Shown: positions 1 to 53,673 of the stretch, in pieces
How the letters are laid out: each line of letters begins with the position of its first letter
How positions within the stretch are numbered: position 1 is the first letter of the stretch
Source of the DNA: Pelomyxa schiedti
Taxonomy: Eukaryota; Protista; Evosea
DNA: 53,673 nt
Direction: 5' to 3'
Assembly (NCBI GenBank): GCA_020536535.1
Contig: JAHLWZ010000753.1
Location: forward strand, 1 to 53,673
Notes under the pieces: model-generated
Databases searched by the model: none
What the model was told of the DNA's origin: nothing
Seen by the model: only the letters and a program-made list of their open reading frames with translations
Position numbers and translations under genes: made by a program

Positions 1-981
1 TTGACTGTCATGAACCGTGGTGGCTCATATATAAGCCTACCTCTGAGCATGTTTTCTTCTGATTGCTCCTTCACTTTGATATCTGCATGCAAGTGTGGGC
101 TGGAAATTGTCAAAGGGGAGTCATGTTTATAAAGACATACCAAGGAGCACCAATGTATGGAAGCCCTGCCTTCTGTTGATGGCAATCTTAGGGTAAAAAG
201 AAGTCGGTTTCCATTTCTCTACGTCGAAAATCAGCAGACAATTGAAATAACTTATGCTTATACCCGTAAAAAAGCATAAGGAGACAGAGGGTCCAAAGTT
301 ATACAACTGCAGTCCGCAACATCCAATGGCAGTCATTATAGAAGTATTATGAATCACCTTTGAGACTCATCAGGTACAACACTTAGAGGAAACCCCGCAC
401 CTCTACTGGAATATTTTCGGCTCTGGCTCGTATGAAGAAGTCGGCATGAGTTGTCGCACTGCAACATGTAAAAAAAAGTAGAGGAGTAATGTTCACAAAC
501 CAAAAAGGGTCACCAACAACGAGTAATGCAACTCTCATAGTTTTAGCAGGGCCAATAATTTCCTCTGGTCTCGATTCTATCATCTCTCGGTCAGCCACAA
601 CAATTGCTTTCCCATACAGTGCTTCCTATCCCCACCCCAACCAAAACCAACAACTTAGTGTTTTCCTTTCGATTAGCGTTTTGTGAGGGTTTTTGTGTTT
701 GGTGTTTTTCCGCTTTAATAAAAAACGTGTGCACGCGCACCAACAAACAAACAAAAAACAAGTAACAAACAACAAACCATGCTTTCTAGATTCGTGTGCG
801 GCAAAATGGAAGTATACGCCTCGAGGAACAGTTTTTGACAGGACCGCACGGCGTCGAGCCCCCGCAGCGTTATGTCCCTCTCATCCCCCAACCCCAGACC
901 AACAACGAACAGTTTCCCTCCCTCCGATCTACTGGCACTAGTAGGTGCGTCGGCAACTGTCGCTTTTTCGGAAGAAGACAT
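1..981 (-). CDS. DPH5: Diphthine methyl ester synthase (multi-exon; 3' end runs off the window)
   Basis: Exon translations [100 protein letters not shown] are diagnostic DPH5 motifs. First intron 777-626 is GT..AG. Start ATG at 981 is inferred. Confidence 0.93.
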
Positions 982-1413
982 GCCCGCCTCGAACCAAGAA
1001 AACCCCGTAAATAATTTCGGATCAGGTGTAGATGTGCCGACGTGGTTGGTATTGGTGGGAGTGACGATGTTTCTCACTCGGTTGCCCTCTCCCTCAAGTT
1101 CCCCAAGTCCCAACCATTTCCTCTTTCTTAATCTGATGAAGCTACACCAACAATTGTAACTCAATGGACCCAATCCAAACTCAACTTCAACCTAGACCTT
1201 CTTTTTCTCCTGTTGATAGTGGTGCAGAAGCGGCTATTGATGCTGATGGTGACAGTGGTGGTGATTGTTACAGCAATAACAATTGTGATGGTGTGGCAAT
1301 GGCAATGGTGATGACAGTGATGAACCACAACAACCACAACCCATTAGACAAATATTGAATGCAGCACCCCCACAAAGGTCACAAAGAAGAAATGCTGGGG
1401 CCACTTCTTGGTA

Positions 1414-1513
1414 GAGTTTATTGTTTATCCCTTTAGCTTGAGCCACTACAATGGTGTTGTTCCCACCTTATAAAGGCACTAGAATCAGTTCTAGGTGTCA
1501 CCTGAATCTCCCT
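1414..1513. repeat. ~100-bp dispersed repeat, inverted copy of 49801-49897
   Basis: gagtttattgtttat..atggtgttgttcccaccttataaaggcactagaatcagttctaggtgtcacctgaatctccct is the reverse complement, with a few substitutions/indels, of 49801-49897. Confidence 0.85.
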
Positions 1514-1521
1514 TCTACTAT

Positions 1522-3423
1522 ATGCCACGCACCATGGATAAGGAGGGAAGTGACGACAGCAGTTCTTCAGAAGACGAAGCCCAATCACCAATTGTACCAC
1601 GGTGCTGGTTGTGTCAACACATTGGTGATATGAAGACCTTGCGTACAGTGTGTAATTACTGTTTACATAAGTTCCTTACCTTTTGAAAGGGAAAAGTAAC
1701 TGTTTCGTGCCAATGTTCAGGCCATTTGGACAACCCATGTAGTGGTACATATTACTGTTGTTTTTTTCTTGATTTACTTACTGGATACCTAAGGTTGTTC
1801 CTATTGTGAGGTGAACCTGAAAGATGGCTGCTGCTGTGAAAAACAGATTAGGAAACCTGGAGAAACAAACTGTCAGAATTGTCAGAAGCAGCTTTGCACA
1901 AACTGTGAGTATGTAAGTTCTGCCTTGTATTTTACATCAATGTTATCCCAGGAAATGCTTATGTCAGTGTGTGGAAAAGTCTGATGGAAAGACACATGCC
2001 TGGTGGGATTGGAAGCAGAGGTGCACCTTAAATTACGAGTTCCAAGCAGAGAAGAAGTGTAAGGAAACTGAAGCAAAGCTGGGACAGAGCAAAAGAAAAT
2101 CGCCAAGAAGCAGCCATTACTCCAAAGTGCGGGATAAGAAGCCAGAGGTTGAAAAGGCACTTAGGGAGCATCTACAAGCAGTACAACACACAAGTATGTT
2201 ATCATAAATTCGATGTAAAGTAATAAACAATACAGGGCCATCAGCTTGTGTGAACTTGATAGTGACAGTGATAGTGAAGGTTCGTTTGTACCTTAAGGAA
2301 AAAGGGTCTAATTTTTGTTAGGTTTCCCTATGCGTCCCTCAGGATTGTCAGCTCGAAAGCGGCCACGCACAGCAGACTGTGGTGATGGGCCTTCTGATTG
2401 TGGCCTCAATTCGGCATCAAGCTGCACAAGCACATGTTCAACAATGAAAGTCTCTCCTATGGCAAGTGAACCAACCTGTACAACAAGTAGTACAACGCAG
2501 AGTTGGCCACAAGGACAAAAAGAAGCACTGATAGCCAAGATCCAAAGATTTTGAAGGTATGGACCTGTTATGGTTCATTTACTGACACTTGGAAGATTTC
2601 TTGTCGTTTTACCTTCACCCTGCCTGCAAAGGTGGTGTTGACACTGAGGAGATCCCAGTCTTCATGTTTGGAATACTCGAGGCATTACAGACATCAATCA
2701 GCTTCCCACGGATAGGTGTTAGTTTTCAATCCCTTGCCGCTGAGAGAATACACCAGTTCCAAGCTAGAACAGGTTCAGGCATTATTAATATATTCGAATA
2801 TAATTTAATATGCCACAAGGTGGTGACTCTGAGTCTTGGTTGGCACCAGCTATGATAAGTGCCCCCGCTTCTATTTGCACAACAACATCGCTGTCCACGC
2901 AACCTTCGTGGCCCTCCTCACCATCGCCGTCACGTTCCTTGATGCCGGCTTCGCGGACCTCGTCGCCATCACCATTACAGTCATTGCGGAGGGCCACCCG
3001 GTCCAAGTCTCGCTCCACATCGCAGGCCCCGCGGTCCTCATCACGCTCCTCAACACCCTTCTTGAAACCATCAGAACTTAACAGCCTGCCCGCCGATCCC
3101 TCAGAGCAGCCCCCAGCTCAAGCCCCACAAGGCAACCCAGTTCTTTCTGACTCCCAGCTCACTCCAGAAGAAATCCAGACAGTATTGGATGCAATTCAGT
3201 CCTTACTGAGGAGTAAGCAGCCCTGTCCACCACCACTCACCACTTCATCTTCACAGTTCCAGCCCCAGTGGTACAATATTGTCTTACTGTTGCTCTTCCT
3301 CCCTGGAATCTGCCCTACAGGAAAACAGTGGCCGAACTTGCAAAAAAAGGGATATCAGATCTGGACTACTTGCATTGGCTTCAGAAGGAAGGCTTCCCCC
3401 AAAACCAACAAAACAAACTTTAA
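1522..3423 (+). pseudogene. Transposon cargo gene (Cys-rich N-terminus, Ser/Pro-rich C-terminus), disrupted
   Basis: Paralogue of 50337-52216 with CxxC clusters. In-frame TGA at 1684-1686 and small indels relative to the other copy. Confidence 0.6.
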
Positions 3424-3463
3424 AAAAAAACGTTTTTTAAAAACGAACTTGTGTTTAAATCCC

Positions 3464-4589
3464 TCACTCCATGTCAACAAGTGGAGCACACCCACTGTAG
3501 GGGTGGTATGGAAACCCAGGCACAAGGTAATGGCAGTGCACAGCAAAACTAATAAGCTCCGCCTCTGCATAGATACACTCTTTCAGATTGTGGAGGTTCA
3601 CATCACTGCAGTACTTTCTCAGATTCTCCTTTATCTGAGAGAAGCAAGTTTCAATCCAGGCCATATCAGGTGAGGCAACAGGCCTAAGAAGAGTCAGCAA
3701 ATAATCAACAAAAAGGAGAATACCTTCGAACAAGCTTGTGTCCTTCCTGTTCTACCAGCTCTCTAATGGACACATCCAGATGTGCCCTATGGTTATCCAT
3801 TAGACATACCCGTTTTTTCCCGCGAATTTGCGGAAGCAACAACTTCTTAAGCCAGCAATAAAATACATTGCTGTCCATAGTCCCTGGGAAGACAAAAGGT
3901 GCAATTGCACCCACATTCACATCTGCGGCCATCAGTAAATTGAGGTGTTTGGAATATGGTGGCTGAAACATGTAAGCTACAATAGGGTAGTAGGAAGTCT
4001 AACTAATTCAACACGAACAGCTTGCCCTGGTAGTGCATATCCTGCTCTTCTCCCATCATCCCATTTCATCCATATCAATCATACATTCTACTGCCACATT
4101 ACAGATACTGTAGGACAGTTAAATGGAAATATTGAAAGAAAAATACAACCCTTGAGGTGTGTCATACAGAGAATTCATCCACCATGAAACTTGTTGGCCC
4201 TACTTATTGATAAGCATGTTGACACAAGAGAACACTAGAAACAAACTTCCTGGTGGTGTCCAATCCGTTTCTTTATATGTGTGCGATATCTAAGGCCTAG
4301 TAGTTTGGTGGCTTATAAGTAGCTTAGCTTATATCAACACAACTATAGAAAAAAATTAATACAAACTGCACTACAAGCTCTTAGTTACCTGATGTGTGTG
4401 CCTGGGTAGCTGTCCATTAGGAAATTTGCCAGTTCCTGTCGTCTTGAGGTTGGGTTCTCCAGTATGAAGTCTTTCAAGCTCACTCTCATCTCGGCGGTGA
4501 TCTTGGTAGGTCTTCCATGTCGGCACATGTCACAGTGGTCCAGGGACATGGCCCTGTGTCGGTACACCGTCGCAAGTGACACACCTTCC
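3464..4589 (-). pseudogene. DD34E transposase, 5'-truncated
   Basis: Motifs GRPTKIT, CLMDNHRAH and SPDMAWIETCFSQIK. Has deletions relative to the 52257-53502 copy. Confidence 0.85.
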
Positions 4590-4820
4590 CGGTGGCTCAA
4601 TAATTCAAAAAAGTGGAATTTCTGAGACAATCTTCAAGACTTGATTGAGTTTTTTTGCCCCGAAACTTGTGTGCAGGGTTTTAGAGCTGGGATGCCTCTG
4701 TTCGGACAAAAAACAGGCCCATTGTGGTGTCGAAGGACAGTACTATCGGTTGTACTGTCTCGAAGCGTACTCTAAATGCGTTTTGCCTCGTCGAGGAACC
4801 ACGCAAATTAAAAAAAAAAT

Positions 4821-4878
4821 TGGTTTGGCCAGAATCGAACCCCGTCTGTTGGGGTAAAAGCGGCGACTACAACAAACC
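4821..4878 (-). pseudogene. Degenerate tRNA-like fragment (tRNA-Glu-like 3' half) followed by oligo-T
   Basis: Minus strand GGTTTG..CGCCGCTTTTACC..GGGGTTCGATTCTGGCCAAACCA then a T-run. Contains a B-box GGTTCGATTC and GGTTTG/CAAACC end pairing, but it is only ~58 nt with no intact D-arm. Confidence 0.3.
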
Positions 4879-5261
4879 CCAGTAATTGTAACTGTATCTT
4901 TATCCAAGGTAGTCTCTTCACAAACACTGTGTTCAGCACTGCGTTTTTTGGGCAGCTGGTCTGGCAGCTTTGTTGCCATCTCCCGCAGAAAGCCAGAAAG
5001 CACTGCGAACAAGAAAACGATCTGCTAACATCTGCTGGCGCAGCTAGCATAAATGCCAGCTGCGCCAGAACGCGCTACAAGCGCGGGAACATGCTAAAAG
5101 CGTTTTTTGGGGTAAGTCTAATCGATCTTTGTTTTCTTTTTTTCTAACAGGCCCACGATTGTATGGCTGTTTGTGACTGAGACGTCAAAACATCAAAAAA
5201 ACTTTTCATTTTGTTTGGTGCCAAAAATTAGTAATGGGAGAAGGAGAAAAAAACAAGGATG

Positions 5262-8200
5262 TCAAAGCTTGGATGATGAAGCGTTTGCAGCAACACCAGC
5301 CACTGTGGGTGTCTTGAAGAACTGTTCAAGGGTCACATTAAGCCCAGCAAGCAACATCTCAGATGTTATCCTTGTCATGTGCATCGAATTGCCACCAGCT
5401 TCAAAGAAGTTGGTTTTCACACCACCATTGAACCCAAAGACCTTCTTCCAGAGGGCAAACACAACCTTCTCCTTCTCAGTGGATGGGGGTGTGTGGTCTT
5501 CAGCACCTGAACTGTGGACTGCTGCAGGTTTTGACAGGGCATTGCGTTGGACCTTTCCAGAGGCACTCAGGGGCAGGTTTTGCATCAGCACAATTGAAGT
5601 GGGAACCATGTAACGCGGAAGCCTGTCTGAAAGGAAAGCCACAAGGTCATCTGCCATGCCTTGAATCCGAATGACCGCACCCGTTCCAACTTTCTCGAAA
5701 CCCTCATCAAGTATTTCCTCAGTGGGCACAACATAAGCAGCAAGGAACTTGTCACCGGGAGTGTCCTCCCTGAGGGTGACAACAGCATCTTTCACGAATG
5801 GGTTCGAGTGCAGGCACTCTTCAATCTCACCGAGCTCTATTCTCAGGCCGCGGAGCTTGACCTGGAAGTCGGCCCTTCCAACGAATGCGAGCTCACCGTT
5901 CGGAAGGAACCTGCCAATGTCACCGGTGCGGTAAAGCTTCCCTTGGCACGGCAGTGCAGGGACAGACACGAAGTGTTTCGAGTTGAGTTCTTCCCTGTTC
6001 ATGTATCCCATCCCCACAGAGGTGCCTCCGATGAACATCTCCCCGACGACACCCACGGGAACGGGTTGCTGATTCCTGTCGAGCACGAACACCTTCACGT
6101 TGTCGATCGGTCTGCCAAGGGGAACGACGTGACTGGAAGAGTAGAGTGTGTTCCTTTGTGCAAGCGCACTGAGGCAGTCAAAAGAGGTTGTTCCGCACGA
6201 GGCTTCTGACGGACCATACACGTTGATGAGCTGAACTTTATCCCCAAAAGTGTCGGTGAATCTGGCAACATCCTCCCACAGAAGTGCATCCCCTCCTGAA
6301 TAAACAAGCTTCAACGAGGAGGTCATCTGTTTGACGTCGGGGTGCGTTCGAGCAACGCTGATGAATTCCTTCAGAACCGCGGGCACAAAGAAGATCCAAG
6401 TGATTCGTTCGGAGAACACGAGCTGCAACAGAGCTTCAGGATCCATGTCAGCACCAAGAGGGCACAGTATACCACAGGAACCAACAATGAGAGTGAAGAA
6501 AATGTCAGCCACAGAGGCATCAAAGTAAAAAGGTGACTTGACGAGGAAGCGCGATTCTGACGTGAGTCCAAACTTCGATGTGAGCCACAGACCGTGGTTG
6601 ACAGCACCAATGTGGTGGTTCACAGCCAACTTTGGCTTCCCAGTGGATCCAGAAGTGAGGATTGCATAAATCGGTTCCTGGCCAGTCTTGATCACGTGTG
6701 GTGGGTTGCTGGTCGGCATGTTCTCCCAGAGGTTGGAATCTTCCAGGACTGAGATGGCGCGAGGGGACCCACTTGGAAGGCACTTGGAGAGTGATCCCTT
6801 CGAAAGGAGGACGAAAGGAGGTTGGGAGTCGGCGAAGACGCTCGAGAGGCGGTCGCTGGGAGACATGGGATCGAGGGGGATGTAAGCAGAACCCGCCTTG
6901 AGAACAGCGTAAATCGCAACATACATCTCGATTGACCTCTCGGCAATGATGGGGACGAAGACACCAGGACCGACCTTGCCGGTTGCGATCAGGTGGTGCG
7001 CAAGTTTGTTGGCCCTGCTGTTCAGCTGCTCGTACGTCACCGTTGTCTCCAGGAACTTGAGTGCTGGTGCACTCGGCCTCTCTGCCGCATTCGCTTCGAA
7101 GAGGTGGTGCACTGCCACTCCGCTTCCGCTGTGATCCTTCTCCGTACAGTTCCACTCCTCCAGCTGCATCGTGGCCTCTGCTTGTGGAACGACAGTCAAC
7201 TCTGAGAGTTTGAGATCAGGTGAAGTTACAATGCACTGACAGAGAACTTCCATGCTTTTGGCCATACGAGCAATGGTGGAGGCATCGAAAATATCCTTGG
7301 CGAACTCCCAGTACATTTCAACATCGCCTCCGTTTGGCAACGCTCTTGCAAACAGTGTGAGGTCAAGCTTTGCAGTACCGTGTTCGCGCTCCAAAAGCTG
7401 TATTTCTTCCACTCGTTGCACGCCGTTCATCTTGAATCCCGAGTCGAACATCTGCCACTCGTCCATCACGAACATTGCTTGGACGAGCGGCTGCACCTCC
7501 AGGCTCCTCTCCACGTGAACGTGCTCGACAACCCACTCGAACGGCACATCCTGCGCAACCTGGGCTGCGAGCATCTTCCGCTTCACCTGCTCCAGGGTGG
7601 TTGTGAATGCCTGGCTCTCGTCCACGCGCAGCCTGATGGCAAGGGTGTTTACGAAAAACCCAATGATTCCCTCCACTCCGCCATAGTGCCTGTTCGCCGT
7701 AGGTGTGCCGACGACGATATCCCCATGCACCGGCGATGATGCCGAGCCATCATCGGCTTGTTGCGCGGCGCACTGCTGCCAGTTTGGGGAATACCGGTGC
7801 AAGAGAACCTGGAACACCGCAAGCAACGTGACGAAGGGCGTTGCATTGTGCCTGCGACCAAGGTCGACGAGTGCGGCGAACAGGGAGGATGGGAGGCGGG
7901 AGAAATGGGCACCGAGGGCGTAAGTCCTGGCCTGGGTCCTGGGGCGGTCCAGAGGGAGGTCACAAACTTGTTTGACATCTTTGAGCTCCTTCTTCCAGTA
8001 AGTGATCTGCTTCTCTGCTTCGGGGTCCTGCATGAACTTCTGTTGCCACAGCGTGAAATCCGCATACTGCAACGGTAGGGGCGGAAGAAGAGCTGTCGAA
8101 GTTGATGTGTGTGGGGGGACACTGTCGTTGTACAAGTGAGCAAGCTCTTTGATGAAAACAGACAAGGACCACCCATCTGAAACGATGTGGTGCATGGAAA

Positions 8201-11200
8201 TGAGGAGGCCGTGGGTGTTTGTCCCGAGGTGGCAGAGCACAAGTCTGACAAGCGGTCCTCTCTGAAGGTCGAAGGCTTTGCCAAGCTCTTGCACGACCAT
8301 TTTTGATAACAATCCGTCTTCTTCCTCTCTGTCTCCTGGGAGCTCAACTGTTGTCATCTCAAAAGCAGTTGCTGCTTCCTCCTCTGGTAAAATGCTTTGG
8401 TAGGCACTTGATGGGCCATCAATGAACCTTGTCCTCAAAGACTCGTGGCGCCTCACGAGGCACAAGAGTGCATGGCGCACCAGCTTCTCGTCCACAGTGC
8501 CCTGAAGCTTCATGCCCAGGCCCATGTTGTACTGCGTCAATCCAGGTTTGAGCTTGTCGAGGAAGAACAACCTGCTCTGAGCAAATGAAAGTGGAACTTC
8601 TGGCGGCCGGGGGGCCACTGCCGCCGTGATCAAAAACTTCTTGTCAGAATCAGCAATGTGCGCCCTTTCCTGCACAAGTGCCGCAATGCCTGCAATTGTT
8701 CGGCCTTCGAAGAAGTCCCTCAGCACAATTCCTGGCACCCCTCTCCTGCGTGCAACCGCCAATGCTCTCATGGATTGAATAGAGTTTCCGCCGGCATCAA
8801 AGAAATCGGTGTGTTTGCGCAAGCGAGACGCAAAATTGCTGCTGGGAGCACTTTCTTTCAGACACTCCTGAATCAGCTTCTCCAAAGCAGACATGTTCGA
8901 GTCCTCAGCTGCATCGGCACTGGCGTTGCTTTCACAAGAGCGGTAACCTGTTGCGTCGCTGGCAGCTGGTTTGGGCAATGCCTTTCTGTTCGTCTTCCCT
9001 GCTGAAGTCAAAGGGAACTGTGACAAAACGGTGAATGTGCTGGGTACCATGTACGAGGGCAATTTGGACTTCAGGAAACCAGAAAGTGTAACCGGGATAT
9101 TTGGCAAGCACGGTGCGTTGGTGGCAGTCCCTGCCATCGTCAAGGTCAGGTACGCAGCAAGGAACTTGTCACCGGGAGTGTCCTCCCTGAGGGTGACAAC
9201 AGCATCTTTCACGAATGGGTTCGAGTGCAGGCACTCTTCAATCTCACCGAGCTCTATTCTCAGGCCGCGGAGCTTGACCTGGAAGTCGGCCCTTCCAACG
9301 AATGCGAGCTCACCGTTCGGAAGGAACCTGCCAATGTCACCGGTGCGGTAAAGCTTCCCTTGGCACGGCAGTGCAGGGACAGACACGAAGTGTTTCGAGT
9401 TGAGTTCTTCCCTGTTCATGTATCCCATCCCCACAGAGGTGCCTCCGATGAACATCTCCCCGACGACACCCACGGGAACGGGTTGCTGATTCCTGTCGAG
9501 CACGAACACCTTCACGTTGTCGATCGGTCTGCCAAGGGGAACGACGTGACTGGAAGAGTAGAGTGTGTTCCTTTGTGCAAGCGCACTGAGGCAGTCAAAA
9601 GAGGTTGTTCCGCACGAGGCTTCTGACGGACCATACACGTTGATGAGCTGAACTTTATCCCCAAAAGTGTCGGTGAATCTGGCAACATCCTCCCACAGAA
9701 GTGCATCCCCTCCTGAATAAACAAGCTTCAACGAGGAGGTCATCTGTTTGACGTCGGGGTGCGTTCGAGCAACGCTGATGAATTCCTTCAGAACCGCGGG
9801 CACAAAGAAGATCCAAGTGATTCGTTCGGAGAACACGAGCTGCAACAGAGCTTCAGGATCCATGTCAGCACCAAGAGGGCACAGTATACCACAGGAACCA
9901 ACAATGAGAGTGAAGAAAATGTCAGCCACAGAGGCATCAAAGTAAAAAGGTGACTTGACGAGGAAGCGCGATTCTGACGTGAGTCCAAACTTCGATGTGA
10001 GCCACAGACCGTGGTTGACAGCACCAATGTGGTGGTTCACAGCCAACTTTGGCTTCCCAGTGGATCCAGAAGTGAGGATTGCATAAATCGGTTCCTGGCC
10101 AGTCTTGATCACGTGTGGTGGGTTGCTGGTCGGCATGTTCTCCCAGAGGTTGGAATCTTCCAGGACTGAGATGGCGCGAGGGGACCCACTTGGAAGGCAC
10201 TTGGAGAGTGATCCCTTCGAAAGGAGGACGAAAGGAGGTTGGGAGTCGGCGAAGACGCTCGAGAGGCGGTCGCTGGGAGACATGGGATCGAGGGGGATGT
10301 AAGCAGAACCCGCCTTGAGAACAGCGTAAATCGCAACATACATCTCGATTGACCTCTCGGCAATGATGGGGACGAAGACACCAGGACCGACCTTGCCGGT
10401 TGCGATCAGGTGGTGCGCAAGTTTGTTGGCCCTGCTGTTCAGCTGCTCGTACGTCACCGTTGTCTCCAGGAACTTGAGTGCTGGTGCACTCGGCCTCTCT
10501 GCCGCATTCGCTTCGAAGAGGTGGTGCACTGCCACTCCGCTTCCGCTGTGATCCTTCTCCGTACAGTTCCACTTCTCCAGTTGGTGTCTCTCAAGCACTG
10601 AAATGGGGAACATGTTTGAGATGCTTTGTGATGGGACCTTTGTAACTGCTTTCATCAGTGCCTCAATGTTGAGAGCCATTCTTTGGATGGTGGACTGGTC
10701 AAAGACGTCTCTGGCAAACTCAAACTCCATGTGAAGCTCCTTGTTGACAACGTAACAATGCAGTGTCAAGTCAAACTTGGTGACTGGAGCCTGCACACCA
10801 CTCAATTGATGTGCTGACTGGATTCCTTCCAAGGAGAAATTGTTTGGATTGTCGAAGTCCCAGTCATCCATGACGAACATTACTTGCACCAGTGGCTGTA
10901 TGTTGAGCTTGCGTACGACTCCAATTGCTTCAACAACCCAGTCGAAGGGAATGTCTTGTGCTCCTTGTGCTGCCAAAACCTTTTCTTTGACCTGTGTCAG
11001 CACAGACCCAAAGTCTTTGTACTCTGGGATCCTGAGCCTGATGGCAAGGGTGTTGACAAAGAATCCAATGAGAGAATCCACTCCGGGGTAGTGTCGGTTC
11101 GCTGTTGGAATCCCCGCAACGACGTCACATTCCGCATCTTCTTCTGATGGTGGTGATTGAAAACGTTGGGAATGGAGATGAAGCAGAAGCAGGAACACAG

Positions 11201-14200
11201 ACAGAACTGTCATGAATGGGGTCGCATCAGAGCAAGAGCGGCCAAGTGAACACAATTCTCCAAAGGAAGCAGACGAAATAACATGTGTGTGGGTACCTGC
11301 TGCATACGTGCGGTGTTGTGCTCTGGGCCTGTCAAGCGGAAGATCGCACACCTCGGGTGCACCTTCCAACTCTTTCTTCCAGTAAGATAGCTGCACGTCT
11401 TTCAACTCGGGTGACTCTAACAGCGCTCTTTGCCAGAGGGAAAAGTCTGCATACTGGAAGGGAAGTGCTGGCAGAGGTGACGGCGCCATGGATTTGTCCC
11501 CTGTTGAAAGTGCCAACTCTCTGTTGTAGTTGTAGGAAATTTCTTTTAGGAAAGCAACGTAAGACCACCCATCGACAATGATGTGGTGAGCATTCACAAA
11601 CAAGATGGTCACTTCCTTGGACACTCTGAAAAGAGCCAATCTCAACAGAGGGCCAGTTTGGAGGTTGAAAGGTCTGAGAACCTCCTTTTTGCAACCCTCC
11701 ATGATCCACTCTTCCTTCTTTTGTTGTTCATCGTCTTGAAGGCCAGGGTAAGCAAACTCAGAGATTTCAAACCCTTGCTGGGCCTCTTTGGGTGGCAGAA
11801 TCAGCTGGTGTGGGTCGTCATCTCCGGAAACGACGAACCGTGTCCGAAGGGATTCGTGCCTCTGCACAATGGCGAGCGTTGCTTGTTGGAGAAGAGGAGC
11901 GAGAGGGGCAGACCCTTGCAGCTCGAGAGCGCCCCAAGTGCTGTACTGCACAGAGTTAGGTTCGAGTTGGTCAATGAAGAAGAGCCGCAACTGTGAGTAC
12001 GAAAGTGGAACTTTGGGGGGCCTCTGCATTGCATGTGGAGCTTGAATAGCCACGGCAGTTCTTAATGAGATGTGCTCTGTCATGGTACGAATCGTTCTCC
12101 ACTTGAACAAGTCCTGGATTGTCACCTTCCAGCCTCTCTCATTTGCACAAGCGATAAACTTGATCGCTTTGACCGAATCTCCCCCAGCTTCAAAAAAGTC
12201 TTCATCCAGTGTCTGTGGTGGAGCAGTGATGGCCTCACACCACGACTCGTAGACAACACGTTGCTCTGGTGACAGGAACTCTTTGTTGAGTTGTTGTGGT
12301 TGTTGCACATTTCCTCCCACTGATGATGCTGTCTTTGGTTTGGGACCAACAAAACCTGTCGTGCAGTTGACAATGGATGTTTTCAAGGAAAGCCCAGCGC
12401 AAATCATGTTTGTCAAAGATCCCACTCCTAATGGTCCAAAGTCGAACAGCTTCACCTCGGTGCATCCACCCTTGAGTGAAATTGCAGCCCTGTTGTTGTG
12501 TGTTTCAGGTGACGAAAGGGATGAGTGGGTTCTTACTTGACACAGTCTGGCCAATTGAAAGAAAGCTCCAGGCCATCTCTCACGATACGTGTAAAGATAC
12601 TTATGCTGTCTTCCTAAGTGTATTGCTTAGAGACCAATTTAAAAAATCCAAGTTGAGAAGGCGAACATACTTGAGATAGATCAGTCAACTTGCTTGAGCT
12701 GATCACTGAAGGATTGTTTGGCACTGGAGCCAACACTTTGCCAAAGCCACCAGACTTGAGATTGCGCAGTAATTTATCAGTGGGGCTGTGGGTGTAAAAC
12801 TTATTGTGAAGTGGAAAGACAACAGGTAAGGGCGAAGTCTGATCAGGCAGAGCGGATTTAAGTTTTGCTATGCTTGTTGGGTGTCCTGTGTGCACATCAG
12901 AAAATTATTTTCTCATACTCCAACTAACCAGAGATTTCTGTTAAATCGGGACCCATGTTGATGCAGGCATGAAGTGGAGCATTTGGGCATTCAGTGTTGA
13001 TGGATTGGAGTGCCCTCTGAACGACTTCTTCCGGGGCTGTTACTGTGGCAAGGCACGAGTTGGTGAAGACATCTTTCCCCCACTGTCTGATATACTCATC
13101 AATAAATTCAGCAAAGCACAACAGCTGACAAAAAGAAATCAACGCTGAAATGGCTTGCAACTGCTTGAGAGAATCTGGAAGAAAAATGTGGAATCAGACT
13201 TAAAAAAAGGAAGACAGCCACACTGACCTGCTCTGCTCAAGACAACGCATGAGGTCTGCCCTGAAGAATACCCAAGCAAAACGTCAAATGATCTGAGGTA
13301 AGTCATAAATCGATTGTTTCCGTCAAGATCATAATCGTCATTGCCAGTTGACAGTGCGGAAGCAATGAAGCATGCAACGTTGTAGAAAGTACACAGAGAA
13401 GCAAGAAACAAGCAGGAAAGTACTTCATTGCTGGGGCAGCTTGATTCATTCTGCACCCTGGTAAAAAAAGGGAGAAGGTTGAGTGAGATTGTAGTAAAAA
13501 AGATTTGCGAAAGTGAAAATACCATGAATACAAATCAACAGAACCCCCCGATCGGAAAAATTGATCCAGAACTGGGTGTTGGGAGCGGAGTTTGTCAAGT
13601 GTATCACGGTGTATGGCCGCCAACGCGCACAGTGAGGATGATGCTCCATAGAGCCACTTGTCCACCAAGGGGAACATGTTGCACAGCATCCTCAACTTGC
13701 CAATCAACCATGCTCTGATGTCTGGATCGGGGCTGAAACCACCAACTACTGCAATGCGCTTGGTTCTTTGGCACTGAGGTTCACCAAGAGGTTGAGTCAC
13801 AGATGGTGTGGTGGACACTGGAGTATCTTGTGAGGTTGTGACTTCTGGTTTTTGTGAGGGTGCTGTCAGATTTACGGGTTGTGGCTCAGCTGCTGATGAC
13901 ACTTTCGAATGTTCGAGAACGGCTTTTTCCATGGGGGTGCGCTTTGGAATGTTGGGTGGGATGGTGACGGTGGTCCCTTTTGGCTCTTCTTGTTCACCTC
14001 TCAGGGTACTGATTTCCGAGGCCAGCTCCCCAATTGATATGCTGCTCAGTAATTTCAGCGGTGAAATGTTAACACCAAGCTCAGACATTATCCATGTCCG
14101 CAAACTCGTTGCCACAAGGCTCCCGATGCCTTGCGATGCCAATACCATGTCTTCTCCAATGGACTGCTCCTCAATGCCCAGGGTCTTTGCCACACGCGCT

Positions 14201-17200
14201 TTCAGGAGGGAAAATACGGAAATTTCTCCAGCAACTGCCTTGTGTGCATTTTCATCAACGATATGATTTTCAGAAAACCTGGCAAGAGAAAGGGTGGTTT
14301 TGAAGCCCATGCAAAACAGGCTATCGTCAATGGAGAAGAGTGAAACTGGGGAATCCGATTCTTTCCTTGAAAGAATAGCATAAAGGCAATCAAGAGAAAC
14401 TGTTGCAGAAACCTGGCTTATGCCATTGGCAGCAAGTGACACTGCTGGCAAGGGAGATGTGGTCAAAACTCCTGTTTCTCCGATCGCACCCCACTGAACA
14501 GAAAGGGCAGGCAATCCAAGGTGATGCCTGTACTGAACGAATCTGTCCATAAAATAGTTTCCCGCAACGTACGATGTTTGACCATCTATGCCAAGCAGAG
14601 AGGAGATTGAGGAAAACATCACGAAGTGCTTGACTGGATGTGAGAGTGTGGCCTTGTGCAAATGCCATGCACCAATGAGTTTTGGGAAACAAACACGTGT
14701 GAACTTCTCCAAGGTGAGGTTGTAGAGAGAGCAATCCCCATATAAAGTAGCACTGTGGTACACTCCTTCCACTGGTGGCAATTCGGCCTCAATCACCTTG
14801 AACGCTGCGACAACTGAATCAAAGCTGCACACGTCGACGGAGAGGCAGAGAACTTTGCACCCGTGGCATTTCAACCAGTCGATCGAGTGTTTTTCAAAAC
14901 TGGTCTTTGGTCTCCCGTCACGGGATGCAAGGGCAAAGTTCCGTGCACCGTGGTAAAACAACCACTTGGCAACCAAAAATCCAAAGCCATTCAATCCACC
15001 AGAAACGAAGTAAGACGCATTCGCACTGCACAACCAACTGCTGCCATAGGCGCTTGGGAGCAGTTCCAACTTCTCAACTGGTCGTTTCATGGAGATGGAT
15101 ACTGCTCCTCTCTGATCTGGCTCAGAGAGCTGATCCAATGCTTCTTGGATGTGCGCAAGATCATACGATTGTACTGGAATGACGCCAGCCAAGGCCGATA
15201 CAACTTTCACGATTTCAGGGCCAAATTCATCAAATACCATGTCATCTGGAATGCTTGAGAGTTCGACAACTTGAATGGACTGGTTTTCAGTCAGTAGACA
15301 TCTGGGAAGCTGTTGTCCAGGAACGAGTTGAAGGAACCTTCCATTTCTTGCCAGGGTTTGAAGGGACTCGTCAGCAAGCATTCCCCCAAATGCATTCACA
15401 ACAATATCCACACCACGACCGCAAGTTATTTCGTTGATCTTGTCATAAAACTTTGGGTCATTCCCAGCAATGACATTTTCCAATCCAATCACTTCCCTGA
15501 GGTACTGCGCCTCATCCTCAGAAGAGGCTGTGGCCAACAATCGCAGCCCAAGGGACTTGGCAAGGTGAACAACAGCCAGACCCACTCCGCACGAAGCGGA
15601 ATGAACCAAAATACACTCCCCTTTGCAAGCCCTCGCACAGTGGACAAGCGAGTAAACAGCAGTCCACGCAGGAATCCCCAAAGCGGAAGCTTCTTCCAAC
15701 GAGACATTTGTTGGCTTGGGAAACACCGAATGGCAGTTGCAAATCAGGTGCGAGCACAGAGCTCCCAATCGGGGCATCACGATGACTTCATCCCCAGGCT
15801 TCACGTGAGTGACTGCACTTCCAACACGCTTCACCACACCGGATCCTTCCAATCCAAGCTTCCCATACTTGTGCCATTGCCCTGTGGCCGTTTCCACGTC
15901 GAGCAGTCCCTTGGAGATGAGGAAGTCCTTTGAATTCAAGCCGACGTGCTTCATCTCTGTGCAAACTTCGGTTGGGGCCAGGGCGCAGCCAACATTTATC
16001 CTCACAAAGCGAGGCGGGGACCCGGCGGAATCAAACTGGACCTCCCACCCTTCCTCCACTTGAACTGGTTCGGGTTGCCAATCAAGTCGAGAGATTGATT
16101 CCTTGTAGTCACCGATGTTCACTCGCACGCAGAACCGTCGGTTGTTGCTGATGCAAACTTCGGTTTCGAGTGGATTGTTCCACCCATGGAGTGCTTCTTG
16201 AACGATGTGCGTTTTCCAAGTGCTTTCCTCGTCACAAGGGTCGAGGTCGATCACCTTCAGGTTATGTGCCGTTTCTGTGGTGGCAACTCGGGCCACTCCT
16301 CCCAAAGAGAACAAAGAAACTGCTGGTGTGTGGCAACGAGCCATCCTGGGATCGTAGACTCCCGTTGTCACGATGAGCATCCGGCAGTGCAAATCAACTT
16401 CGCTCAGGGCCGTGGACAAGTAAGCGATACATAACGCACTTTCAACTGAAACTCGTTTGAGTTCTTCGTCAACAGGTTCCGCTTTTGTGTAGTGTTCTGT
16501 GGGCCACGCGTTGACAACCTCACAAGCGGTGGGTTTCCCAATCGATTTTATCAACTGAACCCAATGGTCTTTGTTCAAGGGATCGATGCAAATGGTACTT
16601 CCGTCAGCTGTTGTTTCGTACTTCGGGCTTTGCCTGACAGAGATCGCCTTCTCAAAACGAGATCTCAGGGAGGAAAGGAGAGACTCACAAAATTCATTCC
16701 CACAAGACAGAAAGATCAAAACTCCTTGCTTATTCCTGGCTTCGGCTTCATTCTCATCAGGAGAACTCTCAATTGGCACAGCGAGAGGTAGCTCAATCCA
16801 CTTTTCCATGCCCAGTGATACGTTTGGGATTTTATTTGAAACGGCACTCAGCCTCAGATTCTTGATGGAAATCAGTGGCTTCCCAGTCATATCCATCAAG
16901 ACCGCGTCGCCAATCATGGACTTCTGAGGAACAAAATGTGTTATTTTGGTGTGGCACCAAAACGATGAAAATGTGCGGGCTGCTGTTGTTGGTTTTTGTG
17001 CAAGAAACGATGTGAAGGCGAGTTCGATCCCTTTGGAAGCACCTGTGTCAGAGACAACAGCCGAAAAACCTGAGCTGTGCAAACGCTTGATCCATTCATC
17101 CCTGGGAATGCACACGTGATTCCTGTCTGTTGGGTCGTTTTCCCACCATTGATCAAACAAGCCAAATACGAAGTTGAAGAACACGGACTCTTTGTGGGTT

Positions 17201-20200
17201 GGCTCGGTGAGAAGCAGCACACCACCAGGAGACAGAGCATCGTAAATTCTGGAGAGCACATCTCCCAACACTGGCGCAACATGAACAACAGAAAAAGCTA
17301 TCATCACGTCCACGTCTCGCAGATCCTCGGGGAATGGCTGAGAGATATCAAGTGCACTGCATTGGACGAATGGGAGGGGAGCGAACATCTCTTTGGCTTT
17401 GCTGACGAAGAGGGGCGAGACATCTGTGAATATGTACTCCACCTCGCATCCACGATCGTGGGCTTCTTGGCAAATGGGAAGAAGCTGCCTGGTAGCTCCG
17501 CCAGCGCCCCCGCCGATTTCCAGAATCCTGATTCTCTTTCCACGTTGCAAGAGCTGTCCAAAAACTGGGAGAGACGCTTTGGTGAGGTTGCATGTCACAG
17601 ACTCGTTGTAGAATCTGGAAAGTTTGTCGTCTTCCAAAAGAGAAGTCGAATTGCTGAAAAGGTCGACCAGTTGCCTACCCACAGTGTGGACCAACTCTGC
17701 TTCAATGTTCATCACCTTGAAGGGATACAAAAGCACTTCAGATGTTTGGCTATCCCCATGGAGACTTTGATGCCAACTGATATATTTTCTCTTGCTTCGA
17801 CTCCAATCTGTGGTGCTTGAAGCAATGGCCTGACAGAACTGGGCAGAGTAATGCTTGCACAGCTGCACCAACTGCGCATTTTCTTCAAGAGCCAAATGCA
17901 AGCGCTCCTCCTCAATCACGTTGTGTTCCGGAATGAACCTGCTCTCCTTGAGGTCCACGCAAAAATCTTCTTTGCTTCCTCCCTCCGTTCCAAGTGGAGC
18001 AAGTATCTCAAGATAACCGAGAGACGAGGGAAGGAGAATGCTCAAACCACGAAGGTCGGGGAGACCCAACAGCCCACCGATGATGCACTGAAAGCACGCG
18101 TCCAACACTGCCGGATGAACTGCTGAGTTTTTTGCGACTGAGGCAAGCGCGGCGTTGCTGAATTTAATTTGACCAAGTGCTTCATTGAAGTTGGTGTTTT
18201 CAACAAAAATCCTGGATATTGGAGCAAACAGCGATTTGTAATTCAACCCCATCTCCGCGAAAGACTTGTATATCACTGAGTGCCCTTTCATCAGTTTGCA
18301 TATTGCTTTGAGTGTGTCGATGTTTGTTTCGGGCAAAGCTATTGGTTTGGGTTCGGCTATCAATTCTATTGTGCACGAGGAACGCTTTGAAAGGGTTTTT
18401 TCCTGCTCGGCTTTCGTGTGCACTTCGAATCCCATTTGTTTCGATGTTGGGTGATAGTCTGTGACAACGCATTTGAACTCCACGTACGAGTCGGGGGATA
18501 GCACGACAGGACTGTGAAACATCATTTTTGTCACGGAAACTTGGTTTGTTCTCCAGATCTCCCTGGCAGCCAGTGTTGCCAACTCTGCATAAAATGCACC
18601 GGGAATCACAATGTCCTCTCCAGTGCTTATCCTGTGCTCAGAGAGCCAGGGGTACAGGTTCAGGGCAACCACGTTGCTCCAAGATGGAACCGGGCTATCA
18701 TCACGCAACCCCAAGAGGCTGTGTGTGGCATTCAGCCCACGTTTGTATGTACTGAAGGACTTTGGTTCCATTATCCGAACGGTGTTTTGCCACACCGGCG
18801 CGCTGGGTATCTTGACCCACCTCGACTTGTCCTCTTCCGCGTAAGGAGCGAGTGGGTGCTTGCTGACGTTGTGCCAGTTCAGGCTGGAGATGCCGTTCAC
18901 GTACAGAGTGCCAAGGTTCGACAGCATCGTCAAACGCTCGGGCTTGTTTCGCTCGATGGAGTGCACAATGACCGTCGGGTTCTTTGGCGTTGATGGTGCG
19001 GTGGTCGAAAGGTACACGGAAAGGACTGGGTGGTTGGCAAGCTCCACAAACACGTTGAACTTCTCCTCGAGAGCGCAGAGAACCGAAAGGTAAAACAGGA
19101 CGCTGCACCTCACGTTCTTCCACCAGTATTCTGGCCCTGGCGGTTCCGTCATAAATTTGCCCAACACCGTGGAGATTATCGGGATCTTTGGATGCGGTGC
19201 AGGGTTGAGGCCTTGAAGCTCCTGAATCAGCTGCTCTTTGATCTGGTCTGTTTGGTAACTGTGGAACGCGTTTTGTACGTGCAGGAACCTTGCGAACTTC
19301 CCCTGCGATTTAAGTTTTTGCTCCAAAGAAGCCAGTGTAGCAGGGTCCCCTGCTAAAACAACCGAATCGGCACTGTTTACGGAGGCGATGTCCACCCCAG
19401 TCACGTTGGAGATCAGTTCCGTTGCGTCCGAGAACGACATGCTGATGGCAAGCATCCTCCCTTTCCCGCTCAACGCCTGTTGCAGGCGAGACCTCACGCT
19501 GATGACGAGTACGCCTTCTTCCAACGTCAGGTAGCCGCTCACTACTGCTGCTGCCACTTCTCCGACGCTGTGTCCGACGACGGCATCGGGAACAATTCCC
19601 CAATGCTGCCACACTGCGTTCAAGCCGATCTGGACAGCAAAGATCAACACTTGGGCGTACTGTGTCTGGTTCACGTGCGAGTCCACCTCGGCTTTGTGAA
19701 GTTCCTCTATCACCGACCACCCCATCACTCTTCTCCCAATGCTGTCGACTTGTGTAATCGCGTCCCGAAATATCACGTCTTCAGAGAAGAGCTGTCTTCC
19801 CATTGCGAACCACTGAGGCCCCTGACCAGAAAAAACGAACAATGTCTTGGAGTTCTTCGTTGAGAGAAGTTGAGATGCCCCAACCTTCCATTTTGCATCC
19901 ACTTCTGCTTCAGCTTTGGGATTTTGTATGAAACTGTTCAAGGCGCTAGATATGTCCTGTGAAGTTTGCCCCAGAACTGCGAGGCGCTGGGAATAATGAT
20001 TCGTGCGTTTTCCAGCACTGTAAACGATCTCTGTCCATCCACTTTTGCTCACTGACAGAAAGTCGACCCACCTTTGCGCGGATGCTGCAAGTGCAGCACT
20101 GGTGTGTGCAGACACCGGCAGAAAGTAGAATGGTTTTCCACCAGAAGCCATGTCGGAGGGGATCGGCAGCGATTCTACAACAAGGCCATGATGGACAGGT

Positions 20201-21650
20201 GTTTGATGCTCCTCAACGACCACTGTTGCGTTGCTGCCTCCAAATCCAAATGAATTGGCAACTGCAATCTTCTTGTTTGTGGTGATCTTGCTCCACTGTT
20301 CCCCTTTCCATGAGACAGAAAGGCTTCCAAAGTTGATGTGTGGATCAACAGGTACAACGAGTTGGGGAAAAACTTCATCATGCTAAAAGTGGGTCAATTT
20401 TGGGTTTTTTTTTTTTTATTTTAATGCAAACCTGCATCATCAGAATGATTTTGGTGAGACTTGCCAACCCAGCACACGCCTCAGTGTGACCAATGTTTGC
20501 TTTCACTGAACCTATGAAACAAGGACCTCTTGCTCCCGTAGCTTCCTCACTGAAAACTCTCTTCAGAGAGTCTACCTCAATCGGATCACCCACTGGTGTT
20601 CCAGTGCCATGAGCCTCGACATATGAAACGTTGGCAGGGTCCACTTGTGCCAATGAAAGAGCTTGCTGCAGAACAGAGACTTGACCACTGCACTTAGGTC
20701 GATTAATGAACTGTTTGCTGCCGTCATGGTTGGTGGCTGTGCCAGATATTACACAGTAGATATGATCACCATTGGCAATAGCATCTGGTAAAGGCTACAT
20801 TTTGAAAAAAAACCAAAATAGGAGAGAAGAACACAGTGGGTTGGAAACGTCTTATTAAGTTGAAACATACCTTTAAAAAGAACGCAGAGGTGCCTTCGGC
20901 CCTGACATATCCATCCGCGTTGGAACCAAATGTGTGGCACTTGCCTGAGGAACTTGTCATTCCTGCTCGAGAAACAGAAAGCGAAAACTGTGGCAGCAGC
21001 ACTAAGTTCGAAGCAGCAACCAACGCCGAGGCACAGTCTCCGGCCCTGAGGCTCGAGCACGCAAAATGCAAAGCGACGAGGGAGCCACTGCAGGCAGTGT
21101 CGACGGTTACACTCGGTCCCTTGAAATCAAAAAACCACGAGAGACGGTTGCACAGCATGGACAGAGCCACTCCGTTGGCAGTGTAAGGAGACACGTCGGG
21201 CTCCGTCATAAGTGCGATGTTTTGCCAATCGATTCCGAAGCTGGCAACGAAAACGCCGGTCGAGTTGTCACTCCCGCCGTGAGGAAGGAGGTCTCGGTCG
21301 GCCACGCTCGTTGGGAATGTCTCGCCGGCGTCAGCCAAAGCTTCGCAAGAGACTTGCAGAAGTTGGTGCTGCAAGGGGCCAAGGAATGAGGCCTCGCGAG
21401 GCAGTAAACCGAAGAACGCGGCGTCACAGTGAGTGGCAGGATCACTAGTGCCCGCGAATGGTGTTTTAATCTTGCCGAGAGCACAGTGGACTTCTGTATT
21501 GAACCTGTGAGATGGAACTTTTTGGATGGCGTCGGAACAGGTGTGCAAGAGGTCATAGAAGTCGTCTATGTTTTTCGCAGTGGGAAATCTGCAACTTGTG
21601 CCCGTGACTGCAACCAAGAACCTCTCCGTGCTGCTGGAGTGTCGGCTCAT
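5262..21650 (-). CDS. Hybrid PKS-NRPS megasynthase, ~5,332 aa: KS-AT-DH(cMT)-psiKR-ER-KR-ACP-AT(SAT/FAS-like)-T-C-A-T-C-A-T, C-terminal SKL
   Basis: Exons 21650-20871, 20794-20432, 20382-13523, 13457-13228, 13174-12929, 12885-12671, 12613-12537 and 12489-5262 (sum 15,999 nt); all introns GT..AG and phase-compatible. Motifs: KS DTACSGS / EAHGTGT / NIGHTE / NSFGFGG; AT GHSVG, NAFHS; DH EHRISTGEDIVIP, LDACFQ; MT LEIGGGAGG; ER HSASCGVG; KR SGGLNGFG, GQTSYVAGN; ACP GIGSL; second AT GYSSG; T GGDS, GGNS, GGNS; C HHIIVDG, HHIVSDG; A TSGSTGKPK, YGPSE, YRTGD, QVKLRGLRIELGEIE. Confidence 0.9.
5737..7156. repeat. Intragenic duplication copy (A-core of NRPS module 2)
   Basis: Matches 9154-10573 at offset 3417. 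No mismatch seen, and the alternative-frame ORFs are identical in both copies. Confidence 0.95.
9154..10573. repeat. Intragenic duplication copy (A-core of NRPS module 1)
   Basis: Matches 5737-7156. Confidence 0.95.
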
Positions 21651-21941
21651 CTTTGTTCCCTGTGTACTTTCTTCTTAAAATTCTTCTTTGTCCAATGTGC
21701 TTAAGCACCCTTTTCAGGTTTTAGGAGAATGTTATGAGTGCTCTGATATCAGCCAGGAATAGCGAAGTTGTTCATCATTGAAAAGCATCAAGAAGGGTGG
21801 GAAATTTCATTCCTTGCGTATGAATCCACAGTTGTTTGTCACCAGCATTCCAAGAATTACGTCAAAAGTAATACACATTGGACACCCTTTTTTTATCCTC
21901 TTTGTTTTTCCTCCCATTTTACACCACCACCGGCCAACCAA
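21651..21941. promoter_or_regulatory. Putative bidirectional promoter between the two PKS genes
   Basis: 291-bp AT-richer spacer between divergent ATGs at 21650 (-) and 21942 (+). Positional inference only. Confidence 0.45.
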
Positions 21942-24900
21942 ATGGGCAACACCCCACCACAGCCGGGCATCACCAACATTGCAAATCTCCCAGGAGTGGT
22001 CCTACCCCCCAAATTGAACCCGGCCCCACTTCCGACTACCACCGCAATCGCTTCGCCAGACGTGTCGGAACCCACCACAGCCGCCTCCGCTGTATCCGCT
22101 GTGCCCCCGGGGCTCTCCAACGTTGAGAGGGGCCTCGCTACCGTCGGCGATCTCACGCTGCCGCTACCGATCGTGCCTTTCGCCCCCGTCGCCGTGATCG
22201 GCGCCGCCGTGAAGCTGCCCCAGATCAATGGGTGGGACGACGCGTGGACCGTGTTTTCCCAGGGCCTCGACGTGATGACTCGCTGGGACTCGACCGACCC
22301 GCTGCTGGTAGGCTCTCGCGGCTTCATCGAGACGGCCGAGGAGTACGACTACAAGTTCCTGGGCAGCAAGCACCCCCGCATGGAGGACCCGCAGGCGCTC
22401 CTGATCAAGGAGCTGGTGTGGAACGCGCTCGAGGACTCTGGCTACTGCCCCTCGATGTTGGCCACGATGCCAGGCCGCGTCGGCTTATACGGCGACCTCA
22501 ATCCGTTCTACTCGTACGAAATGATCTCCCACGTGATGAAGGGGTTTGACGACATCTCCGTCATGACGCCGCAACTGCTCTTCACTTCGTCCTACACCGT
22601 TCCCTTCAAGATCCTGGTTGGCGTAGCCAACGGCATTCGCGCCCACGGGCCAGTCCTTCACATTTCCAGCGCTTGCAGCACTTCGGCTGCGTGCATGTTG
22701 GCTGCTTGCGACGCCCTGCATTCCCGGCGCATCGAGATTGGCATTGCCACCGCCGCTACTGTGGGACACCCTCGTCGTCCCATAACTGGTTACAGCAAGG
22801 AATCCAAGGGGCTTTACAGCGTCGATGGCTTCGTCAGGCCCTTTGAAGCCAGGGCCTCGGGCTTTGTTCCGTCAGAGGGAGGTGCTGTGCTGATATTGAA
22901 GACCGTGGAGGCTGCCTCGCGGGACAACGACGTGATACACGCCGTGATTGATGGGGTGGGGGTTTGCTCCGATCCGTCCGTCCTGCCCTCGCCCGACGCA
23001 ATCAGCGCCACTCTGGTTGCAAAGTGCATAGTTGAGGCTATGAGCACCGCCGGGGTGAAGAGCAGCGACGAGATTGGCTACGTGGAGTGCCACGGGTCTG
23101 CCACGACAGTCGGAGACTTTTCTGAGATAGTAGCACTCCGGGCGGCATTGCAACATCCAACAAAGTCGAGGTTCTGCGCTATTGGTGGAAGTAAAGCCAA
23201 CGTTGGTCACTTGGGTGGGTGCCCTGGCCTCGTGTCAGTTATGAAGGCAGCCCTCATTCTCAAGTACAACTTCATCCCACCTTTGGCAAACTTTGAGAAC
23301 CCTAGCCCTATCACAGACCACATACTCAAGCAGCCAGGGTGCCCTGTGTTCCTACCAAAGGTTGGACACACCCCTGCGACCCCAATTACCAAAATTGGAG
23401 TTCAGTGTTCTGGCCCTGGAGGTGGTTACCACTGGATCCTGTCCAAACCTGCTCCAATGCCCGCATTTGTGGAATCCACTGTTTCACGCCGGACTTTCAT
23501 TTTCTGCACCTCAGCCAAGACTTCCACTGCAAATGTCACACTATCTGAAAACACGACCAAGCTAATCTGTGACAAGCTTCAACGGCCAGATGGAATCGAA
23601 TTTGCACTTAATTCAGAGTGGACTCTGCAAACACGCAGGGAATACTTCCTTGAAAGGAGCTCTGTGGTTGTAACTCTTTCCTTGGGTGGTATGAATTTCG
23701 TTGCTCATAGAAATTTATGTAACTCACCCTATCTCTCACTGGCTATAGATTTCCCACAAGCTGTTGTTCGTGCCTTGGCTCCTGTTAGGAATAGTGTCGC
23801 CAACCAAAACGAGGATGTGCGGGTTGCCTTTGTCTTCTCTGGATTTGGGGTTTGCAGCCGGCAAGCAGCTAAAGAGCTGTACCATCAGTATCCTGTTTAT
23901 AGGGAAACTTTTGATCGGTGCAGCAAGTACATACAAGAACTTACGCAAGGAGAACGTAATATCGTGTTGTCAGCAGATGATCTTGCTATTGATTCAGCCG
24001 AAGACACTTATTTCATCGCCCTCGCCTTTGTGACACTTCAGTTGTCCATTTCGCAGCTTCTACTTTCATGGGGCATCGAGCCAACTCAAGGAATGGTTTG
24101 CCACAGCCTTGGAGAATATGCCTGTGCCGTGGCCTCTGGTATGCTGACCATCGAAGAGTGCCTGAAACTCACAAAGCTTCGTTTTGATCTTCTTACAAAG
24201 CTGCCAACGGTTGCCGCTGTAGTTGTGTCAATGGTGGTTGTGAAGAGAGTGTGCGACTTGGTGGCAGAGATCAACAAATTGGACGGTGCGGCTTCTTCAG
24301 ATGACCAAATTGAAGTGACGGTGATGAATAGTCCGACAACTTGCATGGTTTTAGGGCCCCATGTCAAGGTTGATGCATTACTTCTGAAGCTGAAAGGAAC
24401 CCCCTGCAAGACTACAACGTTTGCACCCACTCCCTCGCACTCGAAAAAGGTGAGCCCTGTTCTGCAGCAATTCCGCGACGCTTTCGTCGGAATGAACATC
24501 CCGGTGCGCTCAGGAAAGTACAGATATATCAGTACTCTGAATGCGGACTGGGGGAAGCTTGAGGACTTGTCTTCAGCGGACCATTTCTGTGAAGCTTTGT
24601 GCCATCCTGTCCTCTTCCACCAATCCATGCAAAAACTATTCACCTCTTGGTTGGCCGAGAGTGCTGCCGCGCAAGATTCCCAGAAAGTGAGGAAGATGAT
24701 TATATTTGAAATCGGAGCAAGCTTATCAACCCATATTCATGATATTGCATATGCTGAATGCGGAGAACTTCCCAGCGACCAAGCACCCGCCAGTGTGTTG
24801 GCACTTCCCCTCTTCCTGCATCAGCGCAACAGCACGCTCAACGCTGCCCAACACTTGTGTGTGCAACTTGGAACTTCCTGGGTGAACGGAGCAAAGTTTA

Positions 24901-25361
24901 GCTGGACAAAGTATTCTGAATCCGCGGGAGGGGCCAGGCGCCATGTGGTTCCGTTGTGCCTGTATCCCTACGAGAGAGTAAAAACCACCTTTGACGTACC
25001 CACCGAGCCACTGTCGAGGGAGGCATTCTTCGAGAAGCTTATGGAAATGCCGCAGCCCGCAAGTGCGCAAGAAACGGCGCCATCAACAACTGAAATCCCA
25101 ACAGTGCTGGGCTCCACTCTCACGCCCAAAGAGGTTGGAGTAATCGCAGAAAAGTGGACGCTTTTCGTTCACACCCCACCCAAGACGGAGGGAGACAACT
25201 TCTTCGAATTTGGAGCAACCAGCCTGACGGCGATGCAAATGATTTCGTCAATCAACAGGGTTCTTGGGTTAACTTTCCAGTCCGTAACCTTCACGGCCAC
25301 AACACCCACTTTTGGAAACCTGGTCCGCGCTTACTCCCAACACAAGGTCTCTCGCACCTGA
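21942..25361 (+). CDS. Single-module type I PKS (KS-AT-carrier protein), ~1,139 aa, intronless
   Basis: KS triad SSACSTS, VECHGSAT, KANVGHLG; AT AFVFSGFG, VCHSLGEY, TPSHS; carrier NFFEFGATSLTAMQM. Pro-rich N-terminal extension. First ATG is 21942 (the ORF-track start is a TTG). Confidence 0.88.
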   Translation: MGNTPPQPGITNIANLPGVVLPPKLNPAPLPTTTAIASPDVSEPTTAASAVSAVPPGLSNVERGLATVGDLTLPLPIVPFAPVAVIGAAVKLPQINGWDDAWTVFSQGLDVMTRWDSTDPLLVGSRGFIETAEEYDYKFLGSKHPRMEDPQALLIKELVWNALEDSGYCPSMLATMPGRVGLYGDLNPFYSYEMISHVMKGFDDISVMTPQLLFTSSYTVPFKILVGVANGIRAHGPVLHISSACSTSAACMLAACDALHSRRIEIGIATAATVGHPRRPITGYSKESKGLYSVDGFVRPFEARASGFVPSEGGAVLILKTVEAASRDNDVIHAVIDGVGVCSDPSVLPSPDAISATLVAKCIVEAMSTAGVKSSDEIGYVECHGSATTVGDFSEIVALRAALQHPTKSRFCAIGGSKANVGHLGGCPGLVSVMKAALILKYNFIPPLANFENPSPITDHILKQPGCPVFLPKVGHTPATPITKIGVQCSGPGGGYHWILSKPAPMPAFVESTVSRRTFIFCTSAKTSTANVTLSENTTKLICDKLQRPDGIEFALNSEWTLQTRREYFLERSSVVVTLSLGGMNFVAHRNLCNSPYLSLAIDFPQAVVRALAPVRNSVANQNEDVRVAFVFSGFGVCSRQAAKELYHQYPVYRETFDRCSKYIQELTQGERNIVLSADDLAIDSAEDTYFIALAFVTLQLSISQLLLSWGIEPTQGMVCHSLGEYACAVASGMLTIEECLKLTKLRFDLLTKLPTVAAVVVSMVVVKRVCDLVAEINKLDGAASSDDQIEVTVMNSPTTCMVLGPHVKVDALLLKLKGTPCKTTTFAPTPSHSKKVSPVLQQFRDAFVGMNIPVRSGKYRYISTLNADWGKLEDLSSADHFCEALCHPVLFHQSMQKLFTSWLAESAAAQDSQKVRKMIIFEIGASLSTHIHDIAYAECGELPSDQAPASVLALPLFLHQRNSTLNAAQHLCVQLGTSWVNGAKFSWTKYSESAGGARRHVVPLCLYPYERVKTTFDVPTEPLSREAFFEKLMEMPQPASAQETAPSTTEIPTVLGSTLTPKEVGVIAEKWTLFVHTPPKTEGDNFFEFGATSLTAMQMISSINRVLGLTFQSVTFTATTPTFGNLVRAYSQHKVSRT

Positions 25362-26657
25362 TGTCTCCTCTGTCCTTGTTCTGGAGCCTGATCACACAGT
25401 AAATAAATTTCATTTCGAGCTTTTCGATGTGCACTCTTTGTTTAACCCTTTAGCTAAAATCTCCGATTATCCCCGATGTTACTGCCTTCTGCTGCATCCC
25501 GATGCATCCCGATGGTCGATGGGAGATGTAGAAGGATGTGTCGCGGTGCAGGTGGATAGAACTCTTAGTTTAAGTGCGATGTAACGCGATGAAGAGAACT
25601 GCTGGTTGTTTGTAGATGAAACGTGATGGACCGTGATGGAACGGAGGAAGCAATGCAACACATTTGGAACTACAAGCAACAGAAACAAACACATTTTTTT
25701 TATTATCACTCTATGCCAGAGCTGCTTGAACCAGAGTCACTCTCCTTGCTTTTGTGGGTGTTGTGATTTTCCTTACGGTGTTTTTGGTGGTTGTCCTTGG
25801 GTCCCTGGTTTTTGGTCTTTCGTATTGCCACTCCAGGTGGTTGCCTTTTCTGGGTGCTTCTTGTGTCAACACTTTTAGTTCTTGTGGTCCTCTGAGAATC
25901 ACTTTTCTTCTTCTTGGAGCGGCCTTGGACACTACATGGCTTACCTCTTTTTGACTGTGGCTCAACAGGGTCTACAACATCTGAAATTCGTGACAGCAAT
26001 TCTTTTCCAGCTGTAACAGCATCCTCCATGGTTTTTTCTGTTGACTGTAGTGGTAGAATCGGCTGGAGTTGCGGAGGTGTTTTCTTTGTCATTCACTCCC
26101 AGAAAATCAATATCCAGAGATTGTGGACCACTGTGAGGGTATGAGAATCAGTTTCCAATAAGGGTTTTTAACTTACAGAGTTGTGAATGTTGTGACCAGC
26201 TCACTGTCACTCCGGTCCTTGCACCTCAGTGCTTTTTGAAGGGTACCCAGTTCCAACTTTGACACATTCCATGAAGCACTGCTGTCATTGTCAAAAGAAA
26301 ATAGAATCTCAGCACTGTGTGCTTCTGTGGGATGTAGTTCGTTGTGTGACAGCAAAGCAGAGAACAAGAATGAGATCAAGAAAGGATTCTATTATTTGTT
26401 CTGTTTGTTGTTTGTTTTGATTTATGAGGTTTGGGTCGTGATTCTAAGGTCGGAGTGTGTCGGGCTTATAAGGACTCGAAAACGACTTGAAATCGAGGTG
26501 AACGATCAGGTAGATTTCCGCGAACTTGATTTCCTAAGATGTCAGGTCCGAGTGCTGACTCAGCAGGTCAGTCTCTCAGTCTCGGTGTTCGTGCTTGTGC
26601 TCGCAGAGAGTTTGCTTGTGTATTCTACAGAATCACACAGTTGTGGTGATCAGCTTG

Positions 26658-27422
26658 CTATTGTCGCCACCAAAGTACTTGCACAACGCGATTGGGAGAG
26701 CCACTTGGCTGCGCAAAACACTCTCCTTGGCCTCCTGCAGCAACACTCTTCTCCAGATCAACAAACAAAATGAGGCCCCGCTGCAGCCAATCCACCCATA
26801 TTGTGTCTCCCACAAAAACCAGCTGATCACCACAAGGCTCAAATGGAGAGAACCTCGCGCCAAACCCACCAATTGGAACCTTGCGTTCCACAGCAACGCC
26901 GTTGCGCGACACAGGCACGCTGTGTCTCATCCTCCACACCACGAGGTTTTTCACTGCGTCGAACCTCACAAGCCACTTGCAGTTGCTTCTCCAAAAGAGG
27001 CCCGACTCACCACCAACCGTTGCCACCGCGTTCCCCCGGCCGTCGACAACACGTGAGCCCCCCCAGGAGTCACACAAGAAATTGCCATCACCCATCCTCC
27101 CCTCGATGTATCCAAACGTCATGCCGTGGCTGTCTCTGTTGTCCAGGGACAGGCACCACACCACGCCGAGCGTCGAACTCAAACCAATGAAAACGCGAAC
27201 CTGGACTGTCTGCGCCCCAATGGCCACGGTGACGGTTGTGCCCAGATTCCTGCAGCAGCCGACGACCCAGTCGCGGCCGAACGACTCGCACAGCTCCCGA
27301 TTGTGGGACAGAGTCTTGGCCGCGCTCCAAACACCGCACCTATTGATCCTCGAACTCGCAAACGCGACAAACTGCGATCGTGCGTCAATTATGGGTTCGA
27401 TTGTGTGCCGTTGGCTTGCCAT
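26658..27422 (-). CDS. Hypothetical protein of a lineage-specific family (possibly 3'-truncated or frameshifted)
   Basis: Shares DARSQFVAFA, VFIGLSSTLGVVWC, NCKWLV, PCGDQLV and FVDLEKS with 30064-31389, but is only 254 aa versus ~441 aa. Confidence 0.65.
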   Translation of the reverse strand: MASQRHTIEPIIDARSQFVAFASSRINRCGVWSAAKTLSHNRELCESFGRDWVVGCCRNLGTTVTVAIGAQTVQVRVFIGLSSTLGVVWCLSLDNRDSHGMTFGYIEGRMGDGNFLCDSWGGSRVVDGRGNAVATVGGESGLFWRSNCKWLVRFDAVKNLVVWRMRHSVPVSRNGVAVERKVPIGGFGARFSPFEPCGDQLVFVGDTIWVDWLQRGLILFVDLEKSVAAGGQGECFAQPSGSPNRVVQVLWWRQ

Positions 27423-27498
27423 CTTTTCAAAAAAACCTGATTCTTCCGCGAATGGGTGTAAAAGTTAATGGTGTTGCAAAACCATCAGTGTGAGTTGG

Positions 27499-29922
27499 TC
27501 ACACACCATCATTGGTGGTGACAAATGGGGCGATTGTGGTGATTGCTTGTGCAGCTGATATTCTCAGTGCCGGTTGTGGGTGCATCATTCCCACCAGAAT
27601 CCGGGTGAGGCACTTCACTCGCGGGTCAGGTGTACTGTTTGCTGTTGCAGTTGATGCTGATGCCGATGTGGCAGGGGTAGGAGTGGAGAAAGGAGGGGGC
27701 AGAGGGAATGCTGCAATAAGGGCTTCCGTGGTGAACTTGGCCATGTCTCCATTCAGCCTGCTCCCGATGAACTTGTGGGATGGGGGAAGGAGGGCATTCC
27801 AGAATGTGAGGGCGATGCTGAATGAGTCACACTTCGACAGTGAGAACAGCTGTGCGGAACCGCGGGAATTGCTGATGAATTCCATAACCTCTGGTGGAAT
27901 GGTTCCGAGATTGCCCCATGTGTCGCCGGTGGGTGTAAGGACTGTTACCATGTTGTTGTTGTTGTGGCCTCGGTTGTCTGGCCCACAGCAATGCTGTGCC
28001 ATTCCGAAGTCAATAAGTGTGAGCCGGTTGGTTTGCGGGTCCACAACGATGTTATCTTCCTTGATGTCTCTGGTTTTAAGGTTAGAATTGGAAATGAAGA
28101 GGCAATACACCTGTGGGCAATCAAATTTGACTCAAGGTGGTTTATTGCGGAAAGCTTGGTGGAAGACATTCATAGTGAGAGGGACCAGCTGCTGTGGGTG
28201 TAGTGAGGGCAGGAACGAACGCGGGGAACCGGACAAGCAAACACCACCACACGGCATGAAGAACACAAATGACTTGTGGTTCTTAGCCCACTCTTCATAA
28301 GCTGGCTGGTCATGAATAAGGTCAAGAAATTCTTGCGGTAAACTTTTTTTTTGGGTTAGTGGTGAGGGGAAGATGGTTGACACACACCTTGGGATAACAA
28401 AGGCACCAAGAGGGTGAATGATGTTTCTATGATGAGGAATCAATGACAGTGTTTTACACTCGGTCATGTATTTGTTCCTCAGCTGCGTTTGTGTGATTCC
28501 TTGTTTCCACTAAATTGCACTTTGAATGCTGCGCCATAAGACCCAGTTCCAAGGAGTTCCTTTACAGTAAGCCGAGATATATCGGCTGGGATCAGTGATG
28601 TCATTGTACTGATTGTTTGCTAGTGTTGGTGATTTCAACAAGTTGGTGAGAAGAACTCATACCTTGTATTGCTTTGACTCCTCCTCCAACTTCTTCTGGG
28701 CAGTTCTCAAGTTCTTATTGGCATTTTCACTGTCTGCTAGGCGAGCATGAAGAAGGCTGTTCTCATCAAGCAACTTGACCCCCAAATTAGTGATAAGTTG
28801 CGTCAATTTGGGAGTAACCTTTCGAAAGTGTGCCTTGATGGCTTTCACAATTTCTTCAATTTCCTTGTCTTCACTTTGTTTGGGAAATGAGCTTTTGGCC
28901 GCTGTTGCGATGTTGGGACATAAATCCCTTAACTCCATCTTGAGGAGTGAAAGCACTTTGGTGAGGTTCAAGCTTGGTTGGATGTGAAGTTGGGGATTTT
29001 CCTGTTGTTTCCGTGGTTTCTGCTGTTGCACTTGAGGTCGTGGTTGAAATTCCTGATGCAGTTGCGGTAGGGGACGGTTTGGTTTAGTGGGTGCCAGTTT
29101 TTGGTTTGGTGATGGCGCTTGTGACAGCTGTATTGGTGCGAGTGCAGCCTACAAGCTCCAAGCTAAATTAGTCACACCCAAGGAAGGATATTTGGACAAG
29201 AAGACAAGAACCTGTGTGATCAGTGCTCGGCGGATTTCTGGAAGCTCACAAACATCCAGGGCAGTCTCACCTATCGAATTCTTCATACCCAGTATTTTGT
29301 TTTAGGGGGGGAAAAAAACAAATCATTTGAAAAGGTGTAACCTTAATATTCAGATCAAGGTCCTTTTGCCTAAATAGAAGGTCGACAAGGTCCACGTGTC
29401 CCTGCCTGCATGCAATATGCAAGGGTGTCTAGAGAAATATTACAACAAAACTAGTAAAACAAGGAAGCCACACATCTCCCTATTTCGTTTGTGCACAGTC
29501 CCAGATGATGAGAAAGCGAGAAAGGCAAAAGTGAACATACTATCTGGGGGAGAGGTTACTAATTGAAATGGCCAGGGTGGAAATAGTACTTTCTGCCAAA
29601 TGAAGTCGTTTCCAAACAGCATAATCAAACAAGGAAAAAAGTGAGAAATGAAGTACCCATGGTGGTGGAACAACATCATCCGGAACAGCCCCAGCCTGTG
29701 GGAAAGAAGAATACACAGGTGATTTAGCAGGCTGGAGAAGATAAATGAATACCGAACATTAAGAACAGCCCCTCTTTGCAAAAGAGCACTAACACACAAA
29801 TTGGATCCCAAAAAGGCTGCCACGTGCAGGGCTCTCTGTTCCCAAATAAGTCATTAAAAAGCTTGGCATACACATACATAACCGTCTGGTTGAGAATTGA
29901 CGTCGGCTACACTTGTCGACAT
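27499..29922 (-). CDS. Ankyrin-repeat / coiled-coil / Ser-Thr protein kinase (multi-exon)
   Basis: Ankyrin motifs ALHVAAFLGSNLCVSALLQRGA and PLHIACRQGHVDLVDLL. Kinase motifs HRNIIHPLG, IAHR|DIKEDN, IDFG, GTIPPE, KCDSFS. Exon joins were not all resolved and the start is inferred. Confidence 0.72.
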
Positions 29923-30063
29923 TCTTAAAAGTGCCCCCTCATCTTTTGTAAAAGTGGGCCGGGGACCTGACAGCGAGCGAAAAAAAATTTGTTGTACGGG
30001 CGGGAGGGGAACGTCCATCAGAATGAAAAGGGACAATGGTTTTTGATTGGTTTCTCGGAACAG

Positions 30064-31389
30064 ATGTCCCAGACTCCTGGGGAGGTGGTGGTTGACCAGA
30101 GTGTGATAGTCGACGCACGCGCGCAATTCGTGGCCTTTGCGTGTGCCACTATTGTGGGACGGTGTGGTGTTGCGAGCCCCGCCCGCGTTTTGGCGGGAGC
30201 CCAGCCAGTCGTCGAGGACCTGGGCCGGTCGTGGGTGGCCGGCCCCTCCAGGATTGTGGGATTCACCTCGGTGTTCCAAGACCTGCCGCCGTCCGGACCC
30301 ATAAGGAAGAAGCTCCACGTGTTCCTGGGCCTAAGTGCCACGCTCGGAGTGGTGTGGTGCAGGCCACAGACCCACAGCACGTGGTGGCCCGACGACGGCA
30401 ACGCCATGATCGCCGAGGACGTGCAGGGGAATATCGGCGGTGGCATGTTCATCGCCACCAGCTACTACCCCAGCGAACGGAGTGCCACGTGCGTGGTCGA
30501 CAGCTTCGGGAGGCTGGTGGCCAGGCTGGCGGTCGGCAGCGGCGACGATGCTTCCGCGATCGTGGATTCGCGCTGGCAATTCGTGTGCAACAGCAAGTGG
30601 GTTGTGATGGTGGAAGCTGCTGGTGATACCCAACCGAGGCTTACCCTGTGGAATTTGACGCGGTTGTGGTTGGCCACAGCAAGTGCAACAACAACAAGGG
30701 CTTCTGGGGGCGATACTATTTGCGGTGGTGCTGTGGTGAAATGCAATGTCAACACAGTTGTAGGATGGGCTCAGTTCCCGCGGTTCGGGGACCCTTGTGG
30801 TGATGAGATTGTGATGGTGGGGAATGACGAGGAAGTTGGGTGTGTGGTTTCGTTTGTGGACCTGCAGAGGAGCTCTGAAGCTGGAGTGTCAGTTGTGACT
30901 AGCAGGTGTGTGATACCACACCCCAACCCAATCGGACTTGTGTGGGAATCACCTGAGACCCTCCTGACGCTGCACCGGCCTTTTGATTACTGTGTGTACA
31001 ACGCCAAGACAGAGAATGTGCCAGTGAGGTTTCTTACAACCAAATACCAGTGCGTCCGCGTTATTCAACCAGCACACATCGGTGCTGTCCTTCGATCCAG
31101 GAAGAGATCCAGTGGTGGAGCACGCCAAAAAAGTGCGGGAGGAGGAAGAGCTTCTTCCTGCCTCACAGAGATTTACAGTGCCTCTAACTTGAATACCCCA
31201 GTTTCGGTTGTTGGTGCAGAGGTTACATCAAAACTGGCCACTCACAAGGGAGTATTCACAGTGGAAAAAACCACTGTTGGAACCAAGGTGCGGGCCTCAG
31301 TCTCTGTTCACGATTCCATCACAGGAATCTGCCTGGTCACTCTCACTGTCACATGGCCAAAAAACCAAAAACACAGCTTAAAATATTGA
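30064..31389 (+). CDS. Hypothetical protein, same expanded family (~441 aa, intronless)
   Basis: Long ORF with coding-like GC bias; paralogous to 26658-27422. Confidence 0.8.
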   Translation: MSQTPGEVVVDQSVIVDARAQFVAFACATIVGRCGVASPARVLAGAQPVVEDLGRSWVAGPSRIVGFTSVFQDLPPSGPIRKKLHVFLGLSATLGVVWCRPQTHSTWWPDDGNAMIAEDVQGNIGGGMFIATSYYPSERSATCVVDSFGRLVARLAVGSGDDASAIVDSRWQFVCNSKWVVMVEAAGDTQPRLTLWNLTRLWLATASATTTRASGGDTICGGAVVKCNVNTVVGWAQFPRFGDPCGDEIVMVGNDEEVGCVVSFVDLQRSSEAGVSVVTSRCVIPHPNPIGLVWESPETLLTLHRPFDYCVYNAKTENVPVRFLTTKYQCVRVIQPAHIGAVLRSRKRSSGGARQKSAGGGRASSCLTEIYSASNLNTPVSVVGAEVTSKLATHKGVFTVEKTTVGTKVRASVSVHDSITGICLVTLTVTWPKNQKHSLKY

Positions 31390-31486
31390 ATATCTGTTGT
31401 GGTGTTGTTGTATGGGTGTTTGTTTTTCTTCAACCGTTATCTTGTTAATAGTGTAATGCGTTATGCGTTGTGCATGATGTCAGGAC

Positions 31487-31806
31487 TCAGGAGTCCTTGC
31501 TAGTTGGTGTTGGAAAACACAGGTGGGATGCACTGGGTGCGAGATCAACGAGAAGTGGAAGGAGCTTAGCGGGGTTTGAGCATGTGAAACCAACCCTCAC
31601 TTTCGAGCCCTTGACCTCCAACACAATTTGGTTCTCAGCTTCGTGCCCGAACTGCCTGGCTCCTACGGCCCACCAGATGTTCGATAGTCCCATCCCTGTG
31701 ACATCATTTAGCATACACACGATAACTTTAATAATGGTAGGTGCACTGGGTACAAAAACGCGTTTAATACTATGCACAGGAGTAAGTACGGCGAATTAAT
31801 TAATTC

Positions 31807-31886
<80 letters not shown>

Positions 31887-32242
31887 CACTAACCCCAGTT
31901 CTTGTAGGCCAGACCGCTGAGGTTCAAGTCCTTTGCGGTGTTGAATGAGCTTATCCTGTGGTACTGTATGTGTTTTCCCTTTCCAGGGAAGTAGTAGCTC
32001 TTGACGCTCAACGCACGAGCACCGACCACGCAGTAGCCGTCCTCGTACATCGCCCCACCGCCGTCGCCGCCGCCACTCGGCGCCATCATCAACTTCGTCT
32101 CGCTCCCGTCATTCGATTTCGACGACGCTGACGGGTGTTTGGCATCATCATCATCATCATCATCGCTACCGCCGTCGTCATCACTTGAAGGAGGGTGTTC
32201 AGACATGGCCTCCTCGTATGTTGGTGGTGGTGCCGTTGACAT
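31487..32242 (-). CDS. Small conserved hypothetical protein with N-terminal PPxY motif and acidic tract (2 exons)
   Basis: Intron 31893-31696 (GT..AG) joins YKNW-G-MGLSNIWWA in frame. Motifs YEDGY..YYFP..K.I, WGMGLSNIWWA and VGFT resemble a widespread uncharacterised family (from memory). Confidence 0.75.
31811..31884. repeat. (AC)37 microsatellite inside an intron
   Basis: Directly visible. Confidence 0.98.
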
Positions 32243-34306
32243 TTAAATTTCAGCAACAGTTGGTAACGATGACACTAGGCATCAGATGACACCACTCACA
32301 AGTTGGTAACGATGTGACACAAGGCAGATGATCGATCGACGGAGGTTCTATGACTGAGGTGAGAGCGCATGCCTACTTCCTAACTGGTGGACGGAGAACC
32401 TTCGTCTGAGCAGAAAAAGATGTTTCTTCCGGGGAACACTCCGTTGATTCTGCATAAAAGAGGTTCCAGCCGGGCAGATTCCTGAGATGTCTCGCTTCTG
32501 CGAAGGCATCTTTTGGAGACCTCGTGTAAATCCTAGGATTTTAATAATCTTTGCAATCAGACAGAATGACTGCCAAGAGGGGTACCACCGAACCAGCCAA
32601 GGAACTGGAACTATGTGTGGATACTGATGTGTTGTACATGAGGCATTCTTACACTGTAACACATCAATTTTGCACACACGCCATCAAAAGCGAATATTGT
32701 CTCTTAGATGCATCATTGTATTGTAGATGAGGTTGATTGTGGACGCGAAGTGGAGGCAATCGTCGGGAATTTCGCACACAGAGCTGTCAAACCACGTTCT
32801 CTGTGGATCATGGGTGAAATGGGGGCTCAGAACAGGTTCGTCGATTTGAAAACAACACACAAACACACAATTTGAAGCCAAATTAACAAGCAAACACAAA
32901 CACACACACCAAGTTAATCCCAAACTCGAAATTCATCATCTTACCGCGCCCCCGTTAAACAAACATTAAATTCAGAGGCACGATGTTCAATGTGCGCTGG
33001 GAAAAACGGGGAACCAGTGGAAACGACTCTGTGGAGCCTGCCTGATTTGACAGCCAGTTTTCATCATGCTCATTCAAACCCAAAGGAGGTCATTGCATTC
33101 CACGTCACTCCCAAGTGCTCTTCCACAAGGTACGGGTGATTCTTGCTTGCTTCTTCCTTGTTAACTCAACTTTGACACAGATCACACATCAAGTCCAAGA
33201 TTATCCTCCTCGTGTCCACCATCCCTGGTGTTGAGCCTTTTGCATCAAATTCCATCTCGCTGTGCTCAAGAGATCGCAGCAGACGCCACCAGTTGCACAA
33301 GATTCAACCACTAGGATCACCTGAGCTAATTCCACCACCCGCGGTCGTGATAGGAAACCAACCGAGGGAGAAGAACCATGTGCACGTCCCTTCGACAACT
33401 CCCCAAGGCACCGCTGATTGCCCCACCTCCCAAAGCAAGCGAAAACCGGACTCCTGTGCCCAACAGCAGCGTGTTGAAGACGACTCCAGAAGCCTTGTAC
33501 ATACTAAAAGCTCAATGGAGTTTATCTCCTTCCAAACCACGTCAAATAGGCAGTGCATTGTGGACAGTCGTTCCGCTCCAGCGAAGTGTATGCACGGCTG
33601 CTCAATAACACCCCCCCATATCTCTTTTACTAACTCCGGTCTGCAGTTCCCGAATCAATGATTGCTGGAATCCCAGAACGAATTTTTCGTAGTAAGTAGT
33701 TACGGCGTTTGAAATATGTACAGGTACTTCTGGTTTCTAACCTCCTCCTGTATTTACGTTAAAGGGCCGGTTATTTTTGTTTTCATTCTTTCAGTAAAGG
33801 AAGAGCACTTCATTCCTCTTATCAACTCCATGATAGCATTGCAGGCTCCGTATGAATTTACCCTCCAGTACGGGAAAATTTCAAGTTCAGCAATCTCGTC
33901 TTTCTTCTTCATTGTGATAACTTATCCTCAGATGATCTGTTTGTAATAGGCTGTGGCCACAAGAACGTGGAGAGTTTCTGCTATGGAATTGCGATGCGGT
34001 GCAAGTTTCTCACAGGAAACAACCCATTCCACATGGACATCACCAAACCAAACCCAATCATCAAATTCCTTGGGTGTGCCAACAACACATTCTCCCAACT
34101 TCCTCCACCTCATACATCTGTGCCCACCTTCACATTGTAAAAAAAAAAGTAATAATAGTATCATCAAGTTGCTTGGTGGGCGTCTTTGTTTGTGTGATTG
34201 GCATCCACCAGGCGGTGTCCTTCCTTTCCTCAAGTATGACAAAGTCCATAATTAATTCACGTTAATTTCCTCCTTTCAGTGATTAGCTTAATTCGGAAGT
34301 CACGCG

Positions 34307-35521
34307 ATGGATGGAGACAACAGCCTGTTGGATGGAGGAGACAACAACAAGTCCCCAACAACATCGGAGATGCAAACCGTTGACAAACAGCAAGAAGAAC
34401 GACAACAAACACAAATGCCGGTGAGGCCACAAAATGAGGCTGTGTCAGATATTTTGAAAAATGCCAAGCTTAACCTGGACCGAATGGCTTTCCATGCTGA
34501 AACGGTTTTGTTTGTTTTTTGTATTGTTGCACATTTGACTTTTTTTTCACCAGTGTGCACTTGGAGTCACAATCGAAATTGATGATAACTTGGCAAAAAT
34601 ACGAGCATCAATTCTGGACATTGTGGATAAGAAAATTGCACAATTAAAAGCAGAAGTGCAAGCAAACTTGCTGGTTTGCACCGAGTTTGTACCCTAACAA
34701 TGTCTTTTTTCTAATTTCCTTTCAACAGAATTCAGTGCTGACACTCACATCTTTCAATGCACCAGAGTACACGGCCAGACAGAAAGTATATTGGCCAGCT
34801 CATCAATCATTCATTGACACTCAATCAGCTTATATGCCCCGGGGAACAATTATTGGAGGGGTGGAAAAATTCACTGGATTGCATCTATATAAGAAAAGGT
34901 GTGCCATTTTCTTCTTTACAATTAACACAACAAGGGGCACATATTCTGGACTTGCCTCCTGATGTGCTGTCACATATTGTTGAATACTTACCGCATGAGT
35001 GTATCATTTCTACTCGCACAGTGTGTACCAGTTTCTTGGATGCTGTTCAGACAGGTAAGTCTACCAGTTTAGCCCTTGCGATCCCACCCACCTCATTTTC
35101 AGTTCATGGGTGCAAAAACTGCACCTTTTCAACAGAGGCCAATTGGCATGGATCAGAGTGGGAGATAGCAGAAGTCAACTCAATTTCCACACCCTGCATG
35201 GACTTTAAGCTGCTCTTGCTGACTAATTCTAAGGGCCTGGGGGTGTATTTGTATAGAACCAGCAAGCAGATGTATGCCCGCGCAAAGAGATTCACCATAG
35301 AAGTAACAGATGGTGACCCACTTGCCTGTGATGACCAGAAGGCAACGGTTTGGAGAGAGGTTTTTGTTTGCAACACTCAAGAACTGTGTAACATGACAAA
35401 CCCCACCACGTCCCGAGGGAGAGTGATTCCAATGAAAACAGTGCCATCCAAACTGCACATCTCCCTCGCAATCAATGATAGACTCATCATCACAAGGAAA
35501 CCCAAGAACTCGACCTTTTGA
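34307..35521 (+). CDS. F-box protein, tandem paralogue 1 (multi-exon)
   Basis: F-box ILDLPPDVLSHIVEYLPHECIISTRTVCTSF. N-terminal NAKLNLDRMA and C-terminal GCKNCTFSTEA..TPCMDF are shared with the next two genes. Confidence 0.78.
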
Positions 35522-35670
35522 TTTTTGTTTGTTCTGCGAATTCACCGACTTTGACAGTACTTACCGGGGTAGCAGCATGCTGCGTGCACAATTCGATAAA
35601 AGATCCCTTGTGAGCAAGACACGGCAACCTACAGCAACAGCAAGATCTGGGGCTTCAAAACGCAACAACA

Positions 35671-36906
35671 ATGCGCAAACAACCACAACAAGCAGTGCCG
35701 CAGTCAAACGGGGGTGCGCCGGGCTACAAAGATGCGGCAATGCGGGGACTGACACTGCCGTCACGGAAAGAGGTGCAGGAGGAAGTTGTGCGGGGTCACA
35801 GGAGCGATGATGATGTTGCCTCGATTGTGGGAGATGCGATTAAGAACTTGCGGCGCTCTGCCGATGATGCTGAAAAGGTTCGCTTGCTTTCTTTGTTTTG
35901 CTTTCTTTTAATTTGCTCCTCCAATGTGATGTGGATGAACAGCGTGCTGATGAAGTAACGGCTGAAATTGATGGCACTTTGACCACGCTCAGAGCGGAAA
36001 TGGTGGCGATGGTGGACAGAAAGGCTGCTGAACTGAAAGCTGAAGTTCGGAAGAGCCTCATGGTTTGGATGTTTTCTTAAACCAACAAAAACCACGCTTA
36101 CCTCCTTCAACAGAGTCACTTGAATGCACTTAAGTTACTAAACATGGAGTACGTGGGCATGCAAAGAGTATGCTTTCCACTTTATTATATCTTTGCATTC
36201 TTTCTAATAAACTCGTGAAATCTCAGTTCATATGCCCAGAAGAACGTGTGGTGAAAGAGTTGACAAAATCATTGAATACCATGTTTATATTACAAGGTTT
36301 TGTTGGCACTCGCACCCTTAACTAGCCCAACTTTTCTCAAGGGACACACATTGTGGACTTGCCTGATGAGATGTTGGCACATATTGTTGGCTACTTGCCA
36401 CTCAAATCTATCACTGCCACTCGTGCGGTTTGCCACACATTTTGTAAAGCTGTTCAGATGGGTAAGAGTTATTAATACCTGTATTTACCTTCTTGTGTAA
36501 TAATCCATTGTCAGTTTACGGCTGCAAAGACCACACATTTTCAATGAAGGCGAAGAGAAATGGTTCATCTTGGGCAATAACAGGCGGCAGCACTTTCTCG
36601 ACACCATGCATGGACTTCAAGGTGATGGTGGAGTCAAATGCTGCCGGTATGGGAGTACATCTTGCCATCTTCAATGAGCGGCTGTATGGGCAGGCCAAGG
36701 CTGTAGACGTGAAGCTGACCACCACCAACAACAACAAGAAGAAACTGTTTCAGGAACGTCACATTGTAATAACCACCACTAAGCTGCGTGACATGTTCAA
36801 TGGAGAACGTGGACCCAACCTATCGTTTCACTTCACTGGTGGGTCAGTACCAAGCCAAGTGAAAGTCTCCCTCACAATCAATGATACACCACTCAACAAT
36901 GTTTGA
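35671..36906 (+). CDS. F-box protein, tandem paralogue 2 (multi-exon)
   Basis: HIVDLPDEMLAHIVGYLPLKSITATRAVC encoded near 36347-36433; YGCKDHTFS..TPCMDF. Start is 35671 or 35740. Confidence 0.72.
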
Positions 36907-37138
36907 AACATGCATTCCTACTTGTTTTTGCATTGCAGTGCCGGAGGAAGTTGGGCCGGGTTGCTCCCATAGGGGATGCAATTAGGAACTCGTGGACGCC
37001 ATTGCAGAGGCTTTTCTCCGTTGGAGTTATTTGGTCATGTGAAGGAAAAGTCGCTAAGGCTCTAGACGAGGCCCCTGCGTGCCACGCGTTTAAACAGATT
37101 AGATTTTTGTTGTCGGTCTAGCAGTTCACCGTTTTAAA

Positions 37139-38339
37139 ATGCAACCGGCGCCAAAGCGGGCTAGGACCGACAGGACACAAGGTACAGAGTTATTGCACGA
37201 ATCCACAGATCCTCGCGTGAACTTGTGCCGGGAGACGGAGGAGAGTGCCACGGTTTCGTCATATTTGGAGAGCGCCAAGGCCAACCTGGATCGCATGGCT
37301 GCCGATGCAGAAAGGGTTTTTCCTTTTTTTTTTTTTTTTTTTTTTGCAGTGTTTTGTTGTTGACACACTTGTGTTTAGCGTGCAAATCATGTAAAAATGG
37401 AAATCGACGATACTTTGAACAGCATTAGAGCGGAAATGATGGCAATGGTGGATAAAAAGATTGCTGACTTGAAAGAACAAGTGCAAATAAACCTACTGGT
37501 TTGCTCCTGTTGTTAACTTAGTTATTCCAACATATTTTCTTTCCCAAAAAAGACATCGATGAACGCACTCACATCTTTGGACACAGCAGAAGCCACTATG
37601 ACACAGAAAGTATGCTTTCAGCTTCACCTCGTTCTAATATGGGCACTATCAGCTCATATGTCCTGAAAGGCCATATATGCTGCTGAAGGAGCTGGGGATG
37701 TCATTGAATGGATTCTCCATAAGAAAAGGTGTGTCTGTATAGTTTGCTTCCCTTCAAATCTCCAAAGGGACCCACATTCTGGACTTGCCCCTCGATGTTT
37801 TGTCCCACATTGTTGGCTATTTACCACCTGAGGCTGTAACTGCTACTCGTGCGGTCTGTACCCTTTTTTTGGATGCTGTTGGCATGGGTAGAAGCTTCCA
37901 GTTACTACTATGTAATAACAAATTCTCAGTTTACGGTTGTAAAAACTGCACATTTTCAACAGAGGCTAAGAGGGTTGGGCAAATTTGGGAAATCACAGGC
38001 AACAATTTTCCCACACCATGCATGGACTTTGAAATGTGTGTGTGTCAAATGGCAAATGGTGTGGGAGTCTCCTTCCGCATCACCAGCAGGCGTCTGTATG
38101 CCCAAGGCAAAAAGATTGATATTAGACTGACAGATGATGGCCAATGGAGCTGCCCAGTTCGGCTACGTTTCACCACCAAGATACTGTCTGATATTTCGCA
38201 GCCCAAAGGCACAAAAAGAGGCAGGATACTTCATGCAACATTTATTCCAGACACCTTCAAAATATCCCTAACAATCAGCGACTGCACTGCACATGCTAAA
38301 GTAACAAACAAACCACTAGCGCCTCCCCCCCAGGACTGA
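37139..38339 (+). CDS. F-box protein, tandem paralogue 3 (multi-exon)
   Basis: SAKANLDRMA; ILDLPLDVLSHIVGYLPPEAVTATRAVC; YGCKNCTFSTEA..TPCMDF. Confidence 0.78.
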
Positions 38340-38432
38340 GAAAATTCAAAAAACCCGAGATATTTTTTCTGTTTTTAATTTTTGTGATAACCACCAAGGC
38401 GGCCGGATCTGCGACACCAAGACGGGTCTGAG

Positions 38433-38501
38433 ATGGCGAGTAGTACTGGAGGGAGGCTGTCGCGGGAGGAATACGCAAAGAGAAAACAGTTGGAGGAGGC
38501 C
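38433..38501 (+). pseudogene. SLU7: 5' fragment (23 codons) resembling the pre-mRNA splicing factor SLU7 N-terminus
   Basis: MASSTGGRLSREEYAKRKQLEEA matches the SLU7 N-terminal SREE..K..LEEARKAG pattern, then breaks into unrelated sequence. Confidence 0.55.
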
Positions 38502-38505
38502 ATCA

Positions 38506-38692
38506 TCAATCAATTTTTTTTTTCACATCAACAAACAGTCGTTTTTGGAGACAGTTTGTTGTGGCACTGGAACCGCCATCGCGATCGCCACTCCTCAACA
38601 TGGTACTGTTGTCCCAGCAGTTGCACCACACCACACCCAGTGTCACACTCACACCAATGAACAAATGAACTCTTTGTACTGTGGGATGGGCA
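38506..38692 (-). pseudogene. Fragment of the expanded hypothetical family
   Basis: RVHLFIGVSVTLGVVWC matches the family motif of 26658-27422 and 30064-31389. Abuts the gap. Confidence 0.6.
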
Positions 38693-38792
38693 NNNNNNNN
38701 NNNNNNNNNNNNNNNNNNNNNNNNNNNNNNNNNNNNNNNNNNNNNNNNNNNNNNNNNNNNNNNNNNNNNNNNNNNNNNNNNNNNNNNNNNNN
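38693..38792. other. Assembly gap (100 N)
   Basis: Run of N. Confidence 1.
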
Positions 38793-39209
38793 AGTGATCC
38801 AATCACTCCACGAACCAGGGTACATCTTGGGCATCCCAAGGCCAGAGTGCACAACAGAAAGAACACACAGCCCAACCACAATCCCAGCTGAACATGACAT
38901 TATCACCCTGTCCGCTGGCACTCCCCCAAACACAGCCTCGTACTTGGCCCGAAGCTCCTCGCGTGTGAGTGGCATCCCTGTGGTTGTGTTGATGTTCTGC
39001 TGGAACGGCACGTTGATGAACCCAGGGATGTGCCCGGCAACTGGGTCCACAGGCTCGCTCTGCCCTGTGAACCTCTCTGCTGGGCGGGTGTTCTTTCTGT
39101 TGTGCACTCTGGCCTTGGGATGCCCAAGATGTACCCTGGTTCGTGGAGTGATTGGATCACTGACCCTTCGAGGCCCACTGTCACCTTGTTACCTCCCAAA
39201 GAGCCTTGA
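38793..39209. pseudogene. Rearranged C-terminal rhodanese domain of a thiosulfate/3-mercaptopyruvate sulfurtransferase
   Basis: Minus strand: RPAERFTGQSEPVDPVAGHIPG..MSCSAGIV..YPGSWSDW. Plus strand 39088-39209 repeats the end and finishes DPSRPTVTLLPPKEP*. Confidence 0.8.
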
Positions 39210-39347
39210 TGAAGTGAAGTTCCAAACATCACTCCTTCCCAGAAAGCAAATGAAAAAATTTGTTTTCATCCTTCGTCGGGTAGCCACGGTGGTATCACCG
39301 CCCTTAGCTCACCCGATAAGCCAAACTCCATTATAAACTCCATTATA

Positions 39348-41459
39348 ATGGGACATAATTTCTCCTCCGAACCACCCACCCTTGCCTCGTTGGAGGCCAA
39401 GGTGTTCGCACGTCACACGCTGGATGGTATCAAGTCACTCAGGTCATCACAAGGACGATTATGGGCCAGACTCATGAGGGCATGCGTCAAGGGCGGTGCA
39501 ACCAAAGTGAGGGCTGCCGCTGAATCTGTTCCTGTTGGTGACGAACGCCAAGTTGCTGCAAGGGAAAGGTAAAAAAAATTTTCAGCCATTTTGTGGCGAG
39601 GTGAGCTAAATATTTTGTGCCACACATTTATTAAAATTAATAAAATATTTACAGCTGTTATTGTTACATATGTACTTAATGTCAGCACAGCTCCCATCTC
39701 AGAGAGTATAACGTTATTCACGTTTGCGCCCATCTGGGGCACCTGGCCGAAATGAATGTGATTCTCAACACATGGGCTTCCAGACCACCCTACAACACAA
39801 TGATGAAAGCTGATGCCATGAAGTGGCTGGTGGATGAAGTCTCCAGTGATGGTTATACATCGCTTACCATTGCGGTCAGAAACAGATACACCGATATTGC
39901 GGAATGCTTGGTTACAGAGTGGCATGCTGATACAATGTACTGTTCCAAAGGTACAGACGAAGGCGCCTTCTGCAACTGGAATGTGCTTCATTTTTGCGCG
40001 GCATACAACCAATACAAGTGTGCTGACTTGATCCTTTCGTCTTGTGATACTTCGATGAAGATTTCCCTGTTGCAATGCCTTGGCGGAGGCGGCAGTCACA
40101 CCCCACTTGAAACTGCAATCCAAACCTCCTACTGTGTGGAGACGGTGATGGCAATTGCCAATCCGAAGTGGGGGCAACCTGTTCTATCTGCAATGGAGGA
40201 GAGGAAACCGCTACTCTTCGCTGCCATGGCACAGTCTGATTCATCATTCGAATATCTCTGCAGTGTCTTTAGTGAGGGATTGATAGAGATACTGGTTACA
40301 GCACGATCCCGCTTCCGAAGAAAACTTCTGGATTATCCAAAGTTCTCTAGTATCGCTAACCAGCCGTTCCAACTCCACGGTGGAACGGTTACACCATTGT
40401 ACTTTGCCGTAGCTAAGGGATCAATCAACATGGTGATAAAACTCCTCGCACTTGGTGCGGACCCAAATGTGGTCTGCGCATTGGGTGTGGAATGGTTTTG
40501 TGAGCAGTTTAAACCGTATAGGGCATTTGATCTGTACCCTTGGGGTTCGAGTCCAATGACCCTTGCCGTTGCCACCCTCCGAAAAGACATGGTGCAAGAA
40601 ATGGCACGCTGTGGGGGTATCCTCACCCCTAAATTTTGCAGGCGTTGGAGTAAATATGATCCAGCTTTTTCACTTGCAAGTTACCTCGATGGTACTTTTT
40701 TGCTGAGTGTCGTCATTCTATTAACCATTGCTAGGGTCATGGGAGGAACACCTGGAAAGACTCTCTGACCACTGCTCCGAACTCCATGCTTCTATGCCTC
40801 TGTTGTCATATTCTTTAGTGCCAGTAGAATTTATGTGCGAATTTCCGATCTCATTTCTTTGTCTTATCCCAGTCATACAATTCCCAGTGTGAGCGAATCC
40901 ATCACCTCCATGATGATTCAGTACAAGGCTGAAATTACCGGAGTTCTGGAGCTGCTTGATATCAAATCACTGGGGAGGATACAGCGGACTTCGAAATTTT
41001 GGTGAGTACCCCTTGTTCTCACCGCACTCCCATGCAACATACAAACAATAATATTAATGTTGAGGTATCAAATGGGCCGATCCAACTCCCTGTGGAAGGT
41101 TTCTGTTTCAGTCTTTAAATAATTGCTCATTCTCCCAACCAGAGTGCTTTGTTGAATTCCAGCATGAAATGGGAAAGAAAAATCCGGGATCAACTTATTC
41201 TCAGCACCCAGCTCCTTGACAATGATTCCACCAAGGTTCCTATTTTCATTCACTTCCACACAACTCGTAAACACACCCACCCACACCACAGTGGAAGCAT
41301 GCTGCGTTCTTCTGGGTGGCCCGGAACCTATGTGTCAAGTGCGGGCACAAATACCGGCAGTGTGATGCATTCCACTGTAGGTCCCACAACCGTAAGCATG
41401 TTCCCAGGTATGTCTACAAAGAGCTCGATCAATTCTCGGCTACGTTGCAGTCATTGTAA
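39348..41459 (+). CDS. Ankyrin-repeat protein with probable C-terminal F-box-like segment and Cys/His tail (multi-exon)
   Basis: Ankyrin motifs GYTSLTIAVRNRYTDIAECLV, NVLHFCAAYN and TPLYFAVAKGSINMVIKLLALGADPN. Downstream exons give VLELLDIKSLGRIQRTSKFWYQMGRSNSLWK and CVKCGHKYRQCDAFHC. MGHNFS start. The 3' exon model is hand-built. Confidence 0.62.
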
Positions 41460-41581
41460 GAGAAATAGGCGTTTTTGCTTCACAAAAAAAAGCCATGTCG
41501 CCAGCCTGCATTGTCCAGGTCTGATTCTTCAGCACCTGAGTACCATCACGCAGGTCTTCCACGAAAAACAGAGAGTGGGAA

Positions 41582-43057
41582 ATGGACTTCGTCGTTGTGA
41601 CGACCAACGGCGGCAGCGGGTGTCGACTGCTGCGAGCCCGCGACCAAGTTGGCGTGCTGCTGCTGGCATCTGCTGCCTCCTCGTCGCCGTCGTCGCTGGG
41701 GTTGTGTCGTCGTCCTCCAGAAGCAACGGTGACGTCATTGCAATCGCCTGCGTCCCCCCCAACGACAGCAGCACAACCGGCAACAAAAAAAGCAAAACTA
41801 ACAGACGAATGCTCAATGGCAACAACAGGCTCACATCATTCCACAACCACAACGCTTATGGCCGAGGGACATGTTGTGGGCAGGCTGGTGTGGGACTTGG
41901 TTGTGTCCACTGCCAGGGTGTTTGTGTTCGAGGTGAAGGGCTCAATTACTGTCGAGGGACAGACGGGACATAGGAGGGCACAGAGGTGTTTGTGCGTGAG
42001 GGTGTCACCACTGCTGCTCAGCATGGTTGGTGAGATAGATGACAGGGCTGTGGCTCCGTCGAGTTTCCAGTGGGTGGATGACACCAGGTACCTCCAGCAC
42101 TGCTCTGGGTCCCCAGACGAGTGGGTATTGTGCAGTGCCAGTTATGAGAAGGTTGGAGTACAACGGTCTGGGGACAGCAGTACGGATAATGGTGTGCTGC
42201 TCTGTGAGGATCCAGTGTGGCTTTTCAGTCGGTGTGTAGCAGTGAATTCCAAGTGGATTGTGTTGTTTGGTGGAGCCTCTGGTTCTTGTGAGAAGTTTCT
42301 TTTCCTTCACTGTTTAGAGGAGGCCAACAACAAAAGCTGCTGTTTACGTGAATTTGCTCAATACAAGGTTCCACTGGACCTCACCGAAGAAGATAATTTG
42401 GTTCGTTCCTTGCTGAACTTCTGCAAACAGAGGCCTGATGAGTTGCTGCTTATTGTCAACACGCAGAAGAAGAATGCAAAGATCGTTACTGCAGTCACTG
42501 TCTTTGACCTGGAGCAGACCAACACCACGGGAGCACTCTGTGTTCTCAGCACCACCACAGTGTGCTCATCTCTCCTTTGTGGAATCACAGATGCGTGTGT
42601 GACGAGGAAGCAAAATGGAGCTCGGTGTTTCATCTGCACAGTGTGGGTCCCTGACCCCAAAAGTACATTCGGAATATTGAACAGGAGTGGAGCTTCAGTG
42701 GAAGAGTTCAGTGGTCACGTCACACTGCTCGACCCCTCATTCACTTGGTTTCAACCTGTGAATGACTCTGTTTTCTTCATCAAGGATAATGCAGCATATG
42801 GAAAACTTCTGATCTGTGACTGCAACCACCCCACCAGCCCCTCACAGGTGGATCTATCCAGTTCTGGAATCAGGTACAACACCAGAAACCTCCCATCAGG
42901 GAAAGTGTGGTCACGCGTTTCAATGGAATCTGGGTTCCTCTTCTGTTCTGACAACTCACACCTCACAGTTGTTGAACCCTTCACTGGATTCTGTGTCCTC
43001 ACTCTCGAGTTTCCACTCTGTGACTTTCTGGTAGTGACGCCCCTGTTTTCTTGCTGA
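41582..43057 (+). CDS. Hypothetical protein, 491 aa, intronless; distant relative of the expanded family
   Basis: Long ORF. ARDQV, VNSKWIV and FDLEQT..G echo ARAQF, CNSKWVV and VDLQRS..G of 30064-31389. Confidence 0.78.
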   Translation: MDFVVVTTNGGSGCRLLRARDQVGVLLLASAASSSPSSLGLCRRPPEATVTSLQSPASPPTTAAQPATKKAKLTDECSMATTGSHHSTTTTLMAEGHVVGRLVWDLVVSTARVFVFEVKGSITVEGQTGHRRAQRCLCVRVSPLLLSMVGEIDDRAVAPSSFQWVDDTRYLQHCSGSPDEWVLCSASYEKVGVQRSGDSSTDNGVLLCEDPVWLFSRCVAVNSKWIVLFGGASGSCEKFLFLHCLEEANNKSCCLREFAQYKVPLDLTEEDNLVRSLLNFCKQRPDELLLIVNTQKKNAKIVTAVTVFDLEQTNTTGALCVLSTTTVCSSLLCGITDACVTRKQNGARCFICTVWVPDPKSTFGILNRSGASVEEFSGHVTLLDPSFTWFQPVNDSVFFIKDNAAYGKLLICDCNHPTSPSQVDLSSSGIRYNTRNLPSGKVWSRVSMESGFLFCSDNSHLTVVEPFTGFCVLTLEFPLCDFLVVTPLFSC

Positions 43058-44192
43058 TCATCAAAAGACTTGAAATTAACATTACCTAACCAGCTGTGTC
43101 AGTACCGCTGTGCGACTATGTCTTCAACGAGGCAGGGGAGGGGCGCAACTGCGATGACGACTACGGGACACCGGTGTAACAGACAAACCATACGAAAAGG
43201 CGACGAGCCGCAACAAAAACCAAACAAGTGACGAACCTATGTGAAATAAGATATGCGTTAATACTATGTTATGTTATTTTCACTATTACTATACTATACT
43301 CTCATTATTATTAGTTGCTGTCCAAGGATGACCTTTACATTGCGTCCTGGGAGTTCAAGACACCGAACTAAAAGGAGCGAGGATATTTGTGTTGTTCCAC
43401 CCTCTCTGTACACATACAACAGCAAAAGGAGCGGGGCCAGATGAGATGGGCGCCCTGGCCGCGGCTGCCACGGAGCGGGGAGCCCCATGGTGGTCGCCGT
43501 GGGCCGGGGCCACGCCGCCTGCTGGTGATTCACAAGTGATTTGTGAGGAACAACTATTCGAATATCTATGCACTGTCTTCAGAGCAAGATTGCTGGATTG
43601 AAATCCGAAAACAGCCAGAAGGCGGTTCCCATGTATGTCAACAAAGAACGCAAGCAATTCTCGTTGCGGTCATCAGAAAGAAGAAAAAAGGGAAATAGGT
43701 GGTTCTTTTTTGAGTTTGCCTTCATTCCTCATCCGTTGAAGCACTGCTGGTGTCAGCGTCATCTTCGTCACTATCTTGCCGCCGGTTGGGATTCTCTGTG
43801 AAGTAATCATCTTGTGTGACCGTTGGGAGGCATGTGATGTTGCTTTGCTTTAGTGTTCGTTTTTTGTTGGTGTTTTTTTGCTTTCCGGTATTTGTTGCTG
43901 CTGAGGATGTGGGTGTACGTTGTGTTGCTGTTGTTGGGGGTTGTTCTTGGGTTGAAGCCGGTGTGTTGGTGGTGTCATTTGCGGACGTTGTAGAAGTAAG
44001 GGTGGCACCGGGTTCGGAAAAGCATGATGGCCTGAGTGACAGTAAGGTTTAAATCATCAAGTGGAAAGGGGATCAGAACCATTTGTTGTCTTTTTTGAGC
44101 TGTTTGATCTGTTCCGGGGACAAGAGAGAATTGGGATTGTTGCCGGTGAAGTTCGCCGAATCTCTTGTTTTAAAGGTTCCGCATTTGCAGCG

Positions 44193-46387
44193 ATGAGCAC
44201 GGTGCTCCCTTATGGGGACCGTTGTCAGGCCATCAGGCACATTCTATACATATCACGGGTGGTGTGGGACAACGTGGTAGAGCCAGGCTGGCTCGACTCC
44301 CCATCGCCCTCCTCAGAAGACCCGGGGGGCTCCCGCAGCGGCGTGCACGCGTTCGCCGCCGCCGGGGCCATGTTCCCCCTCGTGGCCCTCGTGTGCTCCC
44401 GCTCCCTGCGCCGCGCCTTCGCCGAGGGCCCCTCGCACTACTCGGCCCTGTGGGCCGCGGCCATGGCGGGCAGCGGGTCCTGCGTCGCGTGGATCGTCGC
44501 CCGGCACAGGCGGGACCCGCGCCACGGGGCCAACAGCCCTCACACCTCGACGATCAAGGAGGCGGCGTGGGTGATGTACGGGCTGTGCGAATCTGGCAAT
44601 GTCCGTGCCGCCCGCTCTTTGTTCGGCGGCGAGGACGGCAGCCGGGGGACTTTCCCTTGGTCATTATGGGACGGATATAGAGTGCCGGAATGGTGCCGTG
44701 GTGTGGGTTTGGGTTCGGATTTGGCAGTTGGAGGAAGGAGCACAGCAGATACTGCTGAACTGAGGAATGACTTGATGGAATATGTGAAGGCGTGTGGCGT
44801 GATTATGGGTTGCTGGGGGCATGTTGAGTGCACAAAGTGGCTTGTGTATTCAGTGGGAATTAGAGACGACGACTCCCTTTGGGCTCTTCTTCCGATAATT
44901 AAGATGGCTTTCATGAGTGGGAAAATCGATACCGTCAAGTGGATGATGCGTGAATTTGATTTGGCAAAAAAGCTGCCTAGGTCCAGCTACCAAAGGGACT
45001 TGGTAAGTTGGTGCACCTCCGGCGACGCTCCGGAAACTGTGAAGTGGTATGTTGAGATTTTCCAAACCTGACAGAAGATAGTGGACTCCTGTCCAGTTTA
45101 ATAACTAACAAACGTGGCACTTTAGAGCTGTGTCAATGGCTGAGAGCTCAATTTCCAGCCGAAATTATCCATGAGTATACATTGGGATCAATAATGAACG
45201 CAGACGTTGCCAAGTGGGTGCTTTCAACTATCCCAGTTGAACAAACTGAAAAAAAACTGAATGAAATGTGCCAAACCATTTCAGATATTAACTTTGTGGA
45301 GTGGCTCGTCACTGAAAGGAACTTCACTCCAACAACAACCACATTTTTAAAGGTGTGCTCCACTTCCCGAGGTGGATGGACTCTTCCGCAATGGCTCTCG
45401 ACCAGGGTAAAACTGGGTCCGGGTGATATTCAGGTCTCCCTAGAACGCGCACTTTGCTGGAATAATATCGCAATTGCAGATTGGTTGGAGAGCACTTTTG
45501 GTGTCATGGGAACTCTACTGGAGTCATGCTTGTATAAATATGCCAGGATTTCTGCGATTACAAAGACGAATTGGGGGGACTGAACTGGTTCCTTCAGCAC
45601 CTGACACATCCTGAACAAATAACTGCAGCTTCAGTTCACAAGGCAATTGCAACAGCCCTGGGTTATTTCCGTTTCAACTTTGTATTACACCTCCTGGAAG
45701 TGTTCCCAAAACACAAGCCACAAAGCAGGGAACACAGAACTCCTGAAGGCAATGTTTGGAAAATTCGTAATATGGAACCATCCCAAACTGCAAAAGCTGA
45801 CCACCTTGTTTGACTGCTCGTTGTTTACCAGAGAGATGGTCGTAAGCTGCCTGACAGGTCGATCTTTCCGGCCCCTTTCCAGCAGATCCGTCAAGTGGGC
45901 AATTACACAGTTCCGCCTTGAAGCAAGTCACATCAAAATGAATCACAACAGCCTCCTCTACAGCCTTCTTCTGGAAAATAAAACAAACTGCGTGGCGTGG
46001 CTCATTGACTCCTTTGGAATCACTCTTGCTGAGGTGTTTACCCATACCCACAATCTTATCTTATGACGTCTAACATCAACAAAGGTAATCGATATGTTTG
46101 TGACAGTGCCACCCCTTCGGGGATACAGGTTTAAGATCAACCTGCAAATATGGAAGATGATTGTGCGCAAATTCCCAAGGATAGACACCGAAGTGGTACG
46201 CCAGCACTTCCTGGCAATTGCCGCCCATTCTCCAGCAATTGCCTCGTTCACAATGAACAAATTCGGAATCACACTGGATGAGATACGCCATCAGTTTGAT
46301 GACTACGAGAGGGAGATTGAAATGGAAGAAGAATACAGACCCTATCTCACAGATGAGCTTAGGATGTGGCTTGGCATCAGTGATTAG
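44193..46387 (+). pseudogene. Helical-repeat (degenerate ankyrin-like) protein with ~3 frameshifts
   Basis: Repeating 'KWL/EWL/DWL' helical units continue across frame changes near 45060, 45535 and 45728. Either a pseudogene or indel errors. Confidence 0.6.
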
Positions 46388-46635
46388 ACCTTTAGCCACC
46401 CAAGCAGGCCTTATGTTGGTGTGGTGTTTACAAAAAATTTTGGTTCCCAAGAGACTGTCAAATCATATCCAATGGGGAGCGCACTTCTAGACCCCCCACC
46501 TTCGAAAAATTCGAAGTTTTAGAATGGAAATAAAGTTTTGTTGTTTAGCGGGTTAGGTTAGAAGACAGCTATCAGATTTGATCAAATCCGCGAAAAAAGC
46601 TGCGACAGCTGAAAAACGCGAAGTCGAAGCGCCGA

Positions 46636-49372
46636 TCAAAGAGAGTGTGCATTGGTCGAACCTATGGAGCCAGCTGCAGAGGATGCGTGTGTAAGTTGCT
46701 GCCTTTGTGGAGATGGAGGAGGAGGATTCTTTGCTGGCAGTACAGAGATCCCAATTAGGAGATGTTTCTGAGCACAGTGCCACCTGATATTGCATTCCAA
46801 AGAGCACAGTGTAGCTTCTTTCCCATTCACAGGGTTTGTGCAATAGCCATCAACCAAAGATGTAATGTGTTTGCACCACATACAAGCTCGTTTCACCTTT
46901 GGCCAAGAACAAGTATCGTGGATGCAAACCTGGGATGTTGTATTGGATTCCATTTGAGGAGGAGCAAGTGCTAGACAAACACAAGACAAATAGTCACGTA
47001 TCATCTTTGGCCTGGGATTACCAGTAGCAACTTCAACAGCCTGTAGAAAGTTATTTAACTTCACAGGTAATGAACAAACATAGTTGTAACGGTAAGCATT
47101 ATTGAATAGAGCATAAAGAAGCATATCAAATGTGGCACGCCAGTAATATAATGATCGATGGTCCCGACGGATTTGCACAATGATGTGTTTATTTTTGTCC
47201 TCAAAGTTATGCACTTTGTTATACCTTCACCAGGGTGAAGGCATTAATATCAAACCAAATAGAATAAAGATTACAAGGAAATTGCAGAACAGCACTCAAC
47301 CTCTTTTCTTTGTTTAGCTTTTCGATCCCAAACCAGACGAGTAGTTCTTGTGGTTAAATTTGGGATATTTGTGAGGATGTTAATGATCTTCTTCTTTCGA
47401 TTTGCTGCAACTTTGGCATAATATGAAAGAGCCATCAAGTGTGGTGCCTGTGAAAATCACTTATCAAACTTTGAGGGGAGACCACACTTTTTTTCGATAT
47501 AGCACTTTAGTTTGCCATTTTCCAATTCCTTGATGGAGACGCTGGGTCCATAATAAATGTGGGCGACTGGAAGCACAGTTAGCCAGAACATGATACCCTT
47601 TGCAAATCAGTTAAGAAGAAACAGTTGCATGATCAACCTTTTTTGGCAATATAGCGAGCCAAAGCTAAAGAAGAAAGCTGACCTGCATCAGTGCAAATTA
47701 CATGTTCACCAATGTGTATTTTGTGTAATGTGGTCAAAAACATTGGCATCATTGTCTACAATGTGAATGACATTCAACAGTTACAAAAATGAACATACAG
47801 AAGATAAATTCTTCCCAGGAAGATCAGAGTCTTTCTCAATAGTAGCAGCAGAGGACAGCATGTTTTGACGAAACAACCAACCAACAATGATCTTCAAACA
47901 GTAACCTTCTTGATCAACCATCTTCCAAGAGAGAATGCCACATTTATCAGCTTTTTTGTTATTCTTTACTTTAATGCCACGGCCCTGCAGAAGTTAAATT
48001 ACAAGTTGTAACCAAGAGAACAGACAAACCACCCCCAGAGATCATCATCAATGGCAATATATGTTGCTGGTACCCAGAGTTTTTCAGCAAGAGTTTCAAT
48101 CAAATCAACAACATAGCCAAGATTGGCCTGGATGTGTTTACTTTGTTGGCAAAAAAAATTGTGAACTCACTTGAAGGTGTCTGTGAATGAAACACCACTC
48201 TTTCCAAGACATCAAATTTCGCATCCATTCATTTTTGTACAAAGGGTTATCACTCCAGTAATCTGCACAGTTCTCAACTTTCACTAAGCTTGTGTAAAAG
48301 TTAATCAAAAGTAAATTGTTTTGGTAACCTTGTGCAAAGAAGATGGCAAAGTAAATGACAAGTTTTTCTTTGGTCAGAATGTAAGGAATGTCAACTTGAT
48401 TGAAGCATCGCTGTTCTCTGGTTAGTTTGGCATTGGTTTGCTCCCAGATATGCTCCATTAAAGGATCAAAATGTTCATGAAACCCCACTAATGAGTGGTA
48501 CTGCTCTGGAAAGACCTGAGGATGGCCACCTTGTACTTTGGGGTTTGAAAATTGTGTATGATCTACAGTATCTCCCCAAGCATTCTATTTGGGTTAGGTA
48601 AATTAATAAAACTTGTGTTTACCCTTTCTTCATCATCCTCAGGAGTGGCATTTGAACGACGATGATTGCTTTGTGGTCTGGTTACTGGTGCAGGATCCAC
48701 ATTTGAGCCATCATCACTAGAGTAATTTCCTTCATCATCTTCAGGCTCCCAATCTAACAAAGATTAAATACTTTAACATGATGGCTTACCTTCAGTGTCA
48801 ATGTCATCTAGTGCCGCTTGGTGTGCTCCATAATCAACTCTCCGGATGAATTCTTCTTCAAATTCATCTTGACTCTCTGCTTCATCAACAAGAATTGATT
48901 GCATGCTTCCCAGCAAAGGCAGTGTACTTGGTTGTGATGGTTGTGTCAATTGTGTTTGCCCACCATCTAGCAAAGTGTAAACTTAAAAACAAATAATTGA
49001 CTTGTACTTTGGTTTGTGCCATCAACAAACACAGATGTAGTTGTTGATGTGGTTGGCATTGGAAGAAAACCAGTGACAGAACCTAAAGAAACAAATGGTG
49101 GAGCAAGTATGAGAGGAGGTGGTGGTTGGGTTGCTCCAAGGAGCCCTGCAGTTTGAGGGGGTGGTTGAAAAAGCTGAGATGAAGTTTGAGTGCATTGTGG
49201 TTGCACTTGGTTTGCAGGGTTTTCAGGGCATCGTGTCTTATTGTGCTCAAGAGAACGACAGATACTACATCGACCCCTTTGGGTACGAGAACGCTTAGCA
49301 GGGCTGCCTGACTTCCCCCTAATATTAATCAATAAACAACACAACTGTCAGTCACCACTTTGTTGATGGCAT
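46636..49372 (-). mobile_element. piggyBac-like transposase gene/remnant with introns
   Basis: IWEQTN, DYWSDN..LMSWKEWCFIHRHL, IAIDDDL, GRGIKVKNNKKADKCGILSWKMVDQEGY and a C-terminal Cys-rich domain CMWC..YC..LCSLECNIRWH follow the piggyBac (DDE_Tnp_1_7) motif order. TTAA-flanked TIRs were not found. Confidence 0.75.
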
Positions 49373-49800
49373 CCACGGCACTGTAAGCGATTTTTTAAAA
49401 AGGAAAAAAAAAAGAGCAGATTTCTGATAACCTCCAATCTCTGGAGGGTCAGCGCTTAGCGCACTACTCAAGCCTTTACACGGTGGTGTCGCCAAGTCGA
49501 GAGCGTTACAGCACCCCTTCCTTTTCCTTGCTCCCGCCTTGCTGCGGGTGTTCCCACCGCGATTCTAATCCTTTAGGATAGTTCTAAACAGTGTGTGTGG
49601 TGATGTCACGGCGACTGCTGATAGAACTATAGCCGATCTGGTCCAGTTTGGGTGAGTGTGATTTAGGTCTGCTGGGTGTGGGTTCTGAAACGGCCTCACC
49701 GCTAGAGAATAGCACTCCCAAACCAACACGTTGCAACCGATGGTCAATGCGCCGGAGTGAGTCCCACTGAGCTAGGTTCCACGAATCTGTTGGGACCCTG

Positions 49801-49897
49801 AGGGAGATCCAGGCGACACCTAGAACTGATTCTAGCGCCTTTATAAGGTGGGAACAACACCATCGTAGTTATTGCAAGCAAAAGCTAAAGTATAAAC
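49801..49897. repeat. Dispersed repeat, inverted copy of 1414-1513
   Basis: See 1414-1513. Confidence 0.85.
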
Positions 49898-50122
49898 AAT
49901 AAACTCTTGTGTTTGTATTCGGGCTTCTTTCTCCCTTACTACCCAAGTAAAACAACAACCATCAACACCCCAGCACACCTCACAGTGTGGTGGTCACTAT
50001 CCAAACCCAATCTACCTCGGCACAGTAACACACCCTTTCGACTTGCCTTTGAGTTGGGGGGGAAGGGGGGAAGAGAAAAAAGATTGGACTCTGAGCTGTT
50101 GCAAAGATACTTTAGTGTGTTA

Positions 50123-50269
50123 CACCCGTGTTCATCAAAATGAGAAAAACATGAATCTGAACGGCGGAGAGCGCAGATCTGGAGGTGGGGTGTTTGGTTG
50201 ATATTCTGGCAGATCTGCGTGCACCCCCCTTGATATCAATGATCATCCATTGGGGGTGGTACAAACACA
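50123..50269. repeat. Left terminal inverted repeat
   Basis: cacccgtgttcatcaaaatgag...acaaacaca. Confidence 0.95.
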
Positions 50270-50336
50270 GTTGCTCAGAGAATTTAAAGGATTTTTTTCT
50301 TTCTTTTACTTTAAACACCGAAAAGAATCGTGACTC

Positions 50337-52216
50337 ATGCCACGCACCATGGATAAGGAGGGAAGTGACAACAGCAGTTCTTCAGAAGATGAAGCCCAAT
50401 CACCAATTGTACCACGGTGTTGGTTGTGTCAACACATTGGTGATATGAAGACCTCACGGACAGTGTGTAATTACTGTTTACACAAGTTCCTTACCTTTTG
50501 AAAGGGAAAAGTAACTGTTTCGTGCCAATGTTCAGGCCATTTGGACAACCCATGTAGTGGTACATATTACTTTTGTTTTTTTCTTGATTTACTTACTGGA
50601 TACCTAAGGTTGTTCCTATTGTGAGGCGAACCTGAAAGATGGCTGCTGCTGTGAAAAACAGGTTAGGAAACCTGGAGAAACAAACTGTCAGAATTGTCAG
50701 AAGCAGCTTTGCACAAACTGCGAGTATGTAAGTTCTGCCTTGTATTTGACATCAATGTTATCCCAGGAAATGCTTATGTCGGTGTGTGGAAAAGTCTGAT
50801 GGAAAGACACATGCCTGGTGGGATTGGAAGCAGAGGTGCACCTTAAATTACGAGTTCCAAGCAGAGAAGAAGTGTAAGGAAACTGAAGCAAAGCTGGGAC
50901 AGAGCAAAAGAAAATCGCCAAGAAGCAGCCATTACTCCAAAGTGCGGGATAAGAAGCCAGAGGTTGAAAAGGCACTTAGGGAGCATCTACAAGCAGTACA
51001 ACACACAAGTATGTTATCATAAATTCGATGTAAAGTAATAAGCAATACAGGGCCATCAGCTTGTGTGAACATTGATAGTGACAGTGATAGTGAAGGTTTC
51101 CCTATGCGTCCCTCAGGATTGTCAGCTTCAAAGCGACCACGCACAGCAGACTGTGGTGATGGGCCTTCTGATTGTGGCCACAATTCGGCATCAAGCTGCA
51201 CAAGCACATGTTCAACAATGAAAGTCTCTCCTATGGCAAGTGAACCAACCTGTACAACAAGTAGTACAACGCAGAGTTGGCCACAAAAAGAAGCACTGAT
51301 AGCCAAGATCAAAGATTTTGAAGGTATGGTTCCTGTTATGGGTCATTTACTGACACTTGGAAGATTTCTTGTCGTTTTACCTTCACCCTGCCTGCAAAGG
51401 TGGTGTTGACACTGAGGAGATCCCAGTCTTCATGTTTGGAATACTCGAGGCATTACAGACATCAATCAGCTTCCCACGGATAGGTGTTAGTTTTCAATCC
51501 CTTGCTGCTGAGAGAATACACCAGTTCCGAGCTAGAACAGGTTCAGGCATTATTAATATAGTCGAATATAATTTAATATGCCACAAGGTGGTGACTCTGA
51601 GTCTTGGTTGGCGCCAGCTATGATAAGTGCCCCCACTTCTACTTGCACAACGACATCACTGTCCACGCAACCTTCGCGGACCCTCTCACCATCGCCGTCA
51701 CGTTCCTTGATGCCGGCTTCGCGGACCTCGTCACCATCACCATTACAGTCATTGCGGCGGGCCACCCGGTCCAAGTCTCGCTCCACATCGCAGGCCCCGC
51801 GGTCCTCATCACACTCCTCAACACCCTTCTTGAAACCATCAGATCTTAACAGCCAGCCGGCCGATCCCTCAGAGCAGCCCCCAGCCCAGGGAACACAACA
51901 GACCCAATCGTCAGCCCCACAAGGCAACCCAGTTCTTTCTGACTCCCAGCTCACTCCCGAAGAAATCCAGACAGCGTTGGATGCAATTCAGTCCTTACTG
52001 AGGAGTGAGCAGCCCTGTCCACCACCACTCACCACTTCATCTTCACAAGTTCCAGCCCCAGTGGTACAACATTGTCTTACTGTCGCTCTTCCTCCCTTGA
52101 ATCTGCCCTACAGGGAAACAGTGGCCGAACTTGCAAAAAAAGGTATATCAGAGCTGGACTACTTGCATTGGCTTCAGAAGGAAGGCTTCCCCCAAAACCA
52201 ACAAAACAAGCTTTAA
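50337..52216 (+). pseudogene. Transposon cargo gene: Cys-rich (multi-CxxC) protein with Ser/Pro-rich region, multi-exon, disrupted
   Basis: CWLCQH, CNYC, CSYC, CQNCQKQLCTNC, CLCRC; short GT-AG introns; in-frame TGA at 50499-50501. Confidence 0.62.
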
Positions 52217-52256
52217 AAAAAAACGTTTTTTAAAAACGAACTTCTGTTTAAATCCC

Positions 52257-53502
52257 TCACTCCATATCAACAAGTGGAGCACACCCACTGTAGGGGTGGT
52301 ATGGAAACCCAGGCACAAGGTAATGGCAGTGCGCAGCAAAACTACATACCAAAGGGCCTGTAATAAGCTCCGCCTCTGCATAGATACACTCTTTAAGATT
52401 GTGGGGGTTCACATCACTGCAGTACTTTCTCAGATTCTCCTTTATCTGAGAAAAGCAAGTTTCAATCCAGGCCATATCAGGTGAGGCAACAGGCCTAAGA
52501 AGAGTCAGTAAATAATCAACAAAAAGGAGAATACCTTCGAACAAGCTTGTGTCCTTCCCGTTCTACCAGCTCTCTAATGGACACATCCAGATGTGCCCGA
52601 TGGTTATCCATTAGACATACCCGTTTTTTGCCGCGAATTTGCGGAAGCAACAACTTCTTAAGCCAGCAATAAAATACATTCCTATCCATAGTCCCTGGGA
52701 AGACAAAAGGTGCAATTGCACCCACATTCACATCTGCGGCCATCAGTAAATTGAGGTGTTTGGAATATGGTGGCTGAAACATGTAAGCTACAATAGGGTA
52801 GTAGGAAGTCAAACTAATTCAACACGAACAGCTTGCCCTGGTAGTGCATATCCTGCTCTTCTCTGTATATCGTCCATGGAGCATCCCATTTCATCCATAT
52901 CAATCATACATTCTACTGCCACATTACAGATACTGCAGGACAGTTACATGGAAATATTGAAAGAAAAATACAACCCTTGAGGTGTGTCATACAGAGAATT
53001 CATCCACCATAAAACTCGTTGGCCCTACTTATTGATTAGCATGTTGACACACAAGAGAGCACTGGAAACAAACTTCCTGGTGGTGTCCAATCCGTTTCTT
53101 TGTATGTGTGCGATATCTAAGGCCTAGTAGTTTGGTGGCTCTACTTATATCAACACAACTATAGAAAAAATTAATACAAACTGCACTACAAGCTCTTAAT
53201 TACCTGATGTGTGTGCCTGGGTAGCTGTCCATTAGGAAATTTGCCAGTTCCTGTCGTCTTGAGGTTGGGTTCTCCAGTACGAAGTCTTTCAAGCTTGCTC
53301 TCATCTCGGTGGTGATCTTGGTAGGTCTTCCATGTCAGCGCATGTCGCAGTGGTCCAGGGACATGGCCCTGTGTCGGTACACTGTCGCAAGTGACACACC
53401 TTCCTCGGCGGCAACCACATGCGCAGTTTCGTTGTGTGAGCGTTCTGTCAAACGCCGGAACCTGTCATCAGCACTCACCCGGCAAACACCCTCCCGTGGC
53501 AT
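52257..53502 (-). pseudogene. DD34E transposase with introns and one nonsense codon
   Basis: HTH-like GVSLATVYR, GRPTKIT; first Asp in IDMDEMG. Removing intron 52534-52495 gives MDNHRAH..KLVRRPVASPDMAWIE, with exactly 34 residues between D and E. TGA at 53335-53337 where the other copy has CGA. Confidence 0.9.
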
Positions 53503-53527
53503 CGTCCACGATTTTCTTTTAGTGAAA

Positions 53528-53673
53528 TGTGTTTGTACCACCCCCAATGGAGGATCATTGATATCAAGGGGGGTGCACGCAGATCTGCCAGAATATCAAC
53601 CAAACACCCCACCTCCAGATCTGCGCTCTCCGCCGTTCAGATTCATGTTTTTCTCATTTTGATGAACACGGGT
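53528..53673. repeat. Right terminal inverted repeat
   Basis: tgtgtttgt...ctcattttgatgaacacgggt. Confidence 0.95.

What the first reader, a model, noticed from the sequence alone, without database searches (positions are those of the whole stretch)
5262..21650. One ~5,300-aa spliced PKS-NRPS megasynthase in a protist-like genome, hidden as several separate ORFs
Seen: the ORF track shows a KS fragment, a 2306-aa PKS ORF, several tiny ORFs and a 2430-aa NRPS ORF. Seven short GT-AG introns (76, 49, 65, 53, 43, 57 and 47 bp) join them into one open frame of 15,999 nt. Established: typical fungal PKS-NRPS hybrids carry one C-A-T module plus an R/DKC release domain. This one has a reducing, methylating PKS, an extra acyltransferase, a leading T and two NRPS modules. 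Inference: it makes an unknown acyl-dipeptide (lipopeptide-like) metabolite. I know of no characterised enzyme with this architecture.
Basis: partly seen in the sequence, partly recalled or inferred. Interest (0 to 1): 0.93.

Follow-up and report, generated by a model that had tools for sequence, protein, structure and literature searches.

The report
Amoeba PKS-transacylase-NRPS fusion enzyme
An oxygen-avoiding amoeba (Pelomyxa schiedti) has one real 5,332-residue gene that joins a fatty-acid-like chain builder to a two-step peptide builder through a fungal-type hand-over enzyme, a layout I could not find described, and it probably makes an unknown fatty-acylated dipeptide.

Summary
Seven GT-AG introns give a stop-free 15,999-nt frame (5,332 aa) in Pelomyxa schiedti. 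A paralogue (about 77% identical, KAH3766393.1) has all seven introns at the same codons, with diverged intron sequence and dN/dS 0.24 across the linker exons. No RNA covered the junctions. The gene is not wholly hidden: the genome paper's Table S3 lists Pelo_9594 from this start to a C-terminal SKL, without comment, while NCBI holds only the NRPS half.

The 'extra acyltransferase' is a SAT / fungal FAS-beta-type transacylase (Ser2732, His2853). The order is KS-AT-DH[MT inserted]-ER-KR-ACP-SAT-T-C-A-T-C-A-T, with no release domain. The genome holds both parent types, PKS-oxoamine synthases and stand-alone SAT-T-C-A NRPSs, so this looks like a fusion of the two.

Most likely SAT moves the reduced, methylated chain from ACP to T0 and two copies of one amino acid are added (the A cores are 98-99.8% identical). 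The chain may then pass to a head-to-head KS-AT-ACP neighbour. Caveats: the ACP motif is GSL where paralogues have DSL, and product and release are inferred. The scan noted SAT-NRPS and PKS-AOS genes elsewhere in this genome before. New variant of a known kind.

The parts
5262..21650 (-). Whole gene, 8 exons, 5,332 aa: KS-AT-DH[MT]-ER-KR-ACP-SAT-T0-C1-A1-T1-C2-A2-T2
   Evidence: Pelo_9594 in Table S3 of PMC8887013
20871..21650 (-). Exon 1 (KS N-part, catalytic Cys187 at 21092)
20795..20870 (-). Intron 1, 76 nt
   Evidence: junction used in Pelo_9594
20432..20794 (-). Exon 2 (KS C-part, His322 and His363)
20383..20431 (-). Intron 2, 49 nt
13523..20382 (-). Exon 3 (AT, DH, MT, ER, KR, ACP, start of SAT)
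18889..19839 (-). Extender AT (GHSVG Ser653, AFHS: malonyl-type)
17983..18723 (-). DH, first about 230 profile positions (His964, Asp1142)
16978..17982 (-). About 335-aa insert with the C-methyltransferase, placed inside the DH double hot-dog
16831..16977 (-). DH C-terminal strands (profile positions 229-276), after the MT
15073..16047 (-). Enoyl reductase in cis (dN/dS 0.16 against the paralogue)
14479..15018 (-). Ketoreductase (Tyr2319)
14008..14208 (-). PKS ACP, Ser2469 at 14121; motif GIGSL where three paralogues have GIDSL
12330..13780 (-). SAT / FAS-beta-type transacylase over six exon pieces (exon 3 tail, exons 4-7, exon 8 head); GYSSG Ser2732 at 13267, PLH His2853 at 12808
13458..13522 (-). 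Intron 3, 65 nt (joins the PKS frame to the SAT exons)
13228..13457 (-). Exon 4 (SAT nucleophile elbow)
13175..13227 (-). Intron 4, 53 nt
12929..13174 (-). Exon 5
12886..12928 (-). Intron 5, 43 nt
12671..12885 (-). Exon 6 (SAT His)
12614..12670 (-). Intron 6, 57 nt
12537..12613 (-). Exon 7
12490..12536 (-). Intron 7, 47 nt
5262..12489 (-). Exon 8 (end of SAT, T0-C1-A1-T1-C2-A2-T2, stop); NCBI's 2,381-aa model starts at the internal ATG 12407
12069..12257 (-). T0 carrier (GGDS, Ser3029)
10578..12011 (-). C1, HHxxxDG intact; nearest solved structures are elongating C domains
8949..10523 (-). A1, pocket code DAAFYGVCGK
8679..8888 (-). T1 (GGNS, Ser4160)
7167..8600 (-). C2, HHxxxDG intact, 44% identical to C1
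5520..7106 (-). A2, same pocket code as A1
5274..5483 (-). T2, terminal carrier (GGNS, Ser5292); no TE, R or DKC domain follows
5265..5273 (-). C-terminal SKL (predicted PTS1 in the genome paper; the paralogue ends in KSS)
9151..10583 (.). A-core repeat copy 1 (1,433 nt; 3 mismatches to copy 2 in the assembly; read contigs show a 22-site variant at 10032-10283)
5734..7166 (.). A-core repeat copy 2
21945..25361 (+). Head-to-head intronless KS-AT-ACP gene (about 1,138 aa; start codon inferred); KS resembles those that follow NRPS modules; its counterpart lies on the paralogue's contig

Best explanation
One nuclear gene of Pelomyxa schiedti encodes a 5,332-aa assembly line, formed by fusing a highly reducing, C-methylating type I PKS to a SAT-T-C-A-T-C-A-T NRPS. 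Steps: (1) the PKS builds a reduced, partly methylated acyl chain from malonyl-CoA on its ACP, probably iteratively (catalytic residues shown; iteration inferred). (2) The SAT (Ser2732/His2853) takes the chain from the ACP and puts it on T0, as SAT domains do between HR-PKS and NR-PKS in fungi (fold and residues shown; donor inferred). This supplies a thioester donor for C1, which looks like an ordinary elongating C domain and not an acyl-CoA starter C. (3) C1-A1-T1 and C2-A2-T2 add the same, probably hydrophobic, amino acid twice (identical pockets shown; the residue is a guess). (4) The acyl-dipeptide stays on T2 and is taken off in trans, most likely by the KS of the head-to-head KS-AT-ACP for one more extension, then released by an enzyme not identified (inferred). 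The product would be a methyl-branched N-acyl dipeptide, possibly ketide-extended.
For: One gene; one DNA unitig spans 11647-14000 and continues far upstream; the intron-3 read-through is not conserved and stops at once in the paralogue. SAT identity: Pfam SAT over cut-off in two family members and 20 bits in the paralogue; language-model hits SAT/FAS AT at 0.96-0.97; Foldseek best hits are fungal FAS-beta and the SATs of CTB1, CazM and PksA, E 2e-6 to 1e-3; Ser/Cys elbow and His conserved. Parent types in the same genome: PKS-oxoamine synthases on C171 and C291; NRPSs starting with SAT-T on C259 and C424, and 13 exon-4 homologues. C1 nearest to Txo1/Txo2, 5u89 and TycC. Identical pockets. The neighbour's KS scores best (185 against 155 bits) with the only KS that follows an A-T module among 142 matches and ranks ClbC and a PKS solved with a peptide synthetase high; its counterpart is 79% identical on the paralogue's contig. 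Precedents: PMC12721105 (SAT takes the HR-PKS starter), PMC3901194 (EasB, EasD, EasC load the T0 of EasA).
Against: No RNA spans any junction; the RNA run covers only A2 and its flank. NCBI holds the NRPS half as a separate 2,381-aa protein. The PKS ACP has GSL, not the DSL of three paralogues, which could hinder priming. Stand-alone SAT-T NRPSs in the genome show that SAT can work without a fused PKS. The SAT model is only medium quality (pLDDT 60). The partner role of the neighbour rests on weak similarity (about 31-33% identity) and linkage. No metabolite is known.
Confidence: 0.6

Rival explanations
1. One protein, but the SAT loads T0 from the acyl-CoA pool (or from another PKS in trans), as the stand-alone SAT-NRPS siblings must. 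The fused PKS is a passenger, is impaired in this copy, or passes its chain straight to C1 in competition with T0.
For: Stand-alone SAT-T-C-A genes and a free 436-aa SAT protein exist; the domain is closest to the fungal FAS acetyl-CoA transferase; the ACP has GSL.
Against: The fusion is kept in two paralogues at dS about 0.8, with all PKS domains under purifying selection (dN/dS 0.09-0.20). The fused SATs share a changed His motif (PLHN against HxAFH in the stand-alone ones), which suggests adaptation to a new donor.
Confidence: 0.22
2. Two transcription units or proteins: a PKS(-SAT part) and an NRPS starting at the internal ATG 12407, as in the NCBI record, working in trans.
For: P0001 is 2,381 aa from that ATG; no junction reads.
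Against: That start cuts the SAT, whose last strand (DFGP motif) lies upstream of it in exon 8. The linker exons are under purifying selection and keep their introns in the paralogue, whose NCBI model is fused. The authors' own table has the KS start and the SKL end in one row.
Confidence: 0.07
3. The module count or order is an assembly artefact of the 1.4-kb A repeat (one module duplicated, or more modules collapsed).
For: Short-read SPAdes single-cell assembly; the paralogue broke at this repeat into C151 and C2062; reads show a bubble that the assembly flattened.
Against: Depth on the repeat is about the sum of its flanks (X1 41.9 against 18.4+20.3; X2 15.6 against 8.9+6.1), and T1-C2 is at single-copy depth. 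C1/C2, T1/T2 and the A-subdomain ends are distinct. The paralogue has its own T1-C2 at 76% identity.
Confidence: 0.06
4. The acyl-dipeptide is released directly from T2 by a discrete thioesterase or hydrolase, or by a nucleophile, and the neighbouring KS-AT-ACP is a starter-supplying or unrelated enzyme. This changes only step 4.
For: The genome has several thioesterase-family matches elsewhere; other family members also end in a bare T; EasA also lacks a TE (PMC3901194).
Against: The neighbour co-occurs at both paralogous loci, and its KS is most like NRPS-accepting KSs.
Confidence: 0.3

Closest known systems
Fungal iterative HR-PKS-NRPS hybrids (ApdA, CcsA, PsoA type)
   Same: Single chain; KS-AT-DH-MT-ER-KR-ACP followed by C-A-T; spliced eukaryotic gene.
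   Different: Those have one NRPS module, a dead ER and an R-type release domain (PMC4994942, PMC3901194), and the ACP feeds C directly. Here there is a conserved ER, a SAT-T0 bridge, two modules, no release domain and an MT inside the DH; the best sequence hits are bacterial.
Emericellamide/beauveriolide systems (EasB HR-PKS, EasD ligase, EasC acyltransferase, EasA T0-first NRPS)
   Same: Same chemical logic: reduced methylated polyketide, acyltransferase, first T domain, NRPS modules, no TE (PMC3901194).
   Different: Four separate proteins, with release as free acid and re-activation to CoA. Here it is one chain, with a SAT-fold transacylase and no ligase. EasC is of another fold, from my own knowledge.
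SAT domains of fungal NR-PKSs (PksA/StcA, CTB1, CazM, benzenediol lactone NR-PKSs) and the FAS-beta acetyltransferase
   Same: Fold, GxS/CxG elbow and His; hand-over of a chain from a FAS or HR-PKS to the next carrier (PMC12721105, PMC3901194).
   Different: Known SATs sit at the N-terminus of a KS and load a PKS ACP. This one sits between an ACP and an NRPS T domain; identity to solved members is only 12-18%.
Bacterial cis-AT PKS-NRPS hybrids (cyanobacterial/myxobacterial type)
   Same: Nearest sequences for both halves (30-37%); some hits combine KS-AT-DH-MT-ER-KR-ACP with C-A (e.g. P0164, P0177, P0197, P0229).
   Different: Apart from the Pelomyxa proteins, only one top hit carries a SAT annotation (P0240, a modular PKS without a C domain). 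All bacterial hits have an unbroken DH.
Pelomyxa schiedti SAT-T-C-A NRPS family and PKS-oxoamine synthases (uncharacterised; KAH3764772.1, KAH3766394.1, KAH3766105.1)
   Same: Direct paralogues of the two halves (PKS about 63-70%, SAT 32-38% identical).
   Different: Unfused; no function known.

Membership tests
Fungal iterative PKS-NRPS hybrid | HR-PKS (KS-AT-DH-MT-ER-KR-ACP) in the same chain as NRPS domains | tested here: met
Fungal iterative PKS-NRPS hybrid | Exactly one C-A-T module directly after the ACP | tested here: not met
   SAT-T0 and two modules
Fungal iterative PKS-NRPS hybrid | Terminal R/DKC release domain | tested here: not met
   The protein ends 40 aa after the T2 serine
Fungal iterative PKS-NRPS hybrid | Inactive in-cis ER with a trans-ER partner | tested here: inconclusive
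   ER matches ADH_N and ADH_zinc_N and has dN/dS 0.16, but the nucleotide motif is altered (SASCGVG); activity not testable
Fungal iterative PKS-NRPS hybrid | KS and C in the fungal hybrid clades | tested here: inconclusive
   Best hits are bacterial; no tree was built
SAT / FAS-beta acetyltransferase domain | Pfam SAT PF16073 at the curated cut-off (22.8 bits) | tested here: inconclusive
   36.2 and 29.1 bits in family members, 20 bits in the closest paralogue; the window's own domain was searched only in exon pieces, without a hit
SAT / FAS-beta acetyltransferase domain | Alpha/beta-hydrolase plus ferredoxin-like AT fold | tested here: met
   Model of the paralogue's domain; Foldseek top hits FAS-beta, CTB1, CazM, PksA
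SAT / FAS-beta acetyltransferase domain | GxS/CxG nucleophile and catalytic His | tested here: met
   GYSSG Ser2732, His2853; invariant G-Y-x-x-G and His in the family
SAT / FAS-beta acetyltransferase domain | N-terminal position before a KS | tested here: not met
   Internal, before an NRPS T domain
SAT / FAS-beta acetyltransferase domain | Acyl transfer to a carrier protein | not testable with these tools
   needs an enzyme assay
Emericellamide-type PKS + AT + T0-NRPS system | T0-first NRPS loaded by an acyltransferase with an HR-PKS chain | tested here: met
   anatomy only
Emericellamide-type PKS + AT + T0-NRPS system | Separate PKS, CoA ligase, acyltransferase and NRPS genes | tested here: not met
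   One chain; no ligase among the ten longest neighbouring frames
Starter-C (Cs) lipopeptide NRPS | First C domain of the starter class, taking acyl-CoA | tested here: not met
   C1 is preceded by T0, is 44% identical to C2 and is nearest to elongating C domains; by best hit, not by tree
Peroxisomal matrix protein (PTS1) | C-terminal SKL with suitable upstream residues | tested here: met
   (paper's score 7.841, 'Targeted')
Peroxisomal matrix protein (PTS1) | Signal conserved in close relatives and pathway partners | tested here: not met
   The paralogue ends KSS and the neighbour SRT

The most novel reading that the evidence does not exclude
This is a working assembly line of an undescribed design. 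A SAT domain hands an HR-PKS product in cis to an NRPS carrier, which is a new route to lipopeptide initiation. The DH folds around an inserted methyltransferase, the two A cores are kept alike by gene conversion, and a KS-AT-ACP partner completes the chain. It is one of an interchangeable set of PKS, SAT-NRPS and oxoamine-synthase parts in an anaerobic amoeba, and this copy may be sent to the anaerobic peroxisome (that last point only about 15%).
Probability: 0.4. Interest if true: 0.8.

Novelty: new variant of a known kind. Interest (0 to 1): 0.63.

Why it matters
For natural-product enzymology it gives a natural in-cis PKS-to-NRPS junction that uses a transacylase plus spare carrier instead of direct ACP-to-C hand-over or a CoA-ligase detour. 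That is a testable, portable interface, and both unfused parents lie in the same genome, so the fusion event can be studied. An MT inserted into the DH fold was absent from all the bacterial relatives compared. For protistology it shows a sizeable, intron-bearing, bacterial-type PKS/NRPS repertoire in an anaerobic archamoeba; the main texts of the two P. schiedti papers and the Mastigamoeba genome paper do not mention polyketides. It gives a first chemical hypothesis for a host that keeps several prokaryotic endosymbionts.

Tried and rejected
For the whole SAT domain I used the public paralogue protein P0002 and a 212-aa open stretch on C424.

No result: Pfam on single SAT exons. A SAT profile search in the 5.8-billion set. 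phmmer over 1.84 billion representatives gave only three P. schiedti proteins and one unrelated repeat protein. A metagenome contig scan confirmed nothing; the genome-contig scan could not run on that alignment. The look-up of encoding contigs had no record for P0001 or P0002. RNA run X4 has no coverage of the junctions. No fungal-type FAS central domain in G000, so no resident donor for the SAT was found. Paper searches found no description of Pelomyxa PKS/NRPS, of SAT-loaded NRPS T domains, or of an MT-split DH (open-access library only).

Rejected: a symbiont or contaminant contig (spliceosomal introns; diphthine-synthase-like, F-box and ankyrin neighbours); intron-3 read-through as the true PKS end (not conserved); the 22-site read variant as coming from the paralogue (84% identity either way). 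The 'A-end+T2' line was mis-framed and is ignored; one search gives 73% identity.


Full report
Source. G000 has 52,367,397 bases in 5,337 contigs, which matches the single-cell assembly of the anaerobic amoeba Pelomyxa schiedti (52.4 Mb, 5,337 scaffolds, SPAdes, 7.43 introns per gene; PMC8887013). Paralogous proteins carry that name in NCBI. The window is contig C753. Its other genes look like host nuclear genes (diphthine-synthase-like, F-box, ankyrin).

The observation. Checked exon by exon, the eight exons sum to 15,999 nt, hold no stop in phase and create none at split codons. Three independent lines support the splicing. (a) A paralogue on C151 has introns at all seven orthologous codons, with different lengths and about 50-58% identity, against 77% for the gene as a whole. 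(b) Its public protein KAH3766393.1 (P0002, 4,010 aa, cut by the contig end) matches exons 1-8 back to back. (c) The six pieces between ACP and T0 are under purifying selection (390 codons, dN/dS 0.24), whereas the read-through of intron 3 stops at once in the paralogue. At DNA level one unitig of an independent assembly spans the whole linker. The one RNA run covers only the A2 end, so the 3' part appears in an RNA library but no junction was tested. The genome paper's Table S3 lists Pelo_9594, 'non-ribosomal peptide synthetase', beginning with exon 1, spliced at introns 1 and 2 as here, and scored as ending in SKL (the stored text is cut after about 400 residues). NCBI instead holds a 2,381-aa protein from an internal ATG in exon 8. 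So the one-gene model is public but unremarked, and the public records disagree.

Anatomy, PKS half. KS (Cys187, His322, His363), malonyl-type AT (Ser653, AFHS), DH (His964, Asp1142), MT, ER, KR (Tyr2319) and ACP (Ser2469) are present and under purifying selection where measured (dN/dS 0.09-0.20). Two points were not in the finding. First, a DH profile built from 74 homologues matches positions 1-233 before the MT and 229-276 directly after it, so an insert of about 335 residues carrying the MT splits the DH. The same holds for the paralogue P0125, while every bacterial homologue with a DH has an unbroken one. Second, the ACP reads GIGSL where three paralogues read GIDSL; this may hinder priming or be a one-base error, and it lay outside the stretch laid on reads.

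Anatomy, bridge. The roughly 390 residues after the ACP are a SAT / fungal FAS-beta-type transacylase. Pfam SAT scores over the cut-off in two family members and just under it in P0002. Language-model neighbours are SAT clusters at 0.96-0.97. The only PDB sequence hits, though weak (E about 0.6), are FAS-beta and align on the nucleophile elbow. A model of the paralogue's domain (pLDDT 60) retrieves fungal FAS-beta and the SATs of CTB1, CazM and PksA ahead of FabD. The Ser/Cys elbow and the His are conserved. The family was found only in P. schiedti at this sensitivity.

Anatomy, NRPS half. T0-C1-A1-T1-C2-A2-T2 with both HHxxxDG motifs and both catalytic lysines, then a stop 40 residues after the T2 serine; there is no TE, R or DKC domain. 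C1 is nearest to elongating C domains, so it should need a carrier-bound donor, which explains SAT-T0. The A cores are a 1,433-nt repeat with 3 edge mismatches in the assembly. Read contigs show depth of about two copies, and a variant of 22 sites at 10032-10283 at roughly 1:1, most simply the true difference between A1 and A2 (about 98% identity; 8 residue changes, all upstream of the pocket). The paralogue has the same two-module plan (its T1-C2 is contig C2062, 76% identical) and again one A sequence for both modules, 80% identical to ours. C1 and C2 are only 44% alike. The duplication is therefore old and the A cores are homogenised within each gene, which points to gene conversion (inference; the paralogue's 100% may be partly assembler output). 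The pocket code DAAFYGVCGK is the same in all four positions (the last residue is cut off in P0002). From memory it resembles Ile/Leu-type codes; the residue is not settled.

Origin. The genome holds both parents. The same PKS ends in a PLP oxoamine-synthase-type domain on C171 and C291. NRPSs that begin with SAT-T occur on C259 and C424, exon 4 has 13 matches in the genome, and a free 436-aa SAT protein exists. The megasynthase is best read as a PKS whose release domain was replaced by a SAT-first NRPS (direction inferred, no tree). Both halves are bacterial-type by best hit, at 30-37% identity.

Neighbour. About 295 nt upstream, head to head, lies an intronless KS-AT-ACP gene with Cys/His/His and AT Ser intact. 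Its counterpart (79%) lies on the paralogue's contig, 11 kb after that gene's T2 end. Its KS scores best with the single KS that follows an A-T module among 142 matches and ranks ClbC, and a PKS deposited together with a peptide synthetase (entry 8xjz), near the top; the megasynthase KS does not. This suggests, without proving it, that it accepts the chain from T2.

Mechanism. Shown: domain order, catalytic residues, selection, equal pockets. Inferred: iterative chain building; SAT transfer from ACP to T0; two rounds with one amino acid; removal in trans. The precedents are SAT-mediated transfer from HR-PKS to NR-PKS (PMC12721105) and the EasB/EasD/EasC/EasA route to a T0-first, TE-less NRPS (PMC3901194). 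I put one gene at about 0.9 and the in-cis SAT mechanism at about 0.6. The main rival is loading from acyl-CoA with the PKS bypassed. The SKL end is real and was predicted as a peroxisomal signal by the authors, but the paralogue and the neighbour lack it, so I give peroxisomal location about 15%.

Comparison and verdict. It works like an emericellamide-type system folded into one chain. It is not a member of the fungal PKS-NRPS family, which has one module and a release domain (PMC4994942; PMC3901194). All parts are known domains. The ACP-SAT-T-C junction and the MT-split DH I could not find described, in a library limited to open papers. Earlier scan notes had already flagged the SAT-first NRPSs and the PKS-oxoamine synthase on other contigs, and four features of this window; I tested those I use, except the A-T-KS-AT-ACP note. 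Verdict: real, new variant of a known kind, interest 0.63.

Noticed in passing
G000:C171:53358-62858 (L007) and C291:143990-152584+ (L011): Paralogous HR-PKSs end in a PLP oxoamine-synthase-type domain (Pfam Aminotran_1_2), candidates for one-enzyme sphingoid-like amino lipids; the C171 protein P0125 shares the MT-split DH.
   Followed up: partly
G000:C151:1-1360 and 93605-94964; C2062: C151 begins and ends with the same A core, and C2062 (T1-C2) overlaps both ends by 121 nt, so the paralogous locus closes into a ring of about 97 kb in the assembly: a circle, a tandem unit or a scaffolding artefact. The middle of C151 could not be fetched.
   Followed up: partly
L004/L005, G000:C151:18008-20951 (-): A KS-AT fragment 88% identical in AT to the window's PKS, with three stops in the KS and an early end: a pseudogene convergent with the KS-AT-ACP gene.
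   Followed up: no
L018 (C259:16400-23176), L015/L016 (C424:44676-53550): NRPSs that begin with SAT-T. C259 has a Cys nucleophile (GYCGG); C424 ends in a T-R domain and has an intron-free SAT core.
   Followed up: partly
G000:C573 (P0245, P0123): A stand-alone 436-aa SAT protein and a partial duplicate: a possible trans-acting loader.
   Followed up: partly
L017 (C1326:1672-6577): Two near-identical C-A-T ends in inverted orientation on one 8-kb contig; possibly an amplification chimera.
   Followed up: no
G000:C351, C176, C3950, C3873: Further KS-AT-ACP relatives of the head-to-head neighbour (34-54% identity).
   Followed up: no
G000:C561:21307-25231: Two ACPS/PPTase matches, candidates for priming the carriers.
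   Followed up: no
window 3705-4630 (-): Fragments resembling a Tc1/IS630-type transposase (helix-turn-helix piece and a DNHRAH motif) just downstream of the gene; read by eye.
   Followed up: no
window 127-1173 (-): Spliced gene resembling diphthine synthase (Dph5); read by eye.
   Followed up: no
window 34742-35518 (+), 39680-40765 (+), 38693-38792: F-box gene, ankyrin-repeat gene and a 100-N scaffold gap.
   Followed up: no
window 8123-8198 and 9154-9188: Short stretches in C2 and at the end of the A core are shared with other, much deeper contigs in all four runs: conserved NRPS motifs of other loci or organisms.
   Followed up: no

Follow-up and report, generated by a model that had tools for sequence, protein, structure and literature searches.

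The closest described parallels for a biosynthetic enzyme whose peroxisomal placement depends on a peroxisomal targeting signal (PTS) are fungal, namely PclA and PenDE/IAT of penicillin formation and SidI, SidH and SidF of Aspergillus. These are small ligases and transferases, whereas the enzymes shown there to be peroxisomal do not include the non-ribosomal peptide synthetases (NRPSs) of these pathways. Direct localization of the aflatoxin synthase PksA was unsuccessful, and the authors who had predicted a peroxisomal synthase in a dinoflagellate themselves considered this prediction unfounded. A type I polyketide synthase (PKS) that likewise ends in Ser-Lys-Leu (SKL) has been engineered in Pichia pastoris (PksCT-SKL; PMC3847973); its tag is artificial, it has 2,169 aa, it yielded no product, and its import is not reported to have been shown. 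In the literature searched, which consisted largely of papers available without subscription, no natural peroxisomal PKS or NRPS was found. Regarding the domain architecture, fungal highly reducing PKS-NRPS hybrids share the order KS-AT-DH-MT-ER-KR-ACP fused to C-A-T with the synthase described here, Pelo_9594 of Pelomyxa schiedti. Unlike them, Pelo_9594 has an amoebozoan host, an AT-like insert, an extra carrier and two NRPS modules with identical A cores, and it lacks a terminal release domain.

The gene lies in the window, i.e., the whole analysed stretch of 53,673 nt, which belongs to a P. schiedti assembly of 52.37 Mb in 5,337 contigs (features in Table 1). Its splice model, checked exon by exon via the coordinates, consists of eight exons (21650-20871, 20794-20432, 20382-13523, 13457-13228, 13174-12929, 12885-12671, 12613-12537 and 12489-5262), separated by seven introns of 43-76 nt, all with GT-AG borders and consistent phases, and contains one stop, at the end. 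The predicted product of 5,332 aa (about 583 kDa) agrees with the first-pass annotation, which had put the enzyme above 500 kDa. Pfam matches per ORF gave the order KS-AT-DH-MT-ER-KR-ACP-AT-like-T-C-A-T-C-A-T, with no release domain at the end. The KS, AT and ACP domains stand in one frame with C, A and T domains, as supported by Pfam, the exon phases and the fused sister protein P0271, which identifies the enzyme as a type I PKS-NRPS hybrid. The NRPS half (window 5262-12407, P0001) is a separate 2,381-aa database entry from NCBI sources, whereas it is fused in the published table; the in-phase introns conserved in both this gene and its sister favour one continuous PKS-NRPS gene. At 100% identity, the A core occurs twice in the assembly, both times within Pelo_9594.

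Beyond the 3' end of the gene, a dispersed, MITE-like repeat with dozens of genome copies starts about 135 nt past the stop (window about 4590-5125) and contains a 16-nt hairpin (5035-5068). A 198-nt stretch at 4400-4596 recurs with 95% identity at 53215-53412, close to the other end of this contig.

Table 1. Features of the synthase gene and its surroundings (positions in the window)
Feature	Position	Strand	Basis
Alignable 3' UTR stretch, ~53-nt offset to the UTR of the sister	5202..5253	-	shuffle p values (see text)
Ser-Lys-Leu-stop, canonical PTS1 tripeptide	5262..5273	-	TCC AAG CTT TGA; two runs agree; Table S3 of PMC8887013
Whole gene Pelo_9594, highly reducing PKS fused to two-module NRPS	5262..21650	-	intron borders, phases, domains, N-terminus match
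Free tail ASSSKL after carrier helix IV	5265..5282	-	AlphaFold model; codon comparison with sister
Terminal thiolation (PCP) domain, without thioesterase or reductase downstream	5286..5462	-	PF00550
Second adenylation core	5732..7156	-	identical to first over 474 aa / about 1,420 nt
Second condensation domain	7167..8600	-	PF00668
Middle thiolation domain	8673..8822	-	PF00550
First adenylation core	9151..10573	-	identical to second adenylation core
First condensation domain	10578..12011	-	PF00668
Carrier domain at start of NRPS half	12069..12257	-	PF00550
Acyltransferase-like insert, interrupted by five introns	12400..13760	-	intron positions shared with sister; PF16073 (SAT) in sister P0271
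Head-to-head neighbour PKS (KS-AT-ACP), ending in KVSRT, without PTS1	21768..25361	+	domains, ORF end

The last exon closes with TCC AAG CTT TGA (5273-5262, minus strand), and its ORF (5262-12554) ends in VAANASSSKL, so the SKL terminus noticed at first reading is genuine. The stop is crossed by contigs from two public runs, X1 (5093-6402) and X2 (5093-5766), with zero letter differences, both runs possibly being the source data of the assembly itself; this identity excludes an assembly slip as the origin of the terminus. RNA contigs, examined for the 3' part, cover 5321-6442 and further parts of the last exon and end 48 nt short of SKL, leaving the stop uncovered. Since the frame and that of the sister gene align unbroken as far as the lysine, a spliced alternative C-terminus is unlikely. 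The protein end thus conforms to the PTS1 pattern [SAC][KRH][LM] at the genomic level, the RNA coverage stopping before the stop codon. In the structure modelled by AlphaFold for the terminal carrier (alignment of 62 rows; mean pLDDT 84), helix IV stops at the Asn and the six residues ASSSKL are free, which confirms the short tail described right after the final carrier and, together with the published predictor score of 7.84, characterizes the upstream context of the signal. A fusion of this tail to GFP would almost surely give a positive peroxisomal signal without deciding the fate of the full-length synthase, because SKL routinely directs small reporters to peroxisomes.

The SKL prediction on this synthase is already in print and is therefore no new sighting: Table S3 of Záhonová et al. 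2022 (PMC8887013) lists Pelo_9594, with an N-terminus identical to that of the present gene model, as 'Non-ribosomal peptide synthetase', PTS1 SKL, 7.841, Targeted. For the PTS1 predictor check proposed at the outset, this is the published call. In the text of that paper, the tests cover only myo-IDH and D-LDH, and the synthase is unmentioned. From residue frequencies, SKL is expected at about 4.6e-4 per protein, i.e., about 9 times among the 19,876 proteins against 16 listed, so random SKL ends are common in this proteome. For one of an assumed 20-60 megasynthases, the probability of a chance SKL is 0.7-2.1%, and that of any accepted motif 4-11%. By our own tally, the 16 SKL rows divide into this synthase, eight soluble enzymes and seven proteins that are unlikely as cargo (an F-box protein, two ankyrin proteins, a phosphodiesterase, a GAP, MSH2 and one unknown), and among the 62 PTS1 rows about 39 belong to regulatory, nuclear or unknown proteins. 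Since soluble enzymes make up half of the SKL rows, genuine cargo is enriched among proteins with this motif. In Entamoeba, the organelle proteome contained only 6 of 56 PTS1 predictions. No other PKS or NRPS is present in Table S3.

The closest paralogue, located on contigs C151 and C2062, shares with the synthase the domain order and, in the insert, the positions of the introns; it is 72-76% identical, and its end, VAANASSSKSS, lacks a PTS1. The ends of four other carrier-terminated NRPSs in this genome are also devoid of PTS1, QAP and SNT being the ends read among these paralogues, so the conservation expected of a functional signal was not found among close homologues. In the last module, the synonymous divergence between the synthase and its sister is about 0.82 and the non-synonymous about 0.12 (0.52 in the A-T linker). 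The SSSK codons carry three changes, all synonymous, with a probability of no amino-acid change of 0.003 under neutrality, 0.017 if the rate of the linker is assumed and 0.36 with that of the domain. The 3' UTRs of the two genes can be aligned with an offset of ~53 nt (shuffle p of 0.004, 0.006, 0.018 and 0.094 across four scoring schemes), and the extra stretch of ~53 nt in the sister ends in TTT TGA, in register with the CTT TGA of the SKL gene. Judging by this comparison, a single indel just 3' of the lysine codon could separate the two ends, with either an ancestral SK(L/F) end lost in the sister or a gain born by deletion in the present copy. A short near-repeat at both indel edges fits loss and gain alike in this comparison without outgroup. 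An intron within the extra stretch of the sister was rejected since the stretch holds no AG, and a plain one-base frameshift was rejected since no stop would return after the leucine.

The sister gene itself is split in the assembly, running from the end of C151 via C2062 back to the start of C151 (C151:1-1892, C151:82477-94964). At both ends of C151, 1,360 nt are identical, and C2062 overlaps both, forming a cycle of ~97 kb in the assembly graph; this may reflect an element that is circular, a tandem duplication that was collapsed or an effect of scaffolding. The A cores (window 5732-7156 and 9151-10573; C151:1-1425 and 93605-94964) are identical within each gene and 80% identical between the genes, which points to repeated independent homogenization by gene conversion or re-duplication.

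Word searches with the terminal module and the KR-ACP region recovered paralogues from P. schiedti and, beyond these, only distant synthases, most of them from bacteria, with no orthologue from another species. A metagenome scan for orthologues gave no match either, and in a large HMMER search multi-module NRPSs dominated and no orthologue was picked out; these blanks are bounded by length windows and ranking and do not prove absence. None of the 389 other matches has a PTS1-type end, a figure useful as a background control only, as the matches are mostly bacterial. The NRPS half shares 35-45% identity with bacterial NRPSs. Within the genome, a KS copy of the same subfamily (C151:20193-20954, minus strand; 72%) carries three TGA stops and is a pseudogene, and C291 and C171 carry more copies. 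P0272 (3,099 aa, 62%), a third PKS of this subfamily and probably the C291 copy, lacks NRPS modules and contains a PLP-dependent aminotransferase class I/II domain; this is likely a chain-release domain, and the PKS core likely swaps its C-terminal part. With at least 36 condensation-domain and at least 66 carrier-domain matches, P. schiedti possesses a large PKS/NRPS repertoire, for which no paper was found.

An important question is whether the organelle could receive and serve such an enzyme. The host does have the machinery: 13 peroxins including Pex5 are described (PMC8887013) and Pex14_N was found in the genome, in keeping with the first-pass remark that archamoebae have anaerobic peroxisomes. 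Cargo size is a different matter. The PEX13 pore was observed at about 52 and 70 Å and predicted at about 100 Å, the largest monomeric matrix protein has about 79 kDa, and a tetramer of about 256 kDa is, besides 9-nm gold, among the largest imported oligomers (PMC13733771, preprint). Against these values, the 583-kDa synthase monomer exceeds the largest known cargo about twofold. Reducing PKSs act as homodimers, which would bring the present synthase to about 1.2 MDa. One can conceive of a monomer entering one domain at a time, although such a passage is undescribed. The archamoebal peroxisome itself measures 80-440 nm.

Accessory enzymes expected for peroxisomal assembly are also missing from the predicted matrix. 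Among the 67 matrix proteins predicted in Table S3, there is no thioesterase, PPTase, acyl-CoA oxidase or partner PKS, and neither a matrix source of malonyl-CoA or SAM nor a release enzyme. The genome holds two PPTase matches and several thioesterase-fold matches, none of which appears in the PTS table, so the search for PTS1-bearing accessory enzymes came out negative (for the PPTase genes on C561 and the synthase ends on C171, absence of PTS1 was judged from Table S3). The lack of a PTS1 on the PPTase weighs little because this enzyme could act before import. A genome search for acyl-CoA oxidase gave no match, with the control equally silent. Without a release enzyme or a malonyl-CoA source, the earlier rationale, according to which peroxisomal acyl-CoAs and thioesterases would supply starters and the missing release step, falls. 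The predicted proteome of the organelle does include a phenylacetate-CoA ligase, a sulfotransferase and alcohol dehydrogenases (Table S3, PMC8887013), the first two being the only conceivable partners.

Overall, the tripeptide is real and a peroxisomal function is on balance unlikely. The first-pass proposal of an assembly line inside peroxisomes is partly supported: it was sound in its premises (host, Pex5, SKL, predictor), but its inference is weakened by a sister without the signal, the size and the absence of accessory enzymes from the predicted matrix. We lean towards a cytosolic synthase, the SKL being specific to this copy and the 583-kDa enzyme undergoing no meaningful matrix import. 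As deduced from the domains, the reducing PKS would make a methylated acyl chain, which the AT-like insert probably passes to the first peptide carrier; the two identical A domains would each add the same amino acid, i.e., twice, and an acyl-dipeptide-type product would be freed in trans by a separate enzyme. The SKL would function on a small reporter, yet would not bring a probably dimeric enzyme of this size into the matrix. This cytosolic location is preferred because the sister of the same architecture ends in SSSKSS, because the size is beyond known cargo, and because neither PPTase, thioesterase nor the neighbour PKS has a PTS1. It is further supported by the four other NRPS ends and the remainder of Table S3, by the over-calling of PTS1 lists seen in the SKL rows, in the PTS1 rows as a whole and in Entamoeba, and by the lack of a natural precedent in the literature searched. 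The low chance rate, the soluble enzymes among the SKL rows, the unchanged SSSK and the TTT-TGA remnant count against it.

The same observations speak for a true PTS1, by which Pex5 would import the synthase, perhaps in monomeric form and with its domains passing one by one, for assembly of the product in the anaerobic peroxisome; the signal would be either ancestral, with a single insertion behind the lysine codon having removed it from the sister, or a gain that was selected in this copy. We consider such import possible but doubtful. A canonical, favourably scored SKL on an unstructured tail, the full peroxin set, the synonymous-only change in SSSK with the in-register remnant in the sister, and the ligase, sulfotransferase and dehydrogenases predicted in the same organelle are all consistent with it, but the enzyme far exceeds known cargo with a tail of just six residues, the sister does without the signal, no precedent was found, Table S3 offers no malonyl-CoA or SAM source and no release enzyme, and the direction of the indel is unreadable without an outgroup.

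Less probable still is that Pex5 binds the tail without passage, in a surface docking, or that import is limited to a C-terminal product, either a fragment arising by processing or the ~260-kDa protein of a separate NRPS-only transcript. The exposure of the SKL in the AlphaFold model, the separate database protein for the NRPS half and the RNA contigs in the 3' part, which is the part examined, would suit such an arrangement, whereas the conserved in-phase introns of both copies indicate one gene, the sister P0271 is annotated as fused, and there is no sign of an internal start or cleavage. An artefact, with SKL being a sequencing error, spliced away or misjoined across the adenylation repeats, is very improbable: the A cores have about 1,420 nt in common without a difference, no listed contig spans a whole core, and the RNA contigs end before the tripeptide, but two runs give the same letters over the stop, the sister keeps the same module order, and the fully identical A core exists only in the two copies of this gene.

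That a 583-kDa PKS-NRPS is imported by Pex5 into small anaerobic peroxisomes, while its twin became cytosolic after a single indel at the stop, is thus held with low confidence. If true, it would be the first described peroxisomal megasynthase in the literature searched and would surpass all known peroxisomal cargo in size by a wide margin; anaerobic peroxisomes would gain a biosynthetic job, and the size limit of the PEX13 pore, currently an open question, would be more than doubled. A natural control is at hand in the gene pair, whose copies end in SKL and SKSS, respectively, and are otherwise alike. If import is not real, the synthase would be a clear case of over-calling by tripeptide lists.

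Follow-up and report, generated by a model that had tools for sequence, protein, structure and literature searches.

The window analysed here, a stretch of 53,673 nucleotides from Pelomyxa schiedti (contig JAHLWZ010000753.1), carries on its minus strand one giant gene with the domain order KS-AT-DH-MT-ER-KR-ACP-X-T0-C1-A1-T1-C2-A2-T2. Head to head with this gene, and divergent from it, lies a KS-AT-ACP gene at 21768-25358. The segment at issue, X, is a domain of the SAT/FAS-AT type of about 400 amino acids (minus strand, 13779-12348), spread over six exons that are separated by five GT-AG introns of 43-65 nt. Pfam recognizes a PP-binding domain on either side of it, namely the ACP at aa 2006-2069 of ORF1 and T0 at aa 78-140 of ORF2, with a condensation domain next in line after T0. 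Databases contain a single protein from this gene, P0007, which begins within the last exon of X, and a search for a gene model via the neighboring genes and the paralogues found no record. A domain scan of the gene revealed no thioesterase, reductase or condensation domain immediately downstream of the ACP, which leaves X-T0 as the sole visible exit for the polyketide; likewise, no acyl-CoA ligase was seen in the gene. The features, all on the minus strand, are as follows:

14017..14208, minus: ACP, the final PKS domain (Pfam PP-binding / ACP_SdgA_C, ORF1 aa 2006-2069; serine in GIGSL)
13780..14016, minus: ACP-X linker, Pro/Ser/Thr-rich in translation (dN/dS 0.30 against the C151 copy)
13523..13779, minus: first piece of X, in the 3' part of the large PKS exon (KRIAVVGGFSPDPD...DLYS(W); colinear with the paralogues, 74-76% identical to P0006)
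13458..13522, minus: intron 1, 65 nt, GT..AG (junction as in the NCBI models P0005 and P0006)
13228..13457, minus: X exon 2 (motif W-x-N-E-S-x-P-S-N-x-x-L and the nucleophile elbow LLGYSSG)
13265..13267, minus: codon (TCT) of the putative nucleophile Ser in GYSSG (GYSAG of the family profile aligns to GHSQG of FAS beta)
13175..13227, minus: intron 2, 53 nt, GT..AG, canonical splice sites
12929..13174, minus: X exon 3 (WGK motif and a small, ferredoxin-like subdomain, ..HACINMGPDLTEISG; pLDDT 70-92 in the P0006 model)
12886..12928, minus: intron 3, 43 nt, GT..AG, canonical splice sites
12671..12885, minus: X exon 4, region of the catalytic His (HPTSIAKL...LPVVFPLHNKFY)
12806..12808, minus: codon (CAC) of the putative catalytic His in PLHN (LPVxxAFHxPFY of the family profile aligns to LPITAPFHSPY of FAS beta)
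12614..12670, minus: intron 4, 57 nt, GT..AG, phase 0, canonical splice sites
12537..12613, minus: X exon 5 (EDSISIFTRIVRDGLELSFNWPDCV(K))
12490..12536, minus: intron 5, 47 nt, GT..AG, canonical splice sites
12348..12489, minus: last piece of X, in the 5' part of the large NRPS exon (AAISLKGGCTEVKLFDFGPLGVGSLT...; aligned with DFGPGG..GIGVLT in FAS beta)
12069..12257, minus: T0, the first NRPS carrier (Pfam PP-binding, ORF2 aa 78-140; FFEAGGDSV)
10578..12014, minus: C1, the condensation domain after T0 (Pfam Condensation, ORF2 aa 159-637; HHIIVDGWS intact)

Every peptide that the sequence-only reading had quoted between the ACP and T0 was recovered in its place on the minus strand: RIAVVGGFS (13758-13732), DLYSW (13536-13522), VQNESSCPSNEVL (13456-13418), LLGYSSGQ (13279-13256), INMGPDLTEISG (12962-12927), LPVVFPLHN (12829-12803), SFNWPD (12562-12545) and LFDFGPLGVGSLT (12449-12411). 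All six exons are open, their splice sites are intact, the codons split by the introns decode as W, D, G and K, and the junctions are shared with the NCBI spliced models of the paralogues P0005, P0002 and P0006. Colinear paralogues of each of the six exons are present at no fewer than 10 other loci of the genome, and conservation of the exon structure at at least 10 loci rules out an artefact of pseudo-exons. The reading of X as a mere linker was also rejected. The three sequencing runs containing the stretch gave DNA-like contigs with no splice joints and look to be of DNA source.

X is a member of a family with at least 13 loci in the P. schiedti genome, all of common exon structure, and a one-exon profile run against 1.84 billion representative proteins found this family nowhere else; domains of this type are known chiefly in fungal FAS and NR-PKS, along with bacterial FAS-I. 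The nearest relative is P0006, which likewise carries X between ACP and T0, with an identity of 65-79% per exon, whereas the other paralogues are 25-50% identical to the window copy. The PKS-fused arrangement occurs in two copies, the window gene and its sister on contig C151. Among the other members, those with a readable upstream end, X is N-terminal in two spliced models, P0002 and P0005, and also in C573, as judged from the frame of that copy. A T and a C domain directly follow X in P0002, P0003 and P0005, with an A domain thereafter in P0002 and P0003, and no KS or PKS gene was found on the contigs of the stand-alone X-NRPS copies. Given the N-terminal position of X in the other readable members, the window gene looks like a SAT-initiated NRPS fused to a highly reducing PKS (HR-PKS). 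That X is one of a multi-copy family shifts the account of its origin to such a gene fusion.

At the level of profiles, four relatives exceed the curated cut-off of 22.8 bits for Pfam SAT (PF16073), namely P0002 (32.4 bits), P0003 (41.6), P0001 (37.5) and the C424 copy (47). The PKS-fused sister P0006 scores 19.8 bits (E 6.6e-4), below that cut-off, in what is its only Pfam match. Searched as six single exons, the window X returned no relevant Pfam match, exon 2 by itself gave no usable match in the ESM Atlas, and neither the exon 2 nor the exon 4 profile found a match among the PDB sequences. The whole-domain family profile and the X of P0002 retrieved weak PDB matches only (E 0.15-1.8); since nine of twelve of the family-profile matches are acyltransferases, though weak, we count them as a motif alignment and not as significance. 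PF00698 matched neither the window exons nor the paralogue models, whereas the PKS AT of the same gene scores 218 bits against it.

For the fold we relied on an AlphaFold2 model of the X of the sister copy (P0006:2590-3000, pTM 0.71), which retrieved fungal FAS beta in Foldseek with an E of 1e-12. In structural alignment with VIA-align, it superposes on residues ~151-552 of FAS beta (yeast chain) with a Z of 29-30 and an rmsd of 3.3-4.0 over 345-352 residues; on the SATs of NR-PKS with a Z of 25.2 for PksA (residues 3-365), 24-25 for CTB1 and 23.6 for CazM; and on FabD/MCAT with a Z of 21-22, below the FAS-AT and SAT values. The alignment stops near residue 2985 of P0006, and the identity within it is 11-16% to the solved SATs and 16-18% to the AT of FAS beta. 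The model of the P0005 X is poor (mean pLDDT 51), with a Foldseek list that is all AT-fold at a TM of ~0.2, and no weight is placed on it. Taken together, the paralogues that are colinear exon by exon at 10 or more other loci and the fold match at Z 24-30 put the resemblance far beyond chance. Thus, the proposal from the letters alone, that X is a domain of the fungal-FAS-acetyltransferase/NR-PKS-SAT type, was borne out by Pfam SAT on the paralogues and by these superpositions, and the AT/SAT fold that it predicted was found by structure search with the sister copy. As judged from these models, X is an intact acyltransferase of the fungal-FAS-AT/SAT branch of the FabD-like fold, with both fold and family resting on the paralogues. 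A malonyl transferase of the FabD type was rejected, given the absence of a PF00698 match, the weaker fold match and the lack of GQGSQ, in whose place the N-terminal motif of X reads GGFS.

The motif alignment to fungal FAS beta, for which we used a family profile built from the paralogues, is colinear throughout residues 207-511 of 4v58_G: LD..W..NP...P...L is followed by GHSQG/GYSSG, PFHSPY/PLHNKFY and DFGPGG/DFGPLG. In keeping with the expected dyad, the window X has both a GX(C/S)XG nucleophile and, some 120 residues further on, a His. The Ser recurs in nearly all of the aligned copies (10-11 per exon), the C259 copy having instead a Cys, the nucleophile typical of SATs; the His is invariant in all 10 copies. 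In the P0006 model, the nucleophile sits between a strand (150-155) and a helix (160-168) in a strand-turn-helix elbow. The His motif of the window, VVFPLHNKFY, deviates from the family consensus VxEAFHxPFYQ, and at the column that holds (K/R)RG in several family members, and which may correspond to the carboxylate-binding Arg of FabD-type ATs, the window shows FCQ, with no Arg. The Ser, the His and every other family-invariant residue are nonetheless retained in both PKS-fused copies, in agreement with the earlier claim that the putative Ser (GYSSG) and His (PLHN) persist in a domain placed, unusually, internally between an ACP and T0.

These observations raise the question of what such a domain might do between two carriers. 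The sequence-only reading had offered two possibilities, that X hands the chain from the ACP to T0 or that it loads an acyl-CoA onto T0, and to suppose one or the other is reasonable on the sequence. The X-T-C-A architecture, the purifying selection detailed below and the lack of another exit from the ACP make acyl transfer by X to T0 more likely. T0 would be the acceptor because the X-T-C order is conserved, and we infer that the upstream ACP, rather than acyl-CoA, is the donor. Across the family, X-T0-C1 would constitute an NRPS initiation cassette, wherein X acylates T0 and C1 couples the loaded chain with the first amino acid; in the window gene and its C151 sister, this cassette would be fused behind a complete HR-PKS. 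Hence the mechanism that we favor, with somewhat more than even confidence, is of the ping-pong kind: the serine of X would accept the finished polyketide from the PKS ACP, X would pass the acyl chain to the phosphopantetheine of T0, and C1 would then condense the T0-bound chain with the first amino acid. A complex prediction for X with the upstream ACP gave 0.38 as against 0.10 for the best control, a positive result of a weak class that may owe something to solved AT:ACP complexes already known to the predictor and that is blind to the direction of transfer.

It is also conceivable, though we regard it as rather unlikely, that X loads T0 from free acyl-CoA and not from the fused ACP, with the PKS product taking some other route or being set free and then activated anew as a CoA ester. 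X is N-terminal in the other readable members, and the absence of a KS from the contigs of the stand-alone copies implies that the ancestral donor may have been acyl-CoA and not a carrier protein. Further, the best structural match, the fungal FAS acetyltransferase, uses acyl-CoA; within the barrel-shaped complex, it charges the FAS ACP with acetyl taken from CoA. The emericellamide model similarly runs via a CoA ester, made by EasD, but the SAT domains of NR-PKS accept from carrier proteins, receiving their chains from the ACP of an FAS or HR-PKS that partners them (PMC3901194). Moreover, loading from acyl-CoA would strand the polyketide without an exit, as the PKS lacks a release domain and no ligase is seen in the gene. 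The maintenance of the fusion behind the ACP in two copies at a dS of 0.6 and the weakly positive X-ACP complex prediction also weigh against it and on the side of the ACP as donor.

Priming of the PKS by X is distinctly improbable. Here X would supply the PKS ACP or KS with a starter, e.g., from the divergent KS-AT-ACP neighbor, with T0 being served otherwise. This would conform to the canonical role of SAT domains, which stand at the N-terminus of NR-PKS, before the KS, and serve the PKS ACP; the head-to-head KS-AT-ACP gene could provide the starter, and the complex prediction cannot give the direction of transfer. However, the T and C domains directly after X in P0002, P0003 and P0005 and the stand-alone contigs without a KS identify T0 as the conserved partner, the HR-PKS has an AT of its own, and the homologue of the KS-AT-ACP gene is ~68 kb distant at the sister locus.

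Little credence is likewise due to the notion that X is an idle remnant of the fusion, a spacer or scaffold, with the ACP handing the chain straight to C1 or T0 being bypassed. Between the two PKS-fused copies, X has a dN/dS of 0.27 at a dS of 0.61, and our comparison thus shows it to be under purifying selection. In favor of idleness, the whole-domain value equals that of linker-like regions of the PKS, which in the same gene comparison lie at 0.26-0.30, with the PKS catalytic domains at 0.10-0.20. Exon 4, which bears the His, is the least constrained, with the highest value in X (0.50), and the fused copies fall below the N-terminal ones on Pfam SAT (19.8 vs. 32-47 bits). Against idleness stand the constraint in three of the X exons (0.20-0.21), the six open exons with their intact splice sites, the invariant residues including the Ser and His kept in both fused copies, and the preserved serine of T0 (codon 12174-12176, minus strand, in FFEAGGDSV). 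Further, T0-C1 and the T-C of the stand-alone SAT-NRPS P0005 share 46% identity, and X identity divided by T-C identity comes to ~0.72 in fused-versus-free and free-versus-free comparisons alike; by this measure of the sequences, X is not disproportionately decayed relative to T-C, having diverged no more than it has in the free-standing copies.

Least probable of these alternatives is that X is a release enzyme that offloads the ACP-bound polyketide onto CoA or some other small acceptor in the manner of the fungal FAS malonyl/palmitoyl transferase (MPT), which handles palmitate release: the shared fold superfamily and the lack of another release domain after the ACP would suit it, but in the FAS beta chain, ordered FAS_N - AT - ER - DH - MPT, X matches in structure the acetyltransferase region (~151-552) and not the C-terminal MPT, and the conserved X-T-C order favors a carrier as acceptor.

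Returning to the proposed transfer from the ACP via X to T0, its nearest precedents are distributed over several known systems. The SATs (PksA, CTB1, CazM; PF16073) resemble X in fold (Z 24-25 over ~340 residues) and in the GX(S/C)XG motif with its His, to the extent of the Cys in the C259 copy. However, X bears a Ser and lies after the ACP of an HR-PKS and before the T-C of an NRPS, not N-terminally before the KS of an NR-PKS; its readable paralogues are N-terminal too, but in NRPSs and not in PKSs. The AT of fungal FAS beta is the best structural match and has motifs colinear with those of X, but the neighbors of X are a PKS ACP and an NRPS T-C, with no FAS beta chain. FabD/MCAT and the ATs of modular PKSs (PF00698) share the superfamily fold (Z 21-22), but X has neither a PF00698 match nor GQGSQ. 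In PKS-NRPS hybrids, a condensation domain is normally thought to receive the polyketide directly from the ACP. The canonical fungal and bacterial enzymes likewise join a reducing-PKS chain to an amino acid through a C domain in one protein, but in these the C follows the ACP, whereas the window gene interposes X-T0 between the ACP and C1.

The closest functional parallels are EasC of the emericellamide pathway and BesC of the beauveriolide pathway, for which the same job is proposed, i.e., transfer of the product of an HR-PKS (KS-AT-MT-DH-ER-KR-ACP) to the first T of a T-C NRPS (PMC3901194, PMC7471007); in emericellamide biosynthesis, the first T of the NRPS EasA receives that product from a separate acyltransferase, EasC (PMC3901194). 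These are separate proteins thought to use a CoA ester from a separate ligase, whereas X and its donor and acceptor carriers occupy one polypeptide; the likeness lies in the proposed job.

A built-in transacylase with a second carrier, if true, would be another solution to the hand-over from PKS to NRPS, and ACP-X-T0 would amount to a fused, single-chain version both of EasC-type loading in trans and of the SAT-mediated hand-off from HR-PKS to NR-PKS. The literature searched contained no description of an ACP-SAT-T-C junction, nor anything on P. schiedti with polyketides or on Archamoebae with nonribosomal peptides. Somewhat more tentatively than the ping-pong transfer itself, at odds that we place just short of even, we suggest that ACP-SAT-T0-C could be a distinct PKS-to-NRPS junction, in which the finished polyketide would move, as a covalent Ser-acyl intermediate on the internal transferase, between two carriers of one polypeptide, and which would have arisen in an anaerobic amoeba when an HR-PKS was fused with a lineage-specific family of SAT-initiated NRPSs. 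Being self-contained, an ACP-SAT-T unit of this kind would be easily tested in vitro and could be a portable connector for engineered hybrid assembly lines. More broadly, the family points to the apparent recruitment of the SAT/FAS-AT domain type as a standard NRPS starter module in an archamoeba.

The gene bearing the internal acyltransferase domain (X) is a eukaryotic gene with introns on the minus strand. Translation of that strand yields every peptide that the sequence-only reading had quoted, each where that reading had placed it, and for this domain the NCBI models of relatives of X use the splice junctions of that reading. The introns of X split codons for W, D, G and K. The only sequencing runs that contain this stretch are DNA-like. 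The domains of two long frames, taken together with a KS encoded on two short exons upstream of the first, give the gene order KS-AT-DH-MT-ER-KR-ACP-X-T0-C1-A1-T1-C2-A2-T2, with functional motifs intact in the ACP (GIGSL), the first NRPS carrier T0 (GGDSV) and the condensation domain C1 (HHIIVDGWS). The gene looks like a highly reducing PKS fused to a SAT-initiated NRPS.

13306-20223, minus: upstream open frame with AT, DH, methyltransferase, ER, KR and PP-binding (aa 2006-2069)
13522-13458, minus: X intron 1, GT start, AG end
13227-13175, minus: X intron 2, GT start, AG end
12928-12886, minus: X intron 3, GT start, AG end
12670-12614, minus: X intron 4, GT start, AG end
12536-12490, minus: X intron 5, GT start, AG end
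5265-12488, minus: downstream frame with PP-binding (78-140), Condensation (159-637), AMP-binding, PP-binding, Condensation, AMP-binding, PP-binding
12411-5265, minus: protein model P0007, 2381 aa, an ORF-style call with its starting Met within the last X exon
5262-5273, minus: megasynthase C-terminus (...ANASSSKL), stop right after T2, no release domain

The terminal SKL is a PTS1-like tripeptide. An ORF pattern with a period of ~3417 nt (window ~6000-7200 and ~9400-10650, minus strand) is consistent with modules 1 and 2 having almost identical adenylation cores. P0007 is the sole database protein from this gene; because its start lies within the final X exon, the X of this locus is absent from the protein collection searched; no protein model in that database includes it. 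Whole-domain tests (Pfam, fold) were run on public spliced paralogue models, with the window X used as separate exons.

On the spliced paralogues SAT (PF16073) is the sole Pfam family match, scoring above the cut-off of 22.8 bits in P0002 (32.4), P0003 (41.6), P0001 (37.5) and a copy on contig C424 (47), and just below it in P0006 (19.8 bits, E 6.6e-4), the PKS-fused sister model from contig C151. A language-model search with the X of P0005 likewise ranked SAT and FAS_AT_central clusters first (0.90). For P0006:2590-3000, an AlphaFold2 model whose alignment held the window exons as separate rows reached a pTM of 0.71, with pLDDT 70-92 over residues 30-280. Foldseek, run on this model, placed 22 fungal FAS beta chains on top (E 1e-12 to 8e-9, TM 0.58-0.66), next the PksA and CTB1 SATs, and FabD after. 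The best VIA-align match was the acetyltransferase domain of fungal FAS beta, residues ~151-552 (Z 29-30, rmsd 3.3-4.0, 345-352 residues), followed by the SATs of PksA and CTB1 (Z 24-25) and CazM (23.6), the mycobacterial FAS-I AT (about 23), and FabD, MCAT and modular-PKS ATs (21-22). Profile alignment to Thermomyces FAS beta was weak, yet colinear, pairing W..NP...P...L, GHSQG/GYSAG, PFHSPY/AFHAPFY and DFGPGG..GIGVLT/DFGPPGVGFLT. These Pfam, language-model, fold and motif results support the earlier identification of X as a fungal-FAS/SAT-type acyltransferase, which we consider right on profile and model evidence; by fold, motifs and dyad its nearest families are the fungal FAS acetyltransferase and the NR-PKS SAT. 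A FabD-type malonyl transferase was rejected: a PF00698 match is absent, and the (K/R)RG of several relatives is FCQ in the window, in a column that probably represents the carboxylate-binding Arg position.

Single-exon searches of the Pelomyxa schiedti genome recovered colinear copies of all six X exons at at least 10 other loci, and the X-family contigs and two distinctive copies are as follows.

C151, C573, C1291, C1593, C1840, C150, C484, C1508, C1674, C259, C722, C4256: contigs with X-family loci
G000:C424:52480-53001 (L034:6409-7017), minus: equivalents of exons 2-4 in one unbroken 203-aa frame
G000:C259 (L032:3695-3970; P0003): Cys-type copy, GYCGG, with Cys replacing the nucleophile Ser

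The C424 frame (FIGYSVG ... LPVHNAFHTPFYQ) has the top Pfam SAT score of the genome and, as the ORFs around it are short, may either stand alone as a small transferase or belong to a many-exon gene. Exon-wise alignments define the family motifs RRIAxxxGFxxDPDxxxWL; SFDVxxGY(S/C)xG; WGK ... SIRLTPxQxVVSG; HPTPLAKL...LPVxxAFHxPFY; INWP; and GGCxxVEIFDFGPxGxGxLT. In them the nucleophile Ser is nearly invariant, the C259 copy resembling classical NR-PKS SAT domains in its Cys, and the His is invariant; the window X has every family-invariant residue, bearing out the retention of Ser and His noted earlier. Against 1.84 billion representative proteins, an exon 2 profile found three true matches only, all from Pelomyxa schiedti and named non-ribosomal peptide synthetase or type I polyketide synthase.

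X is N-terminal in P0002, in P0005 and in the frame of the C573 copy. T and C follow it in P0002, P0003 (a model truncated at its N-terminus) and P0005, with A next in P0002 and P0003. It lies behind a PKS only in the window and C151, where open frames of 2359 and 2300 aa end in exon 1; P0006 shares the ACP-X-T0 layout, with 65-79% identity to the window exon by exon. The C151 contig also carries a KS match in which three TGA codons lie in frame (G000:C151:20190-20945, minus); it may be a PKS pseudogene. We regard the internal, PKS-fused SAT-type domain as a new architecture within a domain family already known.

Because X-T0-C1 is the conserved unit, T0 is probably the conserved acceptor of X. 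On the donor side, no TE, R or C directly follows the PKS ACP to offer another exit, and SAT domains accept chains from partner carrier proteins (PMC3901194); hence, the best reading of the domain order is ACP to Ser of X to T0, a plausible hand-off in one polypeptide. The chain on the PKS ACP would pass to the Ser of X, then to T0, and C1 would then couple the first amino acid to the chain on T0. A complex prediction for X with the upstream ACP scored 0.38 against 0.10 for the best control, weak support that could also reflect memory of solved AT:ACP complexes. The nearest functional analogue is the emericellamide pathway, in which the HR-PKS EasB, the ligase EasD and a separate acyltransferase, EasC, bring the polyketide to the first T of the NRPS EasA (PMC3901194); BesC of beauveriolide resembles the EasC arrangement (PMC7471007). 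In contrast to these, the window gene fuses donor carrier, transferase and acceptor carrier. In the literature searched, whose coverage was incomplete, neither an ACP-SAT-T-C junction nor Pelomyxa schiedti genes of the X type were described. For natural-product enzymology the fused X holds moderate to good interest, and its proposed hand-off mechanism is now directly testable.

The main rival is that X loads T0 from acyl-CoA. The contigs bearing stand-alone copies carry no KS, and a CoA ester may therefore have served as the ancestral donor. Less likely are the priming of the PKS by X, its release of the chain to CoA, and its being an idle remnant. Counts summed exon by exon between the window and C151 give X a dS of 0.61 and a dN/dS of 0.27 (0.20-0.21 in exons 1, 2 and 6; 0.28-0.29 in exons 3 and 5; 0.50 in exon 4), as against 0.10-0.20 in PKS catalytic domains and 0.26-0.30 in linker-like parts. 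Between fused and stand-alone copies, T0-C1 of the window and T-C of P0005 are 46% identical and the X domains of P0006 and P0005 33%; two stand-alone copies show 64% and 47%, respectively. Thus, X evolves faster than T-C everywhere, not particularly in fused copies.

Head to head with the megasynthase lies a divergently transcribed minimal PKS gene; on C151, its homologue and the sister megasynthase are about 68 kb apart.

21768-25358, plus: KS-AT-ACP, 1197-aa open frame

Elsewhere in the window are three ORFs of identical length (254 aa); the one tested had no Pfam match, and the three may be a repeated element.

26658-27422, minus: 254-aa ORF
34757-35521, plus: 254-aa ORF
39413-40177, minus: 254-aa ORF
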